Positions 1-64,000 of a stretch of DNA of 64,000 bases are shown here, piece after piece (positions within the stretch are counted from its first letter, which is position 1; each line of letters begins with the position of its first letter). The DNA is from an uncultured Bacilli bacterium (lineage in GTDB: Bacteria > Bacillota_I > Bacilli_A > RF39 > UBA660): positions 629 to 64,628 of the forward strand of contig CANRKG010000005.1 of NCBI GenBank assembly GCA_947631155.1, written 5' to 3'. Position numbers and translations under genes: made by a program. The notes below the pieces were generated by a model, which searched no databases, was not told the DNA's origin, and worked only from the letters and a program-made list of their open reading frames with translations.

Positions 1-1431
1 AAACCAAGTGCTCGTTGTTCACAAGTGCTAGATGAAGTATTAGATTTATTTATCGAATTAGGAGCTTTAGATAACCAACTAGATTTTAAAGTTATTTATG
101 CTAGTGCTTTAAATGGTACCTGTTCTTTTTCCGAAGATTTGTCAACACAAACAGAAGGTTTTCAAGAAATTCTTGATACAATTTTGGAAGAAATTCCAGA
201 ACCAACAGGTGATAGCGATAAACCATTACAATTTCAACCAGCATTACTTGATTATAATGAATTTGTAGGAAGAATTGGAATAGGTCGTGTTCATAATGGT
301 GTTATTAAAACAGGTCAAATGGTTACTTGTTGTAGATTAGATGGAACTACTAAACAATTTAGAATTCAGAAATTATTTGGTTTCTATGGTTATAAAAGAA
401 TTGAAATAGAACAAGCTTGTGCTGGAGATATTGTAGCAATTTCAGGACTTGCTGATATTTCTGTTGGTGAAACTATCTGCGATACTAACACTGTTTTACC
501 ACTTGCGCCTCTTCATATTGATGAACCAACTTTACAAATGACTTTTGGAGCAAATTCATCGCCATTTGTAGGTCGTGATGGTAAAATAGTAACCGCTCGT
601 AAAATTGAAGAAAGATTAAATCGTGAATGTCAAAGAGATGTTAGTTTAAAAGTAGAACCTGCTAGTAATGATTCTTTTCTAGTATCTGGACGTGGTGAGC
701 TTCATTTAGGAATTTTAATTGAAAATATGCGTCGTGAAGGTTTCGAATTAGAAGTTTCTAAGCCTAATGTAATTGTTAAAGAAGTTGACGGTATTAAAAT
801 GGAACCGTACGAAGATTTACAAATTGAAGTACCTGAAGAATATGTTGGAAATGTTATTGAACAACTTGGATTACGTGGCGCTAAAATGGAAGACATGACC
901 AATTTTGAAAATCAAGTTAGATTAAGTTATACTATTCCTTCTCGTGGCTTAATAGGTTTTTCAACAGATTTTATGACCTTAACGAAAGGTTATGGAATTA
1001 TGAATCATACTTTTAAGGAATATGCTAAAGTAGAATCTGTCGATATAGGAGAGCGAAAACTAGGTGTATTAGTATCGGCTACTACAGGTTCATCCACGGC
1101 GTATTCAATAGGAAGTTTAGAAGATAGAGGCGTTATGTTTATTGAACCTGGTACTGACGTATATGAAGGTATGATAGTAGGGGAATGTAATCGCGATAAT
1201 GATTTAGCTGTTAATGTTACTAAGGGTAAAAATCTGACTAATATTCGTGCTGCGGGTAGTGATCATACAGTTGTCTTAAAAAAACCTCGACCAATCCCTT
1301 TAGAATATGCTCTTGATTATATTAATTCTGATGAGTTAGTAGAAGTTACACCTAACTTTATTAGAATTAGAAAAAGAATTTTAGATACTGAATCTCGTAA
1401 AAAATTTGATGCTAAGATAAAAAACAGTTAA
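1..1431 (+). CDS. typA: Translational GTPase TypA/BipA, 5'-truncated by the window edge
   Basis: Frame 1 is open from base 1 (KPSARCSQVLDEVLDLFIELGA...). The sequence matches BipA domains II-V and the C-terminal domain. The GTG at 25 in the ORF track is internal. Confidence 0.9.
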   Translation, partial: KPSARCSQVLDEVLDLFIELGALDNQLDFKVIYASALNGTCSFSEDLSTQTEGFQEILDTILEEIPEPTGDSDKPLQFQPALLDYNEFVGRIGIGRVHNGVIKTGQMVTCCRLDGTTKQFRIQKLFGFYGYKRIEIEQACAGDIVAISGLADISVGETICDTNTVLPLAPLHIDEPTLQMTFGANSSPFVGRDGKIVTARKIEERLNRECQRDVSLKVEPASNDSFLVSGRGELHLGILIENMRREGFELEVSKPNVIVKEVDGIKMEPYEDLQIEVPEEYVGNVIEQLGLRGAKMEDMTNFENQVRLSYTIPSRGLIGFSTDFMTLTKGYGIMNHTFKEYAKVESVDIGERKLGVLVSATTGSSTAYSIGSLEDRGVMFIEPGTDVYEGMIVGECNRDNDLAVNVTKGKNLTNIRAAGSDHTVVLKKPRPIPLEYALDYINSDELVEVTPNFIRIRKRILDTESRKKFDAKIKNS

Positions 1432-1445
1432 TATAAACTATTATG

Positions 1446-1475
1446 AGACTATTGAAAAAATAGTCTTTTTTTTTC
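1446..1475 (+). terminator. Rho-independent terminator after typA
   Basis: 8-bp stem agactatt/aatagtct with a 5-nt loop, followed by a T9 run. Confidence 0.7.
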
Positions 1476-1515
1476 TCAAAAAATTGGTATAATATAGTTA
1501 AGGTAGGGTGATTAT

Positions 1516-2130
1516 ATGAAAAAGATAGATGATCATTCAGAACAAATATTAAATTTATATGAAGTTCAAGAAATTGAACGTCAAGAAAAAATAAAAAAAC
1601 ATAAAATCTTACCTATAATATTAATAATAATAGGTATCATATTCGTATTTACTGGAATTTTTTATAATAATATTATTAAACTAATTGATAATATTGATAA
1701 AAAAAATGTTAAAGAAGAAACAAATATAGATGATAAAAACAAACTCAAATGTAATTACAAAAAAGATGATACTTCTTTGGGTGTTAATTATAGATATAGT
1801 AATAGTTATAAATTTGATAATAGATTATTAAAAAATAGTGAAATAACTATCATTATATCACCATTACCAAATAGTGATATAGCTAATAGTAATATTAAAG
1901 TATTAAAAGAAAAATATACTAATATAATTAATAATTTAAATACTATAAATGGTGTAAAAGCATCAGTGGTATTAGACAATAATAATTTAACTATCAAATA
2001 TAATATTAATTATGAAAAAGTTGATGTAACTAAACTTACACCAGAAAATAAGCAAATAATAAGTGATCAATTAGATGAAAAATATGCTTCCATCAAAAGA
2101 AAAAATCAGGAAAATAATTACTTGTGTTAG
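1516..2130 (+). CDS. Hypothetical N-terminally membrane-anchored protein
   Basis: RBS GGTAGGGTGA lies upstream and an extended -10 TGGTATAAT sits at 1485-1493. One TM segment (ILPIILIIIGIIFVFTGIFY) precedes an N/K-rich domain with no recognisable motif. Confidence 0.6.
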   Translation: MKKIDDHSEQILNLYEVQEIERQEKIKKHKILPIILIIIGIIFVFTGIFYNNIIKLIDNIDKKNVKEETNIDDKNKLKCNYKKDDTSLGVNYRYSNSYKFDNRLLKNSEITIIISPLPNSDIANSNIKVLKEKYTNIINNLNTINGVKASVVLDNNNLTIKYNINYEKVDVTKLTPENKQIISDQLDEKYASIKRKNQENNYLC

Positions 2131-2165
2131 TAACTATTAACCTGATTTTTTTAAGTGAAAATTAC

Positions 2166-2348
2166 TTATGCAGCAATTTTATCATTCTTCATTAAAGTTC
2201 TTTTTTCTCTAGCTGAAATTCTGAATCTTGTTCCATCTTCTAATCTAACAACTTGTAAATTTACTTTTTGTTTCTTATTAGTTCTTCTACATGAGTGAGA
2301 TACGTTTTTAGCAGAATTTGGTTTTTTATTTGATAAATTAATAGCCAT
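2166..2348 (-). CDS. rpmB: 50S ribosomal protein L28
   Basis: 60 aa with an L28-like core (NVSHSCRRTNKKQKVNLQVVRL). A strong RBS AAAGGAGGAA precedes the ATG. Confidence 0.85.
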   Translation of the reverse strand: MAINLSNKKPNSAKNVSHSCRRTNKKQKVNLQVVRLEDGTRFRISAREKRTLMKNDKIAA

Positions 2349-2475
2349 TTAAATTCCTCCTTTTGTGTCTTGATTCCTTGCTTTATAACTTTATCATAAT
2401 AGTTTGAAAAAGTCAAATAAAACCTATATATTTTATATGTTTTATGATACACTAAAACAAAAGGAGGAATCAATA

Positions 2476-5421
2476 ATGTATATTTCATTATATGTAAAAA
2501 GTAATTATTCATTACTATCTAGTATGTTAAAAATTGATGATGTAATTGCATATGCATTAAAACAAAAGGCTCCTTTTTGTGTAATAAATGATATTAATAT
2601 GTATGGAACAATGGAATTTATTAAAAAATGTAACCAAAATAAAATTAAACCAATTATTTCATTAGCTATTAAATATCAAGAATCTGAAATTATTTTATTT
2701 GCTAAAAATTATCAAGGTTATAAATCATTAATTAAATTATCGACAATCCAAAGTGAACATTTGCTTACTAGAGAAGATTTAAAAAAATATAATAAGGAAC
2801 TTTTAGTAGTATTGCCTTATTCAAGTTTAAACCTTTTTACTGAGATGCAAAGTATTTATGATGACCTTTATTTAGGATATACTAATTTAAAAGAAGAACA
2901 AAAAGTTAAAGAAATGAGTACTAATTATGTATTTTTTAAGGAAGCTTTGTATTTAAATAAAAAGGATTATGATTTATTAAATTATTTATATCTAATTAGG
3001 GATGGAAAAACAATAACTGATGATATTAGTTATGATGTGCTAAATCATGAGTTAATTCAAGAAGATATTACTTCTTTATCAGATAGCGAAGGACTTAATA
3101 ATACTTTCTTAATTTGTGAAAAGTGTAATGTAGAGTTTCCACCTAGTAAATTATTATTACCTATATATAAAGAAACAAAAGATTTATCTAGTGATAAATA
3201 TTTATTTGAACTTGCCAAAAAAGGCTTATCTAAGAGACTAAATAATGATATTAATGATCAATACAAAAAAAGACTTAGTTATGAGTTAAAAATAATTAAT
3301 CAAATGGGCTTTTGTAATTATTTTTTAGTAGTTTATGATTTTATTAGATATGCTAAAAAAAATAATATCTTAGTTGGGCCGGGTAGAGGAAGTGCTGCGG
3401 GAAGTTTAGTTTCATATTCACTAGGAATTACGGATATTGATCCTATTAAATATGATTTATTGTTTGAAAGATTTTTAAATCCTGAACGAAAAACCATGCC
3501 TGATATTGATACGGATTTTCCAGATAATAAAAGACAACAAGTTATTGATTATGTTATTTCTAGATATGGTAAGAAAAATGTATCTGGAATAATAACTTTT
3601 GGAACTTTAGGAATTAAACAGGTTATAAGGGATGTAAGTCGAGTTTTAAATATTCCTATATATAAAGTTGATGCTCTTTCTAAATTTGTTCCTAATTTTA
3701 CGCATGAAAAACTAATCGACTTTTATCAGAAAAATGAATTATTTAAATTTAGAATTGATAGTGATAAAGATTTAACAAAAATGTTTAAAATTGCTACTAA
3801 AATTGAAGGATTTCCGAGACATACTTCTTCTCATGCAGCGGGAATTATTATGAGTGCTGTCGAATTAGATGAAGTTATTCCCTTAACTTGGTCAGATGAT
3901 ATATACTTAAGTGGTTATTCTATGGAATATTTGGAAAATTTAGGTCTTCTAAAAATGGATTTCTTAGGCTTAAAAAACTTAACTATTATTAGTAATATTT
4001 TAGAAGATGTAAAGAAAAATTATAATATCAATATTGATTTTTCTACTATTCCTTTAGATGATAAAGAAGTTATTTCTTTATTTGCTAAAGCGGATACTTT
4101 AGGAATATTTCAGTTTGAATCTACAGGAATGCGCAACTTTTTAAAGAAACTAAAACCAAGTAATTTTGAAGATATTTTTGCTGCGATTGCTTTGTTTAGA
4201 CCTGGTCCAGCTGATAATATAGATACCTATATTAAAAGAAAAAATAATCAAGAAAAAGTTGAGTATCTAGATCCATGTTTAAAAAAAATATTAGCTAATA
4301 CATATGGTATTATTATTTATCAAGAGCAAATAATTCAAGTTGCTAATATATTTGCGGGTTATTCTTTAGGGGAAGCTGATATATTAAGAAGAGCAATGAG
4401 TAAGAAAAAATTAGAATTATTACAAGAAGAAGAAACCAAATTTATTAAGAAAAGTCAAGCAAAAGGCCATTCTTATGAAACTTCTAAGAAGATTTTTGAT
4501 TTAATTTTAAAGTTTGCTGGTTATGGCTTTAATCGTTCTCATTCGGTTGCTTATTCTATAATTGCATACAAGATGGCTTACTTAAAAAATTATTATAAAC
4601 ATGAATTTTTTGCTAATTTGTTAACTAATGTAATTGGTAGTGAAAGTAAAACCAAACAATATATTGAGGAAGCTAAGGCTAATCACATTATTGTTGAAAA
4701 ACCAAATATTAATTATAGTAGTGATAAATATATAGTTCATAACAAAAAAATAATATTTCCTTTTTCTAATTTAAAATCCATCGGAACTGTTGCAGCTAAA
4801 TCTATTTTAACCGCAAAAAATGATGGTATATTCTCAGATGTTTATGATTGTATTAGTAGATTAGTTATTGCTGGAGTTACTAAAAAGACTATCGAATGTT
4901 TAATTTTAACTGACGCGTTAAAAGATTTTGGCTATAATAGAAAAACTTTATTTTATAATTTAGATAGTTTATTTAATTATGCTGAATTAACTAAAGATTT
5001 AGATCCATCATTAGTAATGAAACCAGAAATAGAATATTATAAAGAGTATAGTGAAGAAGAAATATTAGACTTTGAAAAAGAAATATTTGGTTTTTATTTA
5101 ACCCATCATCCTACTACTAATTATTATAAAAATAATGAAAATTGTATTCGTTTAAAGGATATAAAAACCTATTTTAATAAGCGTGTAGAAGTATTAGTTT
5201 TAATTGATAAAATTAAGGTTATTGAAACTAAAAAGAAAGAAAAAATGGCTTTTATAGATGGTAGTGATGAAACTGCTAAAATGAGTTTTACTATGTTTCC
5301 AAAAATATACAATAAATTTCCTACTTTAAAAAGGGGAGATATTTTAAAAGTTTATGGTAATGTTGAAAAACGATTAGATGAATATCAAATTATCATTAAC
5401 AATTTAGAACAGTTAAATTAA
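2476..5421 (+). CDS. dnaE: DNA polymerase III alpha subunit (DnaE type)
   Basis: PHP-domain N-terminus (YISLYVKSNYSLL) and the GPGRGSAAGSLVSYSLGITDIDP signature. ATG 2476 follows AAGGAGG at 2461-2467, so the 2404 start in the track is an upstream in-frame extension. Confidence 0.92.
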   Translation: MYISLYVKSNYSLLSSMLKIDDVIAYALKQKAPFCVINDINMYGTMEFIKKCNQNKIKPIISLAIKYQESEIILFAKNYQGYKSLIKLSTIQSEHLLTREDLKKYNKELLVVLPYSSLNLFTEMQSIYDDLYLGYTNLKEEQKVKEMSTNYVFFKEALYLNKKDYDLLNYLYLIRDGKTITDDISYDVLNHELIQEDITSLSDSEGLNNTFLICEKCNVEFPPSKLLLPIYKETKDLSSDKYLFELAKKGLSKRLNNDINDQYKKRLSYELKIINQMGFCNYFLVVYDFIRYAKKNNILVGPGRGSAAGSLVSYSLGITDIDPIKYDLLFERFLNPERKTMPDIDTDFPDNKRQQVIDYVISRYGKKNVSGIITFGTLGIKQVIRDVSRVLNIPIYKVDALSKFVPNFTHEKLIDFYQKNELFKFRIDSDKDLTKMFKIATKIEGFPRHTSSHAAGIIMSAVELDEVIPLTWSDDIYLSGYSMEYLENLGLLKMDFLGLKNLTIISNILEDVKKNYNINIDFSTIPLDDKEVISLFAKADTLGIFQFESTGMRNFLKKLKPSNFEDIFAAIALFRPGPADNIDTYIKRKNNQEKVEYLDPCLKKILANTYGIIIYQEQIIQVANIFAGYSLGEADILRRAMSKKKLELLQEEETKFIKKSQAKGHSYETSKKIFDLILKFAGYGFNRSHSVAYSIIAYKMAYLKNYYKHEFFANLLTNVIGSESKTKQYIEEAKANHIIVEKPNINYSSDKYIVHNKKIIFPFSNLKSIGTVAAKSILTAKNDGIFSDVYDCISRLVIAGVTKKTIECLILTDALKDFGYNRKTLFYNLDSLFNYAELTKDLDPSLVMKPEIEYYKEYSEEEILDFEKEIFGFYLTHHPTTNYYKNNENCIRLKDIKTYFNKRVEVLVLIDKIKVIETKKKEKMAFIDGSDETAKMSFTMFPKIYNKFPTLKRGDILKVYGNVEKRLDEYQIIINNLEQLN

Positions 5422-5446
5422 TGGAGTAAAACTAGAAGGTGATTAA

Positions 5447-5908
5447 GTGAAAAAAGAAAAAATATATAGTATTTGTGGAACCTTATTATTAATAGATCAA
5501 TTGCTAAAAATTATTATTGATATGAAATTAAAATTAAATCAGAGAATCTCTATAATACCTAATTTCTTTAGTATTTATTATGTTAGAAATACAGGAGCGG
5601 CTTTTTCCATTTTAAAAGACCAAAGATATCTGTTTATTGGTATAGCTTTTATAACTTTCTTTTTATTACAAAGATATATTTCTAAGACTAAAATTACCAA
5701 AAAATTAGAAATTATTTCTTTAGGACTGTTAATGGGAGGATTAGTAGGTAATTTGATTGATAGATTGCTTTATGGTTATGTTATTGATTATTTATCATTT
5801 AATTTTTTCGGCTATTCTTTTCCTATTTTTAACATTGCCGATATTGGAATAGTAATAGGTATAATCTTATTTAGTATATATATAATGAAAACACCAAAGG
5901 GACATTAG
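5447..5908 (+). CDS. lspA: Lipoprotein signal peptidase II
   Basis: NTGAAFS and FNIADIGIVIG motifs and four TM segments. Confidence 0.9.
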   Translation: MKKEKIYSICGTLLLIDQLLKIIIDMKLKLNQRISIIPNFFSIYYVRNTGAAFSILKDQRYLFIGIAFITFFLLQRYISKTKITKKLEIISLGLLMGGLVGNLIDRLLYGYVIDYLSFNFFGYSFPIFNIADIGIVIGIILFSIYIMKTPKGH

Positions 5909-5911
5909 AGA

Positions 5912-5940
5912 TTGATTTTATTAGAATTATATGGTATAAT
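5912..5940 (+). promoter_or_regulatory. Sigma-A-like promoter for the 5963 gene
   Basis: TTGATT (5912-5917), 17-nt spacer, then TATAAT (5935-5940) with an upstream TG (extended -10). Confidence 0.5.
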
Positions 5941-5962
5941 CAGTTACTAATGGGGGATTGGC

Positions 5963-7327
5963 ATGAAAAAAAGGATTAAGAAAGATTTATACTATTATCT
6001 ATGCTATGGTGAAATTGGAATCATAGCATTATTAGGTATAGGGCATGTAGATCATGTTATAAAAAGAAATGCAAATGTTTGTAGTGAAAGTCAAGTTAAT
6101 AATACAATTTATCTTAATAATGTTAAAGAGTTAGATTCTTATTTAAATCAAGAAATTACTTTTCAAGATGTAAGAGTTGCACTTAGAAATAATCCTAATT
6201 TAGAAGATGATGATAAAGATTTAATAAATGAATTAATAGATAAATTAGAAGAAAAAACACCTTATTTAAACTTAAAATGTTTATATGAAAATATTAAATT
6301 ATTACAAATAAAAAGATTAGAAAAAACAGATTTTACCACAAATGTTATAGGCAGCTTTGATCGATACAGTGATGAGATAATTTTATACAATTATAAGATA
6401 AGTTTATTTAATAATAATGATGATACATTAAAACATGAAATGTTACATACTGCTCATTCCTTGGTTTTAGATACAAAAGAAGGTTCAATTGAAAAAAACT
6501 TTTGTATACAAAATGATAAAACATCATTTTTAAAAGAAGGCTTTATATGTTGGTTTAAAAATTACTTATTTCCAGAATCAAAATCTTTTAGCTATAGAGA
6601 CTTGGTAAACGATATTGATATTTTTAAATATATTCTAGGAGTTAATGATAAAGAATTAATTACTATTTTTACCGAGGGTAATTATAAAGATATTTTAAAT
6701 TCTAATGTGATGCATTTAGATGATTTAGAAATAGAAGAACTAATTAATATTTGTGATAAAGAATATAATATGATTCAATATAACAAAAGCGGAAGTCTTA
6801 CTACTTATGAATTAACTAGAAAATATGATTTATTATTAAAAGCTTGTATAAATTCCCACCAAGATGATATGAATGTAGATACAGTTTATCAGATCCAAAA
6901 TTTATTGTCTGATAGTTATAATTATTATAATATTATCGAACTACCAAATTTTCGTGAAAACTTATTAAAACAGGCTATAAGCGCATTACCAAGGAAAAAT
7001 AATAATATTAAAATAACAGATTTTTATGGAAAAAGAATAAATTATTGTGACTTTAACAATTTAGTTTTAATTCATAATAAAAATGGAACAGGGGTCTTTA
7101 CATATATAATTGGTGAAGAATATCAAGATACTAATCAGCAAACGACTTATTATGTAGATGATGATTTTATTACCTATAATAAAGAAAATAATAATGAAGT
7201 TTTCCGTCTTAGCGATGTAGCTAAAACTTTATTACCAACTGATGAGTTATCACTTATAGATATAGGTGATTATCTTGAAGAAAAGAATAAATCTAATTCT
7301 AAAACCAAAGTTTATAAAAAGAAATAG
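5963..7327 (+). CDS. Hypothetical protein with HExxH zinc-metalloprotease-like motif
   Basis: LKHEMLHTAHS motif and a weakly hydrophobic N-terminus. It is inserted between lspA and rluD, which are adjacent in B. subtilis. Confidence 0.6.
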   Translation: MKKRIKKDLYYYLCYGEIGIIALLGIGHVDHVIKRNANVCSESQVNNTIYLNNVKELDSYLNQEITFQDVRVALRNNPNLEDDDKDLINELIDKLEEKTPYLNLKCLYENIKLLQIKRLEKTDFTTNVIGSFDRYSDEIILYNYKISLFNNNDDTLKHEMLHTAHSLVLDTKEGSIEKNFCIQNDKTSFLKEGFICWFKNYLFPESKSFSYRDLVNDIDIFKYILGVNDKELITIFTEGNYKDILNSNVMHLDDLEIEELINICDKEYNMIQYNKSGSLTTYELTRKYDLLLKACINSHQDDMNVDTVYQIQNLLSDSYNYYNIIELPNFRENLLKQAISALPRKNNNIKITDFYGKRINYCDFNNLVLIHNKNGTGVFTYIIGEEYQDTNQQTTYYVDDDFITYNKENNNEVFRLSDVAKTLLPTDELSLIDIGDYLEEKNKSNSKTKVYKKK

Positions 7328-7344
7328 TATCTAAGGAGGTATTT

Positions 7345-8229
7345 ATGATTGTAGAAGAAACAGAAAAGAATATTAGGATTGATAAATATCTAGCCGAAAA
7401 ATTAGAACTATCCAGAAGTAAAATTCAAAAATTAATTGAAGAAGAAAAAGTTTTAGTTAATAAAAAGAAAATATCAGCAAATTATAAAATTAAAACTGGT
7501 GATGAAATTTTAGTAAATGATAAACTAGATTATAATATTACTATTGAAAAGGAAGATATTCCCTTAGATATTCTATATGAAGATGAAGATTTACTAATAA
7601 TTAATAAAAAAAGTGGTATGGTTGTTCATCCTGCGCCTGGTCATTATACAAAAACCTTAGTAAATGCATTACTTTATAAGTTTGATATAGATAGTAAAGA
7701 TAATATTCGTCCAGGAATTGTTCATCGATTAGATAAAGATACAAGTGGGGTTATGATTGTTGCTAAAAATGATGAAATGCATGATATTTTATCAAAGATG
7801 ATAAAAGACAAAAAAATACAACGTCATTATTTAGCCTTAGTCGAAGGAATTATTCCTCATGAGACCGGCACAATCGATGCTCCAATTGGCAGAGATTCGA
7901 ATAATCGTCAAAAAATGGCAGTTACAGATATAAATAGTAGGAATTCTATTACACATTTTAAGGTTTTAAAGCGTTTTAAAAATAATACTCTAATTGAGTG
8001 TAGGTTGGAAACGGGGAGAACTCATCAAATAAGGGTTCATCTAGCTTATATTAAACATCCAGTTGTAAATGATCCTTTATATAATAAAAAGAAAGCTACA
8101 GAATTTGGACAAATGTTGCATTCTAAAAGTATAGAATTTATTCACCCCAAAACAGGAAAAAGAATATACTATGAAGTAGATTTACCTAAAGAATTTTTAG
8201 AAAAAATAGAGGAATTAGAAAATGAATAA
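7345..8229 (+). CDS. rluD: 23S rRNA pseudouridine synthase, RluA/RluD family
   Basis: S4-like N-terminus, catalytic HRLDKDTSG motif and GRTHQIRVH motif. Confidence 0.9.
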   Translation: MIVEETEKNIRIDKYLAEKLELSRSKIQKLIEEEKVLVNKKKISANYKIKTGDEILVNDKLDYNITIEKEDIPLDILYEDEDLLIINKKSGMVVHPAPGHYTKTLVNALLYKFDIDSKDNIRPGIVHRLDKDTSGVMIVAKNDEMHDILSKMIKDKKIQRHYLALVEGIIPHETGTIDAPIGRDSNNRQKMAVTDINSRNSITHFKVLKRFKNNTLIECRLETGRTHQIRVHLAYIKHPVVNDPLYNKKKATEFGQMLHSKSIEFIHPKTGKRIYYEVDLPKEFLEKIEELENE

Positions 8230-9094
8230 AGAGAGATTTAAGTCAACTAAAATCGCTAGTATTTTAGGAATAATTGGTAATTTATTTTTATTAATTATTA
8301 AAGCTATTATTGGTTTTATTACTAATAGTCAAGCCATGATTGCTGACAGTTTTAATAGTTTTTTAGATATATTTTCATCGATAATGACCTATATAGGTAA
8401 TAAAATTGCATCTAAACCTAAAGATAATTGTCATAACTTTGGACATGGTAAAGCAGAATATATTTTTTCAATGTTAATTAGTATTACGATGATTTATTTA
8501 TCTTTTAAAGTTTTAATAAGTGGTATAACATCATTATTTTCTAAGCCAAGTTATCAATTTTCTATTTGGTTAATAGTAGTTTGTATTATTACTATCATTA
8601 CTAAATTATTGTTATATATTTATACTAAAAAATTATCTAATAAATATAATAATTTGTTAATTGAAGCCAATTCAAAGGATCATAGAAATGATTGTTTATT
8701 AACTTTATTGACTTTAATCTCAGTTTTATTTAGTATGTATGGTATTTATATTATAGATATTATTGTGGGAATAGTTATTTCTATTTGGATTTTTGTAACG
8801 GCTATAAGAATATTTATGAAAAGTTATGATGTTTTAATGGATAAGTCAATTGATGAAGGAACTAAAAAGAAAGTATATGATTTAATTAATTCATATCCAG
8901 AAATAAAGAAGATAGTTCATTTTAACTCTACACCGGTAGGCTATCGTTATCAAATTTCTTTTACAATATTTGTAGATGGAAATTTATCAACTTTCGAAAG
9001 TCATGCAATAGCGGATAAATTAGAAGATGAAATAGAAGAAAAAATCCCCGAAATTTATTTAACTATAATTCATGTAAATCCAATATCTTTATAG
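8222..9094 (+). CDS. Cation diffusion facilitator family transporter
   Basis: Six predicted TM segments, ADSFNSFLD and HRNDCLL motifs, and a C-terminal cytoplasmic domain. The start overlaps the rluD stop. Confidence 0.8.
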   Translation: MNKERFKSTKIASILGIIGNLFLLIIKAIIGFITNSQAMIADSFNSFLDIFSSIMTYIGNKIASKPKDNCHNFGHGKAEYIFSMLISITMIYLSFKVLISGITSLFSKPSYQFSIWLIVVCIITIITKLLLYIYTKKLSNKYNNLLIEANSKDHRNDCLLTLLTLISVLFSMYGIYIIDIIVGIVISIWIFVTAIRIFMKSYDVLMDKSIDEGTKKKVYDLINSYPEIKKIVHFNSTPVGYRYQISFTIFVDGNLSTFESHAIADKLEDEIEEKIPEIYLTIIHVNPISL

Positions 9095-9106
9095 TATATA
9101 AAAAAA

Positions 9107-9577
9107 CTATTTAGCATTTATAATGTAAATAGTAACACTTAAAACAGTTGCAAAAAGACTGAGTAGTACATAAGGATTTAAATATTTAGTACTTTTTTCA
9201 TTTAATTTAGATGTTTCTTCGTATAAAAATAAGCAAGATATAAATGTGCCTAGACAAGATATGAATCCTAAAAATGTATTTTCTAATGTGAAAAAGACAA
9301 AGGTAAAGGCTTGATTAAAAAGATAATTTATCAATAAGGTCTTTTTATAAGATTTAGGAACATTTTTCCAGGTATATTCATTAACAATTTGGTAGACACT
9401 AATCGCAATACAGATATAGGTAAATGACCAAGCAATTCCGTAAAAAGCATTAGGTGGAGTGAAAAAAGGTAGGATAAGCGAATTATAGAACTCTTGATTG
9501 AAAGGGAAAAGTGTAGATAAAAACCAAGGAGCTAAACATAGAATATATAAAACTATTTTTTTTAAAATAATAATCAC
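9107..9577 (-). CDS. TspO/MBR family (tryptophan-rich sensory protein-like) membrane protein
   Basis: Five TM segments and aromatic-rich motifs (FFTPPNAFYGIAWSFTY). The exact start is uncertain because the only canonical start, GTG, lies within the SD-like AGGTGA. Confidence 0.65.
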   Translation of the reverse strand: MIIILKKIVLYILCLAPWFLSTLFPFNQEFYNSLILPFFTPPNAFYGIAWSFTYICIAISVYQIVNEYTWKNVPKSYKKTLLINYLFNQAFTFVFFTLENTFLGFISCLGTFISCLFLYEETSKLNEKSTKYLNPYVLLSLFATVLSVTIYIINAK

Positions 9578-9639
9578 CTCTTTAAATATTGTATGTTTTA
9601 GTATATAATATTAGTAGTGATTTTTTAGGAGGCAGATTC

Positions 9640-10791
9640 ATGAATCAAGGCATGAGTATTGAATTAGATGGAAAAAATATAATTGTAATGAAATTATTAC
9701 ATTATTTTATTACTGAAAAAAATTATAATCCGATAATATTACAAGGTGCTGAAAATGAAATTTGGCTAGAAAATATGGATGCTGATTATAAAATAGTAAG
9801 AATTGTTTCTAACTATATTCATAATAAAGAACAGTTTGATTTTGATATTTTTAAAACAAAAAGGATTGTAAAGAAGATAAAGAAAAAGACATTAACCTTT
9901 AATATAAATACTTTAAGTATATTTTTAGATTTAGGTGATAATGTTTTATTAGAACCAGTTAAGAATGTGGATTGTATTAAAGTTAATGAAGAAAAAGATT
10001 TAGTTAAAAATGAAATTATTAATACAATTTATCCTGATTTATCTAAAAAATTAAAATATAGTGAAGAAGGAATTCAATTATTTATAAAAATTACAAGTGA
10101 TATTAATAAACATAATAAAAGTGATGCTGAAAAAATTGATGAAGTTTTTAAAATAAAATATCCTATGATAACTTATATATTAATTGCTTTGAATGTAATT
10201 ATTTATGTAGCTTCTATTTTTTCTGGAAGTTATGATACTATTTTAGAAAAATTTAGTATTTTTGCACCATTAATTAGAATGGGACAATATTATCGTTTAC
10301 TTACAGGAACTTTTTTACATGCTAACATTTTACATTTAGCTTTTAATTGTTATGCTTTATATGTTATAGGTACTCAATTAGAAAGTTATTTAGGAAAATG
10401 GCGATATATTTTTGTTTATTTATTTAGTGCTATAACAGGAGCCTTATTTTCAATGATATTTGGTGGTAATTCAATTTCAATTGGTGCAAGTGGAGCTATT
10501 TTTGGTTTGATGGGATCACTTGTCTACTTCGGTTATCATTATCGTGTGTTTTTAGGAAATGTTATCAAAAGTCAAATTTTACCGCTTATTTTTGTTAACT
10601 TATTAATTGGATTTATGTCTGAAGGTATTGATAATGCAGCACATGTTGGCGGTTTAATAGGTGGTTTACTTATAACTATGGCTTTAGGAATAAAATATAA
10701 AAGTACGACAATGGAAAAAATTAATGGAATTGTTTTATCAATAATATTTTTAGTATTTTCTATTTATATGGCATTTTATTATGCTGTGTAG
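9640..10791 (+). CDS. Rhomboid family intramembrane serine protease with N-terminal cytoplasmic domain
   Basis: GASGAIFG (catalytic Ser) and AAHVGGLIGG (His) motifs. ATG 9640 follows GGAGG. Confidence 0.85.
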   Translation: MNQGMSIELDGKNIIVMKLLHYFITEKNYNPIILQGAENEIWLENMDADYKIVRIVSNYIHNKEQFDFDIFKTKRIVKKIKKKTLTFNINTLSIFLDLGDNVLLEPVKNVDCIKVNEEKDLVKNEIINTIYPDLSKKLKYSEEGIQLFIKITSDINKHNKSDAEKIDEVFKIKYPMITYILIALNVIIYVASIFSGSYDTILEKFSIFAPLIRMGQYYRLLTGTFLHANILHLAFNCYALYVIGTQLESYLGKWRYIFVYLFSAITGALFSMIFGGNSISIGASGAIFGLMGSLVYFGYHYRVFLGNVIKSQILPLIFVNLLIGFMSEGIDNAAHVGGLIGGLLITMALGIKYKSTTMEKINGIVLSIIFLVFSIYMAFYYAV

Positions 10792-10797
10792 TTAAAG

Positions 10798-10826
10798 TTG
10801 CTATTATATAAAATTAGTGATAAAAT
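10798..10826 (+). promoter_or_regulatory. Sigma-A-like promoter of the ireB-ruvX-mltG operon
   Basis: TTGCTA, 17-nt spacer, TAAAAT, with TGA immediately upstream (extended -10). Confidence 0.5.
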
Positions 10827-10857
10827 AGAATTAATATGATGCTAAAGAGGTGTTGTT

Positions 10858-11112
10858 ATGGATAATCAAAAAACTACATTATTTGAAATCATAGATACAG
10901 AAGTATTAGAAACAAAAAAAATATTAGCAGAAGTTTATGGCATCTTAAAAGAAAGAGGATATAATCCAACTAATCAGTTAGTTGGCTACTTGATTAGTGG
11001 AGACCCTGGTTATATTTCTAGTTATAAAGATGCTAGAAATAAAATTCAAAAAATTGATAGGACTAAGATAATAGAAGTTTTGCTAGCTAATTTTCAAGGA
11101 CAATTAAAATGA
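10858..11112 (+). CDS. ireB: IreB family regulatory phosphoprotein (UPF0297/DUF965)
   Basis: 84 aa with YNPTNQLVGYLISGDPGYISSYKDARNKI. Position matches B. subtilis yrzL, upstream of ruvX. Confidence 0.8.
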   Translation: MDNQKTTLFEIIDTEVLETKKILAEVYGILKERGYNPTNQLVGYLISGDPGYISSYKDARNKIQKIDRTKIIEVLLANFQGQLK

Positions 11113-11525
11113 GATTTTTAGGATTAGATTTAGGATCTAAGACATTGGGCATGGCAACTTCTGATTTAACGGGAACTATCGCTACTTCGTATAAAACGAT
11201 TAGACATCAGGAAAATTATAATCAATTAATTGAAGAAATAGTAAAAGTTGTTGATCAAGAAAATATCGAGGCTATTGTTTTAGGCTTTCCTAAAAATATG
11301 GATAATACAATTGGACCCAAGGGAGAACTTAGTATAAAGTTACAAGAAAAATTGAAAAGCAAACTTAATATTCCAATTTATTTACAAGACGAACGACTTA
11401 CTACGAGACAAGCCGAGAATATTTTGATAGACAATAATACTTCTAGAAAAAAAAGAAAAAAAGTTATTGATTCTATGGCAGCGACAATTATATTGCAATC
11501 ATTTTTAGATAAGAAAGGGAGATAA
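11109..11525 (+). CDS. ruvX: Holliday junction resolvase-like protein RuvX/YqgF
   Basis: LGLDLGSKTLGMA N-terminus and DERLTT motif. ATGA overlap with ireB. Confidence 0.88.
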   Translation: MRFLGLDLGSKTLGMATSDLTGTIATSYKTIRHQENYNQLIEEIVKVVDQENIEAIVLGFPKNMDNTIGPKGELSIKLQEKLKSKLNIPIYLQDERLTTRQAENILIDNNTSRKKRKKVIDSMAATIILQSFLDKKGR

Positions 11526-11527
11526 TA

Positions 11528-11821
11528 GTGAAAAAAAATACTTTTACCATGATTGATCAAAATGGAAATGAAATATTATATTATGTATTATTTACATTTG
11601 AAAGTGAAGAAACAAATAAAAATTATATAGTTTATACTGATCAAAGTAAAGATGAAAATGGAAACATTCAAGTTTTTGCATCTATCTATGATCCAGAAAA
11701 TCCTAATTCTAAATTAGAAGCAATTACTACTGATAGAGAATGGAAAGTAATTGAAACTATATTAGAAACACTACAAGAAGAAATTAAGAAAAAACAAGAA
11801 CAACCTAATGATGAGCAATAA
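11528..11821 (+). CDS. DUF1292 family protein (YrzB-like)
   Basis: Small acidic protein. Size, sequence style and synteny after ruvX fit YrzB. GTG start after GGGAGA. Confidence 0.7.
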   Translation: MKKNTFTMIDQNGNEILYYVLFTFESEETNKNYIVYTDQSKDENGNIQVFASIYDPENPNSKLEAITTDREWKVIETILETLQEEIKKKQEQPNDEQ

Positions 11822-11847
11822 GCTCATATTTTTCTGGAGGAAAGTGA

Positions 11848-12930
11848 ATGACTAAAAGAAAATTAAAGACAAAAATAAAAGTTTTACTAATTAGTATTAT
11901 AGTTCTTATTATAGTATTAGTAAGTGCTTTTTTTACTTATATATATTTAGAAAGTCCTGTGGATAAAAATCAGGATACCTATGTACAATTAACAGTTAAT
12001 AAAGGAGCATCAACTAAAGAAATTGCTAAACTATTAAAGGAAAATACCTTAATTAAAAGTGAATTATTATTTGAATTATTAGCAAGATTTAATAAAAATA
12101 CCTTAAAAGCTGCAACTTATCAACTTCAAAGAAGTATGTCATCTAAACAAATATTGGATATATTGACAGATGGAAGTATATATGATCCAGATATTATTAG
12201 AATTACATTTTTGGAGGGTAATAGTATAACCCAATATGCTCAAACTATTGCGACTAAAACAGATCATACATATGATGAAGTTATTAAAGTAATGAATGAT
12301 AAAGAATATTTAAAAACTTTAATTAGTAAATATTGGTTTCTAACAGATGAAATTTTGAATCCTAATATTTATTATCCGTTGGAAGGTTATTTATCTCCTA
12401 ATACTTACGAATTTCAAAATAAACAAGTTGCAATAGAAAAAATAATTGAAACAATGCTAAGTCAAACGGATGTAGAATTAGAACCATATAAAGATAAAAT
12501 TACAGGTGAAAACACAGTTCATAAATTTTTAACAATGGCTTCTGTGGTTGAGTTAGAAGGAATTAAGCCAGAAGATAGAAAGATGATTGTAGGTGTTTTT
12601 AACAATCGTATAAATTTAGGAATGAATATGGGTAGTGATGTTACAACATATTATGCTTTACAAAAATCTATGACAGCAGATTTAACCGTTGATGAATTTC
12701 AAACTAAAAATTTATATAATACTAGGGCTGCAGATATGGGGGGTAAATTACCAATTGGACCAATTTGTAATCCATCTACTTCATCAATAGAGGCAAGCTT
12801 TCAGCCAGAAGATAATGATTATTTGTTTTTTGTAGCAGATAAAAATGGTAAAGTATATTATAATAAGACAGAACAAGAACATTTTCAAACAATTAGTGAA
12901 ATAAAAGAAGCAGGAGATTGGATATGGTAG
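11848..12930 (+). CDS. mltG: Endolytic murein transglycosylase MltG (YceG family)
   Basis: N-terminal TM segment, YceG-like core (LEGYLSPNTYEF, YNTR, LPIGPICNPS). Confidence 0.88.
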   Translation: MTKRKLKTKIKVLLISIIVLIIVLVSAFFTYIYLESPVDKNQDTYVQLTVNKGASTKEIAKLLKENTLIKSELLFELLARFNKNTLKAATYQLQRSMSSKQILDILTDGSIYDPDIIRITFLEGNSITQYAQTIATKTDHTYDEVIKVMNDKEYLKTLISKYWFLTDEILNPNIYYPLEGYLSPNTYEFQNKQVAIEKIIETMLSQTDVELEPYKDKITGENTVHKFLTMASVVELEGIKPEDRKMIVGVFNNRINLGMNMGSDVTTYYALQKSMTADLTVDEFQTKNLYNTRAADMGGKLPIGPICNPSTSSIEASFQPEDNDYLFFVADKNGKVYYNKTEQEHFQTISEIKEAGDWIW

Positions 12931-13520
12931 AATTAGACTATGAAGAAATAAAAAATATAAAGTTATATGCTCAAAAAAATAATGTTCCAATTATGCAAGA
13001 TGAAGGAATCTCTTTTTTAACTACTTTTATAATAAAAAATAAAATCAAGAGTGTTTTAGAAATAGGTACAGCAATTGGTTATTCAGCTATTATGATGGCT
13101 TTAGCTAATCCCTTATTAAAAATAACTTCTGTTGAACGAGACGAAAAAAGATATCTTGAAGCTTTAAATAATGTTAAAAAATTAAATTTAGAAGATAGAA
13201 TTACATTAATATTTAAAGATGCAACTGATTTAACTTTAGATGAAAAATTTGATTTAGTTTTCTTAGATGCTGCCAAAGCTCAAAATACTAACTTCTTTAA
13301 GTCTTTTTCTCGTAATCTAAACGATAACGGCTTTATTATAACAGACAATTTAGATTTTCATGGTTTTGTTAATCAGCCTGAGTCAGAAATTAAAAGTAAA
13401 AATGTTAGAGCCATTGTTAGGAAAATAAAAGAATATATTGATTTTCTAGAACAAAATGAAGCTTTTGAAACTAATTTTTATAAAGTTGGTGATGGAGTTT
13501 CTGTTAGTAGGAAAAAGTAA
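12924..13520 (+). CDS. trmR: Class I SAM-dependent O-methyltransferase, YrrM/TrmR-like
   Basis: VLEIGTAIGYSAIMMA (motif I) and VFLDAAKAQ. Synteny matches yrrM after mltG. ATG 12924 lies 7 nt after AGGAG, whereas the 12918 TTG is too close to the SD. Confidence 0.75.
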   Translation: MVELDYEEIKNIKLYAQKNNVPIMQDEGISFLTTFIIKNKIKSVLEIGTAIGYSAIMMALANPLLKITSVERDEKRYLEALNNVKKLNLEDRITLIFKDATDLTLDEKFDLVFLDAAKAQNTNFFKSFSRNLNDNGFIITDNLDFHGFVNQPESEIKSKNVRAIVRKIKEYIDFLEQNEAFETNFYKVGDGVSVSRKK

Positions 13521-13603
13521 AAAAATGTATACAAATATTAAAAAACTTTGAATATAAGTTTTTTTTTGATATACTAATTTTGAGAAATAAATGGGAGGCC
13601 AAA

Positions 13604-14374
13604 ATGAGTCATAGCTTTAAATTAGAAAATAATAGTAATAAATCTAATAAAATAAAAAGTGATTATTCATTGTTTTATATGATAGCATTTATTATTATTG
13701 CTATAGTATGTTTCGTTGTTTATTTCATTATGATAAATAATAATCCTACTATAAGTGTAAGTAAAAATGATGTAGATAAGTCCTATGTTTATACAGCAAA
13801 GAAAGAAAAAAGTAAAAATGAAGATACTTATAATAAAATACCAGCAATTAATTTAAAAGGTTCTAAGTATGAACAATTAAATAAAGATATTATGGAACAA
13901 TATGAAAAAGTATCTACAAATGATAATTTTGTTGATTATACTTATGAATTTAATCAGAGTGATGATATTTTATCATTAGTTACAGAGTATACATATTATC
14001 CAGAAAAATCAGTATATCCTATAATCAATTTTAATACTTATAATATTGATTTAAGTAAGGATCAAATTTTAACAGAAGATCAATTGTTAGATCGATATAA
14101 TGTTGAAAGAAAGCAAATTAAAACTTATCTCGAAGCAAAATTCAAGTTATATTATAAAGAGATTGTTGCTAATGGTTTTTATACTAAAAAGCAGTGTGAT
14201 TATGACTGCTTTCTTAAAAATAGGGGAATTACTGAAAATTATTTAGATAGTACTAGTTTGTATGTAGATAAAGGTGATTTAACTTTATTTAAATATTTTT
14301 ACTTTGATTCTATCTATGATGAAAGACAATATTTTAAGGATTTTTCTTACCAATTTTTAATAAAAAAGAGGTGA
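13604..14374 (+). CDS. Hypothetical membrane-anchored extracytoplasmic protein (DUF3298/RsiV-C-like pattern, tentative)
   Basis: One TM segment (YMIAFIIIAIVCFVVYFIMI). ATG 13604 follows GGGAGG. Domain resemblance was judged by eye only. Confidence 0.55.
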   Translation: MSHSFKLENNSNKSNKIKSDYSLFYMIAFIIIAIVCFVVYFIMINNNPTISVSKNDVDKSYVYTAKKEKSKNEDTYNKIPAINLKGSKYEQLNKDIMEQYEKVSTNDNFVDYTYEFNQSDDILSLVTEYTYYPEKSVYPIINFNTYNIDLSKDQILTEDQLLDRYNVERKQIKTYLEAKFKLYYKEIVANGFYTKKQCDYDCFLKNRGITENYLDSTSLYVDKGDLTLFKYFYFDSIYDERQYFKDFSYQFLIKKR

Positions 14375-14378
14375 TATA

Positions 14379-15218
14379 ATGAATATATTTCAAATCTTAG
14401 AGACAACCTGTTCTACCGATGTAAGTAGTTGTTGTAGTGATTATGGAATAGCGATGTTTCTTTATGTATTGAAACAAGCTCTTACTTTAATACAATTTGC
14501 AGTACCAATAATATTAATAGTAATGGGTGTTGTCCAATTGACAAAAATGATGATCACACCAGATGATAAAAAATCTATGAAATCATTAATAAACAAATTT
14601 ATTGCTGCTATTTTTATATTTTTTACTCCTTTGATTATTAATTTGATTTTAACGGCTTTATCTGAAGCAGGAACAAGTTTTGAAGTTGCTTCATGTTGGG
14701 AGTCTGCCGAAGGAATTGCTGAAGGAATGAAAAATGGTCCTAAGTATACTGTTAAACATACAGATAAAAGAGTTAAAGTTTTTAACACAGAAAAATATGC
14801 AATTATTAAAGAAAAAGATGTAGAAGAAGGAAAAGCAACTTCTGCTGATAGTTCTTCAACTGCTGGCCAAAAAATAGTAGATTATGCTCTACAATTTGTA
14901 GGAAATCCCTATGTATGGAAAGGTGCTTCTTTAACTAGTGGTTGTGATTGCTCTCATTTTGTTTATTTAGTATTAAAGGATGTTGGAGCTTATGATGGTG
15001 ATTATAAAACATCATCAAATTGGGCTGGACTAGGCAAAGAAGTAAAGGGTGGTCTAAAGAATGCTCAGGCAGGAGATGTCGTTGTTTATAGTGGACATGT
15101 TGGAATTTATGATGGAAAAAAATATTTAATTGAAGCAAAAAGTTCAAAAGAAGGAATAACTCATAATAGAAGACCAGAAGATCGTTCAGGACTTATAGCG
15201 GTTAGACGTTTTGTATAG
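14379..15218 (+). CDS. NlpC/P60 cell-wall hydrolase with N-terminal VirB2-like two-TM hairpin domain
   Basis: The C-terminus has the NlpC/P60 Cys (GCDCSHFVYLVL) and His (YSGHVGIYDG). The N-terminal 100 aa are paralogous to ORFs 49221 and 49678 (VPIILIVMG..ITPDDKKSMKSLINKFIAAIFIFF). Confidence 0.8.
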   Translation: MNIFQILETTCSTDVSSCCSDYGIAMFLYVLKQALTLIQFAVPIILIVMGVVQLTKMMITPDDKKSMKSLINKFIAAIFIFFTPLIINLILTALSEAGTSFEVASCWESAEGIAEGMKNGPKYTVKHTDKRVKVFNTEKYAIIKEKDVEEGKATSADSSSTAGQKIVDYALQFVGNPYVWKGASLTSGCDCSHFVYLVLKDVGAYDGDYKTSSNWAGLGKEVKGGLKNAQAGDVVVYSGHVGIYDGKKYLIEAKSSKEGITHNRRPEDRSGLIAVRRFV

Positions 15219-15221
15219 ATT

Positions 15222-15250
15222 AAGAAAGATCAGCATCTTTCTTTTTTTTT
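15222..15250 (+). terminator. Rho-independent terminator
   Basis: 9-bp stem aagaaagat/atctttctt, 4-nt loop cagc, then a T-run. Confidence 0.75.
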
Positions 15251-15283
15251 GCTAATGAGATATAATACAGACGAGGTGTTTTT

Positions 15284-16162
15284 ATGAAAGCTATCGTAAA
15301 ACCTACTAAATTAAATTTAGATGAATATATAAAAATTGGTATTATAAACTTTTTACTACCTTTAGAAGATTATGCCGTAGAATATACTAATTATTATAGT
15401 TTAGAAGATATCAAAGCGATTAGAAAAAAATATCCAAAAATTTCTATCTTTATTAGTTTAAACAAAAGTTTATTAAATAGAGAAATTGAAGATATAAAAA
15501 CAATTTTATTGAAACTAGATACATTGAATATACAAGGTATTTTTTACTATGATGTAGCAATATTAAATTTAAAAAGGCAACTTAATTTAAAAACAGACTT
15601 AGTATGGAGTCAAACCCATATGGTTACTAATTATAAGACTTGTAATTATTACTATGATAAAGGAGTTAAGTATTGTTTATTATCTAAAGAGATTACGAAA
15701 GAAGAAATATTAGAAATTTGTGATAAAACTAAATTAACTCCAATTGTAGAATTAATATCTTATCCAACAGTAGCTTTTTCTAAAAGAAAGTTAGTTACTA
15801 ATTACTATAAAGATGCTAAATTAAAGCCTACTAAACAATTAAATATTATAGAAACAAAATCTAAACAACCTTATCTTTTAGTTGAAGATAGAAATGGGGT
15901 TAGTTTTATATCTAAAAAATTAGTTAATGGATCCAAAATTTTACGGTTCTTATTAAAAAAGAATATTCAATATATTTTATTAAAGGAAGATTTAATTAAT
16001 CATGAGATTTTCTTACAATGTTTAGAGAATATAGTATATTATATTGAAAACTATCAAAAAATGTCTAATTTGGATGATAAGTTATGGTTAGAAAAACAAA
16101 ATGAGCTTTTAGGAAGAAATACAAATTTCCTTTATAGAAGAACAATTTATAGGGTGAAGTAG
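15284..16162 (+). CDS. Peptidase U32 family protein, YrrN-like
   Basis: Assigned mainly from size and synteny, directly upstream of the YrrO-like U32 gene. It lacks the canonical U32 Cys signature. Confidence 0.6.
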   Translation: MKAIVKPTKLNLDEYIKIGIINFLLPLEDYAVEYTNYYSLEDIKAIRKKYPKISIFISLNKSLLNREIEDIKTILLKLDTLNIQGIFYYDVAILNLKRQLNLKTDLVWSQTHMVTNYKTCNYYYDKGVKYCLLSKEITKEEILEICDKTKLTPIVELISYPTVAFSKRKLVTNYYKDAKLKPTKQLNIIETKSKQPYLLVEDRNGVSFISKKLVNGSKILRFLLKKNIQYILLKEDLINHEIFLQCLENIVYYIENYQKMSNLDDKLWLEKQNELLGRNTNFLYRRTIYRVK

Positions 16163-17344
16163 ATGGAAAAAATAGAATTATTGGCTCCAGCTGGCGATAT
16201 GGAGCGCTTAAAAATTAACTTGTTGTATGGTGCTGATGCCGTTTATATTGGTGGAAAAAAATATGGCTTACGTGCTAATGCTACTAACTTTTCAATATTC
16301 CAAATAAAAGAAGCCTGTAGTTTTGCACATAAATTGGGGAAAAAAGTATATTTAACTCTTAATATAGTTTTTCATAATGATGATATGAAAGATGTCGAAA
16401 CCTATATCAACGATGTCGTTGCTGCAGGAATTGATGCTTTTATTGTAAGTGATCCATTTATTATTTCATATATTAAAGAAAATTATAAAAATGTTGAAGT
16501 TCATCTTTCTACTCAAAATTCTACTTCTAACTATGAAGCAGTTAACTTTTTTAAACAAGAAGGAGTGGATAGAGTCGTTTTAGCTAGAGAGTTATCTTTA
16601 GAAGAAATAAAAACTATAATAGAAAAAACTAAAATTGATATTGAAGTATTTATTCATGGAGCGATGTGTACTTGTTATTCAGGAAGATGTGCTTTATCAA
16701 ATTATATAACTAATAGAGATGCTAATCGTGGAGGTTGTGCCCAAGTTTGTAGATTTAATTTTTTAACAGATAACAAAGATTTTACGATGGCTACTAAAGA
16801 TTTAAATGCCTGTAGATATATTAAAGATATGATAGAGCTTGGTGTTAGAAGTTTAAAAGTTGAAGGTAGAATGCGCTCTATTTATTATTTAGCAACAGTT
16901 ATTGGTACATATCGGAAAATAATAGATGCTATTTATGATAATAACTTAACAGAAGAGTTTTTAAAAGAACAAGAACAAATTTTGTCAAAAGTTGCTAACA
17001 GAGAAACATCAACTCATTACCTGACTAAAGAAGCTGATGAAACTGATCAGTATTATACAGGACGAGTTGAAATATCGAATCAAGACTATTTAGGACAAGT
17101 AATAAAGTATGATAAAAAGAATAAATTAATAAAAATATATGAAAGAAATTATTTTGAAATAGGAGATAAAGTTGAATTATTTACTCCTAAAGGACAAGTT
17201 ATTCCATTTACAGTGGAAAAATTATATGATGAAAAAATGAATCCAGTAGAGATAGCAAGACATCCAGATAATATTTATTATTTATATCTAGATACTTCAG
17301 TTGACATTTTAAAATATTCCATGATAAGATTAATGACAAAATAA
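16163..17344 (+). CDS. Peptidase U32 family protein, YrrO-like (TrhP-type, tRNA ho5U-associated family)
   Basis: U32 signature EVFIHGAMCTCYSGRCALS. Synteny matches the yrrM-yrrN-yrrO block. Confidence 0.85.
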   Translation: MEKIELLAPAGDMERLKINLLYGADAVYIGGKKYGLRANATNFSIFQIKEACSFAHKLGKKVYLTLNIVFHNDDMKDVETYINDVVAAGIDAFIVSDPFIISYIKENYKNVEVHLSTQNSTSNYEAVNFFKQEGVDRVVLARELSLEEIKTIIEKTKIDIEVFIHGAMCTCYSGRCALSNYITNRDANRGGCAQVCRFNFLTDNKDFTMATKDLNACRYIKDMIELGVRSLKVEGRMRSIYYLATVIGTYRKIIDAIYDNNLTEEFLKEQEQILSKVANRETSTHYLTKEADETDQYYTGRVEISNQDYLGQVIKYDKKNKLIKIYERNYFEIGDKVELFTPKGQVIPFTVEKLYDEKMNPVEIARHPDNIYYLYLDTSVDILKYSMIRLMTK

Positions 17345-17367
17345 TTAAATTAATAGGAGGTTATTTT

Positions 17368-17754
17368 ATGTATTATAAATTAAATATATACTATACATTT
17401 GAAGATACAGTTTTTTCTAAAACTGCTATTGTATCTAAGACAAAAAGGGGTATTAGAGAAATTATAACTAAAACTAAAATTCCTGTAGTAGATAATATGT
17501 TTGATGTTAGTTATGTAAGTAAAAAATATAATCTTTTTACTTATGATCGTGATATTACTAATTCGTCTCCAGCAACAGAAAAAGAAATTAATATCTATAT
17601 TGATACTTTTAATGAAAATCCTTCGTACGTTAACTCTTTTTTAAAAAAACAACAACAAAAGCAAGAAGAAAAAGAATATAAGAAACAACAAAGAATAATA
17701 AATAAAAAAGTAAAACAAAAAATAAAAGCGGCTAGAACAACATATTTTAAGTAA
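17368..17754 (+). CDS. Hypothetical protein with K/Q-rich C-terminus
   Basis: Strong RBS AGGAGG. No recognisable domain. Confidence 0.5.
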   Translation: MYYKLNIYYTFEDTVFSKTAIVSKTKRGIREIITKTKIPVVDNMFDVSYVSKKYNLFTYDRDITNSSPATEKEINIYIDTFNENPSYVNSFLKKQQQKQEEKEYKKQQRIINKKVKQKIKAARTTYFK

Positions 17755-17767
17755 AGGAAGTATTAGG

Positions 17768-18895
17768 ATGACTAATTTAGAACAAGCAAAACTTAATTTT
17801 TTGAACAAAGAGACTAATTTATCTAAATATGCTACTAAAAGTAGTGATGCTATTCGCATAAAAAAAATTAATGATGATATTAGAACGCCATATTTTAGAG
17901 ATATAGATAGAATAATTCACTCATTAAGTTATACTAGATATATTGATAAAACACAGGTGTATTCTTTTAAAGATAATGATCATATTTCAAAGAGAATGAT
18001 TCATGTTCAATTGGTATCTAAAATTGCTAGAACAATAGGACGATCTTTAAGATTAAATGAAGATTTAATTGAAGCCATTGCCCTGGGTCATGATATTGGA
18101 CATACTCCGTTAGGGCATGCTGGAGAAGCTATGCTAAATGAAATTTCTAAACAGGAATTAAATGAATATTTTGCACATAATATTCAAGGAGTTAGAAATT
18201 TAATGTATGTTGATAATAATGGTAACGGTCAAAATCTGACTCTGCAAACTTTAGATGGTGTATTTTGTCATAATGGAGAAATGGTTTGTGAAAAATATGA
18301 ACCCCTAAAAAAAGACTTAAAAGAGTTTATGCGAGAGTATGAAGAAGGATATATTGATTTAAAAAAATCTAAAAAATATGCGCCTATGACTTTAGAAGGT
18401 TGTGTCGTTAGAATATCTGATGTCATAGGATACATAGGTAGGGATATAGAAGACTCTATTAATTTGGGTTTGTTTAAAAGAAAAGATATACCTAAGAGTA
18501 TTTCTAAAGTATTAGGTAACAATAATCATGATATTATTAATACTATTATAACAGATATTATTAATGAAAGTATGGATAAACCATATATTAAAATGAGTAA
18601 AGAAGTGTTTAATGCTGTTTTTGAATTAAAGAAATTTAATTATGAAAATATTTACAAAAAATCAATGTCTGAGGCGGATTATGAATATTATAATCAGGGA
18701 ATGAAAAAAATTTATAATATTTATTTAGAGGCAATAAAGAAAAATGATCAAGAAAATATCATTTATAAAATCTTTTTAAATAGTCAAAGTACGGAGTATT
18801 TAAAAAATACTAATGATAAACGCAAGGTGATTGATTTTATTAGTGGTATGACTGATGAAATGTTTTTACATCAGATAAAAATTTGGTATAAATAG
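17768..18895 (+). CDS. HD-domain dNTP triphosphohydrolase-like protein (dGTPase family)
   Basis: HVQLVS...ALGHDIGHTPLGHAGE motif. Confidence 0.8.
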   Translation: MTNLEQAKLNFLNKETNLSKYATKSSDAIRIKKINDDIRTPYFRDIDRIIHSLSYTRYIDKTQVYSFKDNDHISKRMIHVQLVSKIARTIGRSLRLNEDLIEAIALGHDIGHTPLGHAGEAMLNEISKQELNEYFAHNIQGVRNLMYVDNNGNGQNLTLQTLDGVFCHNGEMVCEKYEPLKKDLKEFMREYEEGYIDLKKSKKYAPMTLEGCVVRISDVIGYIGRDIEDSINLGLFKRKDIPKSISKVLGNNNHDIINTIITDIINESMDKPYIKMSKEVFNAVFELKKFNYENIYKKSMSEADYEYYNQGMKKIYNIYLEAIKKNDQENIIYKIFLNSQSTEYLKNTNDKRKVIDFISGMTDEMFLHQIKIWYK

Positions 18896-18904
18896 AGTTT
18901 AACA

Positions 18905-18933
18905 TTGACAAATAACAAAAAATGTAGTATTAT
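18905..18933 (+). promoter_or_regulatory. Sigma-A-like promoter of greA
   Basis: TTGACA, 17-nt spacer, TATTAT. Confidence 0.55.
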
Positions 18934-18966
18934 TTAAACCGTATTATGTTTGTGAGGTGAAAAACA

Positions 18967-19443
18967 ATGGCAAATAATAGTAAAACAGTTTATTTAACTC
19001 AAGAAGGTCTAGATGAATTAAAAAAAGAGTTAGATAATTTAATTAATGTAAAAAGACCTGAAAATATCCAATCTATAAAGGAAGCTAGAGCATTAGGAGA
19101 TTTATCAGAAAATGCAGATTATGATGCTGCGCGTGATGAACAAGCTCAAATAGAAGGAAGAATTAAGACTATTGAGAAAATGCTTGAAAATGTTTCTATT
19201 ATTACAAAGACTGATACTGATAAAGTAGCCTTAGGAACAACCGTTTCTATTAAATATGTAGATGATGAAGACGAAGATGATGAATATAAAATCGTTGGTA
19301 GTCAAGAAGCTGATCCTTTTGAAAGCAAAATATCTAACGAGTCTCCAATTGCAAAGGCTTTACTTAATCATAAAGTAGGAGATATTGTTACAGTTGAAAG
19401 TCCAAATGGATCATATCAAATAGAAATTACAGCAATTAGTTAA
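18967..19443 (+). CDS. greA: Transcription elongation factor GreA
   Basis: LTQEGLDELKKEL coiled-coil N-terminus, GDLSENADYDAA motif, and C-terminal FKBP-like domain. Confidence 0.92.
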   Translation: MANNSKTVYLTQEGLDELKKELDNLINVKRPENIQSIKEARALGDLSENADYDAARDEQAQIEGRIKTIEKMLENVSIITKTDTDKVALGTTVSIKYVDDEDEDDEYKIVGSQEADPFESKISNESPIAKALLNHKVGDIVTVESPNGSYQIEITAIS

Positions 19444-19620
19444 AAACTTATTAATAGGTGAATATGTATATGTAATATAAAGCACAGAGTCACTATTATG
19501 ATTTTGTGTTTTTTGTTTAAATGGAATATAAAAAAATAAGCTTTATTATTATTAATCTTGTAATTTATAGTTGTCTAAATAAATAATATAAGTTATAATA
19601 TAACGTGTTGGAGGGATAAA

Positions 19621-20904
19621 ATGGCAAATAAAAAAGAAACAAATGAAACTAAAAAGAAAAATATTCATGAAATTACAATTAAAATTGATGGTGATGCATG
19701 GAAAGAAGCTTTAGATAAAGCGTTTAATGACAAAAAGAAAGATGCTAAAGTAGATGGTTTTAGAAAAGGAAAAGTTCCTAAAGATATTTATATTAAAAAA
19801 TTTGGAATAGAGTCTTTATTTATACCCGCAGCAGATTTAGTGCTACAAGATGCTTATACTAAGGCTATGGAAGAATCTAAATTAATACCTGTTGTGCAAC
19901 CCGATGTAAATCTAAAAGATATTAATGAAGAAGCTGTAGAATTTAGTTTTAAAATTATTACAAAACCAGAAGTTAATGTAAAAAAATATAAAGGACTAAA
20001 TATTAAACCAGAAAAAGTAAAAGTAACAAAAGAAGAAATTGAACACGAACTTTCTCATGTACTAGAAAGATATACAGAATTAGTTACTAAAGAAGGAAAA
20101 GTAGAAAATGGTAATGTTGCTGTTATTGATTTTGAAGGTTTTAAAGATGGAGTAGCTTTCGATGGTGGAAAAGGAGAAAATTATTCCTTAGAAATTGGTT
20201 CTAATACTTTTATTCCAGGTTTTGAAGACCAAGTAATTGGAATGAGTGTTGGAGAAGAAAAGGATATTAATGTTACTTTCCCAGAAGATTATCAAGTTGG
20301 AGATTTAGCAGGAGCACCAGTAGTTTTTAAAGTAAAAGTTCATGAAATTAAAGAAAAACAAACTAGAGAATTAGATGAAGATTTCTTTGAAGATTTAGGA
20401 ATTGAAGGTGTTGACACCAAAGAAAAATTAGAAGCTGAAATTGAAAAATCAATAAAAGCTCAAAAAGAAATGGATGTTGAAAATAAATATATTGATAAAA
20501 TATTAGAAGAAGTTTCAAAAAATGTTGAAGTTGATATTCCAGAAGAAATGGTAAATGAAGAAATTGATCGTTTAATGCGTCGTTTTGAAGAACAAATGAA
20601 AATGCAAGGAATTAGTTTAGATGTTTACTATCAATTTACTAAATCAACAGAAACAGATTTAAGAAATCAACTAGAAAAAGAAGCATATTCAAATGTTTTA
20701 TATAGATTGATGTTAGAAGAAATTATGGTACTAGAAAAGATTGAAGTAGCAGAAGAAGAAGCAGAAAAAGAAGCTACTGCTTTAGCTGAAAAGTATCAAA
20801 TGGAAAAAGATCAATTCTTAGAAAACTTTGGTGGAATTGATATGGTTAAATATGATTTAGAAATGCGTAAAACTTTAGAAGCATTAAAAGAATTAAATAA
20901 ATAA
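19621..20904 (+). CDS. tig: Trigger factor
   Basis: N-terminal ribosome-binding GFRKGKVP motif, central PPIase (FPGFEDQVIGM) and C-terminal domain. Confidence 0.92.
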   Translation: MANKKETNETKKKNIHEITIKIDGDAWKEALDKAFNDKKKDAKVDGFRKGKVPKDIYIKKFGIESLFIPAADLVLQDAYTKAMEESKLIPVVQPDVNLKDINEEAVEFSFKIITKPEVNVKKYKGLNIKPEKVKVTKEEIEHELSHVLERYTELVTKEGKVENGNVAVIDFEGFKDGVAFDGGKGENYSLEIGSNTFIPGFEDQVIGMSVGEEKDINVTFPEDYQVGDLAGAPVVFKVKVHEIKEKQTRELDEDFFEDLGIEGVDTKEKLEAEIEKSIKAQKEMDVENKYIDKILEEVSKNVEVDIPEEMVNEEIDRLMRRFEEQMKMQGISLDVYYQFTKSTETDLRNQLEKEAYSNVLYRLMLEEIMVLEKIEVAEEEAEKEATALAEKYQMEKDQFLENFGGIDMVKYDLEMRKTLEALKELNK

Positions 20905-21065
20905 ATGTAGGGAACGAATACATGAGTTCCTTTTAATTTGGTAAAATTAAAAAGAACTAAGTCAAATTTACATATTAAAATAAATGTCAAACAAAATTAA
21001 TAAAAAAGATTGATAATAAAATATTTTTTCTCCCGGTTATTATTCTACCGAAAAAGGTAATTTTA

Positions 21066-22190
21066 TTAAATTATACTTTTCCCACTACTTTTATAATTAT
21101 TATAACTATTTACAATTGGTTCATTAATTTCTACTTTCTTTTTATCAAAATCAACAACAGCGTTCACTCCATAGGGAATAATACATCTTGGTAGAGAATG
21201 TCCAAAATTTAAATTATATAAAAGAGGTGTATCAATATCTTTGAATACTTTTTTTAATATTTCTTTGTATTCTTCATAAAATTTTTCATCTTTTGGTTTA
21301 CCAAACAAAATACCTTTTACAGATTGAAGGATATTTCTTTTTTTCAATTCTAGTAAATACTCTTGTAATTCTTCTGGTTTTGGTTGTAAATCAGAAGTTT
21401 CCAAAAATAATATCATTTCCTTATATTCATCGATAGAAGGTAATATATTATATTTTTCTACTACTTCAGGTTCATAGGAAAAATCACCATTAAATCGTTT
21501 ACCAGTATAAGCATTATAAATCGTATCAATACAACCACCATATAAAATACCCTCTACAATACCATTGCCATTCAATAACTCAAACCCATGGTTTTCAAAA
21601 TTTGTTTTTCTTTTTTTTCCTATTTCTTCTATGCCATAAGAATCTCTATCACTGTACCATACCGGTGATGATTCAATTTCATATTGATTGGTATCATCTA
21701 ATAGTAGTTCAAAATATTTTTTTGTATAAGGTAACATTTCATAGTCTAACTCTGCAAAATCAGCAATGATAGATGGTCCATAAAATGTTTCAAGACCTAA
21801 TCGATAAAACATCAAATGATTCATTGTAGTATCAGAAAAGCCTAAAAAGACTTTAGGATTGTTTTGTACATTATTTATAAATTCTTGATCATTTAAAAGA
21901 TATTCATATGTTCTAAAAGTATCAAAGCCACCAATAGCTGTAATGATTCCTTTGATAGAATTATCTTTAAAGGCATCTTTTAAATCTTGAGCTCTTGCTT
22001 CTGGATGCTCATATAAATATTCAAATGACTGCATTGCATTTGGCATTATTTCAACTTCAAATCCATAATTATTTAATCTTTCAATTGCAATATCTAATTC
22101 GTGCTTTACTTTTGGATTACCAATTAATCCTCTTGATAAACTTACAATTGCTATTTTATCGCCTTTTTCTAATTTTTTTGGTTTAATCAT
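21066..22190 (-). CDS. S66 family LD-carboxypeptidase (MccF-like)
   Basis: Nucleophile motif FLGFSDTT, LFLETSD and FGHSLP triad-like motifs. RBS AGGAGG. Confidence 0.8.
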   Translation of the reverse strand: MIKPKKLEKGDKIAIVSLSRGLIGNPKVKHELDIAIERLNNYGFEVEIMPNAMQSFEYLYEHPEARAQDLKDAFKDNSIKGIITAIGGFDTFRTYEYLLNDQEFINNVQNNPKVFLGFSDTTMNHLMFYRLGLETFYGPSIIADFAELDYEMLPYTKKYFELLLDDTNQYEIESSPVWYSDRDSYGIEEIGKKRKTNFENHGFELLNGNGIVEGILYGGCIDTIYNAYTGKRFNGDFSYEPEVVEKYNILPSIDEYKEMILFLETSDLQPKPEELQEYLLELKKRNILQSVKGILFGKPKDEKFYEEYKEILKKVFKDIDTPLLYNLNFGHSLPRCIIPYGVNAVVDFDKKKVEINEPIVNSYNNYKSSGKSII

Positions 22191-22749
22191 TTTTTTCCTC
22201 CTAATAATATTCTATCATTTTTCTCTTTTCTTTCAAATTCTTTTCATTTTTCTGTTAATTTTGTTTGATTTCGATTTTTGCGCAGAGATTTGTTGAATAA
22301 TAAAAATTGAAATATTGTAAGTTTTGTCTAAAAGTTAAAGACAAGAAAACAAATAAGACCAAATAACAAATCTCCAAAAGCACTTGTTACTATTTTTGAT
22401 GTTGAAACTTTTAATAATATATTTTTTGGGGTCAATAAATACCAATCTAATGTAATTAGGAAGTTCAAAAATTCCATCAAAGAAAGATACCACAATACCA
22501 ACAATACCATAGGATGTAGAAGAAAAACCATTAATCCAAAAATATTCATAGGCATCCATCCATTTAATTCTCCAATGGTTTTCCCAAAATAGTACCATAT
22601 TATTAAGAACTCTATATTATTGAAAGCCATACCGATAACAGAAATAAGAAAAGAATAGTTTTTTTATGAAAAATATAGATATTTTCCTTTACTTTTTTTC
22701 TAAATTAATTATAATAATAAGCAGTATTTACTTAGGAGGTGAACCATAT

Positions 22750-25074
22750 ATGAAAACAAAACAAGTAGACGTTTTATTAATTCAAGATATGGTTTTATTT
22801 CCTCAGAATGAAGTTAGACTAGAAAGTGATGACAATAGTGATAAAGAAATTATGAAACTTGTTGATTCAAGTGAAGATAAATTAATATTAGTAGTAAATC
22901 CTATTATGGAAGAAAATAGTAAAGATATTACGACATTACCTAAAATAGGTGTTTTAGCCCAATTAAAATTAAGAATGGATGTGCCTAATGGTAAAACAAG
23001 AGTTCTTTTAAGTGGAATTAAAAGAGTTGAAGTTGACCGTTATATTCAAGTGGAAAATCGTTATGAAGCTGTTATTACAGATCTTTATTTGACACATTCA
23101 GATGATGAAGCCGTATATTCTAAACTTTTAGTTCAATCTTTAGAGGATTATATTCATTCTGTTCCTTATATGAGTAATGCGATTGTTAATCAATTATCAT
23201 CATGTAGTAATTTAGATCAACTATGTGATTTAATTGGTAGTTTCTTACCCGTTAGTTATGAAAAGAAGAAGCGTTATATAGTAGAAGTTAATCCTATTAT
23301 TAGATCTAAATTATTAATAGAAGATATGGCAGAAGATTTAAAATTAATTGAATTAGAACAAAAAATAGATAACGAAGTAGAAAAAGAATTAAGTGAGAGT
23401 CAAAAAGAATTCTATTTAAGAGAAAAGATTAAGGTTATTAAAAAGGAATTAGGTGATGTTAATTCTAAAGAAGATGAAGTGTCACTATTAAAAGAAAAAC
23501 TAAAAAAATTAAAAGCAAATCAAAAAGTCAAAGATAAAATTACGAAAGAGATTAATCGTTATGAAACTACTAATTCTAATTCACCTGAATTAGGAATGAT
23601 TCGTGATTATTTAGATTGGATGTTAAATTTACCTTGGAGTAAATATACTAAAGATGTAGAAAATTTATCTGACGTAGAGTATACTTTAAATTCATCTCAT
23701 TATGGTTTAGAAGATGTAAAATTAAGAATATTAGAGTATTTAGCTGTCAAACAAAATACTAATAATTTACGTAGTCCTATTTTATGTTTAGTGGGACCAC
23801 CTGGAGTTGGAAAAACTTCTTTAGCTTTATCAATTGCTAAAAGTTTGAATCGTAAAGCTGTTAAAATTAGTGTTGGTGGGATTAATGATGAAGCTGAAAT
23901 TGTCGGTCACAGAAGAACCTATGTAGGGGCTAATCCGGGTAGAATTATTCAAGGAATTAGAAAAGCAGGAACTACTAATCCGGTATTTGTAATTGATGAA
24001 ATAGATAAGATGCGAAAAGATTTAAAAGGAGATCCGGCTAGTAGTTTATTGGAGGTTTTAGATCCCGAACAAAACGCCAGATTCTCTGATCATTATATCG
24101 AAGAAGAATTTGATTTGTCTAAAGTTATGTTTATTGCAACAGCTAATTATATTGAACAGATTCCTTTAGAATTACAAGATAGATTAGAAATAATTGAATT
24201 GTCTAGTTATACAGAATATGAAAAACTAGATATTGCTAAAAATCATATAATTCCTAAAGAGTTAAAAGAACATGGGTTAACTGAAATTGAAGTTACACTG
24301 CAAGATGAGGCTATTTTAACTATTATTAGAAATTATACTAAAGAAGCAGGAGTCAGAAGTTTAGAGCGAATTATCGCTAGTATTTTAAGAAAAATCGTTA
24401 AGCAATTTTTGACTAATAAAGAAGTTGCCTTTATAGAAATTACAACCGATAATTTAGAACAGTTTATAGGTAAGAAAAAATATCAATATCAAGAAAAAGA
24501 GACTAAAAAACAAGTAGGGGTAGTAAATGGTATGGCTTATACTGCTTTTGGTGGCGATATTTTACCAATTGAGGTTACTTATTATAAAGGAAAAGGTAAT
24601 TTAATCCTTACAGGTTCTTTAGGAGAAGTAATGCAAGAATCGGCTCAAATTGCTTTATCCTATATTAAAGCTAATTTAAAGAAATTTAAAATTCTTTCTA
24701 ATATTATAGAAAATAATGATATTCACATTCATGTTCCTGAAGGTGCAACACCAAAAGATGGTCCTAGTGCAGGAATTGCTTTAACGACTTCTTTAATTTC
24801 TCTTCTTTCTGGTATTGCAGTTGATAGTAATATTTCCATGACGGGGGAAATAACTTTAAGAGGTAAAGTTTTACCAATTGGCGGATTAAGAGAAAAAGTT
24901 ATTGGAGCTCATCGTGCTGGAATTAAAACTATATTTTTACCTTGGGAAAACGAAAAAGATTTAGATGATATTCCAGAAGAAATAAAAAAAGAAGTTAAAT
25001 TTATCTTTGTTTCTAATTATAAGGATGTTTATGATAAATTATTTAAAGGCAAAAGAGTATATAGTGAAGGATAA
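22750..25074 (+). CDS. lon: ATP-dependent Lon protease
   Basis: LON N-domain, Walker A GPPGVGKTS, Walker B VFVIDEIDK, and protease motif PKDGPSAGIA. ATG 22750 follows GGAGGTGA. Confidence 0.93.
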   Translation: MKTKQVDVLLIQDMVLFPQNEVRLESDDNSDKEIMKLVDSSEDKLILVVNPIMEENSKDITTLPKIGVLAQLKLRMDVPNGKTRVLLSGIKRVEVDRYIQVENRYEAVITDLYLTHSDDEAVYSKLLVQSLEDYIHSVPYMSNAIVNQLSSCSNLDQLCDLIGSFLPVSYEKKKRYIVEVNPIIRSKLLIEDMAEDLKLIELEQKIDNEVEKELSESQKEFYLREKIKVIKKELGDVNSKEDEVSLLKEKLKKLKANQKVKDKITKEINRYETTNSNSPELGMIRDYLDWMLNLPWSKYTKDVENLSDVEYTLNSSHYGLEDVKLRILEYLAVKQNTNNLRSPILCLVGPPGVGKTSLALSIAKSLNRKAVKISVGGINDEAEIVGHRRTYVGANPGRIIQGIRKAGTTNPVFVIDEIDKMRKDLKGDPASSLLEVLDPEQNARFSDHYIEEEFDLSKVMFIATANYIEQIPLELQDRLEIIELSSYTEYEKLDIAKNHIIPKELKEHGLTEIEVTLQDEAILTIIRNYTKEAGVRSLERIIASILRKIVKQFLTNKEVAFIEITTDNLEQFIGKKKYQYQEKETKKQVGVVNGMAYTAFGGDILPIEVTYYKGKGNLILTGSLGEVMQESAQIALSYIKANLKKFKILSNIIENNDIHIHVPEGATPKDGPSAGIALTTSLISLLSGIAVDSNISMTGEITLRGKVLPIGGLREKVIGAHRAGIKTIFLPWENEKDLDDIPEEIKKEVKFIFVSNYKDVYDKLFKGKRVYSEG

Positions 25075-25124
25075 TAATCTTAAATATATAAAAAAATAAA
25101 TTAAAAGCATAATAACTAATAAAG

Positions 25125-25147
25125 GAAGAATAATTCTTCTTTTTTTT
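25125..25147 (+). terminator. Probable rho-independent terminator after lon
   Basis: gaagaa/ttcttc stem with a short loop, then a T8 run. Confidence 0.5.
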
Positions 25148-25179
25148 CATATTATTAAATGAAGAAAGAGGCGAAAAAA

Positions 25180-25965
25180 ATGAAAAAAATTATATCCTTC
25201 GAAAAAGAATTAGATTTTCCTAGTATGATAGGAGAAATTACATCTATTTCTTTAGATAATACTCTAGAATTTATAGACTCTAATAATATAGCTGGAGAAT
25301 TTAAAATTAGTGGTACTTATAAAATGACAGAAGCTAGTACTTTAGAAGAACCATTTAACTATGAAATCCCTGTCGATATTACTGTAGTAGAAAATTTTGA
25401 TTTAAGTAGTGTTAAAATAGGAATAGATAATTTTTATTATGAAACAATAAACGATGATATTTTAAAATGTAATATTGATGTTTTAATTGATGGCATAGAA
25501 GAAGTCATAGTCGATGATAAGGAAGATATTGAACCTTTAAAAGAAGTAGAAATCAAAGAAGATGAAATTGATATAAGAGAGTGTGATGGAGATAAAATGG
25601 AAACTAAAGAGATAGAAGTTGAAGAAATCTTAGATACTAAAGAAGAGGTAGCATTTAAACAAATAGAACCAGTAGAAGAATTAAATAAAGAAGTTATAGA
25701 ACAAAAAAGAGAGGAAGAAGAAATCTTGGAAGAAGCTAAAGAAGAAACTAATCCTAACAATAATATAAGTTCATTATTTGAAGCTTTTGAATCAACAGAA
25801 GAAACCTTTAAAACATATTCTGTATATATTTTAAGACAAGAAGATACGATTGATACTATTATGGATAAATATAAAGTAACTAAAGAACAATTAAGTGAGT
25901 ATAATGATTTAAGTAATTTAGAGATTGGTTCTAAATTAGTAATACCTACTACACTTGATGAATAA
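25180..25965 (+). CDS. SpoVID-like protein: N-terminal domain, acidic linker, C-terminal LysM
   Basis: C-terminal LysM (YSVYILRQEDTIDTIMDKYKVTKEQLSEYNDL..LVIP) and an E/D-rich middle. It is followed by a CotS/YsxE-like gene, as in B. subtilis spoVID-ysxE. Confidence 0.65.
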   Translation: MKKIISFEKELDFPSMIGEITSISLDNTLEFIDSNNIAGEFKISGTYKMTEASTLEEPFNYEIPVDITVVENFDLSSVKIGIDNFYYETINDDILKCNIDVLIDGIEEVIVDDKEDIEPLKEVEIKEDEIDIRECDGDKMETKEIEVEEILDTKEEVAFKQIEPVEELNKEVIEQKREEEEILEEAKEETNPNNNISSLFEAFESTEETFKTYSVYILRQEDTIDTIMDKYKVTKEQLSEYNDLSNLEIGSKLVIPTTLDE

Positions 25966-26869
25966 TTTAAAAGATATAGTTGATAAACTAAATTTAAATA
26001 TTAGATCATATCAAGAATTAAAAAAAATAAGAATATTAGATACTGATCAAGGAAAATATGTAATTAAATCTAGAGATAGACGCAATGATGATTTATATGA
26101 ATATTTGTCAAATAGGAATTTCTCATATATTTTAGAAAGAGAAAGAATAGATAATTATGACTTATTTCCGTTTATAAATGAAATTTCTCTTCCACAAGAA
26201 GAAAAGGCTATTGAATTAGTTTATATTCTAAGTTTACTTCATAATAAAACTACTTTCTATCAAGAAGTAGCTTTAGATAAAGTCAAAGAAATATATGAAA
26301 CATTAACGAAAGAGATAGAATATTTAAACTATTATTATCATGATTTACAAGACATAATAGAGCAGAAAGTTTATATGGCTCCAGAAGAATATTTATTAAT
26401 TAGAAATATTTCTCTGGTTTATTCTGCACTTGATTTTGCAAAATATAATCTAGATAAATGGTATGAATATAAAAAAAATCAAAAAAAAGAAAGAGTAGTG
26501 TTGTTGCATGGAAAGCCCAAACTAGATCATTTTTTAGTTGGAGAAAGTAGTCGATTAATTAGTTGGAATAATTATAAACGTGATTTACCTATATATGATT
26601 TTATATATTTTTACAAGAGTGATTATTTAGATTTAGAAATGTCTACTTTATTTGATACTTATCAATCTAAATTTGCCTATACAGAAGAAGAATTACTATT
26701 ATTTTTAACAATGTTAGCGATACCTAAAAAAATTATTTTTACACGAAATCATTATCATGATTGTTATGAAATATCTAAATTTGTTAAATACATGGAAAAA
26801 ACTAGAGACTTTATATTAAAAGAAAATAAGAAAACTGAGGAAACAAATCATTATGAATTCAATAAATAA
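25958..26869 (+). CDS. CotS/YsxE-like spore-coat phosphotransferase-family protein
   Basis: Kinase-like fold hints (LLHGKPKLDHFLV). Synteny after the spoVID-like gene. The start overlaps the upstream stop. Confidence 0.6.
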   Translation: MNNLKDIVDKLNLNIRSYQELKKIRILDTDQGKYVIKSRDRRNDDLYEYLSNRNFSYILERERIDNYDLFPFINEISLPQEEKAIELVYILSLLHNKTTFYQEVALDKVKEIYETLTKEIEYLNYYYHDLQDIIEQKVYMAPEEYLLIRNISLVYSALDFAKYNLDKWYEYKKNQKKERVVLLHGKPKLDHFLVGESSRLISWNNYKRDLPIYDFIYFYKSDYLDLEMSTLFDTYQSKFAYTEEELLLFLTMLAIPKKIIFTRNHYHDCYEISKFVKYMEKTRDFILKENKKTEETNHYEFNK

Positions 26870-27037
26870 AAGTATGGCATTTAACTTAGTTGTAATAAAT
26901 ATTAATATTAGAGCTTGATAAAAAATAACTACAAATAATATTAATAATAATAGTAAATAGAAAAGGCTTCCTCGTCTTTTTTGTTTGCAGTAATTACAAT
27001 TACAAAAGAATGTATGCTTAGGTCCTTTAAAATTCAT
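26816..27037 (-). CDS. Possible small membrane protein with N-terminal CxCxxC motif
   Basis: AGGTGAT lies 4-5 nt before the ATG (MNFKGPKHTFFCNCNYCKQKRR followed by TM segments). The 3' end overlaps the convergent gene by about 54 nt. Confidence 0.35.
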   Translation of the reverse strand: MNFKGPKHTFFCNCNYCKQKRRGSLFYLLLLLILFVVIFYQALILIFITTKLNAILLFIEFIMICFLSFLIFF

Positions 27038-27130
27038 GATAATCACCTATAATAATTTATGCTAAAAAAATATTTGTGAAACTATATTGTTTTATTTATT
27101 GATTTAGGTATAATAATAGTAGGTGATATA

Positions 27131-27550
27131 ATGAATAATAAAGGTTTTACATTAGTGGAATTATTAGTTACTATGGTTTTAGTAGGAATTATTAGTGGAA
27201 TTGCTTTTCCAGCTATTTCAAAATTACGTGATCAAAATAAAGATGAAGAGTATAAAGCCTATGAAAAAATTATTTTAAATGGCGCTAAAATTTATATGGA
27301 TGATAACGTAGATATATGGCAATATACCAGAAAAGAATCAAAGGCATTAAATAAAAGCGAATGTAAAAAGCTAACCTTTTCAGATTTATCGAAATATATT
27401 AAAGCCTATAACAAAAATGGAATTGATTGTGATTCATCATATGTAATTGTTAATAAGGATAGAGACTATAATATTACTTATCAGGCAGTTGCTATTTGTA
27501 AAAAAAACAGTCAAACAGTCTATAAAACAGAAACGGAAGCTAGTTGTTAA
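27131..27550 (+). CDS. Type IV pilin/pseudopilin with class III (prepilin) signal
   Basis: MNNKG|FTLVELLVTMVLVGIISGIAFPA is a canonical G-FTLVE cleavage/methylation motif. There are four Cys in the globular part. Confidence 0.85.
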   Translation: MNNKGFTLVELLVTMVLVGIISGIAFPAISKLRDQNKDEEYKAYEKIILNGAKIYMDDNVDIWQYTRKESKALNKSECKKLTFSDLSKYIKAYNKNGIDCDSSYVIVNKDRDYNITYQAVAICKKNSQTVYKTETEASC

Positions 27551-27568
27551 TTGTTGCAACTATTTTTT
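27541..27568 (+). terminator. Probable terminator after the pilin gene
   Basis: tagttg/caacta stem spanning the stop codon, then a T6 run. Confidence 0.45.
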
Positions 27569-27600
27569 CTAAAATTTGCAAAATCAGAGTGAATTGAGTC

Positions 27601-27629
27601 TTGACACTGTTAATTTTGAATACTATAAT
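27601..27629 (+). promoter_or_regulatory. Consensus sigma-A promoter of rubrerythrin
   Basis: TTGACA (27601-27606), exactly 17 nt, then TATAAT (27624-27629). Confidence 0.7.
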
Positions 27630-27685
27630 AAGTATTGTTAAAAACAATAAATATAGTAGTAGAAGTAAAGAAAGGAAGTATAATT

Positions 27686-28228
27686 ATGGAATTAGAAGGA
27701 AGTAAAACACAAGCAAACTTGATGGCAGCATTTGCTGGAGAAAGTCAGGCTAGAAACAAATATACTTATTATGCAAGTAAAGCTAAAAAAGATGGATATG
27801 AACAATTAGCTGCAATTTTTTTAGAAACAGCTGAAAATGAAAAAGAACATGCAAAATTATGGTTTAAAGAATTACATGGTGGCGATATTCCAGATACAGC
27901 TACTAATTTAGAAGATGCTGCAGCTGGTGAAAACTATGAATGGACTGAAATGTATAAGGATTTTGCTAAAACAGCTAGAGAAGAAGGTTTTGATAGAATT
28001 GCTAAATTATTTGAGATGGTTGGAGAAATTGAAAAAGAACATGAAAAGAGATACTTGACATTACTTCAAAATCTTAAAGATGATCGTATTTTCCATAAAA
28101 ATGGAAATAAAATTTGGGTATGTCGTAACTGTGGATATGTCTATGAAGGTAGTGATGCTTTAGAAGTATGTCCAGTATGTAAACATCCACAAAGCTTTAT
28201 GGAAGTTAAAGCTGATAATTACGAATAA
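27686..28228 (+). CDS. rbr: Rubrerythrin
   Basis: Ferritin-like di-iron motifs ([22 protein letters not shown]) plus a C-terminal rubredoxin-like CRNCGY...CPVCKHP. Confidence 0.92.
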
Positions 28229-28233
28229 TAAAT

Positions 28234-28272
28234 AATAAAGACTATTGATTATTTTTATCAATAGTCTTTATT
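28234..28272. terminator. Bidirectional terminator hairpin between convergent genes
   Basis: Perfect 16-bp stem aataaagactattgat/atcaatagtctttatt with a 7-nt loop and A/T runs on both sides. Confidence 0.75.
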
Positions 28273-28280
28273 ATTAATAT

Positions 28281-28664
28281 TTAATTAAAAGCAATTTCTA
28301 CTTCAACATTAGTATCAGTGATGGCTATATATAAAAAGATAAGGCCACTAATTAAAATTAAACTAGAACCTAAAAGACTTAATTTATTTAGGTCTTTTTT
28401 TAATTTAGAATCAGTTATTTTTAAATTTTGTACGCCCTTATAATTATCAATAAAAAAATATAAATAAATAATAGTAGCGATAGTGAAAATTAAAATATTA
28501 ACCTTACGGTATTTATTTTTACTATAATTATCTTGAAATAATATAAATTGTTTTTCTAATTTATTACCATATAAACAAATCGCTATTAAAATGATATAGA
28601 TTAGCCAAACTATATTTTCAATTTTAATTTGTTTTAAACGTTCCATTTTATCTTCTAATGTCAT
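28281..28664 (-). CDS. Small 3-TM membrane protein, paralogue of 28996-29355
   Basis: ENIVWLIYIILIAICLYGNKLEKQ aligns with ENLIWISFIIISFLDIYGDELIKK in the paralogue. No SD; the upstream ATATATTTTA element is shared. Confidence 0.55.
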   Translation of the reverse strand: MTLEDKMERLKQIKIENIVWLIYIILIAICLYGNKLEKQFILFQDNYSKNKYRKVNILIFTIATIIYLYFFIDNYKGVQNLKITDSKLKKDLNKLSLLGSSLILISGLIFLYIAITDTNVEVEIAFN

Positions 28665-28715
28665 ATTAAAATATATTCTAAAATTATAAATAATATAATT
28701 TTATAGGTGGTTGGT

Positions 28716-29006
28716 ATGAATTTAATTCCAAATATTTCTCCAAAAGCTTTTTCATTTAGTGCAGTTGTTGTTGGATATTTATTGATTGATGATTTAACAG
28801 CTAATGAACAAAATGCTTTAGGTAACTGGTTAATGTTAACCGCGCAAGTATTATGTACTAATGCTTATTATAAACAAGTTCAGCAAGAAAGAAAAAATAA
28901 CCAAGAACAATATAATAAAATGTCTAATGAAGATAATATCGAAATGTTAAAAAAGATGGTTAATGCTCTTAATCAAGAAATTGAGAATTTAAAAGCTAAA
29001 CGTTAG
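28716..29006 (+). CDS. Hypothetical small protein (one hydrophobic segment plus coiled-coil tail)
   Basis: ATG 28716 lies 7 nt after AGGTGG. No recognisable family. Confidence 0.5.
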   Translation: MNLIPNISPKAFSFSAVVVGYLLIDDLTANEQNALGNWLMLTAQVLCTNAYYKQVQQERKNNQEQYNKMSNEDNIEMLKKMVNALNQEIENLKAKR

Positions 29007-29355
29007 AAGCAGAATCAATAGGTGAGGTATTGTTTTTTTGATAATAAAGTAAACAGAAAGTTCCAATTAAAATTAAAAAACTGCCAATTAAACGAATTTG
29101 ATAGTTTTTATTATGATGTTTTTTATAATCATGGTAATTTCTACACAGAAAATATATGTATATTAAAATCGAAAAGTAGCTAATTTTTAAAAATAAGTTA
29201 TTGGCTTTAGATAATCTTTTATTATCGTGATAAATTACTCCTTTTTTTATTAATTCATCGCCATAAATGTCTAAGAAAGATATAATTATAAAACTTATCC
29301 AAATTAAATTTTCGAAGCTTAATCTCTTAACTAGTTCATCAACATTATTGTTCAT
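28996..29355 (-). CDS. Small 3-TM membrane protein, paralogue of 28281-28664
   Basis: See the paralogue alignment for 28281-28664. The 3' end overlaps the convergent ORF by 11 nt. Confidence 0.55.
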   Translation of the reverse strand: MNNNVDELVKRLSFENLIWISFIIISFLDIYGDELIKKGVIYHDNKRLSKANNLFLKISYFSILIYIYFLCRNYHDYKKHHNKNYQIRLIGSFLILIGTFCLLYYQKNNTSPIDSASNV

Positions 29356-29440
29356 AATAAAATATATGTTTTATAATAGATTTATATTTAATTATATGTT
29401 ATTCTGAAAATAAGTATAAATATTGAAGTGAGATGAGATT

Positions 29441-31597
29441 ATGAAACATGAATTATTAGCTCCTGCTGGTAATAAAGAAAGTCTATATCAAGCTATTCAT
29501 AATGGTGCTGATGCTGTGTATGTTGGGTTAAAGGACTTTGGTGCTCGCAGCTTCGCAACTAATTTTTCAAATTCAGAAATTATTGATGCTATCAAATTAT
29601 GTCATTTATATGGTGTAAAATTATATGTTACTATGAATACCTTGATTAAAGATAAAGAGATTAATTATTTTTTAGAACAAATAGAATTTTTACATAAAAA
29701 TGGTATTGATGCTGTTATAATGCAAGATTTTGGGATGATTTGCTTAGTAAGAGAAATGTTCCCTAATTTAGAGATTCATGCTTCAACCCAAGCTAATAAT
29801 AGTAGTAAAGAAACTATAGAATTATTTCATAAATTGGGAGTTAAAAGAGTAGTCTTACCTAGAGAAATGAATTTAGAAGAAATAAAAAAAATAGATATTC
29901 CTATAGAAAAAGAAGTATTTATTCATGGAGCATTATGTATTAGTTATTCTGGAAATTGTTATATGAGTTCGATGTTAGGAAATAGAAGTGGGAATAGAGG
30001 AGAATGTGTTGGTAACTGTAGACTTAAATATAGTTTAAAAAAGAATGATACTATAGTAAAAAAAGATCAATATTTATTAAGTACTAAGGAATTTAATACA
30101 ACTACAAAATTTCAGGATTTACTTAATACAGATATTTATAGTTTTAAAATAGAAGGAAGAATGAAAAGCCCAGAATACGTAGGCTTTGTTACTAATCTTT
30201 ATCGAAAATTAATTGACCAAAAAGATTTTTACTTAGATGAAGAACTTAATAAATTAAAAGTATTATTTAATCGTGGCTTTACAACAGGAAATTTATTTAA
30301 AGATAAGGATATTATGAATACAAATTCTTCGAATCATCTTGGCATTGAAATAGGTAAAGTAATCTCTGTAAATCCTAAAAAAATAGTAATTAAATTATTT
30401 AAAGATTTAAATCAAGAAGATGGCATTCGTTTTTATGAAAGTAAAAAAGGTTTTATTGTTAATTATTTATATGATAATAAAGGAAATTTAATTTCATCAG
30501 CCAAAGATAAAGTGACTCTTGATAATAAAGTTGGTTTAACTACTAACGATCGAGTTTTTAAAACTATTGATAGAAAATTAATTACTGAATTGAGAAAAAT
30601 AAATCTAAAAAAAATAGATGTTAATCTTTCTTTAATTGCTAAAAAAGATAAAAAATTAAAAATAATTATTGATGATTTTAAAAATATTTTAGAAGTAGAA
30701 GGAAGCATAGTAGAGCAAGCTAAAACAAGTAGTCTTGACCAAAATAGAATAATTAAACAATTAAATAAATTAGGTAATACACCTTTTATTGCTAAAGATA
30801 TTAAAATAGATATGGATGATAATATTTTTATATCTATTAAAGAATTAAATGAACTAAGAAGATTAGCTGTAGATAAATTAATTACTGTTAGATGCCAGAA
30901 TAATAATTCATTTATTAAAAAAGAAGTTAATTTTCAAAAATTAAATATCTCTAGCTCTTCTTATTTAACTGCTACTATTTATACGGAAGAACAGTTACAA
31001 ACTTGTTTAGAATTAGACTTTCAACGAATTTATGTAGCCGATATAAACTTATATAATAAATACAAATCTTATGAACAGGTTTATTATAAAATAGATCGTA
31101 ATCCATATGTGGTTAAAGATATTATTCAGGAAAAAAATCTTATTGGTGAAAATATATTATTTAGTCAATATAAAAATACATATGGAGATTATTTTTTAAA
31201 TATAACTAACATTTATTCTGCATATTATTTATTAAAGAATGGATTACCTTTAATACCAGTATCAATTGAGTTAACCAAAGATGAAGTGTTAAATTTAGTT
31301 AATCAATTTAAAAAGAAGTTTTTATTTGAATTACCAATAGAAGTAGTTGTTTATGGAAGAGTTTGTAATATGACTATAAAGGGAAATATTCTCAAATTAG
31401 ATCATAAATTTAAATATTGTTTAGTAGATAATAAGAAAAATAATTTTCCTGTATTTTTTAAAAATGATCGAACTTATATATTAAATTGTTCTAATAATCT
31501 AGTTAATTATAATGATTCTTTTTCAGGTGTTAAAAGATTTGACTTTTATGATGAAACTAAAGAAAAGATTGTAAATATTGTCAATATGTTAAAATAA
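29441..31597 (+). CDS. Peptidase U32 family protein, long form with C-terminal extension
   Basis: U32 signature EVFIHGALCISYSGNCYMS. The N-terminus is paralogous to 16163 (ELLAPAG...GADAVY). Confidence 0.85.
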   Translation: MKHELLAPAGNKESLYQAIHNGADAVYVGLKDFGARSFATNFSNSEIIDAIKLCHLYGVKLYVTMNTLIKDKEINYFLEQIEFLHKNGIDAVIMQDFGMICLVREMFPNLEIHASTQANNSSKETIELFHKLGVKRVVLPREMNLEEIKKIDIPIEKEVFIHGALCISYSGNCYMSSMLGNRSGNRGECVGNCRLKYSLKKNDTIVKKDQYLLSTKEFNTTTKFQDLLNTDIYSFKIEGRMKSPEYVGFVTNLYRKLIDQKDFYLDEELNKLKVLFNRGFTTGNLFKDKDIMNTNSSNHLGIEIGKVISVNPKKIVIKLFKDLNQEDGIRFYESKKGFIVNYLYDNKGNLISSAKDKVTLDNKVGLTTNDRVFKTIDRKLITELRKINLKKIDVNLSLIAKKDKKLKIIIDDFKNILEVEGSIVEQAKTSSLDQNRIIKQLNKLGNTPFIAKDIKIDMDDNIFISIKELNELRRLAVDKLITVRCQNNNSFIKKEVNFQKLNISSSSYLTATIYTEEQLQTCLELDFQRIYVADINLYNKYKSYEQVYYKIDRNPYVVKDIIQEKNLIGENILFSQYKNTYGDYFLNITNIYSAYYLLKNGLPLIPVSIELTKDEVLNLVNQFKKKFLFELPIEVVVYGRVCNMTIKGNILKLDHKFKYCLVDNKKNNFPVFFKNDRTYILNCSNNLVNYNDSFSGVKRFDFYDETKEKIVNIVNMLK

Positions 31598-31662
31598 TAC
31601 AGTTTGTTATTACTAAATAATAGAATTTGTGGTAAAATAAAAACAGATAGGAGTGTTGTTTT

Positions 31663-32190
31663 ATGTCTAATAAAAAAAATGATGATTTAAGAAAGATTCC
31701 AACTAAAAATTATGTAATTTTATTAATCATATTTTTAATTACATTTTTACTGGTATACTATTTATATCGCTTTTATGTAGTGTATTCTAGCTATCAAAAA
31801 GAAACTCCTATAATTAGAGATGTCTTACCAGAAATAACAGATCAAGAATTAGAACACTATATTCAAGAGTCTCCATCTATTGTTATTTATATGTGTACAG
31901 CTAGTGATGATACTTGTCGTAACTTTGAAAAAAGTTTTAAAAAATTGATTAATAAGAAAAATTTATCAACTTATATTACTTACTTAAATTTAAGCAATGC
32001 CGATATAGATAACTTTACTAATGAATTTAATAATTCATATCAATATAAACAAAAATTAACAAATAATTATCCAGCTTTAGTAGTATTCGAAGATGATAAA
32101 GTTAGAGATATTATTCAAAATAGTAAAAAAGAAAAAATAAATATGACTGATGTTGAACAATTTTTAAAAAGAAATAAAATAGGGGAGTAA
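31663..32190 (+). CDS. Membrane-anchored thioredoxin-fold-like protein (tentative)
   Basis: N-terminal TM segment. An extracytoplasmic domain of about 130 aa carries IVIYMCTASDDTCRNFE where thioredoxins carry CxxC. Confidence 0.45.
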   Translation: MSNKKNDDLRKIPTKNYVILLIIFLITFLLVYYLYRFYVVYSSYQKETPIIRDVLPEITDQELEHYIQESPSIVIYMCTASDDTCRNFEKSFKKLINKKNLSTYITYLNLSNADIDNFTNEFNNSYQYKQKLTNNYPALVVFEDDKVRDIIQNSKKEKINMTDVEQFLKRNKIGE

Positions 32191-32210
32191 GTCTTGTTAG
32201 GAGAAAGATT

Positions 32211-32720
32211 ATGAATCATATTGTACTATATCAACCAGAAATCCCTCAAAATACAGGTAATATTATGAGAACCTGTGTTGCTACTAATACGAAGTTACAT
32301 TTAATAAAACCATTAGGATTTTCATTAGAAGAAAAAAATTTAAAAAGATGTAGTGCTAATTATATGGATAAATTAAATTATGAAGTATATGAAAATTTTG
32401 ATGAATTTAAGAAAATGAATAAAGGGATTTATTATTATTTTACTAGATATGGAAAAAAGCCTCATACAAGTTTTAATTATGAAAATAAAGATAATGAGAA
32501 CTTATATTTTATCTTTGGTAGAGAATCTACTGGTATACCAAAAGAATTATTACAGAAAGATTTAGATCATTGTATGAGAATCCCAATGACAAAAGATGTA
32601 AGAGCACTAAATTTATCTAATTGCTGTGCTATAGTTATTTATGAAGCTTTAAGACAACAAAATTATAATGATTTATTGAAATATGAGCCTCATAAGGGTG
32701 CTGATTATTTAGAAAATTAG
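32211..32720 (+). CDS. trmL: tRNA (cytidine/uridine-2'-O-)-methyltransferase TrmL (SpoU/TrmH family)
   Basis: HIVLYQPEIPQNTGNIMRTC N-terminus, FGRESTGIP and LNLSNCCAIVIYEALRQ motifs. Confidence 0.88.
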   Translation: MNHIVLYQPEIPQNTGNIMRTCVATNTKLHLIKPLGFSLEEKNLKRCSANYMDKLNYEVYENFDEFKKMNKGIYYYFTRYGKKPHTSFNYENKDNENLYFIFGRESTGIPKELLQKDLDHCMRIPMTKDVRALNLSNCCAIVIYEALRQQNYNDLLKYEPHKGADYLEN

Positions 32721-32755
32721 GATTATAAAGAGACTGACATAATCAATCTCATTAT

Positions 32756-32784
32756 AAAAGTAAGAAATTAATTTCTTACTTTTT
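32756..32784. terminator. Terminator hairpin between convergent trmL and the Rpn-like gene
   Basis: aaaagtaagaaat/atttcttactttt inverted repeat followed by T-rich sequence. Confidence 0.65.
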
Positions 32785-32789
32785 GCTTT

Positions 32790-33659
32790 TTATAAATCTT
32801 TAAGACTTATACCTGTAATTTGAGATATCTCTTCTATAGAAAAATTTCTCTTTTGCATTTCTTTGGCTATTTCTTTATTTCTGGTATTAATTCCTTGTTC
32901 TATTCCTTTTTCCAAACCTTTTTCTATTCCTTGTTCTATTCCTTGTTCAAGTCCAGCCTTAACTCCATCTTCATAACCTTCACTTCTAATGGAATTTTCA
33001 ATCTTTCTATTATCTTCTTCTGCACTCATATATTCTCTAAATTCTGGTTCTTCATTTACTCTTTCTATCTCATTCATATACTTTGATACCACCTTATCTT
33101 TGATAGATAGTTTTCTTAATTCCTTTAATCCTAAATCTAGCATTAATAAATATTTATTTGCTTCTATCTCTTCTTGGTTCTTATTGTACCAAAAACTTTT
33201 ATATTTTTCCATATTTATTTCATAGATTATTAAGTTCTTGACATACTTATTTCCTTTATCATCTTGAACTAAATATTTCCTGATATATTCTTCATTTTTA
33301 ATATCATAACTCATGTTGATTTGAATTATTAATGTTTTCTCATTATACTCTTCTCCTACTAAGATATGGTGAGAATAGATATCACATATATAAGCCATAT
33401 TTCTACTATTTAAATATTTAGGATTTTCAGTATTTACTTCTACTTGAATCTTTCCTATATCTGTTTCTAAATATAAATCCAGATGTTTTCTTTTTACCTT
33501 AATATTATCTACATTTCTTTCTAGATTTAGAAATCTTATTTTGTCTATTTTTACTTTTAAGATTGTTTCTAAGACCTTTTCTAAAATATCTTTATTTTCT
33601 TCTTTCATAAAGACTTCTTTAAAGGCTCTATCATATTTACATGTGTAAAACTTTTCCAT
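32790..33659 (-). CDS. Rpn-family recombination-promoting nuclease / putative PD-(D/E)XK transposase
   Basis: N-terminus KYDRAFKEVF...LDLYLETDIGKIQVEVN (PD-(D/E)XK-like). C-terminal GLEQGIEQGIEKGLEKGIEQGI repeats are typical of this family. Confidence 0.75.
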   Translation of the reverse strand: MEKFYTCKYDRAFKEVFMKEENKDILEKVLETILKVKIDKIRFLNLERNVDNIKVKRKHLDLYLETDIGKIQVEVNTENPKYLNSRNMAYICDIYSHHILVGEEYNEKTLIIQINMSYDIKNEEYIRKYLVQDDKGNKYVKNLIIYEINMEKYKSFWYNKNQEEIEANKYLLMLDLGLKELRKLSIKDKVVSKYMNEIERVNEEPEFREYMSAEEDNRKIENSIRSEGYEDGVKAGLEQGIEQGIEKGLEKGIEQGINTRNKEIAKEMQKRNFSIEEISQITGISLKDL

Positions 33660-33666
33660 TAAAATT

Positions 33667-33694
33667 CCTCCTTACTCTATTATTCGTAAGGAGG
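33667..33694 (-). promoter_or_regulatory. SD-sequestering hairpin in the 5' leader of the Rpn-like gene
   Basis: On the minus-strand RNA, CCUCCUUAC (anti-SD) pairs with GUAAGGAGG (the SD itself) through a 9-bp perfect stem with a 10-nt loop. Confidence 0.5.
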
Positions 33695-33725
33695 ATGTTT
33701 TTTCCTTGCTAATAACATAAAAATT

Positions 33726-33754
33726 TTGACTAATAATATAATTTAATATATACT
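33726..33754 (+). promoter_or_regulatory. Sigma-A-like promoter of the M29 aminopeptidase gene
   Basis: TTGACT, 17-nt spacer, TATACT. Confidence 0.5.
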
Positions 33755-33792
33755 TTAGTAGATAATAATTAAACTGAGGAGATAGATAAAAT

Positions 33793-35004
33793 ATGTTAGA
33801 ACAAGAAGAAAAATATATAGACTTATTATTAAAAGGATGTCTTAATTTTAATCAAAGTAAGTCCTTATTTATTCATTATGATGTTATTATTAAACCTTTT
33901 GTAGAAAAAATAATAAAAAAAGCTCAATTAATGGGAATCAGTGATATTGTTTTAGATGAAAAGGATATTAATATAACTCATGAAAAATTAAAAAATACTA
34001 CCAAAGAAGAAATTGAAAAAGATTCTTATTTTAATAGAAGTAATTGGGATATTTATGCCAATAAAGGTGCTAGTTTTTTACTCCTTAATACAGAATTTCC
34101 ACATTTTATGGATGATATCGATCCAACTTTAATTGCTCAAGCTGCGCTAACTAATATAAATACTAGTCCTTTATATAAAAGATTACAATTATCTTATAAG
34201 ATTCCTTGGTGTATTGCTTCTTTTCCTAATGAATATTGGGCTAAAAGTATCTATGCTGAAGATGATTTGTCCTATAATAAATTATTTAATGCTATCATGA
34301 AAATGTGTATGGTAGATACTAAAGATCCTATTGCTAGTTGGGAAGAACAGCTAGCAATTGCAACGGAAAGGAGTACCAAATTAAATAATTTAAAAATTAA
34401 AAAGTTACATTATACAAATAGTTTAGGAACAGATTTAACAATAGAATTACCTAATAATTATTATTTTCAAAGTGCTGCTAATGCTGATAATGGAAAAATG
34501 TTAGTTAATATGCCTAGTTATGAAATATTTACATCCCCAAATTACCGTAAAACAGAAGGCATTGTTTATAGTTCCAAACCCTTGATTTATAATGGTTCAT
34601 TAATTGATGATTTTTATTTAATATTTAAAGAGGGAAAAGTAATTGATTATAATGCTAAAATAGGTAAGGAGATTCTAAAACAGATTATTGAAACTGATGA
34701 ACAATCTTGTTATCTAGGGGAAGTGGCTTTAGTTAATTATGATTCTCCAATTTCTAATACAGGTTTAGTATTTGGAACAACTTTAATTGATGAAAATGCT
34801 TCTTGTCATTTAGCATTAGGAGAAGGTTTTCCTGATGCTATAGAAAATGGGCTTAAGCTAACTAAAGAAGAATTAATAAAAAGAGGAATTAATCAATCTA
34901 AACAGCATGTTGATTTTATGATTGGAACTGAAGATTTACAAATTGAAGCTGAGACTAATGATGGTCAAATAATAATATTTAAAGAAGGAAATTTTGATAT
35001 CTAA
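33793..35004 (+). CDS. M29 family aminopeptidase (AmpS/PepS-like)
   Basis: About 400 aa with a typical M29 layout. C-terminal HVDFMIGTEDL motif. Confidence 0.8.
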   Translation: MLEQEEKYIDLLLKGCLNFNQSKSLFIHYDVIIKPFVEKIIKKAQLMGISDIVLDEKDINITHEKLKNTTKEEIEKDSYFNRSNWDIYANKGASFLLLNTEFPHFMDDIDPTLIAQAALTNINTSPLYKRLQLSYKIPWCIASFPNEYWAKSIYAEDDLSYNKLFNAIMKMCMVDTKDPIASWEEQLAIATERSTKLNNLKIKKLHYTNSLGTDLTIELPNNYYFQSAANADNGKMLVNMPSYEIFTSPNYRKTEGIVYSSKPLIYNGSLIDDFYLIFKEGKVIDYNAKIGKEILKQIIETDEQSCYLGEVALVNYDSPISNTGLVFGTTLIDENASCHLALGEGFPDAIENGLKLTKEELIKRGINQSKQHVDFMIGTEDLQIEAETNDGQIIIFKEGNFDI

Positions 35005-35588
35005 TGAGTAAAAATAAATATATTCTACCAATGCAAGGTTTATGGTATGTAGAATATGGGGGTCTTAATAGAAAAACATCACACTCTTGGGATGTTATTT
35101 CGCAAAGATATGCCTATGATTTTGAAATTAGAAAACAACAATTACCCTATCATAGTGATTATACTAAGTGTGATAATTATTATAGCTATAAAGAAAATAT
35201 TATTGCTCCCTTAGATGGTTGGGTAGTTGATATAAAAAATGAATATGATAATACAAGAATTTTAAAAGATAGACCAATTATTTGTGATTGCGATAATCCC
35301 ATGGGCAACTATATTATAATTAAGCATAAACATAATGAATATAGTGTGATTGCTCATATTGAAAAAAATAGTTTTAAAGTAGATATAGGCGATACAGTTA
35401 AACAAGGACAAACTATAGCTTTAGTTGGTAATAGTGGAAATACCCAAGGACCTCATATCCATTTTCAACTTCAAAATAGTGATAAAAAAGGATTAATTAT
35501 AACCTTTGATAATATTTTAGTTCAAAAGAAAAATAAATTTAAAAGAACTAAATATATAAATAAAGGCATCTATGTAAAAAATAAATAA
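35004..35588 (+). CDS. M23 family metallopeptidase domain protein (no signal peptide seen)
   Basis: GNSGNTQGPHIHFQL (HxH) and HxxxD-like region. TAATG overlap with the upstream gene. Confidence 0.75.
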   Translation: MSKNKYILPMQGLWYVEYGGLNRKTSHSWDVISQRYAYDFEIRKQQLPYHSDYTKCDNYYSYKENIIAPLDGWVVDIKNEYDNTRILKDRPIICDCDNPMGNYIIIKHKHNEYSVIAHIEKNSFKVDIGDTVKQGQTIALVGNSGNTQGPHIHFQLQNSDKKGLIITFDNILVQKKNKFKRTKYINKGIYVKNK

Positions 35589-35679
35589 TAATTTTTTAAT
35601 AAAATAAAAGATAATCTCTTTTATTTTTTTTGTAAATAATATATAATAAAAAATAAGAGATAATAGGAGGAGGGGTAAT

Positions 35680-37242
35680 ATGATTTTTAGAAAACCATAT
35701 GCATTCCTAATTAAAAATTTTAGGAAAATACATATTTTATTATTTATATTATGCTCATTCTTATTATATAAAACTATGCAGTTAGTTGGATTTGTCAAAG
35801 ATTTTATTACTTATGTTAGTTATGATCCTTATTTAGAACCAATTACTAAGTATACAAGCGTTATATTTTATATTTTTATTCTTAGTGTAATAGTAATATC
35901 TATTACTTTATTACTGTTATTAAGAAGAAAAAATAAACCCTGGATTTTGTATTTGATTCCAATTGTTACATATATATTTATTTTAGTTTTATTTATGTCA
36001 ATTCAAAATTATTTTGTTGGTTATGAAGGTGAAACTTCAACTGCTACGGCAAGAGCTTTTCGAGATTTCTTAAATATTGGAACTATACCGCAATATGTAA
36101 CACTAATTATTTTGTCAATCAGAATATTAGGTTTAGATTTAAAAAAATTTAGTTTTGGAAATGATGAAGAATTTTTAGAGTTAGATCAAAATGATAAAGA
36201 AGAAGTTGAAGTTAGTATTAATTTTGATAAACATATTTTTCAAAGACTTTTTAAAAAGACATTACGTTTATTAGGATATTTTTATCAAGAACATAAACTG
36301 ATTGTTAATATAGTATTTGTTTTAGTTATGATATTTTTAATAGGTTCATCAGCCTTATATATTATGAATCATAAACCAGTAGCAGAAACAAAAGTTTTAA
36401 ATGCTAATGGCTATTCAATTTCTGTAAATGAAAGTTATTTTACTAATTTAGATAAGATGGGGAATATTTTAGAACAAGATAGTAACTTTGTAGTGTTAAA
36501 TTTAACTGTTAAAAATAATAGTTATAAAAGAAAATTAAATATGTCTAACTTTCATTTAGTAAATGGTAAACATGATATAGTTTTTTCTGGAAGTACTTAT
36601 AGTAAATATTTTACTGATATAGGTAAAGAATATAAAGTTAGAGATTTTGAAGCAGGTGAAGAAAGAACTTTTGCTTTAATATTTAAGGTTGATAAAAAAT
36701 TATCAAAAAATAACTTTGTTTTATACTACCAGCAATATCAATCATATAAAAATATTTATTTAAGAAAACTTAAGTTAAATTTAAAAGAAATTTCTACTAT
36801 AGTTAAAAATCCTTCTAAAAATATTAATGAAGAATTAATTGTAACTTATCCTAATGGTACTAAGAAAAATATGATTTTTGAAACTGTAAATATAGTTGGT
36901 GAAACTACTTATAGAAAAGAAACTTGTGATGAAGATCAAAATTGTTTTATCGATACATTTGATATAAAACCTTTAGGAAATTATAAGGTATTACAAATTA
37001 ATTTTGCATCAGATGACTTTGAAGGGGAAGAATTGATTGACTTTTCTATTAATTATGGTAAAATTAGATATATAGATAATGAGAATATAACACGAGAGTT
37101 AAAGATAGAAGATGCAACAGATAATGCAGAATACTTAGGAAATTACTTGTATATTAAAATACCAACTAATTTAGAAACTGCTAAAAGTATAGAATTTATT
37201 TATACATTAAGAAATCAACAATATAGTTATAAAATTAAATAA
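35680..37242 (+). CDS. Polytopic membrane protein with C-terminal DUF4352-like beta-sandwich domain; first gene of the cluster
   Basis: Very strong RBS AGGAGGAGGGG. About five TM segments, then NFVVLNLTVKNNSYKRKLNMSNFHLVNGKH, which is typical of DUF4352-type domains (judged by eye). Confidence 0.6.
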   Translation: MIFRKPYAFLIKNFRKIHILLFILCSFLLYKTMQLVGFVKDFITYVSYDPYLEPITKYTSVIFYIFILSVIVISITLLLLLRRKNKPWILYLIPIVTYIFILVLFMSIQNYFVGYEGETSTATARAFRDFLNIGTIPQYVTLIILSIRILGLDLKKFSFGNDEEFLELDQNDKEEVEVSINFDKHIFQRLFKKTLRLLGYFYQEHKLIVNIVFVLVMIFLIGSSALYIMNHKPVAETKVLNANGYSISVNESYFTNLDKMGNILEQDSNFVVLNLTVKNNSYKRKLNMSNFHLVNGKHDIVFSGSTYSKYFTDIGKEYKVRDFEAGEERTFALIFKVDKKLSKNNFVLYYQQYQSYKNIYLRKLKLNLKEISTIVKNPSKNINEELIVTYPNGTKKNMIFETVNIVGETTYRKETCDEDQNCFIDTFDIKPLGNYKVLQINFASDDFEGEELIDFSINYGKIRYIDNENITRELKIEDATDNAEYLGNYLYIKIPTNLETAKSIEFIYTLRNQQYSYKIK

Positions 37243-37254
37243 GGAGATTTTGTT

Positions 37255-39027
37255 ATGAAGATTAATAAGAAAAGACAGAAACAAATAAAAGCTATATGTA
37301 TTTGTATAATTGTAGTTTTAGTAATATGGTTTGTGATATTAAGCCCAATACTTAAATTTAAAAAAGATGAAAAAACTGTTGAGGATGCTGCGAAAAGATA
37401 TTATGAAATTAACAATGGACAATTGCCAACAGGAAAGAAAATAAAAACAGTTTCTTTACAAACATTATATGAAAAGAAATTTATTGAAGAAGATATACGA
37501 GCTTCCTATACTAATAAAGTATGTGATAGTAAAAGTTCATGGGTAAAAGTTAAACAACAAGATAATGATTATAAATATTATGTTTATCTAGATTGCGGAT
37601 TATTTAAATCTAAAGTTGATCATACTGGTCCTCAGATAAAATTAAAAGGTCAAGATGAAGTAACTGTAAATAAAGGAGAAACTTATAAAGATTCTGGAAT
37701 AGATAGCATTACAGATGATACTGATGGTAAGATAGATATTAGTAAAGTTGAAATTAATGATAAAAAATTAGATACAAGTAAAGTAGGAACTTATGAGATT
37801 AGTTATAAAATAAAAGATAGTTTTAATAACGAAACAATAAAAATTAGAACAGTTAAAGTAGTAGAAACTTTAAATCATATTGTAGAAAAAGATACTAAAG
37901 GTAGTAAAGTTTATAAAGGTACTCAAGATAGTAATTATGTTAAATTAGATGGTATTCTATTTAAAATAGTTGGCGAAAATGAAGATGGAACTATTAAATT
38001 AGTTAGTTCTACTAATTTAGCCGCAGTAAATTATGATGGAGTTCAAGAATGGTTGAATGATTATTTTTATGAAAAATTAAGTGATAGTGCTAAAAAATTA
38101 ATTCAAAAAAGTAAATGGTGTAATGAAAAAGTTACTGATGCAAATCAATATACAACATGTAATGAATATAGTAAGAAAACTAATGTAGGTCTTTTATCAA
38201 TTGCTGATATTAATAATTCCAAAGCAGAAGATGAAACTTATAATATAGATATTAGTAACGTTTTATGGTTAGCTAATGCCAACGATAGCAAAACCAATTG
38301 GTCAATGAATTATGGTGAATATGTTGCAGAAAAAACAAGTTCTAATATACCAGCTAGTCCAGTTATTAATATAATAAAAGATACTATCGTTACTGAAGGA
38401 AATGGGTCGTTTTATAATCCATATATCTTAAAAGGAAACAAAAAGACTTTAAAAGCTGGAGAAAAAATATCAGAAGCCAGAGTAGGAGAATATATTTCAT
38501 ATTCTGGATATAGTTGGAGAGTAGAAAGCATAGAACAAGATGGAACTACTAAGATAGTAATGACAGGAATAGTTAATTATAATGGTGATAATTACTATAC
38601 AAGATTTGGTAATGACTCAAAACCATATTATAAACCGTCTTTAAAAAATAGTATTGCTTATAATATAACAAATGATGTAGTTGAATATGTCAAAACAGGA
38701 GTCTTCCAAAAGAAAAAAATAGATGTAGCCAATTATACAAAAACAATAGGATATTTAAAAGATAGTAAGAAAAATAATTATAATATAAAGTTGACAATCC
38801 CAAGTATGTATGACTTATTTAGTTATAGCTCGGATGTTGATTATTGGTATAGAGATTATTCAGAAGATGCTTCTAAATGTTGTTATACACGTTATGGAAA
38901 AGTTATTTGTGATACATATAGTGGAGATTATTTATATGGAATTAAAATAGAAGGATATTTAAAGGAATCTATTCAAGTAAAAAGTGGACAAGGAAATTTA
39001 GATGATCCATATGTAATTGCAAGTTAG
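37255..39027 (+). CDS. N-terminally anchored surface protein: pilin-like head, DUF5011-like Ig domain, two copies of a ~190-aa module
   Basis: After the TM anchor: AAKRYYEINNGQLPTGKKIKTVSLQTLYEKKFI (ComGC/pseudopilin-like alpha-beta loop). Ig-like block HTGPQIKLKGQDEVTVNKGETYKD...GTYEISYKIKDSFNNE. Modules end in GNGSFYNPYILKG and GQGNLDDPYVIAS. Paralogue of 59918. Confidence 0.65.
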   Translation: MKINKKRQKQIKAICICIIVVLVIWFVILSPILKFKKDEKTVEDAAKRYYEINNGQLPTGKKIKTVSLQTLYEKKFIEEDIRASYTNKVCDSKSSWVKVKQQDNDYKYYVYLDCGLFKSKVDHTGPQIKLKGQDEVTVNKGETYKDSGIDSITDDTDGKIDISKVEINDKKLDTSKVGTYEISYKIKDSFNNETIKIRTVKVVETLNHIVEKDTKGSKVYKGTQDSNYVKLDGILFKIVGENEDGTIKLVSSTNLAAVNYDGVQEWLNDYFYEKLSDSAKKLIQKSKWCNEKVTDANQYTTCNEYSKKTNVGLLSIADINNSKAEDETYNIDISNVLWLANANDSKTNWSMNYGEYVAEKTSSNIPASPVINIIKDTIVTEGNGSFYNPYILKGNKKTLKAGEKISEARVGEYISYSGYSWRVESIEQDGTTKIVMTGIVNYNGDNYYTRFGNDSKPYYKPSLKNSIAYNITNDVVEYVKTGVFQKKKIDVANYTKTIGYLKDSKKNNYNIKLTIPSMYDLFSYSSDVDYWYRDYSEDASKCCYTRYGKVICDTYSGDYLYGIKIEGYLKESIQVKSGQGNLDDPYVIAS

Positions 39028-39042
39028 TAAAGGAAATGTATT

Positions 39043-39804
39043 ATGAAGAGAATTAAGTATAAAAAACAATTAGTAATTTTATCTATTGTAATAATATTAT
39101 GTCTAATTTCTATTATAATTTTTAAACCCTATTATAAATCTAAAGATAGAGTGAGAAAAATAAAAAACTTTAATGAAAGTAAAGAAAATATAAAGCCACT
39201 TGGATGGTTAAGAGTTCAAGGAACTAATATTGATTTTCCAATTATGTATTACTATGATGTTGAAGATGTTGGAGATCCTACTTATGATTTAGGTTGGAGT
39301 TTTGATAATAATAGAAAATTAGCTAATAGAACAGTTATTTTATCGCATAATATGAGAAATGTTTCAAGTAAGCCTTTAATAGGAGATAAAGAACATGCGA
39401 GATTTGAGCAATTAATGGGATATATATATTATGACTTTGTAAAAGAAAATAAATATATTCAATATACAATAGATGGAAAAAATTATCTATTTAAAATATA
39501 TGGAGTATCTCTTCAAAAAGAAAAAGATATCGATTTAGAAAATCTAGACAAAGATGAGCTAGAAGATTATATAAAATATACTAAAGAACAGAGTTACTTT
39601 AAATTTGATATTAATGTTAATAAGAATGATAAATTAATAACATTAATTACATGTACAAGATTCTTTGGTAATAATGATTACTCATTTGTAGTGGATGCTA
39701 GGAAAGTGAGAAAAACTGAATTAATTAAGAATTATAAAGTGACAGAAAACGATAGTTATAACAAAATTAAAAAAATGTTGGAAGGAGATGATAAAAATGA
39801 ATAA
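39043..39804 (+). CDS. Sortase family transpeptidase (class B-like)
   Basis: N-terminal TM segment, LGWLRVQGTNIDFPIMY, His in VILSHNM, catalytic TLITC motif and downstream Arg (VVDARKV). Confidence 0.8.
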   Translation: MKRIKYKKQLVILSIVIILCLISIIIFKPYYKSKDRVRKIKNFNESKENIKPLGWLRVQGTNIDFPIMYYYDVEDVGDPTYDLGWSFDNNRKLANRTVILSHNMRNVSSKPLIGDKEHARFEQLMGYIYYDFVKENKYIQYTIDGKNYLFKIYGVSLQKEKDIDLENLDKDELEDYIKYTKEQSYFKFDINVNKNDKLITLITCTRFFGNNDYSFVVDARKVRKTELIKNYKVTENDSYNKIKKMLEGDDKNE

Positions 39805-42800
39805 AAAATGGGGTAAAAAATTATTGCTAGTATTATTAATTATAAGTGTAATTTACTTTCCTAATGATATCCAGGCAAAGAAAAATAAATGCACAGTGGA
39901 TCCTGAGGATTTCTTTGATGTTAGCAAATATAGTACAAACCCATTAACAGGTTATAGCAACGGACATTATATATATGGCATCAATGCTAGAACAATTAAA
40001 ATTACAGTTAGTAAACCTAAAAGATATCAGGTATTTATCTATAAAGGAGCAATTGATACAGTGTCTGGTGCTGAACACTTGGCTGGACTTAGCCAAGGTG
40101 ATTTAAATAAAATGTATGGTAAAGGAAAAATCTCAAAAACGAAAATAGAAGTTGGAGATTTAGAAAAGGATTATACAATTAAAGTAGAACCTGGTACTGA
40201 GGCTTTAGTAGTAGTTGTATATAAAGGAGATAAAGATACTAAAGCAACACAATCTGACAAATGTAACAATACAACAGGAAAAAGTAAAGACGGTTGTTGT
40301 ATTGGATATTTTAAACAAAATGGTGAGGATGATGAAATTTATGGAACGGGTGCTAGTACATTTGTTGAAAATCCAACTGATAATTTTTTAGTTCCGAATT
40401 TACGTGCTGTAGGTGCTAGTACTTCAGGGGTTAGTAATGCATGTACTAATGCTTATAATGGGATATTCCAACCTGTTAATAAAGAATATGAAAAAGATGC
40501 AGAAAATTTTACTATTAAAAACTGGAGCGGAGATTTAAATACATGGAGAAATGAATATTTTAATAAAATGTTTCCTTATTGTACCACTCCTTCTGTTGCA
40601 TTTAACTTAAGTGATCATAATATTAAAATTATTGCTAATAAATTGTTACGTATGTTTAAATACATTTCACAATTACAAAGCGTTGGTTCGGCTGGTTATG
40701 ATAGTATAAATGCTGAAATTAATAGGATAAAAGATGATTTAGAAAATAGACATCTTTCAAATAATTATTATATAAAAGATAATGGAACTTCTATTGGTAA
40801 CTCTAATATTTTAAATTCTTCTTTACAATGTAATTATAGTGATCTTGTATATAATAAAACAGAAAAAAAAGTAGAATATAAAGATGGTTCAGGAGAGTCT
40901 GATTATTTGTATGCTGAAAAAGGTAGTATTAGTGTTGATATAAAAACACTTTCATCAAAAAAACGCACATATAAAGTTTGTGATACAGCATGTTATGAAC
41001 ATTTAAAAGTGGTTTATAGTCCACCACAAGTTGTTAAAGCTGGATTATGTTTCCAATATAAAGTAACAATCAAGAGTGTAACTGATTGTGGAGCTGATTT
41101 TAATGAAGGATTAAAAGATATATTATCTAAACCTCCAGGTGATCCTAACGGTATGTATCCTGAAATGTGTTCAGCAACACCTATCTGTGATGGTAATGAA
41201 ACTAAAGTTTCAGCAGGACCATCTAAAGATTTTGATGATTGTGTATCTACTTGCGACGGAGGTGAATATACACAATCTTGTATAAATAAATGCTATAAAA
41301 AAGTTTATGGTAATACTTCTAAAAAATCTTCTAGTGACAATAAAATTCAAAAAAGTAGTAATGAAAATAAAACAGATAATATTAAAGAAGTGAATCCATC
41401 ATTTATGATACAAAATAATAATAATAACAGTAATTTAATTAACATTGCAAATATTAGTAAATTAAAAAGTGATGATGATTTTACAGAATATTTTGATGGA
41501 AATAAATTACCTGGAGAATATAAAAATATATGTGGTTCTAACAAAAACATAAGAGACCATATTGATGATTGCGCAGAATATTTCTTTACAGCAAAATCAG
41601 TTAAGCCATATGGACATTATAGCTGTAATAATAATGGACATTGTTCTTGGAATCAAACTGCTACAGCTACAAATTGTAATTCTAGTTATTATGGTTGTGA
41701 AATTGCTCGAGTAGCAACTTATTATGCTAGAGATTTGGAGTCTACTAAAATGTTAATCAAAAGGTTAATAGGAGGATCTTTAGCAGGTTTAAGTAGTGAA
41801 GATAGACGATATATAGTGAATAATAATGGAATATTAGTTCAACGAAAAAATTCTGGCTGGTATTGTCAAATGTCTTGTTCACATCATGGTTGTACTAATG
41901 ATAAGGCATTAACTAGTGGTGATTATACAGATTTAATGAATGAAAATTTAAAAGCAATAAATCAAGCTCTTCGTGATTGTAATGAATTAGTAGTAGGTAA
42001 TAATAATGATCCATGTGAGCCTTCTAACGGAGTAAAAACTTCTACCTTTGACATAAATATAAAGACTAATACTAAACGTGGTAGTGATGAACCTGGAACA
42101 AAAACTGGTAGTAATAAATTACATTCTTCTCTTGTTGATCCACCTGAACCTAATTGTCCTGATGACAAAATGTTTGTTAAAGCGGATAAAAACGATTCTT
42201 CTTCATCACTAAATGGTATTTTTGGAACTTGTTATAATGAAGTAGGTCAAGATGATAATGGTAATAGAGTTCATTATCAAACTACGATTACTTTCCCAGG
42301 ATCATGGATTGATTTAAAAACAGGTGAAGTTTTCTATGATTGTAAAGAGGAAGGTTATAAGAATAAAGTTCAATATTACTGTACACCATTTGATTCATTT
42401 AATGTAAATACTAATTGGTGGAACTGGGCTGTTAATAATGAGTATAATGGTTCTGCACCAGCACCAGATGATTGGAATATAGAAGCACATTTAGGATTCG
42501 TAAATGAAAGAAATGAAGATGTTGGTTTTGGTAAATATAAATGGCATATTGGTTTCCAATGTTTCTATTCTCAATTGGATGAAATAATAGGATCACCACT
42601 ACCACCACCAGATGGTCCATCATGTTATCGTGGTAAAGAAGGAACTTCAGAAGAATGTCCTGATGATTCTGATAAGAAGGGTACATCCACAAAAGTAAAT
42701 TATGATATTAGAATAGTTGATTTAGAAAATTTATTTCCTAATAACAGATTACGTGGATTTAACTGGGGTGATGCTGCTCAATTAAAATCTACTGATCCAC

Positions 42801-43132
42801 AAATTCAAACAGCTTTAAAAACTACAGGCTATGGTGTTTCTCCAGTAGATTATTCACATATTGTTCAAGGATTAGATTCATATGGTGGTGAAGGTGGAGA
42901 AAAAATCTATGATAAAGATTATGATTTAAGAGTAGTATTAAATGCAGATAATGTTGCTAACATAAAAAATGAAAAAATAGATGACTTTAGTGGAAACTAT
43001 ACAGCAGTAAATAATATTCCAGGACTTTATTATTATAGAATGCCAGATACGTTCTTAAGTTTAGTTAGCTCATATGATATAAATTGGGAACGAGGAAAAA
43101 ATAGTAAAATGGCTATTAAAGTTACAAAGTAG
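39797..43132 (+). CDS. Large secreted cysteine-rich protein (~1,110 aa), unknown function
   Basis: Sec-type signal peptide (KKLLLVLLIISVIYFPNDIQA|KK). About 35 Cys by my count, many in CxxxC or CxnC clusters. Internal poly-N/S linker. No LPXTG, lipobox or C-terminal TM segment. Confidence 0.7.
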   Translation: MNKKWGKKLLLVLLIISVIYFPNDIQAKKNKCTVDPEDFFDVSKYSTNPLTGYSNGHYIYGINARTIKITVSKPKRYQVFIYKGAIDTVSGAEHLAGLSQGDLNKMYGKGKISKTKIEVGDLEKDYTIKVEPGTEALVVVVYKGDKDTKATQSDKCNNTTGKSKDGCCIGYFKQNGEDDEIYGTGASTFVENPTDNFLVPNLRAVGASTSGVSNACTNAYNGIFQPVNKEYEKDAENFTIKNWSGDLNTWRNEYFNKMFPYCTTPSVAFNLSDHNIKIIANKLLRMFKYISQLQSVGSAGYDSINAEINRIKDDLENRHLSNNYYIKDNGTSIGNSNILNSSLQCNYSDLVYNKTEKKVEYKDGSGESDYLYAEKGSISVDIKTLSSKKRTYKVCDTACYEHLKVVYSPPQVVKAGLCFQYKVTIKSVTDCGADFNEGLKDILSKPPGDPNGMYPEMCSATPICDGNETKVSAGPSKDFDDCVSTCDGGEYTQSCINKCYKKVYGNTSKKSSSDNKIQKSSNENKTDNIKEVNPSFMIQNNNNNSNLINIANISKLKSDDDFTEYFDGNKLPGEYKNICGSNKNIRDHIDDCAEYFFTAKSVKPYGHYSCNNNGHCSWNQTATATNCNSSYYGCEIARVATYYARDLESTKMLIKRLIGGSLAGLSSEDRRYIVNNNGILVQRKNSGWYCQMSCSHHGCTNDKALTSGDYTDLMNENLKAINQALRDCNELVVGNNNDPCEPSNGVKTSTFDINIKTNTKRGSDEPGTKTGSNKLHSSLVDPPEPNCPDDKMFVKADKNDSSSSLNGIFGTCYNEVGQDDNGNRVHYQTTITFPGSWIDLKTGEVFYDCKEEGYKNKVQYYCTPFDSFNVNTNWWNWAVNNEYNGSAPAPDDWNIEAHLGFVNERNEDVGFGKYKWHIGFQCFYSQLDEIIGSPLPPPDGPSCYRGKEGTSEECPDDSDKKGTSTKVNYDIRIVDLENLFPNNRLRGFNWGDAAQLKSTDPQIQTALKTTGYGVSPVDYSHIVQGLDSYGGEGGEKIYDKDYDLRVVLNADNVANIKNEKIDDFSGNYTAVNNIPGLYYYRMPDTFLSLVSSYDINWERGKNSKMAIKVTK

Positions 43133-43143
43133 GTGATGAATAA

Positions 43144-43587
43144 ATGAATAAAGCTATGTTAACAGTAGGAATTATTTTATTAAGTATAATTGCCTTAGGA
43201 GTTATAAATGTAATTCAAAATTATACAACAGGTCAAGAATTAGATTATTATTTGTTAAAAGAAACTACAGAAGCAGCTATGGAAGATGCAGTGGATTTAA
43301 GTTATTATACTGAACAATCAACTATTAGAATGGATAAAGAAAAATTCGCTGAAAGTTTTATTAAAAGATTTGCTAGAAGTGTTGATGATCGTAGAAGCTA
43401 TCAAATTAGCTTCTATGATGTCAATGAAATTCCACCAAAAGCCAGTGTGGAAGTAAAATCTGCTACTAGTTATACTTTTAAGTCATCTGCTGTTGATATT
43501 ACAACAAGATTAGATATGATTGTTGAAAATAATAATAAAAAGGATCCATTAGCTTATAAACTTGCCAGTACTATAAAAGCTAGTTAA
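43144..43587 (+). CDS. N-terminally anchored small protein, TadE/pseudopilin-like (tentative)
   Basis: Short charged leader plus hydrophobic helix (MNKAMLTVGIILLSIIALGVINV), then a beta-rich domain of about 120 aa. Located directly upstream of the CpaB-like gene. Confidence 0.45.
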   Translation: MNKAMLTVGIILLSIIALGVINVIQNYTTGQELDYYLLKETTEAAMEDAVDLSYYTEQSTIRMDKEKFAESFIKRFARSVDDRRSYQISFYDVNEIPPKASVEVKSATSYTFKSSAVDITTRLDMIVENNNKKDPLAYKLASTIKAS

Positions 43588-43607
43588 ATACATGAAAGGA
43601 GAATAAA

Positions 43608-44411
43608 ATGGGTAATTTAAGTGTTGGTATTAAAAAATTTCTTTCTAATAAAAATACAGTTACAATTTTAGGTGTTGTTGCTGCTGTATTTGTATTATAT
43701 TTTGGATATAATTCTAAAGTAAATAAAGCTATTACACCGATTAAAGTTCCTTACGCTAAAGAAACTATTTCTCCAGGAGAACAAATTACTGATGATATGA
43801 TAGGAGAAAAAAATGTTTCTAGTGAAACTGTAAATGATGGTAGTGCTTATATAAATAAAAGTGAAGTTTTAGATAAATATTCAAATGCAGATACAGTTAT
43901 TCCTAAAGGAAGCTTATTTTATAAAAGAGCAGTTGTAACTAAAGAGCAATTACCTGATAAGATAATATATGATTATCCTAATGGTTATGTATTATTTAAT
44001 TTATCAGTTGATATAAATTCAACATACGGTAATTCAATTTATCCAGGAAATTATATTGATATTTACTTAAAAGCAATGAATGCTGTTGAAGAAGGACAAG
44101 AAATAACAACAACTGATAAAATTATGGTTGGTAAATTATTAGAAAATGTTGAAGTATTAGCAGTTTTGGATAGTAATGGTAATAATGTATTTGCTAATCT
44201 TGATGAAAAAGGTTCTCCTAGTATGATTATATTTGCGGTTCCTTCAGAGTATTATATATTATTAAAAAAAGCTGGTTTCTTAAGAGCTTATGATTCTACA
44301 TTAATACCAGTACCAACTGATGAGAGTTTAAAAGATAATCCAGGAGAATTAAAATTAAGTAGTAATGATTTAAAAGACTTTATTAATAGAGTAACAGAAT
44401 GGACAGAATAG
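43608..44411 (+). CDS. CpaB/RcpC-like Flp pilus assembly protein (SAF domain)
   Basis: TM anchor, SAF-like ITPIKVPYAKETISPGEQITDDMI, then GYVLFNLSVDINSTYGNSIYPGNYIDIYL and LLENVEVLAVLD, matching the CpaB pattern. Confidence 0.65.
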   Translation: MGNLSVGIKKFLSNKNTVTILGVVAAVFVLYFGYNSKVNKAITPIKVPYAKETISPGEQITDDMIGEKNVSSETVNDGSAYINKSEVLDKYSNADTVIPKGSLFYKRAVVTKEQLPDKIIYDYPNGYVLFNLSVDINSTYGNSIYPGNYIDIYLKAMNAVEEGQEITTTDKIMVGKLLENVEVLAVLDSNGNNVFANLDEKGSPSMIIFAVPSEYYILLKKAGFLRAYDSTLIPVPTDESLKDNPGELKLSSNDLKDFINRVTEWTE

Positions 44412-44439
44412 AATAAAAAGGAAGGTAGTGGGTTATTAG

Positions 44440-45753
44440 ATGAATGAAAATGTTTTTGATAAACTTGACTTTGGCCCTTTAAAGCCACTTCTTGATAATG
44501 ACGATATCACAGATATTTCATTTTGTAATGGTGGTCAAATTTGGATTCGTTCGTTAACCCAAGGATCTCAGAGAGTTGAAATTCAAGGATTAACTCCTGA
44601 GTTTATGGAAAAGTTAGCATTTCAATGTTCTAACGTTATGGGAACAACCTTTAATAATGCCAAACCTTTCTTAGATGCTGAATCCGCAGAATTACGTTTC
44701 AATTTTGTTCATCAATCGATAGCTACTAATGGGATTGCATGTGTTATTCGTAAAACTCCAGCAAAAATTAGATTAGAGAAAAATAAACTTCTAAAAGAAG
44801 ATTACTTTACAGCAGATATACATGATATTTTAATTAAATGTGTTGAAGGTCATTGCAATATAATAGTGGCTGGGGAAACTGGTTCTGGTAAAACAGAGTT
44901 TGTAAAATATTTAGCAAGTCATACTAAACAGGATGAAAAGATTATTACAATTGAAGATACACTGGAGCTTCATTTGGATAGGATTTTTCCACAGCGTGAT
45001 ATTGTGGCTATGAAAACTAATAATGTAGCTAGTTACTCAGATGTTTTGGTAACTTGTATGAGACAAAATCCAAAATGGATATTGTTGTCAGAAGTCCGTA
45101 GTGCTGAAGCAGTTAGTGCGGTTCGTAACTCAATTTCTTCAGGACACAATATTTTATCAACAATACATGCTGATAAAGCTAGCGCTATTCCATATCGTTT
45201 ATATAGTTTGATGGAAACTGATTTAGATGTTAATCAATTTTTATCTACAATTTATAGATATATTCAATTAGGTGTTCATATTAAAGCTTATTATAGTAAA
45301 GAATATGGTAAATTTCATCGTGAAGTAGATGAAGTTGTTGAATTTTACGTTGATGATGATAATGTTCCACAATCTCATACAATATATAGAAAAGTATATG
45401 GTAAACCACCTATGCAAAATAAACCTAGTGCACATTTAATAGAGTATTTAGAAAATCAAAATATTGATATAAATGCAATAACAGCTAATATGAAAGAAGG
45501 CGAACAACCTCCTAATCAAGCTTCAGCAACAAATATACCACAAGCTAATAATGTTGCAGTAGCAACCGTTCAAGCTGTAGCAAAACCAGTTCAAGCAGTT
45601 ACAAATGTTAGTGCAGTGCCAGTACAATCTGTTAATGTAAATACTGTTCAAGTACCTCCTGCGCAACAACCTAATGTGGCCAATGTTGGACAAGCTGTAC
45701 CAAATAATTTGGCAAATATCATGCCACCACCAATAAATAAAACTAATCAATAA
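44440..45753 (+). CDS. TadA/CpaF-type secretion ATPase (T2SS-E/VirB11 superfamily) with low-complexity C-terminal tail
   Basis: Walker A GETGSGKTE, Asp box ITIEDTLEL, Walker B WILLSEVRSAEA and His box SGHNILSTIHA. It is followed by two T2SS-F-like genes. Confidence 0.85.
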   Translation: MNENVFDKLDFGPLKPLLDNDDITDISFCNGGQIWIRSLTQGSQRVEIQGLTPEFMEKLAFQCSNVMGTTFNNAKPFLDAESAELRFNFVHQSIATNGIACVIRKTPAKIRLEKNKLLKEDYFTADIHDILIKCVEGHCNIIVAGETGSGKTEFVKYLASHTKQDEKIITIEDTLELHLDRIFPQRDIVAMKTNNVASYSDVLVTCMRQNPKWILLSEVRSAEAVSAVRNSISSGHNILSTIHADKASAIPYRLYSLMETDLDVNQFLSTIYRYIQLGVHIKAYYSKEYGKFHREVDEVVEFYVDDDNVPQSHTIYRKVYGKPPMQNKPSAHLIEYLENQNIDINAITANMKEGEQPPNQASATNIPQANNVAVATVQAVAKPVQAVTNVSAVPVQSVNVNTVQVPPAQQPNVANVGQAVPNNLANIMPPPINKTNQ

Positions 45754-45768
45754 AAGGGGTGAAATTAC

Positions 45769-46662
45769 ATGGAACTAATTTTATTATTACTTATAGCAGT
45801 AGTAGTAATGTTATATAGAGGCTACGAAGGTAAAGACGTAGGTAAATTTATTACTAGTCATATTGGTACTGTGTATGAAAAATTTGCCCCTTTTTCTTTC
45901 AAAGTAGTTCGCGAAAAAACTAAGCAATTAGGAAAAGAATACACTGTTAGACAATATTCAATACAGATTGTATTATTTTCTACTTTTGCAGGAGTAATTA
46001 CATATTTATATTTTTATAATATTTTAATTAGTATTGTGTATATAGTAGCGGTAATTATGGTTATTCCATATTTATCATATTTAAGGTGTAAAAGAGTATA
46101 TAGTGAATTTCTTTTTGAACAAATACAAGTATATACATCTAATACTATTATGGAATTTGCAACAACACAATCATTTGTAAAAGCAATTGAAGGAGTTAGA
46201 GACTCAGGTGTTTTAGAAGATCCAGTAAAAACAGATGTAGAGCATATGATAGAATTAGCTTATCAAAATGGTAGTATTGAAGAATCCTTAAAGTACATGA
46301 GTAATTTATATCCATATTATATAGTTAAAAATATGCATCAATTGTTTTTACAAATCACTAAAGAAGGTGCGAGAAATTCTGCTGATAGTTTGGAGAACAT
46401 GCAACAAGATATAGATATGTTAGTTGAAAGCGTTTACCGTGATAGACAAGATAGAGCAACTTTCCATAAGCAGTTTTTACAATTTGGAATCATGCTATAT
46501 TTCATGCTTATGTTAACTCAATATCTATTAGGACGTGAATCATATCTATTATTACTTGAAAAGCCAGTTATCAAAATATTATTACATGGTGCTCTTATTG
46601 TTAATAGTATCTTTCTTTTAAAAGGTGAGAAATATTATAATGAGAATGTAGGTGCTGAATAA
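45769..46662 (+). CDS. TadB-like (T2SS-F domain) inner-membrane platform protein
   Basis: TM-cytoplasmic helical domain-TM layout. Position is directly after the ATPase. Confidence 0.6.
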   Translation: MELILLLLIAVVVMLYRGYEGKDVGKFITSHIGTVYEKFAPFSFKVVREKTKQLGKEYTVRQYSIQIVLFSTFAGVITYLYFYNILISIVYIVAVIMVIPYLSYLRCKRVYSEFLFEQIQVYTSNTIMEFATTQSFVKAIEGVRDSGVLEDPVKTDVEHMIELAYQNGSIEESLKYMSNLYPYYIVKNMHQLFLQITKEGARNSADSLENMQQDIDMLVESVYRDRQDRATFHKQFLQFGIMLYFMLMLTQYLLGRESYLLLLEKPVIKILLHGALIVNSIFLLKGEKYYNENVGAE

Positions 46663-47444
46663 TGGATATAATTTTAGTTTGTGCAATTTTAATATTTATA
46701 TTATTTTATAATAAAACTGTTGACGGCAAAAAATTCTTAATCGATAATGAAAAATATTTTCAAGCTTTAAGAGAAGAAGATTATGATTTCTTATTATATG
46801 CTAAATATGGTGAGGAAGCAGAACCAGATCTTTTATTCCGAAAAAGAATAACAACCGCTTTAATTTTTGGCTTTATCTTTTTAATAATTTTTTTAAATGA
46901 AATATCTTTAATTAATATTGTGTTAGCATTAATTGTTATGTTTGGGGTTTTTAAATTTCCTTATTTACAATTGAAACAATATTATAAAGCACATTTACAT
47001 GAAATTGACATTATGTTGCCATACTATTTAAAAAGTTTAGAAATTTTAATTCAACATTATACAGTTCCAGTAGCAATTGGTAAATCAATTGATGATGCAC
47101 CGGAAATATTTAAACCAGGTTTACGACAAATTGTTGAAAGAGTTAATTCAGGTGATTCAAGTATTGATCCATATATGGAATTTTCTAACACTTATCCTGT
47201 TAGAGATTCAATGCGAATGATGAGATTACTATATCGTTTAGGAATTGGATCCCAAGAGAATAAACAAGAACGTTTAATGATGTTTTCAAGAACAGTTTCT
47301 AATTTACAAAATAAAGCCCGTGAAATTAAATATAAAGAACGTTTAGGACATATGGAAAGTCAAACTATGATTATGTTAGTTGTAACAGGTGTTGCAGTTA
47401 TGTTGATTATTCTAGTGTCAATGATGGGAATGTTTAATGTATAA
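46662..47444 (+). CDS. TadC-like (T2SS-F domain) inner-membrane platform protein
   Basis: LPYYLKSLEILIQHYTVPVAIGKSIDDAPEIFKPGLRQIVERVNSGDS fits the GspF/TadC repeat pattern. 1-nt overlap with the upstream gene. Confidence 0.65.
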   Translation: MDIILVCAILIFILFYNKTVDGKKFLIDNEKYFQALREEDYDFLLYAKYGEEAEPDLLFRKRITTALIFGFIFLIIFLNEISLINIVLALIVMFGVFKFPYLQLKQYYKAHLHEIDIMLPYYLKSLEILIQHYTVPVAIGKSIDDAPEIFKPGLRQIVERVNSGDSSIDPYMEFSNTYPVRDSMRMMRLLYRLGIGSQENKQERLMMFSRTVSNLQNKAREIKYKERLGHMESQTMIMLVVTGVAVMLIILVSMMGMFNV

Positions 47445-47468
47445 AATTAATTAAATTAACAATATATA

Positions 47469-47496
47469 TTGTAAATTTAAAAAAATTTGGTATAAT
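47469..47496 (+). promoter_or_regulatory. Internal sigma-A-like promoter ahead of the Flp-like pilin ORF
   Basis: TTGTAA, 16-nt spacer, extended -10 TGGTATAAT. Confidence 0.55.
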
Positions 47497-47532
47497 AATT
47501 ATGTAAGATAAGAAAGGATGTGTATTTAATAT

Positions 47533-47700
47533 ATGAAAGCAGCTACAGGTGAATTAAACTTAACAGTTATTACTTTAATTGCTATTGCAGCCATTGTAGG
47601 ATTCTTTTGGTTTATGTGGAATGGTAACGGAGATAGTAGTATTCAAAATAGTATTAGTAAACAATGGGAAACGATAAGTGATGATAGTAACGTTAACTAA
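47533..47700 (+). CDS. Flp-like small pilin candidate (55 aa), absent from the supplied ORF track
   Basis: My translation: MKAATGELNLTVITLIAIAAIVGFFWFMWNGNGDSSIQNSISKQWETISDDSNVN. It has a short leader ending in Gly, a hydrophobic helix and a short polar tail. An AAAGGA RBS and its own promoter lie upstream. Confidence 0.6.
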   Translation: MKAATGELNLTVITLIAIAAIVGFFWFMWNGNGDSSIQNSISKQWETISDDSNVN

Positions 47701-47722
47701 AGCAGTTAGGATGTGATTTTCT

Positions 47723-48145
47723 ATGCGTGATGCCTTTGGTGGAATCGTTAATATTACATTTATAGTTGTCTTTATGGTTATTGTAAATGGTTATTTAGCA
47801 TTTGCTGCTAATTATAATAAGGCATTTAAATATAAGAATAAAATTATTAATATTATTGAGCAAAATGAAGGCTATGATGCTAATGCATTAAAAAAAATTG
47901 ATGAATATCGTAGATCGATTGGTTATAGTCTAGATACAAATATTGAAGTTAGCGGAGCTGAATGTGTAAAAGAGGAAGGCTTTTGTTATAAGGAAGAACT
48001 AGTAGATACTTCTGGGCAATTTAGTAAAAAATACTATACTATAACAACAGCTGTTAATATTGATATGCCTATTCTTAGAAATTTTTTACCTAAAGTAAAA
48101 TTATTTCAAGTAAGTGGAACAACAAAGACAATAACTAAACATTAA
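47723..48145 (+). CDS. TadE-like pseudopilin candidate
   Basis: The N-terminus MRDAFGGIVNITFIVVFMVIVNG shares an A-x-G-(x)-[LV]N[LI]T[VF]I pattern with the Flp-like ORF. The C-terminal YYTITTAVNIDMPILRNFLP resembles TadE. Confidence 0.5.
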   Translation: MRDAFGGIVNITFIVVFMVIVNGYLAFAANYNKAFKYKNKIINIIEQNEGYDANALKKIDEYRRSIGYSLDTNIEVSGAECVKEEGFCYKEELVDTSGQFSKKYYTITTAVNIDMPILRNFLPKVKLFQVSGTTKTITKH

Positions 48146-48160
48146 AAAAGAGGTGATACT

Positions 48161-49144
48161 TTGAATGTCATAGTTGCTAACCAAAGAAAAGACTCATTGT
48201 CAAGTTTGGATATAGAAGTAATAAAGAGCATAGTAGGTGAGTTTGAAGCCGAGGAATTAGTTGCTATGTTCAAAGACTTCTTTTTTGATAGAATGATTTT
48301 AGATGTTACAGCAATTAAAAACTATCAAGAAATTTCTAATATTCAAAAATTAGCTATGGAACTTGGTGAAAGTAAATTAATATTAGTACTTCCAGATGAT
48401 GTTTGTTCTTCGTCTAGTTATTTGTCTAATATTATTTCAATGGGAATTTATAATTTTACTAATAATGTTAATGCAATTAAACAATTAGTATTAAGACCTA
48501 ATAGTTATAAAGATGTAGCTAAAATACAACAATTAAATAATGCTTCTATTGAAATTAGTAATAGAGTTAATAAAGAAAATAAAATTATTGGTATTAGAAA
48601 TATTACAGATCATGCCGGAGCAACTACTTTAACTTATATGTTAAAAAAAGAATTAACTTATATTTATGGTGGTTCAGTCTATGCTATTGAAGTTAATAAA
48701 AGAGATTTTTCATATTTTAATGAAAAAAATATGTTTTCTGTTAATGAATCAGAGTTAGCTAAAAAAATCGCTGAACTTCAACATCCCGTTGCAGTTATTA
48801 TTGATTTAAATGACTGCAAGATGGATACGATGTGTGATGATATTTTATATTTACTTGAACCTAGTACTATTATGTTAAATAAATTAATTAATAAAAATAG
48901 AAGTGTTTTTGAAAACTTAAATAATAAAAAAATTTTATTAAATAAAAGTATGCTTACAAATAAAGAAGTCAGTGAATTAGAGTATGAAGCTAATACCAAA
49001 ATGTTCTATAATATACCACCACTAGATGAAAGAAAGAAAAATTCTGTTCTTCATGAATTATTATTTCGCTTAGGATTAATAGATAATACTGGAGCAAAGA
49101 AAGAAGAAGGAAATAAGATATTTGGTATATTTAGTAGAAAATAA
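48161..49144 (+). CDS. TadZ/CpaE-like protein: receiver-like N-domain plus ParA/MinD-like domain with degenerate Walker A
   Basis: IIGIRNITDHAGATTLTYMLKKEL sits where the ParA/MinD P-loop (G-GKT) would be, with the Lys absent. TTG start after AGAGGTGA. Confidence 0.5.
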   Translation: MNVIVANQRKDSLSSLDIEVIKSIVGEFEAEELVAMFKDFFFDRMILDVTAIKNYQEISNIQKLAMELGESKLILVLPDDVCSSSSYLSNIISMGIYNFTNNVNAIKQLVLRPNSYKDVAKIQQLNNASIEISNRVNKENKIIGIRNITDHAGATTLTYMLKKELTYIYGGSVYAIEVNKRDFSYFNEKNMFSVNESELAKKIAELQHPVAVIIDLNDCKMDTMCDDILYLLEPSTIMLNKLINKNRSVFENLNNKKILLNKSMLTNKEVSELEYEANTKMFYNIPPLDERKKNSVLHELLFRLGLIDNTGAKKEEGNKIFGIFSRK

Positions 49145-49165
49145 TGTAAACATTTATATATTTTA

Positions 49166-49195
49166 TTGACATTTGTAACTAAAATAGTTTACAAT
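49166..49195 (+). promoter_or_regulatory. Internal sigma-A-like promoter ahead of the VirB2-like genes
   Basis: TTGACA, 18-nt spacer, TACAAT. Confidence 0.5.
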
Positions 49196-49220
49196 TATGG
49201 TATAGAAAGAGAGGTTAATT

Positions 49221-49580
49221 ATGGAATTATTTCAAATAGGAAAAAAACAGGTAACATTTGAGTCAGATTCTTGTAAAGGCTTAGGTCCTATTGTCAGATT
49301 AATAAAAAAAGGCTTATTCCCTATAATTCAAATTGGTATTCCAATTTTACTAATTGTTATGGGTACTATAGATTTGGGAAAGGCAGTTATTTCTAGTGAT
49401 GAAAAAGAAATTAAAGGTGCACAAAGCAAATTAATTAAACGTTGTATTTATGCAATAGTAATATTCTTTATGGTTACATTAGTTACTATTTTGATGTCAC
49501 TAGTAGGAGTGTCTAAGGATGATAATGTTAGTGAAGATCAGGCTACAAGTTGGAGTACTTGTTGGGATAGTATAAAATAA
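49221..49580 (+). CDS. VirB2/TrbC-like two-TM hairpin protein (no cleavable signal peptide)
   Basis: IPILLIVMGTIDLGKAVISSDEKEIKGAQSKLIKRCIYAIVIFF. Cys residues lie before TM1 and after TM2. Paralogue of 49678 and of the N-terminus of 14379. Confidence 0.6.
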   Translation: MELFQIGKKQVTFESDSCKGLGPIVRLIKKGLFPIIQIGIPILLIVMGTIDLGKAVISSDEKEIKGAQSKLIKRCIYAIVIFFMVTLVTILMSLVGVSKDDNVSEDQATSWSTCWDSIK

Positions 49581-49594
49581 ACAAATATATGAAT

Positions 49595-49633
49595 AAAAAA
49601 GAAATATTTGAATTGCTATTTCTTTTTTTTTTT
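49595..49633 (+). terminator. Weak A/T-rich terminator or attenuator hairpin
   Basis: aaaaaagaaata/tatttctttttt stem, 10-nt loop, long T-run. Only one G-C pair in the stem. Confidence 0.4.
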
Positions 49634-49677
49634 GCTATACTTAAAGTGATACTTTGTAAAGTAAGGAAGTGCACACT

Positions 49678-50112
49678 ATGTTTTTAAAATGTATGAAGTT
49701 CTTTCTTTTGTTTTTTGCTGTATTTACAGTGTTTTTCACTGGTGATGTAAAAGCAAAAGAATTTAATATAAATAATTATGTACAAATTGCAGAAGAATGC
49801 GATAATTCAGATCCAAATTCATGTTGTTCTATATTAGGAAACGTTGATGATGAAGATTCAGTAGCCTGGTTAGTACAGAGGTTATTAAATTATTTAAAGG
49901 TATTAGGCCCATCAATTGCCATTATTTTGGGTAGTATTGATTTTGGTAAAGCAATTATTACATCAGATGAAGAAAATATGAAAAAAGCTCAAGTAAGATT
50001 CATTAAAAGAATTATTGCAGCTGTTTGTTTATTTTTCGTGCCATTATTTACACAAATATTATTGGGATTATTTGGTATTACTAGTAGCAATGCTAGTTGT
50101 GGATTAAGTTAA
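49678..50112 (+). CDS. VirB2/TrbC-like two-TM hairpin protein with Sec signal peptide
   Basis: Signal peptide MFLKCMKFFLLFFAVFTVFFTGDVKA|KE, then NSCCSILG...IAIILGSIDFGKAIITSDEENMKKAQVRFIKRIIAAVCLFF...ASCGLS. ATG 49678 lies 8 nt after AAGGAAG. Confidence 0.65.
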   Translation: MFLKCMKFFLLFFAVFTVFFTGDVKAKEFNINNYVQIAEECDNSDPNSCCSILGNVDDEDSVAWLVQRLLNYLKVLGPSIAIILGSIDFGKAIITSDEENMKKAQVRFIKRIIAAVCLFFVPLFTQILLGLFGITSSNASCGLS

Positions 50113-50133
50113 AGAAGAAAAGAGGTGAGGCTT

Positions 50134-52203
50134 ATGTTTCAGTTAGGGTTTTCTTTAGAAAGTGATACCCAGAAACCGCATTGGTGGATGGATGTAATAA
50201 GAGCGTTTTTTGCTTTGTTTGATAAAGTTGTATATTCACTAATAATAATTATGTATGAAATTCTTTTTAATCTAGCTGATGCAACTATTATTCAGTCAGA
50301 AACTATGGTTAATTTTTATAGTAGGGTTCAATTGATTATTGGTGTTTATATGATTTTTAAAGTATCAATTTCTCTTATGCAAGCTGTTATGAATCCTGAT
50401 CAATTAACTAATAAAGATACTGGGTTGGGTAAAATTATTACGAGAATTGTTACAATGTTAGCCCTATTTGCAGCTATTATTCCTCTAAATATTCCAAATG
50501 CTGAAGAGGGTAGTTATAATGCCTATTTAAATGAGAATGGTTTATTATTTGGTGTTTTATATTCTTTACAAGCTAGAATATTAGATCAAAATGTATTAGG
50601 GAAATTGATTTTAGGAACTAAAGGTGGAACTACTTCATCCACGGCAGAGAATGGAGATGAGTTGCTGGGTGGCGATAAGTCATCAAGTGCTAGATCTTTT
50701 GCAACATTTGTTTTAAAGACATTTGTTAGAATTAATATGAAAAAAAATGCTACTGAAGAAGGTCCAGCAGATGCTTCTAATTATATGTGTAGAAATTTAT
50801 CTTCTGATGAAATAAAAAAAGTTAATACATATAAAGATGAAGCTGGAACGACATATCCAATTCAAATATTAAATAACATAAATGAGGAATGTGATTCCAA
50901 TGGTAATAATTTAGACGATAAATATTTATTTGTTTATACGCCAATTATTTCGACTATTGTAGGAGTAGTATTTATATTTGTTTTATTCGGTTTTTGTATT
51001 GATATTGCGATTAGGGCTATAAAGTTAGCTGTGCTTAGGTTATTAGCCCCAATTCCAATTCTTAGTTATATTGATCCAAAGTCTTCTAAAGATGGTTCTT
51101 TTGCAGCTTGGGTTAAAACTCTAACCTCGACATATTTAGATTTATTTTTGAGATTACTGATTATCTTCTTTGTATTGTTTTTAGTTCAAGAAGTAATAGA
51201 GCACGGTCTAGAGATACCAATTGGTACTGGAATAGTAGGAATGATATCTACAATATTTGTCTTTATTGGAATGTTCTATTTTGCAAAAATGGCACCTAAG
51301 TTTCTTAAAGACGCTCTAGGCTTAAAGGGAAATCTTAGTAATTTTGGTTTATCAGCCATGTTAGCAGGAGCAGGAGCTTTTCGTACAGGTGGTAGTTTGT
51401 ATGATGCTTTTGATGCAGGACGAACTGCTACTGATGCTCAAATTGCAGCTTATAATCAAGGAAAACAAGCTCCTGGGGTAGGACAAAGTTATACTAGTGG
51501 GCGTGATTATATGGCACAACAGCTTACTGGTGATAAAAACATGACTTATAGGCAAATGCACCGTGGTGAAAAAGCACTGGATAGAATGGGTCTAACTCCT
51601 GGTCGAGTAGATGCTGAAAAAGAAAAAATGTATGACTATATGGATGAAGCTGCTGTTATGAATTCTATTAAAGATAAAGTTAATAATAATGGTTGGTCTT
51701 CTCTTACTGATGACGAAAAGGCTAAGGTAGAAAATGCATATCGTGAAGTACATGGAATAAATCCAAATGCAGAATTAACTGCAGAACAGATTAGTGATCT
51801 GCATGCGAGAGGAGCTACAGATGCATATAATGCTGCTCAAACTAAGGCTAAGAAACAAGAAAGTAAATATAAAACTATGGATGATGAATTAACTAAACGT
51901 GGTGGAAGTAGAAATTCTTATCGTGCTAAATATGGTGATTTACAAGAAAGGCATCCTGGTGAAAGAAATACTAGATTTAGTGATTTACTTACTCATGAGG
52001 GTCGAGATGCCATTCGAACAGGTGACTTTAGAGAAACAATGCGTAATGTAGCTGCAATGCCTAGAAATGGACGTTTAGCTAGTGTTGATAAAATGAATGA
52101 AGAAATAGATGCTGCTAGGAGAGCTGATGAAGCAATGACGGCAAGAGTTAATGCTGCTACAGCACCTTTAAGAGAAAGAGAAAGAGAACAAGATAATGAT
52201 TAA
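50134..52203 (+). CDS. VirB6/TrbL-like polytopic channel protein (Tn916 Orf15/TcpH-like architecture) with long charged C-terminal tail
   Basis: About 6-8 TM segments over about 390 aa, then a hydrophilic A/R/D/E-rich tail of about 300 aa. Position is between the VirB2-like and VirB3/VirB4-like genes. Confidence 0.6.
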   Translation: MFQLGFSLESDTQKPHWWMDVIRAFFALFDKVVYSLIIIMYEILFNLADATIIQSETMVNFYSRVQLIIGVYMIFKVSISLMQAVMNPDQLTNKDTGLGKIITRIVTMLALFAAIIPLNIPNAEEGSYNAYLNENGLLFGVLYSLQARILDQNVLGKLILGTKGGTTSSTAENGDELLGGDKSSSARSFATFVLKTFVRINMKKNATEEGPADASNYMCRNLSSDEIKKVNTYKDEAGTTYPIQILNNINEECDSNGNNLDDKYLFVYTPIISTIVGVVFIFVLFGFCIDIAIRAIKLAVLRLLAPIPILSYIDPKSSKDGSFAAWVKTLTSTYLDLFLRLLIIFFVLFLVQEVIEHGLEIPIGTGIVGMISTIFVFIGMFYFAKMAPKFLKDALGLKGNLSNFGLSAMLAGAGAFRTGGSLYDAFDAGRTATDAQIAAYNQGKQAPGVGQSYTSGRDYMAQQLTGDKNMTYRQMHRGEKALDRMGLTPGRVDAEKEKMYDYMDEAAVMNSIKDKVNNNGWSSLTDDEKAKVENAYREVHGINPNAELTAEQISDLHARGATDAYNAAQTKAKKQESKYKTMDDELTKRGGSRNSYRAKYGDLQERHPGERNTRFSDLLTHEGRDAIRTGDFRETMRNVAAMPRNGRLASVDKMNEEIDAARRADEAMTARVNAATAPLREREREQDND

Positions 52204-52219
52204 GAGGGGTGTGATATAG

Positions 52220-52582
52220 ATGAATTATTTAATTCCTGCTAATACAAAAAAAGGTCAATTAATAATGGGAATATTTAGACCTTTTGATTTAATACTATTT
52301 GGTACAGGTATACTTATTACAGTCATATTTATGGCGTTATTACCTTTAACTTCTACAGCTATAACAATAATTATATTATTACCAGCAATGATTACAGGTT
52401 TTTTGGTAGTGCCTGTACCGTATTATCACAATATTTTAAATGTTATCCTAGAATTAATTGAATTTTTTACTAATCAAAGGAATTATGAATGGAAAGGTTG
52501 GTGTATTAGAATTGGCGAAAACAGTAGAAAAAGGAAGAAGATCAACAGAGGATTGGCTACCAGTACGAGCAATCCAAAATAA
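52220..52582 (+). CDS. PrgI/TcpE/VirB3-like small two-TM protein
   Basis: IPANTKKGQLIMGIFRPFDLILFG followed by two TM segments resembles the Tn916 Orf17/PrgI family. Directly precedes VirB4. The last ~100 nt overlap the next ORF. Confidence 0.6.
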   Translation: MNYLIPANTKKGQLIMGIFRPFDLILFGTGILITVIFMALLPLTSTAITIIILLPAMITGFLVVPVPYYHNILNVILELIEFFTNQRNYEWKGWCIRIGENSRKRKKINRGLATSTSNPK

Positions 52583-53066
52583 TATGATATTTACTTATGG
52601 AAATTATAAGGTCACAGGGGTGAAGATTACTCCTCGTAATATCTTTATTTTGGATGGTTCAACTCAAAATAATATCTTAATAAGTTTGAAAAATTTTTAT
52701 AATATGATTGATTTTGAATTTTGGTTAGTTGTAGCAGATAGACCTGTTGATTTATCAATTCATATGTCTCAATTGCAACTTCAACTAAATGACACCCAAG
52801 AACCAGCAATTAGAAAATTAATTTTACAAGATTTAGATAAGGATCAAATGTTTATTAGTAATAATGTAGTTGATACAGAGTATTATTTTCTATTTAAAGA
52901 AAAAAATGAGGATATTATTCAGAAAAAAATTAGATTATTAATTAATGGATTAGCTACTTGTGGGTTAAATGCAGCACAAGTTAGTAATGAAGACTTAAGA
53001 GTTGTTTTAGACAATTTCTTGAATGGGGGAAATACGACAGAATTTGGAACGGTGATGCCAGTATGA
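52485..53066 (+). CDS. VirB4-like ATPase, N-terminal domain fragment (separate ORF)
   Basis: RRSTEDWLPVRAIQNNMIFTYGNYKVTGVKITPRNIFIL matches the conserved N-terminus of Gram-positive VirB4 (Tn916 Orf16/TcpF type). The start is uncertain (ATG 52485 or TTG 52458). Confidence 0.6.
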   Translation: MNGKVGVLELAKTVEKGRRSTEDWLPVRAIQNNMIFTYGNYKVTGVKITPRNIFILDGSTQNNILISLKNFYNMIDFEFWLVVADRPVDLSIHMSQLQLQLNDTQEPAIRKLILQDLDKDQMFISNNVVDTEYYFLFKEKNEDIIQKKIRLLINGLATCGLNAAQVSNEDLRVVLDNFLNGGNTTEFGTVMPV

Positions 53067-54853
53067 GTGTAAGTTTAAGAGGTCAATTAGCCCCAAAGGG
53101 TTTAAGTTTTAATGCTAGTGATTTTTTTATCAGTGATAAGTATGCTACTATTTTATCAGTAGTATCATATCCTCGATATATTCAACCAGGTTATTTATCT
53201 ACTTTGACAAATATGTCTGGTATTAAAATTGTAGTTAAACATATTCCTGTTGAATTTTCGATGATATCTAAGATGTTAAATAAGCAAGTTGCTGATTTAA
53301 AAGATAGATATGGTAAAGAAAGAGATCAAACTGCTCGTGAAAGAATTAGACAAGACTATGAAAGCTTAGAATATTTTATTTCGATGTTAGCTGCTAGTCA
53401 AGCTCGTATCTTTGATTTTCAAATGCACATTATGATAACAGCAGATACTAAAGAAGATTTGGAAATGAAAAAGGTTAATGTTAAAAACTATTTAGATGCT
53501 ATGGAACTTAAAGCGATATCTTTACGTTTTGAGCAAGAAAAAGTTTTAAAATCTATTTTACCTATTTTCCCATCACAAGATATAGAAGAGAGAATAGGAA
53601 CACCAATTCCTTCTGTTACTATTGCAGCAATGTATCCTTTTATTTTTGATAGTATTAAGGATCCTGGTCTTTCAACATTACTTGGAGTAGATTTTTCAGG
53701 TGGAGTTATTCTATTTAATCAGTTTTTATATAAAATAAAGAAAGAGAATAATCGTAATAATGCTAATATGATTATTTTAGGTACTTCTGGTTCTGGTAAG
53801 TCAACTGCGGCAAAAGTAATGCTTAGAACTCATATAAGAAATAGATGCCAAATTGTGGCAATAGATCCTGAAAATGAGTATGAAGAAATTACTAGAACAT
53901 TTGGTGGAGATAAAGTAGATATTGGTAAAGGTGGAGAATTTGGTCTTATTAATCCTTTAGATGTAGTAATTGATGCTGATGACGAGGAAATAAAACAGGG
54001 ATTAGGTTATACTGTTTTAACTAGGACTTTACAATTTTTAAAAGCTTTTATGAAGTATTACGATCCATCTATTCCCGAAGATGTTTTAACAATGTTTAGT
54101 GAGATTGTTCAAGATACTTATAAACGTTTTGGAATTGATTTTGATACAGATTTTTCAGGTTTTACAGCAGAAGATTATCCCACATTTTCAGATGTTTATG
54201 CTACAATAAGAGGTAGACTTATGTCTATGACAGAACAAACTAATGAACGTGATATTATGGAACGTTTAGAATTAAAAGTAAGACCTATTATTAAAGAATT
54301 AAAATTTTATTTTGATGGGCATACTACTATTAATGGTAATAGTGACTTTATGGTATTTAATATTAAGGAATTAATGAATAGTGATTCTAATATTAAAAAT
54401 GCGTTATTCTTTAATGTCTTTAAATATGCATGGGGTCTATGTTTAGATCCTCGAGTTGATACAATTCTAATGGTAGATGAAGCTCATGTATTGTTAGGAG
54501 AACAAAATACTTTTGGAGCGGATTTCTTAGCTCAAGTACAAAGACGTGCTCGTAAATATAATACTGGTACAATTATTATTACTCAGCAACCTAGTGACTT
54601 TTCTGCTCCAGCTGTAATTACTCAAGGTAAAGCAATTTTTGATAATGCTTCCTATTATTTAGTAATGGGCTTAAAAAAGCAAGCAGTGGAAGATTTAAGT
54701 TTATTAATAGATTTAAATGAAAGTGAAAAAGAAAGTATAAAGCGTTATTCTCAAGGTGAGGCATTATTTGTCTGTGGAAATAGACGAATGAGAATAAATA
54801 TTTCTGTTACAAAACAAGAGTTAGATTTATTTGGTAGTGGTGGCGGCCTATAA
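53063..54853 (+). CDS. VirB4-like conjugation/T4SS ATPase, central and C-terminal ATPase part
   Basis: Walker A GTSGSGKST and Walker B ILMVDEAHVLL. The region before the P-loop is typical of VirB4. ATGA overlap with the N-terminal fragment. Confidence 0.85.
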   Translation: MSVSLRGQLAPKGLSFNASDFFISDKYATILSVVSYPRYIQPGYLSTLTNMSGIKIVVKHIPVEFSMISKMLNKQVADLKDRYGKERDQTARERIRQDYESLEYFISMLAASQARIFDFQMHIMITADTKEDLEMKKVNVKNYLDAMELKAISLRFEQEKVLKSILPIFPSQDIEERIGTPIPSVTIAAMYPFIFDSIKDPGLSTLLGVDFSGGVILFNQFLYKIKKENNRNNANMIILGTSGSGKSTAAKVMLRTHIRNRCQIVAIDPENEYEEITRTFGGDKVDIGKGGEFGLINPLDVVIDADDEEIKQGLGYTVLTRTLQFLKAFMKYYDPSIPEDVLTMFSEIVQDTYKRFGIDFDTDFSGFTAEDYPTFSDVYATIRGRLMSMTEQTNERDIMERLELKVRPIIKELKFYFDGHTTINGNSDFMVFNIKELMNSDSNIKNALFFNVFKYAWGLCLDPRVDTILMVDEAHVLLGEQNTFGADFLAQVQRRARKYNTGTIIITQQPSDFSAPAVITQGKAIFDNASYYLVMGLKKQAVEDLSLLIDLNESEKESIKRYSQGEALFVCGNRRMRINISVTKQELDLFGSGGGL

Positions 54854-54884
54854 AAAATAAATCATAGAAGTAGGTGATAGGACT

Positions 54885-56894
54885 ATGCCAATTTTTAGTA
54901 ACGAAGATAAAGATGCTAAGAAAAAAGGTCTTTCTAATGAAAATATAGATAAAGATAAAAAAAATATCTATCAAGCAGAAAAAAATGACCATAAAGCAGA
55001 AAAAAATGATTCAAAAAACAAAAATGATAAAAATAATGAATCAAATAAAAAAGCAGCAAAAACTGCTGCTAAAGGAGCTGCTAATGCTGCATTTGGACCA
55101 ATGGGTGGTAAAGCCGTTGATGCTATTTCTAAAACCAAAGCAGGAGATAAACTTTTAAATAAAGGTGGAGAATTACTAGGAAAAATTCCTGGTATATCTA
55201 AAGCTACTAAAAAATTAGATGATAGCGGAGCTTTAGATGCAGCTGATAAAGGAATGTCTGCAATGGGTGGAGGAGCAACTCCTGGAGTTGGAGCTACTAA
55301 TAATGCTGCTCAACAACAAGCTTCAACCAATGATGCGCCTGGTTTTTCAGGCTTTGGAAAAGGAAATTCTAAAAATAAAGGAGGTTTAGGTAAACCTTCT
55401 TCTTTGGATGGAGATAATTTAGAAAACCCTGATCAAATTGATAATAATGATAAACAAGGTGAAGGAGATTTTTCTGCTAATCTTTCAGGAACAGGATTTT
55501 TGCCTGGGGGAAAAAAAACATTACTCATTATTGGAGTAGTTTGTTTTATATTTTTATTTATGAGTGGTGGTATTCTTACTTCGATTGGTTCGGCAGATAA
55601 TAATGATGCTAAAAATGATATTGGAAATCCTGATAGGAAAGGTGCTAAAGGTACTAAATATGAAAGCCAAATAATAGATAATCCTAATAGTTCAGTAAAT
55701 GCAGGAGGAATTTGTACTTATGATATTAAAGGATCGACCAATGGTGTAAGTGTAACTAATTTTAATGAACAAGTTACAGATATAAAAGTTAGATTGATGC
55801 ATTCTAGTTTCTGTGATGGTACCGATAATGTTCCTATTGAAGGAGAGTCTTTAATTGATTTTGAAACTTATATTTTAGGAGTAGTTTATGCTGAAGTTGG
55901 TGGAGGTATGAATGAAGCTGAAGCTAAAACTCAAGCTATTGCGGCTAGAAGTTTTATTTTAGATCGTGCTATTAGAGGCGTCAATAAAGCTAATGGTGTA
56001 AAATTGGAAAATGAAGATGGACAGTGGGTATTACAAGTTCGAAATTGTGTTGCTGATCAAGTTTTTTGTAATCCAGATCAAGGTTGTTCTAAAAGAGGTG
56101 CTTCAGATAATCAATATCAAGATGTGTATTCAGGTATAAATAACATAATAACTTATAAGCCACCATTATCTCAAAATGCAAAATCTCGTCAATGGGTTGC
56201 AGAGACCACCGGGCAACTTCTTGTTAATAATAGTGGTTATATTGTAGGAACTAATTATGCATCTTCTAGGCAAAAAGAATGGAGAACTTGGGGTGCAATT
56301 TTAGATTATAAACAAGTCTTGTTGCAGTCTTATGGCTCTAATAAAGATATATATACAGCAAATTGCTCAGGAGGAGCAACTTCTACTGGTGATTATACTA
56401 CTTGGAAACAATATGGGGCTCCGTGGTCATCTATAACTTTAGGTAATAGTAGTGCTACTATCAATAATGCTGGTTGTTTAGCTACATCTATATCAATGTT
56501 AATTGCTAAATCTGGTGTAGCTACCTCTGTAGAAGGTGAATTTAATCCAGGTACTTTTGTTCAACAATTAAATAAGAGTGGGGGATTTGATGGAAGAGGT
56601 AATTTACAGTGGAATGTTGTTAGTAGTGCCGCTCCTAATTTTAAATATCAAGGAAAAATTAATGTTGCAAATGATTCTAGAAAAAATAAATTAGCAAGTA
56701 TTCAATCATTATTGAATTCAGGATATTATGTGGTTGCTGAAGTAAAAGGTAATACAGGACAACACTGGGTAGCTATTGATTCTGTTAATGGTGATACTGT
56801 TAATATGTTTGATCCTGCTAGTACTTCAACTAATATGTGGCAGCAATATAATTGGAAAAACACTAGTCGTTTAGCTTATTTTAAAGTAGTATAA
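54885..56894 (+). CDS. T4SS-associated cell-wall hydrolase: low-complexity N-terminus, TM, SpoIID-like domain, papain-fold Cys peptidase (C39/CHAP-like) domain
   Basis: YILGVVYAEVGGGMNEAEAKTQAIAARSFILDR (SpoIID/LytB pattern). C-terminal NNAGCLATSISML (Cys), GQHWVAIDSV (His) and MFDPAS (Asp). Confidence 0.7.
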   Translation: MPIFSNEDKDAKKKGLSNENIDKDKKNIYQAEKNDHKAEKNDSKNKNDKNNESNKKAAKTAAKGAANAAFGPMGGKAVDAISKTKAGDKLLNKGGELLGKIPGISKATKKLDDSGALDAADKGMSAMGGGATPGVGATNNAAQQQASTNDAPGFSGFGKGNSKNKGGLGKPSSLDGDNLENPDQIDNNDKQGEGDFSANLSGTGFLPGGKKTLLIIGVVCFIFLFMSGGILTSIGSADNNDAKNDIGNPDRKGAKGTKYESQIIDNPNSSVNAGGICTYDIKGSTNGVSVTNFNEQVTDIKVRLMHSSFCDGTDNVPIEGESLIDFETYILGVVYAEVGGGMNEAEAKTQAIAARSFILDRAIRGVNKANGVKLENEDGQWVLQVRNCVADQVFCNPDQGCSKRGASDNQYQDVYSGINNIITYKPPLSQNAKSRQWVAETTGQLLVNNSGYIVGTNYASSRQKEWRTWGAILDYKQVLLQSYGSNKDIYTANCSGGATSTGDYTTWKQYGAPWSSITLGNSSATINNAGCLATSISMLIAKSGVATSVEGEFNPGTFVQQLNKSGGFDGRGNLQWNVVSSAAPNFKYQGKINVANDSRKNKLASIQSLLNSGYYVVAEVKGNTGQHWVAIDSVNGDTVNMFDPASTSTNMWQQYNWKNTSRLAYFKVV

Positions 56895-56907
56895 AATGGA
56901 GGTTTAT

Positions 56908-57690
56908 ATGAAAAAATCCAACAAATCAATTATAATTTTTATAGTTTTATTAATTGTTCTTTCAACTATTTTTATGTTAACTATTGGAGTTAAGTTAATA
57001 AAAGATAATAAAAATAAAGATGTAATTATTGTAGGTAATGAGGCTATTTTTGAAAAACAAGATAATAAATGGGTTAATGTTTCATTTGCAAAGATAAATA
57101 ACTATAATTGGAAAAAATATTATACTTATATCGATAATCAATATTATGGCTATTATAGTTTATATAATAATGAAAAATGGTATTTATTTAAAGATAAAAA
57201 TCAAGCTGTTAATTATAATGGTGATTTATTAGCTTTAAATGGTGAGACTAGATATAAGGTTGTACAATTTAATTTACATGATATTGAAAATAAAGATTAT
57301 ATAACAAAAGTATTAAATGATAATAATATAAAAGATCACTCAGAACTTTCTAGTAGTTCTGTTGTATATGTTGATATAGATAATGATGGTGAAAAAGAGC
57401 CAATTTATACTATTAGTAACAAATTTTCTATGGAAGATGTTGGTAATACATATTTTAGTTTTATTTTTATGGTAAAGAATGATAAAATTATTTATTTATA
57501 TAAAAAATTAGAAAAAGATTTGGATAGTTCTTATAGTGGTTGTAAGCCATATATCAATAGTATTTTAGATGTAGATGAAGATGATCAATATGAAATTATT
57601 TTAAGTTGTGGATATTATAGTAATAATGGAATTAGACATAGCTTATATAAATTTAAAGAAGGTGTGTTTAAATTACTTGTTTCTAACTAG
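56908..57690 (+). CDS. Hypothetical membrane-anchored extracytoplasmic protein
   Basis: TM segment IIIFIVLLIVLSTIFMLTIGV. Two D-x-D-x-D-G/E-like acidic loops (DIDNDGEKEP, LDVDEDDQYE). ATG 56908 lies 5 nt after GGAGG. Confidence 0.55.
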   Translation: MKKSNKSIIIFIVLLIVLSTIFMLTIGVKLIKDNKNKDVIIVGNEAIFEKQDNKWVNVSFAKINNYNWKKYYTYIDNQYYGYYSLYNNEKWYLFKDKNQAVNYNGDLLALNGETRYKVVQFNLHDIENKDYITKVLNDNNIKDHSELSSSSVVYVDIDNDGEKEPIYTISNKFSMEDVGNTYFSFIFMVKNDKIIYLYKKLEKDLDSSYSGCKPYINSILDVDEDDQYEIILSCGYYSNNGIRHSLYKFKEGVFKLLVSN

Positions 57691-57731
57691 CTTTAAGTGA
57701 TATAATAAAAAAGAAAGAGAGAAGGTATTTT

Positions 57732-59894
57732 ATGAAACTTAAATTTACAGCTGACTCAGAAGATTTAACAATATTTATAATATTTGCTATTTTCTTATTA
57801 TATATAATATCAATAGGTGTAGTTAATTTAGCCTCCTTAGCAGAAAATGGTCATTTATCTGGATTAAATCCTTTTCCTGCTTTTTCAAAAGAATATATTA
57901 CATCTACTTTAGTATTTTACTTTATATCATTATTAGGATTAATTATTAGTGTTAGTTCTAGATTCTTTGAGATGGAAAAGGGAATTGGACTTAGTACTCA
58001 AAAGAAGAATAAAGGATATAGTCGTTGGGCTAAAGAAAAAGAGATGAAAGAAGAGTTATCTATGTTAACTCCACTTCAAAAAAAATCATCTGTTGCTGGT
58101 GTGCCACTTATCTTAAAAGAAAATGAAGCTTGGGTTGATAATGGTGAATATCATACTCTAGTAATTGGTGCTACTGGTAGTGGTAAAACACAAACAGTTA
58201 TTAAACCAACAGTAAAATTTTTAGCCAAGAAGGGTGAAAGTATTATTATTACTGACCCTAAAGGAGAAATTTATGAAGAAACAGCTGAAATGTTACGTGC
58301 TAGAGGATATCAGATTTTACTTCTAAACTTCCGAGATCCTCAAAATGGTAATGCTTGGAATCCTATGTCATTGCCTTATAAAGTTTACAAGAGTGGAAAA
58401 CAAGATAAAGCCATTGAGTTACTAGATGACTTAGCTTTAAATATCTTATATGATGAATCTAATGCCAATGCAGATCCGTTTTGGGAAAAAACTTCAGCCG
58501 ATTATTTTTCAGGACTTGCTTTAGGTTTATTTGAAGATGCCAAAGAAGAAGAAATAAATATAAATAGTATAAACTTGATGAGTACAGTGGGTGAAGATAA
58601 ATTTGGTGGTTCTACATATATTAAAGAATATTTTGGATTTAAAGATCCAGGAAGTGCCGCTGCTATAAATGCTTTTGGTACTATTACAGCACCAAGCGAA
58701 ACTAAAGGTTCAATTTTATCTGTATTTAAACAAAAAGTTAAATTATTTGCTTCACGTGAAAATTTAAGTGAGATGTTATCTTATAGTGATATTGATTTAG
58801 AATCAATTGGAAAAAGAAAAACAGCAGTGTTTATTGTTATTCAAGATGAAAAGAAAACTTACCACTCATTAGTTACTATTTTATTAAAACAAATTTATGA
58901 AACATTGATTGATGTTGCTCAAAAATGTGGTGGTAAACTTCCTATTCGTACTAATTTCTTATTAGATGAGTTTGCTAATATGCCACCATTAAAAGATGTA
59001 ACAACAATGATTACGGCAGCTCGTTCTCGTCAAATTAGATTTACTATGATTGTACAAAATTATGCGCAATTGAATAAAGTTTATGGAAAAGAAAATGCTG
59101 AAACTATCAAAGGAAATTGTGGAAATATTATTTACTTAATTAGTACAGAGCTAGCAGCTTTAGAAGAAATCTCTAAATTATGTGGTGAGGTTAAGAGTAA
59201 AAAAGATGATAAAACAGCTTCAACACCACTTGTCACTGTTTCTGATTTACAACGAATGGGACAATTTGAAACAATTATTTTACGTTTAAGAAAACAACCT
59301 TTCAAAACAAAAATGACACCAGATTTTAAAATAGATTGGGGTTATAAATATCCTAAAGCTACTTATCCTCATAGAGAAAAGAAAGATATTCATATGTTTG
59401 ATATTAAAGAATTTGTTAAAGGGGAAAAGAAGAAAAAGTTATTAGAAATGATGAATTCAACAGATGAACAACCTGGATTTGCACAAATGCCTCCAAATCC
59501 TTTTGGTATGCCGATGATGGATGGTAATAGAAGAGTACCAAATCCTAATAATCCATTCGCAGCTAATCAAGGCTTTAATCCATTTTCTTCTGATCCGTTT
59601 GGTAAACCAGCTGAACCAAGACAACAACTTGTTAATGATGATGATTCTAGTAATGAAGAGTTTAATGTCGATGAGTTAGTAAAGAAAATAGATGCCAAGA
59701 TTGCTGAATTAGAAAAAGAAGAACAACGAAATAAAGAATTGGAAGAGAAGAAAAAGGCGGAAAGTAAAACTGAAATTATTGGAGATAAGGAATCTGAAAT
59801 TGTTCATAAAGATAAAGTTATTGTTCAAAATTTAGATTTAGAAGATGATGATGACGATGATGATGAATTTTTTGATGATTTCTTTGATAATTAA
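57732..59894 (+). CDS. VirD4/TraG-type type IV coupling protein with P/N-rich and poly-Asp C-terminal tail
   Basis: Two N-terminal TM segments, Walker A GATGSGKTQ, Walker B NFLLDEFANM and RFTMIVQNYAQL motif. Confidence 0.85.
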   Translation: MKLKFTADSEDLTIFIIFAIFLLYIISIGVVNLASLAENGHLSGLNPFPAFSKEYITSTLVFYFISLLGLIISVSSRFFEMEKGIGLSTQKKNKGYSRWAKEKEMKEELSMLTPLQKKSSVAGVPLILKENEAWVDNGEYHTLVIGATGSGKTQTVIKPTVKFLAKKGESIIITDPKGEIYEETAEMLRARGYQILLLNFRDPQNGNAWNPMSLPYKVYKSGKQDKAIELLDDLALNILYDESNANADPFWEKTSADYFSGLALGLFEDAKEEEININSINLMSTVGEDKFGGSTYIKEYFGFKDPGSAAAINAFGTITAPSETKGSILSVFKQKVKLFASRENLSEMLSYSDIDLESIGKRKTAVFIVIQDEKKTYHSLVTILLKQIYETLIDVAQKCGGKLPIRTNFLLDEFANMPPLKDVTTMITAARSRQIRFTMIVQNYAQLNKVYGKENAETIKGNCGNIIYLISTELAALEEISKLCGEVKSKKDDKTASTPLVTVSDLQRMGQFETIILRLRKQPFKTKMTPDFKIDWGYKYPKATYPHREKKDIHMFDIKEFVKGEKKKKLLEMMNSTDEQPGFAQMPPNPFGMPMMDGNRRVPNPNNPFAANQGFNPFSSDPFGKPAEPRQQLVNDDDSSNEEFNVDELVKKIDAKIAELEKEEQRNKELEEKKKAESKTEIIGDKESEIVHKDKVIVQNLDLEDDDDDDDEFFDDFFDN

Positions 59895-59917
59895 TTATAA
59901 AAGAAAGAGGTATTTAT

Positions 59918-61219
59918 ATGGTGAAGAATTTAGGTCCTAATAATAACCGATATAAGGATATACAACAAAAACTTAATGATAGTGAGAAAACAGAAGAATT
60001 AGATGCACAAATCGAAGAAGATGATTCTGAAGATATTGAAGTAGAAATAAAGAAAAATGAAAAATTAGCAAAAAAACAGTTTAGAGATAGATTGGTAAAA
60101 ATGATGTTTATTATTATTTTTGTAGTAGTAATAATTTTAGTTATAGGTTTTATTGTTTCGTTAGTTTCTAAGAAAGATTACACCTATACAGAAGTTGAAA
60201 ATATTCTTACTTCAGCTGCTAAATCATATTTTTCTGATCATAAATCTAAATTACCCGCAACTACATCACAAAAAGTAGAAATTAGTGATACTGTTTTAAC
60301 TGCGGGAGAATATATGAAACCTATCTCAGATTATATTAGCTCAGATACATGTAGTGGTAAAGTTCTTGTCCAAAAATCTGATGAAGAAGGATACTATTAT
60401 ATTGCTTATTTAGACTGTGGTGAAAATTATCAAACAATTGAATTATACAAAAAAATAGTTAATAATAAAAATATTGTCACTGATGGTTATGGACTTTATG
60501 CTTTAAATGATGGGTATGCTTATAGAGGAAAAGAAGTAAATAATTATGTTAAATTTTCTGATTCAGATTTATTATGGCGAATTATAAAAATTAATTCATC
60601 TAATGAAATGACTTTATTATCAGATGATACAACTATAAATGGTTTTACTTGGGATGATCGTTATAATAATTTAACAGAAACAAATTCAGGTATTAATAAA
60701 TATAAAAATAGTGAAATTAGTATATTTATTGATAAAATATATCACAATAATTTAGATGATGACTCAGATGATTCATATTATTTTAATGAAGAGTCTTTTG
60801 TCTTTTCTAAAAAAACCAAGGCAAAAATGCTAACATTTAAAGCATGTGTAGGAAATAGAAGTACTTCTGATACTACTCGTGATGGAAGTGCTGAATGTTC
60901 TGAAGTTGTTGATACTAAAGTCTCTTTATTACCAGTTTATGACTTTATAAATGCTAGTTTAGATCCTAATTGTACAACTGCTATTGCTCCAGATTGTCAA
61001 AATTACAATTATTTATCTCTTAATAACAGAAGTAGTTATTGGTTAGCTAATGGAGTTACTGAGAATACTTACCGTGTTTATGGTGTTGATGAAAGTGGCT
61101 ATATAACTGAACATTATGCTAATAATTTAAAAAGATTAAAATTAGTAATTCATCTGGGAGATGATGTAATGGTAGAATCAGGGAAAGGTACAAAGAAAAA
61201 TCCATATATTATTAGATAA
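59918..61219 (+). CDS. N-terminally anchored surface protein, paralogue of 37255 (pilin-like head plus one ~190-aa module)
   Basis: AAKSYFSDHKSKLPATTSQKVEISDTVLTAGEYM...YYYIAYLDCG aligns with the 37255 head (..YYVYLDCG). The module YVKFSDSDLLWRIIKINS... ends in GKGTKKNPYIIR. Confidence 0.65.
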   Translation: MVKNLGPNNNRYKDIQQKLNDSEKTEELDAQIEEDDSEDIEVEIKKNEKLAKKQFRDRLVKMMFIIIFVVVIILVIGFIVSLVSKKDYTYTEVENILTSAAKSYFSDHKSKLPATTSQKVEISDTVLTAGEYMKPISDYISSDTCSGKVLVQKSDEEGYYYIAYLDCGENYQTIELYKKIVNNKNIVTDGYGLYALNDGYAYRGKEVNNYVKFSDSDLLWRIIKINSSNEMTLLSDDTTINGFTWDDRYNNLTETNSGINKYKNSEISIFIDKIYHNNLDDDSDDSYYFNEESFVFSKKTKAKMLTFKACVGNRSTSDTTRDGSAECSEVVDTKVSLLPVYDFINASLDPNCTTAIAPDCQNYNYLSLNNRSSYWLANGVTENTYRVYGVDESGYITEHYANNLKRLKLVIHLGDDVMVESGKGTKKNPYIIR

Positions 61220-61251
61220 GTAATCTATAATTATTTAGATTACTTTTTTTT
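61218..61251 (+). terminator. Rho-independent terminator closing the cluster
   Basis: 10-bp stem aagtaatcta/tagattactt, 8-nt loop, then a T-run. Confidence 0.75.
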
Positions 61252-61276
61252 CATATATTATATTGAGGTGTAATAT

Positions 61277-61576
61277 ATGTATAAACAGATAGATACATAT
61301 GAATTAAATGATTTATTGGATGAAAAAGCACTTAATTTAATAGATATTAGAGAAAATTATAAGTTTCTCCAAGGAACTATTGCTGATGCTAAAAATATTC
61401 CAATTAATTATTTATTAACAAATCCTAGTATGTATTTAAATAAAACAGATGAATATTATATTTTTTGTCATTATGGAACCGCAAGTACAAAAATATGTGA
61501 AATCTTATCAAAACAAGGATATAAGGTTGTTAATGTAATAGGTGGTTACAGTAGTTATGTAGAAGATAGTAAATAA
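61277..61576 (+). CDS. Single-domain rhodanese-like protein
   Basis: 99 aa with LIDIRE...G.I..A.NIP and active-site loop FCHYGTAS. Confidence 0.75.
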   Translation: MYKQIDTYELNDLLDEKALNLIDIRENYKFLQGTIADAKNIPINYLLTNPSMYLNKTDEYYIFCHYGTASTKICEILSKQGYKVVNVIGGYSSYVEDSK

Positions 61577-61639
61577 TTTTACTATCTTTTTCTTTTAAAA
61601 CCTATTTATTTATACTATAATAATAATAAGGTGATTAAC

Positions 61640-62209
61640 ATGGAAACAGTAAACGATATAGTTGAATACTTAACCTTATTATTGCAACAGGGTGGTTTTC
61701 TTTGTGGAATTTTATTAATTCTTTTAGAATCAATCATACCTGCTTTGCCATTAGGAGTATTTATTGCCTTAAATATTAATGCTTTTGGATTAATTATCGG
61801 TATTACTATTTCTTGGTTGGCTACTTGTTTAGGTTGTTATTTATCCTTTTTATTTTTTTATTTTTTATCTAATCGTTTTATCAAGAAAGAAACCAAAAAT
61901 GAAAAATTAGCTAAAATAAAAAGAAAAATGAAAACAATAGATTTTTCTAGATTAGTAGTAATTATTGCTTTACCATTTACACCAGCTTTTTTAATTAATA
62001 TCGCTTGTGGACTTGTGAAAATGAATAAAAGAAAATTTTTATTAGCTCTTTTAATAGGTAAAATTCCTATGGTTATTTTTTGGGGATGTATAGGAAAAAG
62101 TCTATTAGAAAGTATTACAGATATAAAGACAATTATTATTATTTCAGTAATGGTTATAATTGTTTATTTTATATCTAAAATAGTAAGTAAAAAAATGAAG
62201 ATAGAATAG
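61640..62209 (+). CDS. TVP38/TMEM64 (DedA-related) family membrane protein
   Basis: Multi-TM layout with a central basic loop and PFTPAFLINIACG motif. ATG 61640 follows AAGGTGA. Confidence 0.7.
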   Translation: METVNDIVEYLTLLLQQGGFLCGILLILLESIIPALPLGVFIALNINAFGLIIGITISWLATCLGCYLSFLFFYFLSNRFIKKETKNEKLAKIKRKMKTIDFSRLVVIIALPFTPAFLINIACGLVKMNKRKFLLALLIGKIPMVIFWGCIGKSLLESITDIKTIIIISVMVIIVYFISKIVSKKMKIE

Positions 62210-62247
62210 TTACTTAAACTATACTGTATTTTGAGGAGGTAAATAAG

Positions 62248-63321
62248 ATGGATTACATTATAATAGGTCTTTTAATAATTAATTTAGTATTAATAGTAGT
62301 TTCATTATTTAAAAATATTAATGAATCTAATATTACAGAAAGATTAGGTAAATTAGAAGTAGAAATGATTAAGGAGTTAGGTAATTTTAAATCTGATCTT
62401 ACTAAAAATATGAGTGATGATTTTACTAAATTAAATGAACAAGTAGAAAGACGTTTACTCGCTATTAATGAGAAAGTTAATGAACGATTAGATCAAAATT
62501 TTGATAAAACTAACAAAACTTTTATGTCAGTAATTGAACGACTTAGTAAAATAGATGAAGCTCAAAAAAAGATAGAAACTTTATCAACTGATATTGTGTC
62601 GTTACAAAGTATTTTAACTGATAAAAAGAGTAGAGGTATTTTTGGAGAAGTTAATTTAAAACATATTTTAGCAAGCGTTTTTGGTGAAAAGAATGATTCT
62701 ATTTATAGAATGCAATATACATTTAGTAATAAGTATATAGCTGATTCAGTTTTATTTGCTCCAGAGCCATTAGGAACAATCGCTATTGATTCTAAATTTC
62801 CTTTAGAAAATTATCAAACTATGGTGGATAAAAACCTTTCTCCAACAGAAAGAGAAAAATATGAAAAGTTATTTAAATTAGATGTAAAAAAACATATTGA
62901 TGCTATAAGTGAAAAGTATATTATTCCTTCTGAAACCAGTGATCAAGCAATTATGTTTTTACCAGCTGAAGCAATTTTTGCGGAAATAAATGCATATCAT
63001 CCAGATATTATTGAATATGCTTATAAAAAACGTGTCTGGATTACTTCACCAACTACTTTAATTTCTACATTAACTGTAATTCAAATGTTATTAAAGAATA
63101 TTGAACGAGATAAATATAGTACAATTATTCATAAAGAACTTAATAAATTAGGTATTGAATTTTCTAGATACAAAGAAAGATGGGATAAATTATCTCGTAG
63201 CATTCAGGCTGTTAATAAAGATGTTGAAAATGTATCTATTACAACTGAAAAAATCAGTAAAAAATTTGCTTCTATTAATCAAGTTGAAGTAGAAACTATT
63301 GAAAATAAAGAAGAGTCTTAA
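62248..63321 (+). CDS. rmuC: DNA recombination protein RmuC
   Basis: N-terminal TM segment, long coiled coil, and C-terminal nuclease-like core (GIFGEVNL..., AIDSKFPLE, MFLPAEAIF). Confidence 0.85.
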   Translation: MDYIIIGLLIINLVLIVVSLFKNINESNITERLGKLEVEMIKELGNFKSDLTKNMSDDFTKLNEQVERRLLAINEKVNERLDQNFDKTNKTFMSVIERLSKIDEAQKKIETLSTDIVSLQSILTDKKSRGIFGEVNLKHILASVFGEKNDSIYRMQYTFSNKYIADSVLFAPEPLGTIAIDSKFPLENYQTMVDKNLSPTEREKYEKLFKLDVKKHIDAISEKYIIPSETSDQAIMFLPAEAIFAEINAYHPDIIEYAYKKRVWITSPTTLISTLTVIQMLLKNIERDKYSTIIHKELNKLGIEFSRYKERWDKLSRSIQAVNKDVENVSITTEKISKKFASINQVEVETIENKEES

Positions 63322-63333
63322 CTCTTTTTTTTT
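63311..63333 (+). terminator. Terminator after rmuC
   Basis: aagagt/actctt stem, 4-nt loop containing the stop codon, T-run. Confidence 0.55.
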
Positions 63334-63400
63334 GTATAATAAAAAAAATAATCTGTATACTATAATTAGATATTTCATAAATATAAGTAGAGGAGTTAAA

Positions 63401-63622
63401 ATGTTAACTAGAATATTTTTCTTTTTACTTGGTTTTATTTTAATTGTTATTGGATTTATGTATATGATTATCTATCTTAACTTATTAAGTTTTGGTTATA
63501 CTATTAAAGAATACTTTTTATTTATATTAACTAGGTATGAATGTTTATCTTCAATACTTGGTTTTATTATCGTATTATTGACAGTATGCGGGAAGGAGAA
63601 AAAGCATGTTAAACGTATATGA
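63401..63622 (+). CDS. Small two-TM membrane protein
   Basis: ATG 63401 follows AGGAG. MLTRIFFFLLGFILIVIGFMYMIIYL... The 63299 start in the track lies in the terminator region and is unlikely. Confidence 0.5.
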   Translation: MLTRIFFFLLGFILIVIGFMYMIIYLNLLSFGYTIKEYFLFILTRYECLSSILGFIIVLLTVCGKEKKHVKRI

Positions 63623-64000
63623 TATAATTTTAAATTTACAAGATGGTGATAGAATATATGAATTTTTTGAATGGACTAATAAAGACAATATTGAGCATAT
63701 AAAAAAAATCCCCATGGTTAGAATTACCAGCAATTTCCTAGAAGATATAATAAAAAATAGTATTGTAATAGATACCAATTATTTAAAAGAAATTTATAAA
63801 AAAACAGAAATATATCATGATGATGGAATTAATATAATAGATTATGCTTGTTTATTTACAGATAATTTTAAAGTCGTTGCTGTGGAATTTAATGAAGAAG
63901 GAAAGGCCCTATTTAAAAGTTATTTATTACTTGATGAAGAAGAAGAAATATTAGAATTAAGTAATGAAATAAAATTACGAAATATTGATTATAAGGTAGT
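63606..64000 (+). CDS. Hypothetical protein, 3'-truncated by the window edge (not in the ORF track)
   Basis: GGAAGGAG lies 8 nt before ATG 63606. The frame stays open to the window end (MLNVYDIILNLQDGDRIYEFFEWTNKDNIEHIKK...). Confidence 0.5.
   Translation, partial: MLNVYDIILNLQDGDRIYEFFEWTNKDNIEHIKKIPMVRITSNFLEDIIKNSIVIDTNYLKEIYKKTEIYHDDGINIIDYACLFTDNFKVVAVEFNEEGKALFKSYLLLDEEEEILELSNEIKLRNIDYKV

Follow-up and report, generated by a model that had tools for sequence, protein, structure and literature searches.

A candidate pilin-like filament subunit of 55 residues encoded beside a chromosomal T4SS in uncultured gut Bacilli

Described Filament Systems and the Cluster in the Window

In classical Gram-negative Tad loci the flp gene stands first, and on IncI plasmids such as R64 a thin (type IVb) pilus supports the T4SS in mating. 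Gram-positive Tad loci are laid out differently. Their Flp proteins have 50-80 aa and a short polar tail, and are encoded, with tandem pilin paralogs, after two membrane-protein genes that follow the gene for a CpaF-type ATPase; larger pseudopilin-like genes come next, and the prepilin peptidase gene lies elsewhere (PMC13091076). The order in Bifidobacterium is tadZ-A-B-C-flp-tadE-tadF, with tadV elsewhere (PMC13091076). Tad-like machinery has also been described in uncultured gut Firmicutes, where it was recognised mainly by context or structure: a Tad-like cluster of TANB77, an uncultured gut clade of the Clostridia, encodes pilin-like proteins of 143-237 aa (PMC11680825), and DUF5411 was reported together with CpaF and PilC/GspF in predicted operons of gut Firmicutes (PMC9523054). 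In these cases the pilin candidates have promoters of their own and no sequence homology to known pilins, and DUF5411 is a companion. They are the nearest published cases to the locus described here; our literature search found no description of the protein family that is its subject or of the cluster that encodes it.

We analysed a stretch of 64,000 nucleotides (hereafter the window) from contig CANRKG010000005.1 of an uncultured Bacilli bacterium (assembly GCA_947631155.1). A first-pass annotation, made from the letters of the window, had singled out an unlisted ORF of 55 codons (hereafter the small gene) as the best candidate for the major subunit of a fibre. The window is chromosomal DNA from a genome of 1.48 Mb with 26% GC that is 96% complete, and the small gene lies in a co-directional cluster that spans ~35.7 to 61.2 kb (Table 1). 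This cluster begins with genes for a sortase, a 1114-aa secreted protein, a DUF5411 protein, a CpaB/RcpC-like protein and a T2SSE ATPase; its middle part encodes two polytopic proteins of 297 and 260 aa, the small protein, a 140-residue protein that we call p140 and a 327-aa protein; and it ends with two T4SS_pilin-like genes followed by genes for TrbL/VirB6, a split VirB4, a SpoIID-like hydrolase and a VirD4-type coupling protein. No relaxase was identified in the sequence scanned.

Table 1. Positions of the small gene, its upstream signals and selected neighbours in the window.
Feature	Position	Strand	Basis or remark
DUF5411 protein, N-terminal TM helix, leader MNKAMLTVG	43144-43587	+	Pfam DUF5411 2e-48
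CpaB/RcpC-like protein	43608-44411	+	TIGR03177 E=1.8e-7 and Pfam RcpC E=2.2e-5, both under curated cut-offs
Type IV filament ATPase, CpaF/FlaI clade	44440-45753	+	Pfam T2SSE 1.3e-27
297-aa polytopic membrane protein, TadB position, putative platform	45769-46662	+	Synteny, topology
260-aa polytopic membrane protein, TadC position, putative platform	46662-47444	+	Synteny, topology
Sigma-70-type promoter with extended -10, inside operon, TTGTAA-16-TGgTATAAT	47469-47496	+	10/12 match, TG extension present
Shine-Dalgarno sequence AAGAAAGGATGTG	47510-47522	+	Read from sequence
Small gene, 55-aa pilin-like candidate prepilin	47533-47700	+	Homologs, codon statistics, conserved signal
Leader MKAATG, codons 1-6	47533-47550	+	Part of small gene
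Glu-led hydrophobic helix ELNLTVITLIAIAAIVGFFWFMW, codons 7-29	47551-47619	+	Part of small gene
Variable polar tail, codons 30-55	47620-47697	+	Part of small gene
p140, 140 aa, leader MRDAFG, candidate minor pilin	47723-48145	+	Leader statistics, AF2 layout
VirB2-like T4SS pilin genes (PF18895-like), separate ORFs	49221-50112		
VirD4-type coupling protein	57732-59894		

Among solved structures, archaeal FlaI (3e-19) and CpaF (6e-19) are the closest to the ATPase, followed by VirB11 (6e-14), and the protein is as near to archaeal FlaI as to CpaF. The 297-aa and 260-aa proteins resemble TadB and TadC in size and rough topology, and are weakly similar to each other (hhalign E=0.0019, probability 14%). 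Neither gave a T2SSF, TadB or TadC signal in Pfam (E<=10) or with PDB profiles, hhalign comparison with the lineage's own PilC T2SSF protein returned a probability of ~1%, and their homologs are all unnamed and without Pfam domains. In public contigs and in the genomes of many genera the order DUF5411, CpaB, ATPase, 300 aa, 261 aa, small gene, p140, 327 aa, T4SS recurs, the small gene and p140 each being present in one or two copies, and the small gene follows the ATPase and two membrane-protein genes in 11/13 and 9/10 inspected loci. The first-pass statement that the small ORF sits exactly where flp lies in Tad loci is correct for Gram-positive loci (PMC13091076) and does not apply to the classical Gram-negative ones.

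The likeness to Gram-positive Tad loci is incomplete. Here the putative TadB and TadC proteins have no detectable T2SSF signal, the module and a T4SS cluster are fused, and the small protein differs from Gram-positive Flp in having no G/xxxxEY motif, Glu at +1 instead of +5 and a leader of only 6 residues. As on R64, a type IV filament system is genetically linked to a conjugation-type T4SS; however, R64 is a plasmid of diderm bacteria with canonical type IVb pilins, whereas the present locus is chromosomal, vertically kept and found in a monoderm host. The TANB77 proteins, in turn, have no sequence relation to the small-protein family, and the accessible portions of those reports describe no linkage to a T4SS (PMC11680825, PMC9523054).

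The Small Gene and Its Upstream Signals

The small ORF is present on the forward strand with a translation, MKAATGELNLTVITLIAIAAIVGFFWFMWNGNGDSSIQNSISKQWETISDDSNVN, identical to that given in the first-pass annotation, and its ATG start is unambiguous because an in-frame TAA stands one codon before it. Among 5.8 billion proteins searched, homologs of similar length form 975 clusters, and a profile of the family matched 516 representatives at 50% identity (E<=0.001) in a search of 1.84 billion representatives. Most of these homologs are unnamed, the few with names being called 'hypothetical protein' and, in one JGI record, YajC, and none contains a Pfam domain. Pairwise comparison of the first 29 codons among 11 loci gave 499 synonymous against 157 non-synonymous codon differences, and residues that are themselves invariant are specified by two or three alternative codons. 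The 55-aa ORF is therefore a real gene under purifying selection. The first-pass annotation had named conservation of the reading frame, of the leader Gly and of the N-x-T motif in related genomes as the check on its proposal, and all three proved to be almost invariant across several hundred homologs. A length under the usual annotation cut-off and a majority of nameless homologs might be expected of a chance ORF within an AT-rich intergenic spacer, but that reading, to which we give virtually no weight, is already refuted by the 975 homolog clusters and the strong synonymous excess, by conservation of the ribosome binding site and promoter, and by a position that is conserved across >60 genera.

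The Shine-Dalgarno sequence matches at 12 of its 13 bases the sequence AGAAAGGAGGTGA, which we take from the anti-SD to be the extended consensus, and ends 10 nt before the ATG. Among the 8 consensus matches of the surrounding region the promoter ranks first; in this 26% GC region 8 promoter-like matches were observed and 8.3 are expected, a number not above chance. Upstream of the orthologous gene, however, TGnTATA[AC]T is found in 10/11 independent loci, the sequence of the eleventh being cut off, and AGAAAGGA is kept in at least 10/11. The promoter is thus credible because it is conserved among loci and not because of the match count. The first-pass reading that the small ORF has both a ribosome binding site and its own extended -10 promoter stands, and both are conserved across loci. 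No terminator was found downstream of the small gene.

Features of the Small Protein, p140 and the DUF5411 Protein

The layout proposed in the first-pass annotation, a leader ending in Gly followed by a hydrophobic helix of about 22 aa and a short polar tail, was found, and its leader and helix are conserved in the homologs. The N-terminus M-K-x-A-x-G-E-x-N-x-T and the helix are nearly invariant: among 262 trimmed members, Met1 is present in 260, Lys2 in 259, Ala4 in 262, Gly6 in 260, Glu7 in 261 (the exception being an Asp), Thr11 in 262 and Thr14 in 259, and Asn9 is present in 235 and replaced mostly by Ser or Gln in the others. Beyond Thr14 come ~15 more hydrophobic residues; the hydrophobic stretch measures ~22. 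The Gly is residue 6 in 243/268 members and residue 10 in 16 of the other 25, the latter being consistent with a start-codon call at an upstream MYVL; on the rare occasions when Gly6 is replaced, the substitute is Ala, Ser or Glu. In one variant (P0208) the leader is 45 aa long and its closing KKSG aligns exactly with AATG. As in class III signals, then, a short basic leader ends in Gly (rarely Ala or Ser) and is followed by ~20 hydrophobic residues.

The family falls into three subfamilies. The first, to which the window's protein belongs, has the form MKAATGELNLT…GFFWxMWP with a short acidic tail and no Cys; the second, usually encoded by two tandem genes, has the form MKEATGELNMT…FFYAFVWP with a Cys-rich tail of 40-70 residues; and the third has the form MKEAAGEAN[LM]T…IG…TP… with the tail CC…GG.W..G.C. 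Where tails contain Cys, its number is even in 56/60, which argues for disulfides and hence for an extracytoplasmic tail. Tandem paralogs of the small gene are common. When the same genome pairs are compared, residues 1-20 of the small protein are 70-100% identical and the remainder 11-57%, with the ATPase at 59-83% and p140 at 28-51%. Type IV pilins are marked by an invariant N-terminal helix together with an exposed C-terminus that evolves fast, and the small protein has this distribution of conservation. An AF2 model (pLDDT 78) predicts a helix at 10-30, a loop and a second helix at 37-53; Foldseek found no match to it in the PDB, and a PDB profile search with the family returned chance TM matches only.

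The first-pass annotation had also held that the protein is neither a canonical Flp nor a pilin of the G/FTLxE type carried by the orphan pilin at 27131, and HMM and motif tests agree, all being below cut-off or negative. No curated pilin HMM (Pfam, NCBIfam) matched any of the three subfamilies at threshold. Flp_Fap (PF04964) and Flp1_like (PF16982) matched neither the window's protein, even at E<=10, nor 31 members at E<=1, nor the third subfamily; genome-wide, canonical Flp, Flp1-like or TadE proteins are absent above cut-off, and no other Flp-sized candidate was found. The G/xxxxE[YF] motif is absent, Gly6 being followed by E-L-N-L-T-V with Glu at +1 in 261/262 members and no E[YF] at +5/+6. 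The Glu at +5 and the N_methyl domain (PF07963) are likewise absent from the small protein, which has Thr at +5, and the canonical pilin at 27131 matches PF07963 at 9e-9. To our knowledge, no pilin with Glu at +1 has a precedent. The model for class III signals (TIGR04205) gave E=0.0027 and 17.7 bits against a cut-off of 65, and Pilin_N (PF07790), the most frequent weak match (6/31 members), gave 14.3 bits against a cut-off of 25.2 (E ~0.05-0.3). We did not accept the mixed sub-threshold matches to Pilin_N, the class III signal, archaeal flagellin, GspG and TraA as proof of membership, nor those to FeoB_associated and LrgB, which are sub-threshold and compositional. The two-helix hairpin of VirB2-like pilins (PF18895) gave no match, and the small protein has a single TM helix. 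P0158, alone among the members in having a canonical Flp leader (NNKG/QTLVEY), was rejected as a bridge to Flp, since its source is one contig of 729 bp that has 0.59x coverage and may be chimeric. E-L-N-L-T also matches the bacterial N-glycosylation sequon D/E-x-N-x-S/T, a match that we treat as coincidence because STT3/PglB is absent from the genome.

Archaeal type IV pilins likewise have a short basic leader that ends in Gly or Ala, with ~20 hydrophobic residues next, and the archaeal PF04021 motif has Q, S and E at +1, +3 and +5, where the small protein has the polar residues E, N and T. The archaeal pilin and class III signal models are the sole pilin models with weak matches here, all of them under threshold. 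The host, however, is a bacterium, and its prepilin peptidase is of the PilD type with a zinc finger and not of the FlaK/PibD type. The type IVa/Com pilins of the same genome (for example at 27131-27550) also have a basic leader of 5-8 residues ending in Gly and a hydrophobic N-terminal helix, and would share the single peptidase with the small protein. G14 and P22 are helix positions in type IVa pilins, and in one small-protein subfamily the helix has Gly and Pro 8 apart, with the same spacing. In contrast to these pilins, the small protein has no F/M at +1, no E5, no N_methyl match and almost no globular domain.

The first-pass annotation had noticed a pattern common to the small ORF and the next one (p140) and proposed a common signal. 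Part of that pattern holds: M-[KR]-x-[AS]-x-G is found in both families. The other part, N-[LI]-T-[VF]-I, does not, since N-x-[ST] occurs in only 3/57 p140 homologs, and N-x-T therefore lies outside the shared signal. In 57 diverse members (20-46% identity) the p140 leader is M-[RK]-[EDQ]-[AS]-x-G, with Gly6 in 56/57, followed by a hydrophobic helix. A genome-wide scan of start codons for a basic leader, Gly and 22 hydrophobic residues retrieved the small gene together with canonical pilins, the latter with KG/FT[LI]xE at four or five loci, and across the genome the 6-residue leader M-[KR]-x-A-x-G was found only in the small gene and p140. The AF2 model of p140 (pLDDT 77, pTM 0.64), with helices at 2-48 and 53-66 and a sheet of 4-5 strands, has the predicted layout of pilins and pseudopilins; Foldseek gave no significant match to the PDB and no pilin (best E=0.53), and we therefore claim no pilin fold for p140. 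The DUF5411 protein, in relatives of which the leader is MKE[ST]xWG, is possibly a further pilin-like component. Homology between it and p140 was considered and rejected, as their comparison gave only 2.5% probability.

A Proposed T4SS-Linked Filament and Competing Readings

Among 151 genomes of the order, the small-gene profile was found in 111, the ATPase in 127 and VirB4 in 142, and every genome with the small gene also has the ATPase (111/111). Ten of the 16 genomes that have the ATPase and are negative for the profile were inspected; in nine of them a member of the third subfamily occupies the corresponding position, and in the tenth the contig ends before that position is reached. The T4SS occurs without the filament module in 18 genomes and the module without the T4SS in 3 of 127, an imbalance that makes the module look accessory to the T4SS. 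The genome contains one Peptidase_A24 gene, on a contig other than that of the cluster (G000:C2:91079-91402) and directly after a gene for a PilC-like T2SSF protein; its product is PilD-type, has a zinc-finger region at the N-terminus and contains both Asp motifs (SDL, GGGD). A dedicated peptidase inside the cluster was rejected, as A24-like motifs are absent from all of the cluster's membrane proteins. A24 was detected in 149/151 genomes of the order, with or without the filament module, and so its presence is non-discriminating; two genomes (G097 and G023, both ~95% complete) have the small ORF and no detectable A24.

Taken together, we consider it probable that the small protein serves as a pilin-like subunit in a filament of the Tad/archaeal type, that its class III-like signal is non-canonical and is cut by PilD, and that p140 proteins are minor pilins. 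The filament module would consist of the CpaB-like protein, the CpaF/FlaI-type ATPase, the two membrane proteins, the small protein, one or two p140 proteins and the 327-aa protein; it lies directly upstream of the chromosomal T4SS and travels with it within a single family of gut Bacilli with small genomes. The small protein would insert into the membrane with its basic 6-residue leader in the cytoplasm and its tail outside, and the sole A24 peptidase (the PilD-type enzyme encoded beside PilC) would cut after Gly6, so that the Glu becomes residue +1. ATPase and membrane platform would then extract the subunit and polymerise it through the invariant hydrophobic helix, the hypervariable, often disulfide-bonded tail would point outward, and p140 proteins, which have the same leader, would serve to prime or cap the filament. 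The small protein is probably the main subunit, and the role of the filament is most likely cell contact that supports the T4SS. We infer cleavage and its site, polymerisation, major-subunit status and filament role, and all of these are predictions.

The pilin claim is not firm, because there is no Glu5, no HMM or fold match and no proven platform protein. These same points are what the main rival, which we judge unlikely, would lead one to expect, namely that the small protein is an uncleaved single-pass component of the type IV filament or T4SS envelope apparatus that binds the polytopic proteins through its helix, serves in assembly, alignment or anchoring and forms no fibre. Tight protein-protein contact within the membrane would also make a TM helix extremely conserved, and rare variants such as P0243 have long N-terminal extensions and no MK..G leader. 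One would not expect a machine part, however, to have a dedicated, strong and conserved promoter inside the operon, frequent tandem duplication, a hypervariable external tail of the disulfide type, or an invariant Gly6 that is common to a second family of pilin-like layout. Because of the conserved promoter, the tandem duplication, the tail and the leader shared with p140, we favour a polymerising, surface-exposed subunit.

Next in rank, and distinctly unlikely in our estimation, is that the small protein is pilin-like but minor or priming, in a filament whose bulk is formed by p140, the DUF5411 protein or the VirB2-like T4SS pilins. Both p140 and the DUF5411 protein also have a short leader and a TM N-terminus, the globular part of p140 is fuller, and the T4SS_pilin genes lie just downstream. 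Against this, a conserved promoter of its own is present only at the small gene; the product has the size of an Flp, and the gene's place ahead of larger pseudopilin-like genes is that of flp in Gram-positive Tad loci; no segment of the module is more conserved than the small protein's helix, a trait shared with major pilins; and p140 has no acidic residue at positions 7-18 in 57/57 members, the lack of an acidic residue near the N-terminus being a feature of tip or minor pilins. We regard as highly improbable that the small protein is the precursor of a secreted or membrane-active peptide (bacteriocin-like, signalling or exclusion) exported by the neighbouring machinery, although its small size, the Cys-rich variable tails of two subfamilies and the Peptidase_C39_2 domain of the SpoIID-like protein in homologous clusters would suit such a role: double-glycine leaders typically have 15-30 residues and the leader here has 6, conservation is greatest in a TM helix of 22 residues, which would stay in the product, the short-tail subfamily of the window has no Cys, and linkage to the pilus-type ATPase is strict.

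If the small protein is a pilin, as we favour, then the definition of class III signals widens to include Glu at +1 and lack of Glu5, and rule-based pilin finders would need to be changed. A bolder proposal, which we advance tentatively and think rather unlikely, is that the 6-residue M-K-x-A-x-G leader, the Glu at +1 and an invariant N-x-T make up a new class of signal, either processed in trans by the cell's general PilD or left unprocessed, on the subunit of a Tad/archaeal-type pilus that has turned into an integral accessory, inherited vertically, of a monoderm T4SS; if true, this would give Gram-positive-type secretion a 'mating' or contact pilus in reduced-genome gut Bacilli, which may depend on contact with other cells. 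The data suggest that a type IV filament is coupled, physically as well as in evolution, to a monoderm T4SS, and so bear on cell contact or DNA exchange by uncultured, auxotrophic, small-genome gut Bacilli. Genes as short as 55 codons are routinely dropped by annotation, and Pfam has no member of the small-protein family or of three neighbouring gene families; for these reasons databases do not show an apparatus that ~84% of the genomes sampled from a common gut lineage contain. The tails, hypervariable and rich in disulfides, are candidates for use as strain markers or surface antigens. The small-gene family is nearly confined to one family-level lineage, being present in 26/34 of its sampled genomes and in 1/~265 elsewhere in the class, and the organism names on homologs of the small protein are Bacilli bacterium, Mycoplasmatota and Candidatus Faecimonas.

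Distribution and components of the filament module and T4SS

Across the 151 genomes of the order, the filament module and the T4SS differ in how widely they occur. VirB4 is present in 142 of these genomes, against 127 for the CpaF/FlaI-type ATPase, and a comparison of handles across the same set gave 18 genomes with a T4SS but no filament module and only three with the reverse arrangement. The entire apparatus (window 43144-61219, and as compared across the other genomes of the order, G001-G150) looks vertically inherited and chromosomally located; no integrase or relaxase was seen among the ORFs scanned. The T4SS block ends with a VirD4/TraG-type coupling protein, and its presence suggests a system for transfer of DNA or another substrate, beyond mere adhesion. 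SpoIID is the sole domain detected in the protein encoded at window 54885-56894; its SpoIID-like counterparts in homologous clusters, likewise encoded downstream of VirB4 (locus L002, 16168 onward), have a Peptidase_C39_2 domain in addition.

Variation of the small gene and its surroundings

The invariant E-L-N-L-T of the small protein (window 47551-47565) fits the bacterial N-glycosylation sequon D/E-x-N-x-S/T, but a genome search found no STT3/PglB homolog and the match is probably coincidental. In one family member (L031, ENA contig NODE_134582, 729 bp) a canonical Flp-type leader, MRLKLNNKG/QTLVEY, stands in place of the first 14 residues; because coverage of this contig is very low, the sequence could be either chimeric or a rare, naturally occurring hybrid. 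Two further subfamilies (L018-L021, e.g. L019:8296-8862, and L054-L063) have Cys-rich tails, and the small gene and p140, the candidate minor pilin gene, are both often tandemly duplicated (two plus two), the second copies frequently ending in C-x-[FWY]-K-G. The otherwise tight module is interrupted by 2-2.7 kb of unassigned DNA in two genomes (L025 and L061). In genome G066, an additional, isolated copy of the small gene is found some 15 kb away from the module, beside an oppositely oriented 559-aa sortase-like gene.

Locations of features in the window, homologous loci and source genome (G000)
Feature	Location	Remarks
VirD4/TraG-type coupling protein	window 57732-59894	T4SS-DNA_transf, 8e-57
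Insertion	L025:5620-8329	between TadC-like gene and small gene
Insertion	L061:3820-5933	between small gene and p140
Isolated small-gene copy	L027:8330-8605 (G066:C1)	MKDATGELSMT…, 91 aa, Cys-rich
Canonical type IV pilin-like genes	G000:C2:46445, C6:31478, C8:54596, C14:18659; window 27131-27550	

A classical pilus or Com system in the same genome

In the source genome, at least five genes code for canonical type IV pilin-like proteins with the G/F[TA][LI]xE motif (139-720 aa), and a PilC-PilD locus is also present. The filament module studied here thus shares the genome with a second system, a type IV pilus or Com system of the classical kind.

Follow-up and report, generated by a model that had tools for sequence, protein, structure and literature searches.

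A pair of paralogous hairpin proteins as candidate VirB2-like subunits of a chromosomal T4SS in uncultured gut Bacilli

Results

Two hairpin genes lie between a Tad-like block and T4SS genes

The window, meaning the whole stretch of 64,000 nucleotides that was analyzed, is chromosomal, with housekeeping genes around the locus and no prophage genes. As shown in Table 1, two consecutive genes, ORF1 and ORF2, lie between a Tad-like block and a set of T4SS genes, and both are present with the peptides that the first-pass annotation of this DNA had quoted. Across 80 related genomes from uncultured gut Bacilli, the order of Tad-like block, gene pair, and T4SS genes is kept with few exceptions; the Tad-like block itself is syntenic in most of the 80 loci, and the pair holds a fixed place in the conserved secretion locus in ∼70 genomes. 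The 327-aa protein encoded directly upstream gave no match in Pfam, NCBIfam, or PHROG.

Table 1. Position and assignment of features discussed in the text
Feature	Position	Strand	Remarks
Third hairpin paralogue	14379..15218	+	ORF1-like, no signal peptide; C-terminal NlpC/P60 fusion; local HMM E 1e-13
Tad-like block	43144..48145	+	DUF5411, CpaB/RcpC-like, TadA/VirB11-like ATPase, two membrane proteins, Flp-like ORF, 140-aa protein
Flp-like ORF	47533..47700	+	55 aa; inside Tad-like block
Conserved 327-aa protein	48161..49144	+	No family match; directly 5' of ORF1; in 78/80 loci
Promoter-like site	49166..49195	+	Sigma-70 type, TTGACA-18-TACAAT; 11/12 matches; precedes ORF1
ORF1	49221..49580	+	119-aa hairpin protein without signal peptide; proposed core subunit
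Stem-loop and T-run	49595..49633	+	AU-rich, 12-bp stem; 3' of ORF1; proposed leaky intrinsic terminator
ORF2	49678..50112	+	144 aa from ATG; signal peptide 1-26 (...VKA/KE), short Cys-containing ectodomain, hairpin, C-terminal CGLS
VirB6-like membrane protein	50125..52203	+	692 aa, polytopic; Pfam TrbL_4, PF19597 E 6.9e-8
VirB3-like membrane protein	52220..52582	+	Small; weak TcpE match; VirB4_plasma positions 2-97
TrsD-like protein	52458..53066	+	Separate gene, like VirB4 N-terminal domain; VirB4_plasma positions 98-277, E 3.2e-15
VirB4 ATPase	53063..54853	+	VirB4_plasma E 3.9e-106; CD1110 family E 6.3e-51
SpoIID-domain protein	54885..56894	+	PF08486 E 8.3e-8; likely wall hydrolase of the machine
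VirD4-type coupling protein	57732..59894	+	CD1115 family; PF02534 E 8.2e-57; NF045973 308.8 bits (cutoff 250)

Only 12 nt separate the end of ORF2 from the start of the VirB6-like gene, which adjoins ORF2 in 68 of the 80 loci. Farther downstream, the VirB3-like gene is conserved across related loci, VirB4 has a median identity of 86% across loci, and the TrsD-like gene was called in other assemblies as a 193-aa protein with a weak TraC-like match (TrsD is described in PMC12102498). Frameshift damage was considered as the origin of the three-way VirB4 split; this possibility was discarded, as every locus shows the split and it corresponds to the VirB3/TrsD/VirB4 arrangement (PMC12102498). No relaxase family was matched among the ORFs scanned in the window, including all of 35680-61219, and several ORFs have no match to any family. 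The first-pass annotation had used the label "conjugative" for these proteins; the locus is chromosomal and the window yielded no relaxase, so that a conjugative role would be hypothetical. Its proposal that the cluster also encodes a second type of candidate fiber subunit, one that is Flp-like, agrees with the presence of the 55-aa ORF and of CpaB/TadA-like genes upstream.

ORF1 has its own conserved expression signals

ORF1 begins with an acidic N-terminal tail and continues with Cys18, helix 1, a basic loop, helix 2, and a tail that contains the motif W-x-x-C114-W. Its relatives form 1072 clusters and occur at 216 places in species-representative genomes, and the median identity of ORF1 across the 80 loci is 60%. 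The promoter-like site ahead of the gene is the top match within the 2.9 kb from 47400 to 50300, and a site with at least 10 of 12 matches at the same distance from the ORF1 ATG was found in 57 of 79 related loci compared with 17 of 240 random windows. Downstream of ORF1, the 91-nt spacer folds with a z of -2.28; the hairpin is weak and was not picked up by a consensus terminator scan. Of 73 related loci, 68 have a hairpin with a T-run after ORF1, compared with 9 of 240 random windows, and its stem sequences are clade-specific. Thus, both signals noted in the first-pass annotation have counterparts across species, and this conservation fits its suggestion that one subunit is overexpressed: ORF1 may be made in excess over the other parts of the machine from a private promoter and terminator-like hairpin.

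ORF2 is the short form of a subunit with a variable ectodomain

As judged by its homologues, ORF2 starts at the ATG at 49678 and not at the GTG at 49669, and an AAGGAAG ribosome-binding site lies 8 nt 5' of this ATG. As the first-pass annotation had noted, a cleavable signal peptide is confined to ORF2: a Sec signal peptide is predicted there and none in ORF1, and the Ala at position -1 of the ORF2 signal peptide is invariant among relatives. In about half of the relatives, a hypervariable ectodomain of 215-391 aa precedes the hairpin at the ORF2 position; in 35 of 73 loci, this position codes for a protein of 330 aa or longer with a C-terminal hairpin. The median pairwise identity is 59% for ORF1, 50% for the ORF2-type hairpin, and 22% for the ectodomain. 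The ORF2 of the window is the short form of a subunit that bears a large variable ectodomain in many relatives.

The two proteins share a hairpin with a conserved cysteine pair

The common core of about 60 residues that had been recognized between the two proteins reflects paralogy far above chance: in BLASTP, ORF1 and ORF2 are 43% identical across 61 aa (E 6e-17), and hhalign scored their family alignments against each other at 99.1% (E 5e-19), aligning 86 columns that take in the N-side Cys. The AlphaFold2 models of both proteins consist of two long antiparallel helices, at residues 22-58 and 61-95 in ORF1 and 62-95 and 98-132 in ORF2, with helix pLDDT values of ∼80-88.

C18 and C114 are invariant among ORF1 relatives, and among ORF2 relatives the conservation of C49 and C141 is 90% or higher. 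The pair extends to more divergent proteins: among 150 representatives with pairwise identities of <50%, taken from the matches listed of 9819 representative clusters, 138 have the N-side Cys and exactly one tail Cys. Both cysteines are missing from one representative (P0061); of the 8 representatives that have no tail Cys, most carry an additional N-side Cys, as do P0055 and P0058. By these comparisons, the cysteine pair is deeply conserved and co-varies, in keeping with the proposal of the first-pass annotation that the residues before helix 1 and near the C terminus could form a disulfide that ties the outer ends of the hairpin together.

The loop, which at 21 residues is longer than that of VirB2, is the most conserved part in both ORF1 and ORF2 relatives. 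In ORF1 relatives, it carries 6.0 Lys and Arg residues, against 0.35 in the N-tail and 1.4 in the C-tail, and many of the 150 representatives are proteins of 250-580 aa in which the hairpin is C-terminal. Because of this charge bias, the ORF2 signal peptide, and fusions to NlpC/P60 domains (see below), we favor an N-out/C-out orientation, in which ORF1 and ORF2 would insert with the basic loop (∼6 Lys/Arg) in the cytoplasm; the models and this predicted topology are consistent with the arrangement of two transmembrane helices around a basic loop that had been proposed.

The window also contains a third hairpin paralogue, which matches PF18895 (E 0.0018) and, through its fused domain, PF00877 (E 3.7e-11); in one representative, an NlpC/P60 domain is found on the N-side of the hairpin. 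The fusion of the third paralogue was considered as a general marker of topology and dropped. It is lineage-specific and gives weak topology support because relatives of the third paralogue are stand-alone proteins of 112-172 aa and because the hairpin gene of one relative (L086) is followed by an NlpC/P60 gene of its own.

PF18895 links the pair to pilin-like proteins

Searches against Pfam linked the pair to a single family, PF18895 (T4SS_pilin). ORF2 of the window matched it with 24.8 bits (gathering cutoff 26.6), E 2.4e-5, over model positions 3-71 of 71, and ORF1 with 12.8 bits, E 0.13. PF18895 was matched by 25 of 27 ORF2 relatives (best E 7.6e-9), one long ORF2 orthologue reaching 28.9 bits against the cutoff of 26.6, and PF18895 is among the precomputed annotations of most relatives; ORF1 is tied to this PF18895-matching family through the hhalign result above. 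Neither ORF matched PF04956 (TrbC/VirB2), the family against which the first-pass annotation had proposed to check them, at E values up to 1.

Profile searches of PDB sequences with the ORF families found nothing. hhalign of the family profiles gave probabilities of 0.2% for VirB2 of PDB 8cue and 0.07% for PrgF and was not significant for the hairpin protein of plasmid pBMB68, each comparison being a weak test with a single-sequence target. Foldseek searches of the PDB with both AlphaFold2 models, likewise proposed as a check, returned only generic helical hairpins (ATP synthase subunit c, HtrII) at E >0.7 and no pilin, by a method that cannot tell one hairpin fold from another. Neither ORF matched a PHROG family or had a tblastn hit among 50,697 phage records and 72,556 plasmids, and a megablast search of plasmids with the locus was likewise without a match. 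The holin-type family that had been named as an alternative outcome did not emerge from these searches. Overall, the results indicate that, as judged by the PF18895 model, ORF1 and ORF2 share a family with Patescibacteria-type pilins.

The locus resembles, and differs from, known T4SSs

VirB2-like pilin arrays in Patescibacteria, e.g. SEML1_0006-0019 of Southlakia epibionticum, have been called with PF18895, and these arrays are essential (PMC10633639, PMC12102498). The link to them, which runs through this Pfam model only, is accompanied by several likenesses: tandem divergent paralogues near virB4 and virB6, a monoderm host with a reduced genome, a chromosomal T4SS without a recognizable relaxase, a TrsD-like gene beside VirB4, and type IV-pilus-type genes in the same genome. 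However, the host here belongs to the Bacillota, there are two genes compared with arrays of 2-11, one paralogue has no signal peptide, and VirD4 is encoded inside the locus. Neither a cysteine pair of this kind nor ectodomain fusions have been described in Patescibacteria.

A December 2025 preprint showed VirB2-like pilins in Gram-positive conjugative plasmids; in it, conjugation requires PrgF, a signal-peptide-less hairpin protein encoded beside virB6, and of the 174 representative Gram-positive plasmids, 95% encode similar small proteins near virB6 (bioRxiv 10.64898/2025.12.18.695078). The first-pass annotation had called pilin-like proteins poorly characterized in monoderm T4SSs, a statement that the PrgF work and the studies of Patescibacteria have partly overtaken. 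Like PrgF of Enterococcus faecalis pCF10, ORF1 and ORF2 are small (119 and 144 aa), have a predicted out-membrane-in-membrane-out layout with or without a signal peptide, contain a charged loop with an S-(D/N)-(D/E) turn, and are encoded close to virB6, 0-0.9 kb upstream of the VirB6-like gene; a stacking on the VirB6 pentamer is proposed for both. Unlike ORF1 and ORF2, to which hhalign found no sequence similarity, PrgF has 75 aa and no cysteine pair, leans weakly to Pfam Maff2 and has no PF18895 match, and is plasmid-borne together with a relaxase. PrgH belongs to the TrbL type and the VirB6-like protein here to the TrbL_4 type, and the function of PrgF has been tested, whereas the pair here is known from sequence.

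The closest plasmid VirB4 (28.7% identity) is that of pBMB68 of Bacillus thuringiensis (NZ_CP010581.1), a plasmid of the pAW63/pXO2 type of the Bacillus cereus group. Its T4SS set is alike, comprising a small hairpin protein with a signal peptide, TrbL_4, PrgI/VirB3, a 227-aa TrsD-like protein, VirB4, a wall hydrolase, and VirD4 (CD1115). Further genes of the plasmid encode DUF5411, CpaB/SAF, a T2SS/T4P-type ATPase, and two membrane proteins. The pBMB68 hairpin gene precedes the TrbL_4 gene, and its product matches PF18895 weakly (E 0.023). However, pBMB68 has a MobP3 relaxase, the order of the blocks is reversed (T4SS first, then Tad-like), and its single hairpin protein has no cysteine pair.

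With canonical VirB2/TrbC (Agrobacterium T-pilin, PDB 8cue/8exh; RP4 TrbC), the pair shares two hydrophobic helices around a basic loop, a signal peptide (here in ORF2), and a position at the head of the channel genes. The differences are the missing PF04956 match, the hhalign probability of 0.2%, and, here, longer helices, a 21-residue loop, and a monoderm host. The ends of VirB2 and TrbC are joined by peptide-bond cyclization, a chemistry absent here, compared with a putative disulfide in ORF1 and ORF2. Canonical VirB2/TrbC pilins assemble, in most cases together with phospholipid, into a helical tube outside the cell.

Discussion

The first-pass annotation had proposed that ORF1 and ORF2 are VirB2-like subunits of a monoderm T4SS, and both the match of nearly all ORF2 relatives to PF18895 and the adjoining VirB6-like, VirB3, VirB4, and VirD4 genes speak for this proposal. 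We consider it reasonably probable that the two proteins are paralogous subunits of the T4SS_pilin kind, a single-membrane counterpart of VirB2, in a chromosomal T4SS fused with a Tad-like block, with ORF1 as the abundant core subunit and ORF2 as an accessory one that bears the ectodomain. The lineage that hosts the machine consists of uncultured, Mollicutes-related gut Bacilli. Because VirB2-like pilins have been shown in Gram-positive conjugative plasmids (bioRxiv 10.64898/2025.12.18.695078), the pair extends a recently recognized kind, the pilin-like subunits of single-membrane bacteria, and does not found a new one.

Under this two-subunit model, the outer ends of the hairpin would be closed by a disulfide that links the cysteines flanking the two helices, one ahead of helix 1 and one past helix 2, and that is assumed to form in an anaerobic Firmicute; it would be a non-covalent-backbone analogue of the head-to-tail cyclized T-pilin and TrbC. 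ORF1, produced in excess, would be lifted from the membrane onto the VirB6-like platform with energy from VirB4, as modeled on proposals for VirB2 and PrgF, and would stack into a wall-crossing tube whose lumen might be lined by the conserved SSDE-K-x-AQ-x-LIKR loop. Subunits of the ORF2 type would enter in small numbers, as a tip or decoration that displays the ectodomain.

Fusions to large ectodomains are unusual for a major pilin and are a point against the pilin reading. They agree with the view that the hairpin is a membrane-resident docking module at the VirB6/VirB4 complex, which would tether extracellular cargo domains such as adhesin-like ectodomains and wall hydrolases, with ORF1 as a cargo-less structural partner. 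The long C-terminal-hairpin proteins at the ORF2 position and among the 150 representatives, the NlpC/P60 domains fused to the hairpin, the lack of a structural match to pilins in Foldseek, and a loop whose high conservation would fit a fixed cytoplasmic partner are all consistent with docking. However, the private promoter and terminator of ORF1 point to a large stoichiometric excess over the machine, a simple anchor needs no cysteine staple of its outer ends, and PF18895 links the family to proteins called pilins. In addition, PrgF, for which labeling indicates that the loop becomes exposed, is a precedent that speaks against docking (bioRxiv 10.64898/2025.12.18.695078). On balance, we regard a docking role as unlikely, though a serious contender.

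ORF1 could instead work for the neighboring Tad-like pilus machine and not for the T4SS, as almost every locus has it behind the Tad-like genes. In three loci (L044, L053, and L064), it keeps this place with no ORF2, VirB6, or VirB4 gene following, which is also a point against the pilin reading. However, unrelated genes separate the two blocks in five other loci (L027, L052, L058, L062, and L070), and there ORF1 stays with ORF2 and the T4SS genes. Further, its paralogue ORF2 matches a T4SS pilin family, and on pBMB68 the hairpin gene belongs to the T4SS block, which places it 12 kb away from the Tad-like block. Tad systems also come with a Flp-type pilin of their own, for which a candidate is already present in the Tad-like block of the window (Table 1). 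Overall, we think it very improbable that ORF1 serves the Tad-like machine. That the pair are unrelated small membrane proteins (holins, bacteriocin-immunity proteins, or toxic peptides) near secretion genes by chance would fit the generic nature of two-helix hairpins and of their Foldseek matches and the fusion of one paralogue to a lysin-type domain, but it is largely refuted by the lack of PHROG, phage, and plasmid matches, the housekeeping chromosomal context, and the fixed position in a conserved secretion locus, and we give it almost no credence.

To our knowledge, Gram-positive T4SSs were held to lack pilins until 2023-2025. The view of pilin-less Gram-positive T4SSs has been changed by Patescibacteria and the recent PrgF preprint, and the locus described here brings in a third context, in which the machine is encoded in the chromosome and is conserved within a widespread gut lineage that is uncultured. 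PF18895, TrbL_4, and the TrsD-like gene form a sequence-family bridge between the Patescibacteria systems and the Bacillus plasmid systems. Within the pair, the conserved and predicted extracellular cysteines could stand in for pilin cyclization, and a division of labor is suggested between a signal-peptide-less, highly conserved subunit that is predicted to be separately transcribed and a Sec-dependent subunit with a hypervariable ectodomain. More speculatively, and with considerable doubt, we suggest that this lineage, with its reduced genomes, may have domesticated a conjugation module of the pXO2/pAW63 type into a chromosomal, relaxase-less contact machine resembling the one that is essential in Patescibacteria, in which ORF1 would be a disulfide-closed, "pseudo-cyclic" pilin and the pilin-anchored hypervariable ectodomains of the ORF2 type would serve as tip or adhesin. 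If so, these ectodomains would represent the long-sought tip/adhesin function of monoderm T4SS pili, the analogue of VirB5, and would indicate a lifestyle of the lineage that depends on cell-to-cell contact.

ORF1 and ORF2 encode paralogous hairpin proteins with a conserved cysteine pair

Both ORFs and the peptides quoted for them in the first-pass annotation are present in the sequence, and the core of about 60 aa that they were said to share corresponds to 43% identity over 61 aa (E 6e-17), indicating that they are paralogues. ORF2, originally listed from GTG 49669, is assigned an ATG start, which its homologues support and which has an AAGGAAG site 8 nt in front of it. The two family alignments matched over 86 columns (hhalign, probability 99.1%, E 5e-19), beginning at the Cys that precedes helix 1, and AlphaFold2 with family alignments predicted two long antiparallel helices in each protein (ORF1, 22-58 and 61-95; ORF2, 62-95 and 98-132; pLDDT about 80-88 in the helices and 71-72 overall).

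As the first-pass annotation had pointed out, each protein has Cys before TM1 and near the C terminus, suited to a disulfide. Of 150 representatives with less than 50% mutual identity, 138 combine the N-side Cys with a single Cys in the C-terminal tail; the relative P0061 has neither, and an extra N-side Cys is found in the relatives P0055 and P0058 and in most of the 8 representatives without the tail Cys. This distribution is what one would expect if the two residues form a disulfide. The signal peptide of ORF2, in which Ala at -1 is invariant, should place the N-side of the protein outside and, after two membrane helices, the tail as well. In 113 parsed ORF1 relatives, the 14-aa N-tail is acidic (K+R 0.35, D+E 2.1), the 21-residue loop is basic (K+R 6.0), and the tail is again acidic, a charge distribution that favours the same layout. 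The N-out/C-out topology proposed earlier thus agrees, as a prediction, with both lines of evidence, and PrgF is an earlier example of a hairpin that is N-out yet lacks a signal peptide (bioRxiv 10.64898/2025.12.18.695078). Outside termini would also fit the NlpC/P60 fusions, which occur on either side of the hairpin module (C-terminal in the third paralogue, N-side in one representative); the fusion in the window is lineage-specific.

The third paralogue lies 35 kb upstream, amid housekeeping genes. In the related locus L086 (4972-7219), its 123-aa counterpart stands alone, with a Peptidase_C39_2 gene on its 5' side and a separate NlpC/P60 gene on its 3' side. Hairpins lacking a signal peptide, namely the ORF1 family and the third paralogue, begin with the conserved motif M-x-x-(L/I)-(F/I)-Q-I-(G/A/L) (alignment A2, columns 1-8), which is absent from some relatives. 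The motif may serve as a short leader or as a packing element, or be a signal read by the C39-like peptidase adjoining the third paralogue in L086.

Coordinates of the features discussed (window positions unless stated)
Feature	Coordinates	Strand	Details
Third hairpin-module paralogue	14379-15218	+	C-terminal NlpC/P60 fusion
N-terminal motif	49221-49244; 14379-14400		ORF1; third paralogue
PD-(D/E)XK nuclease family transposase-like gene	32790-33659	-	About 2 kb upstream of supercluster
Supercluster head	35680-43132	+	Surface-protein genes (one Ig-like domain), sortase, 1114-aa protein
Flp/type IV-type prepilin-like ORF	47533-47700	+	55 aa, MKAATGELNLTVITLIAIAAIVGFF...; by appearance; called gene in other assemblies
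Promoter-like site	49166-49195	+	TTGACA-18-TACAAT; best match of region
ORF1	49221-49580	+	119 aa
ORF2	49678-50112	+	144 aa; ATG start
Split VirB4	52220-54853		VirB3-like, N-domain (TrsD-like), ATPase
pBMB68 signal-peptide hairpin	L087 6649-7029 = NZ_CP010581.1 19686-20066		126 aa; PF18895 E 0.023 (weak)

The hairpins are linked to the T4SS_pilin family PF18895

The proposed check against PF04956 (TrbC/VirB2) gave no match for either ORF in a Pfam search, and the family is corrected to PF18895. Window ORF2 covers the whole PF18895 model at 24.8 bits, slightly below the 26.6 cutoff, and a long ORF2 orthologue reaches 28.9 bits; 25 of 27 ORF2 relatives match (best E 7.6e-9), most relatives carry a precomputed PF18895 annotation, and ORF1 itself gives only E 0.13. 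Judged from these sequence comparisons, the link appears solid at the family level. PF18895 is one of two Pfam models with which VirB2-like pilins of Patescibacteria were called (PMC12102498). Profile searches matched no solved structure, hhalign found no significant similarity to VirB2 (sequence checked against PDB 8cue), PrgF of pCF10 or the pBMB68 hairpin, and Foldseek on the models returned generic hairpins only. Therefore, "VirB2-like" here denotes family name, architecture and context, without demonstrable homology to canonical VirB2.

The locus is conserved and resembles a plasmid conjugation module

ORF1 relatives numbered 1072 among 90%-identity clusters and occurred at 216 places in species-representative genomes, labelled uncultured Bacilli, Tenericutes, Mycoplasmatota, Candidatus Faecimonas (placed by NCBI in Bacilli incertae sedis), Ca. 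Onthousia, Ca. Scybalousia and Clostridium sp. CAG:710; we take the hosts to be GTDB order RF39. When 1.84 billion representatives were searched with a profile, 9819 clusters matched at E<=1e-3 and 5565 at E<=1e-10.

The window is chromosomal (BipA, DnaE, pseudouridine synthase, rhomboid, YceG, trigger factor, Lon and other housekeeping proteins), and one co-directional supercluster runs from about 35.7 to 61.2 kb. The transposase-like gene is among the few minus-strand genes of the window. The head of the supercluster, whose 1114-aa protein evolves fast (median 26% identity across loci), possibly encodes sortase-anchored adhesins acting with the machine. Next is the Tad-like block, comprising in order DUF5411, CpaB-like, a TadA/VirB11-like ATPase, two membrane proteins, the 55-aa Flp-like ORF and a 140-aa protein; a 327-aa protein comes after it. 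ORF1, ORF2, VirB6-like (TrbL_4), VirB3-like, TrsD-like (a separate VirB4 N-domain) and VirB4 follow, with a SpoIID-domain protein, a 264-aa protein and a VirD4 of the CD1115 family 3' of VirB4. Gene order was near-constant across 80 fetched loci, with median identities to the window of 60% (ORF1), 47% (ORF2), 40% (VirB6), 86% (VirB4) and 81% (TadA-like ATPase). The three-gene split of VirB4, in which the TrsD-like and ATPase genes overlap by ATGA, is shared by every related locus and is similar to the layout in pGO1-type and Patescibacteria systems.

Among plasmids, the VirB4s nearest to that of the window (28.7% identity) are carried by Bacillus thuringiensis plasmids 56-262 kb in size, presumably of the pAW63/pXO2 type. 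The order on pBMB68 is MobP3 relaxase, VirD4 (CD1115), 126-aa hairpin, TrbL_4, PrgI, 227-aa protein, VirB4 and NlpC/P60, with DUF5411, SAF/CpaB, ATPases and membrane proteins further along. Because the gene sets match, the supercluster appears related to that conjugation module, though rearranged and chromosomal; pBMB68 encodes a relaxase, whereas no relaxase or integrase families were detected among the window ORFs scanned. The hairpin of this conjugative plasmid, annotated "hypothetical protein" directly before the TrbL_4 gene, has a loop (MSDNDP) resembling that of PrgF (MSNDDP).

ORF1 has its own conserved expression signals

The promoter-like site reported before ORF1 was found, and an equivalent at the same distance (at least 10/12) occurs in 57 of 79 loci versus 17 of 240 random windows; the site is followed by a GAAGGAG ribosome-binding site. 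The hairpin and T-run noted 3' of ORF1 are indeed weak in the window, where a consensus scan missed them; counterparts follow ORF1 in 68 of 73 loci versus 9 of 240 controls, with stem sequences differing between clades. Together, the conserved signals suggest that ORF1 is a separately promoted and probably partly terminated unit, as would be expected of a subunit needed in excess.

Candidate roles of the two hairpins

The second gene is variable: it encodes at most 200 aa in 33 of 73 loci, as it does in the window, and at least 330 aa in 35 (maximum 519 aa; 582 aa in another assembly). In the long form, the signal peptide leads into a large ectodomain that matches no Pfam family, and the hairpin comes last. 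The ectodomains have a median pairwise identity of 22%, compared with 50% for the hairpins of these proteins and 59% for the ORF1s that accompany them. Three or four hairpin genes are present in a few loci; in L049, L051, L054 and L056, such arrays, with some members of 360-470 aa, replace the two-gene layout.

We consider it probable, though well short of certain, that ORF1 forms the abundant core of a VirB2-like tube in which ORF2 is an accessory subunit bearing an ectodomain; the tube would assemble on the VirB6-like protein as a platform and have the outer ends of its subunits tied by disulfides. The main rival, in which the hairpin stays in the membrane as a docking module and tethers ectodomains to the machine, we regard as unlikely. 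A role for ORF1 in the Tad machine is quite improbable: three genomes (L044, L053 and L064) keep the Tad-like block and ORF1 while cell-division or other housekeeping genes replace ORF2, VirB6 and VirB4 (downstream of 8350), but where insertions of 3-7 kb between the 327-aa gene and ORF1 divide the blocks (L027, L052, L058, L062 and L070), ORF1 remains with the T4SS genes. The three insertions read (L027, L052 and L058) encode large polytopic membrane proteins and a FAD-type oxidoreductase, and look like envelope-polysaccharide genes. Searches of PHROG families and of phage and plasmid collections, all without a match, make holin-like or unrelated peptides a scarcely credible reading.

Literature to late 2025 described Gram-positive T4SSs as without VirB2, Patescibacteria excepted (PMC12857230, PMC12102498, PMC10633639). 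A preprint of 20 December 2025 showed PrgF of pCF10 to be an essential subunit of VirB2-like character and reported that 95% of 174 representative Gram-positive plasmids, including pXO1/pXO2, carry small outside-in-outside hairpins adjoining virB6 (bioRxiv 10.64898/2025.12.18.695078). Overall, the interpretation in the first-pass annotation is supported with its family changed to PF18895, and ORF1/ORF2 is a variant of the VirB2-like pilin kind already recognised in single-membrane bacteria.
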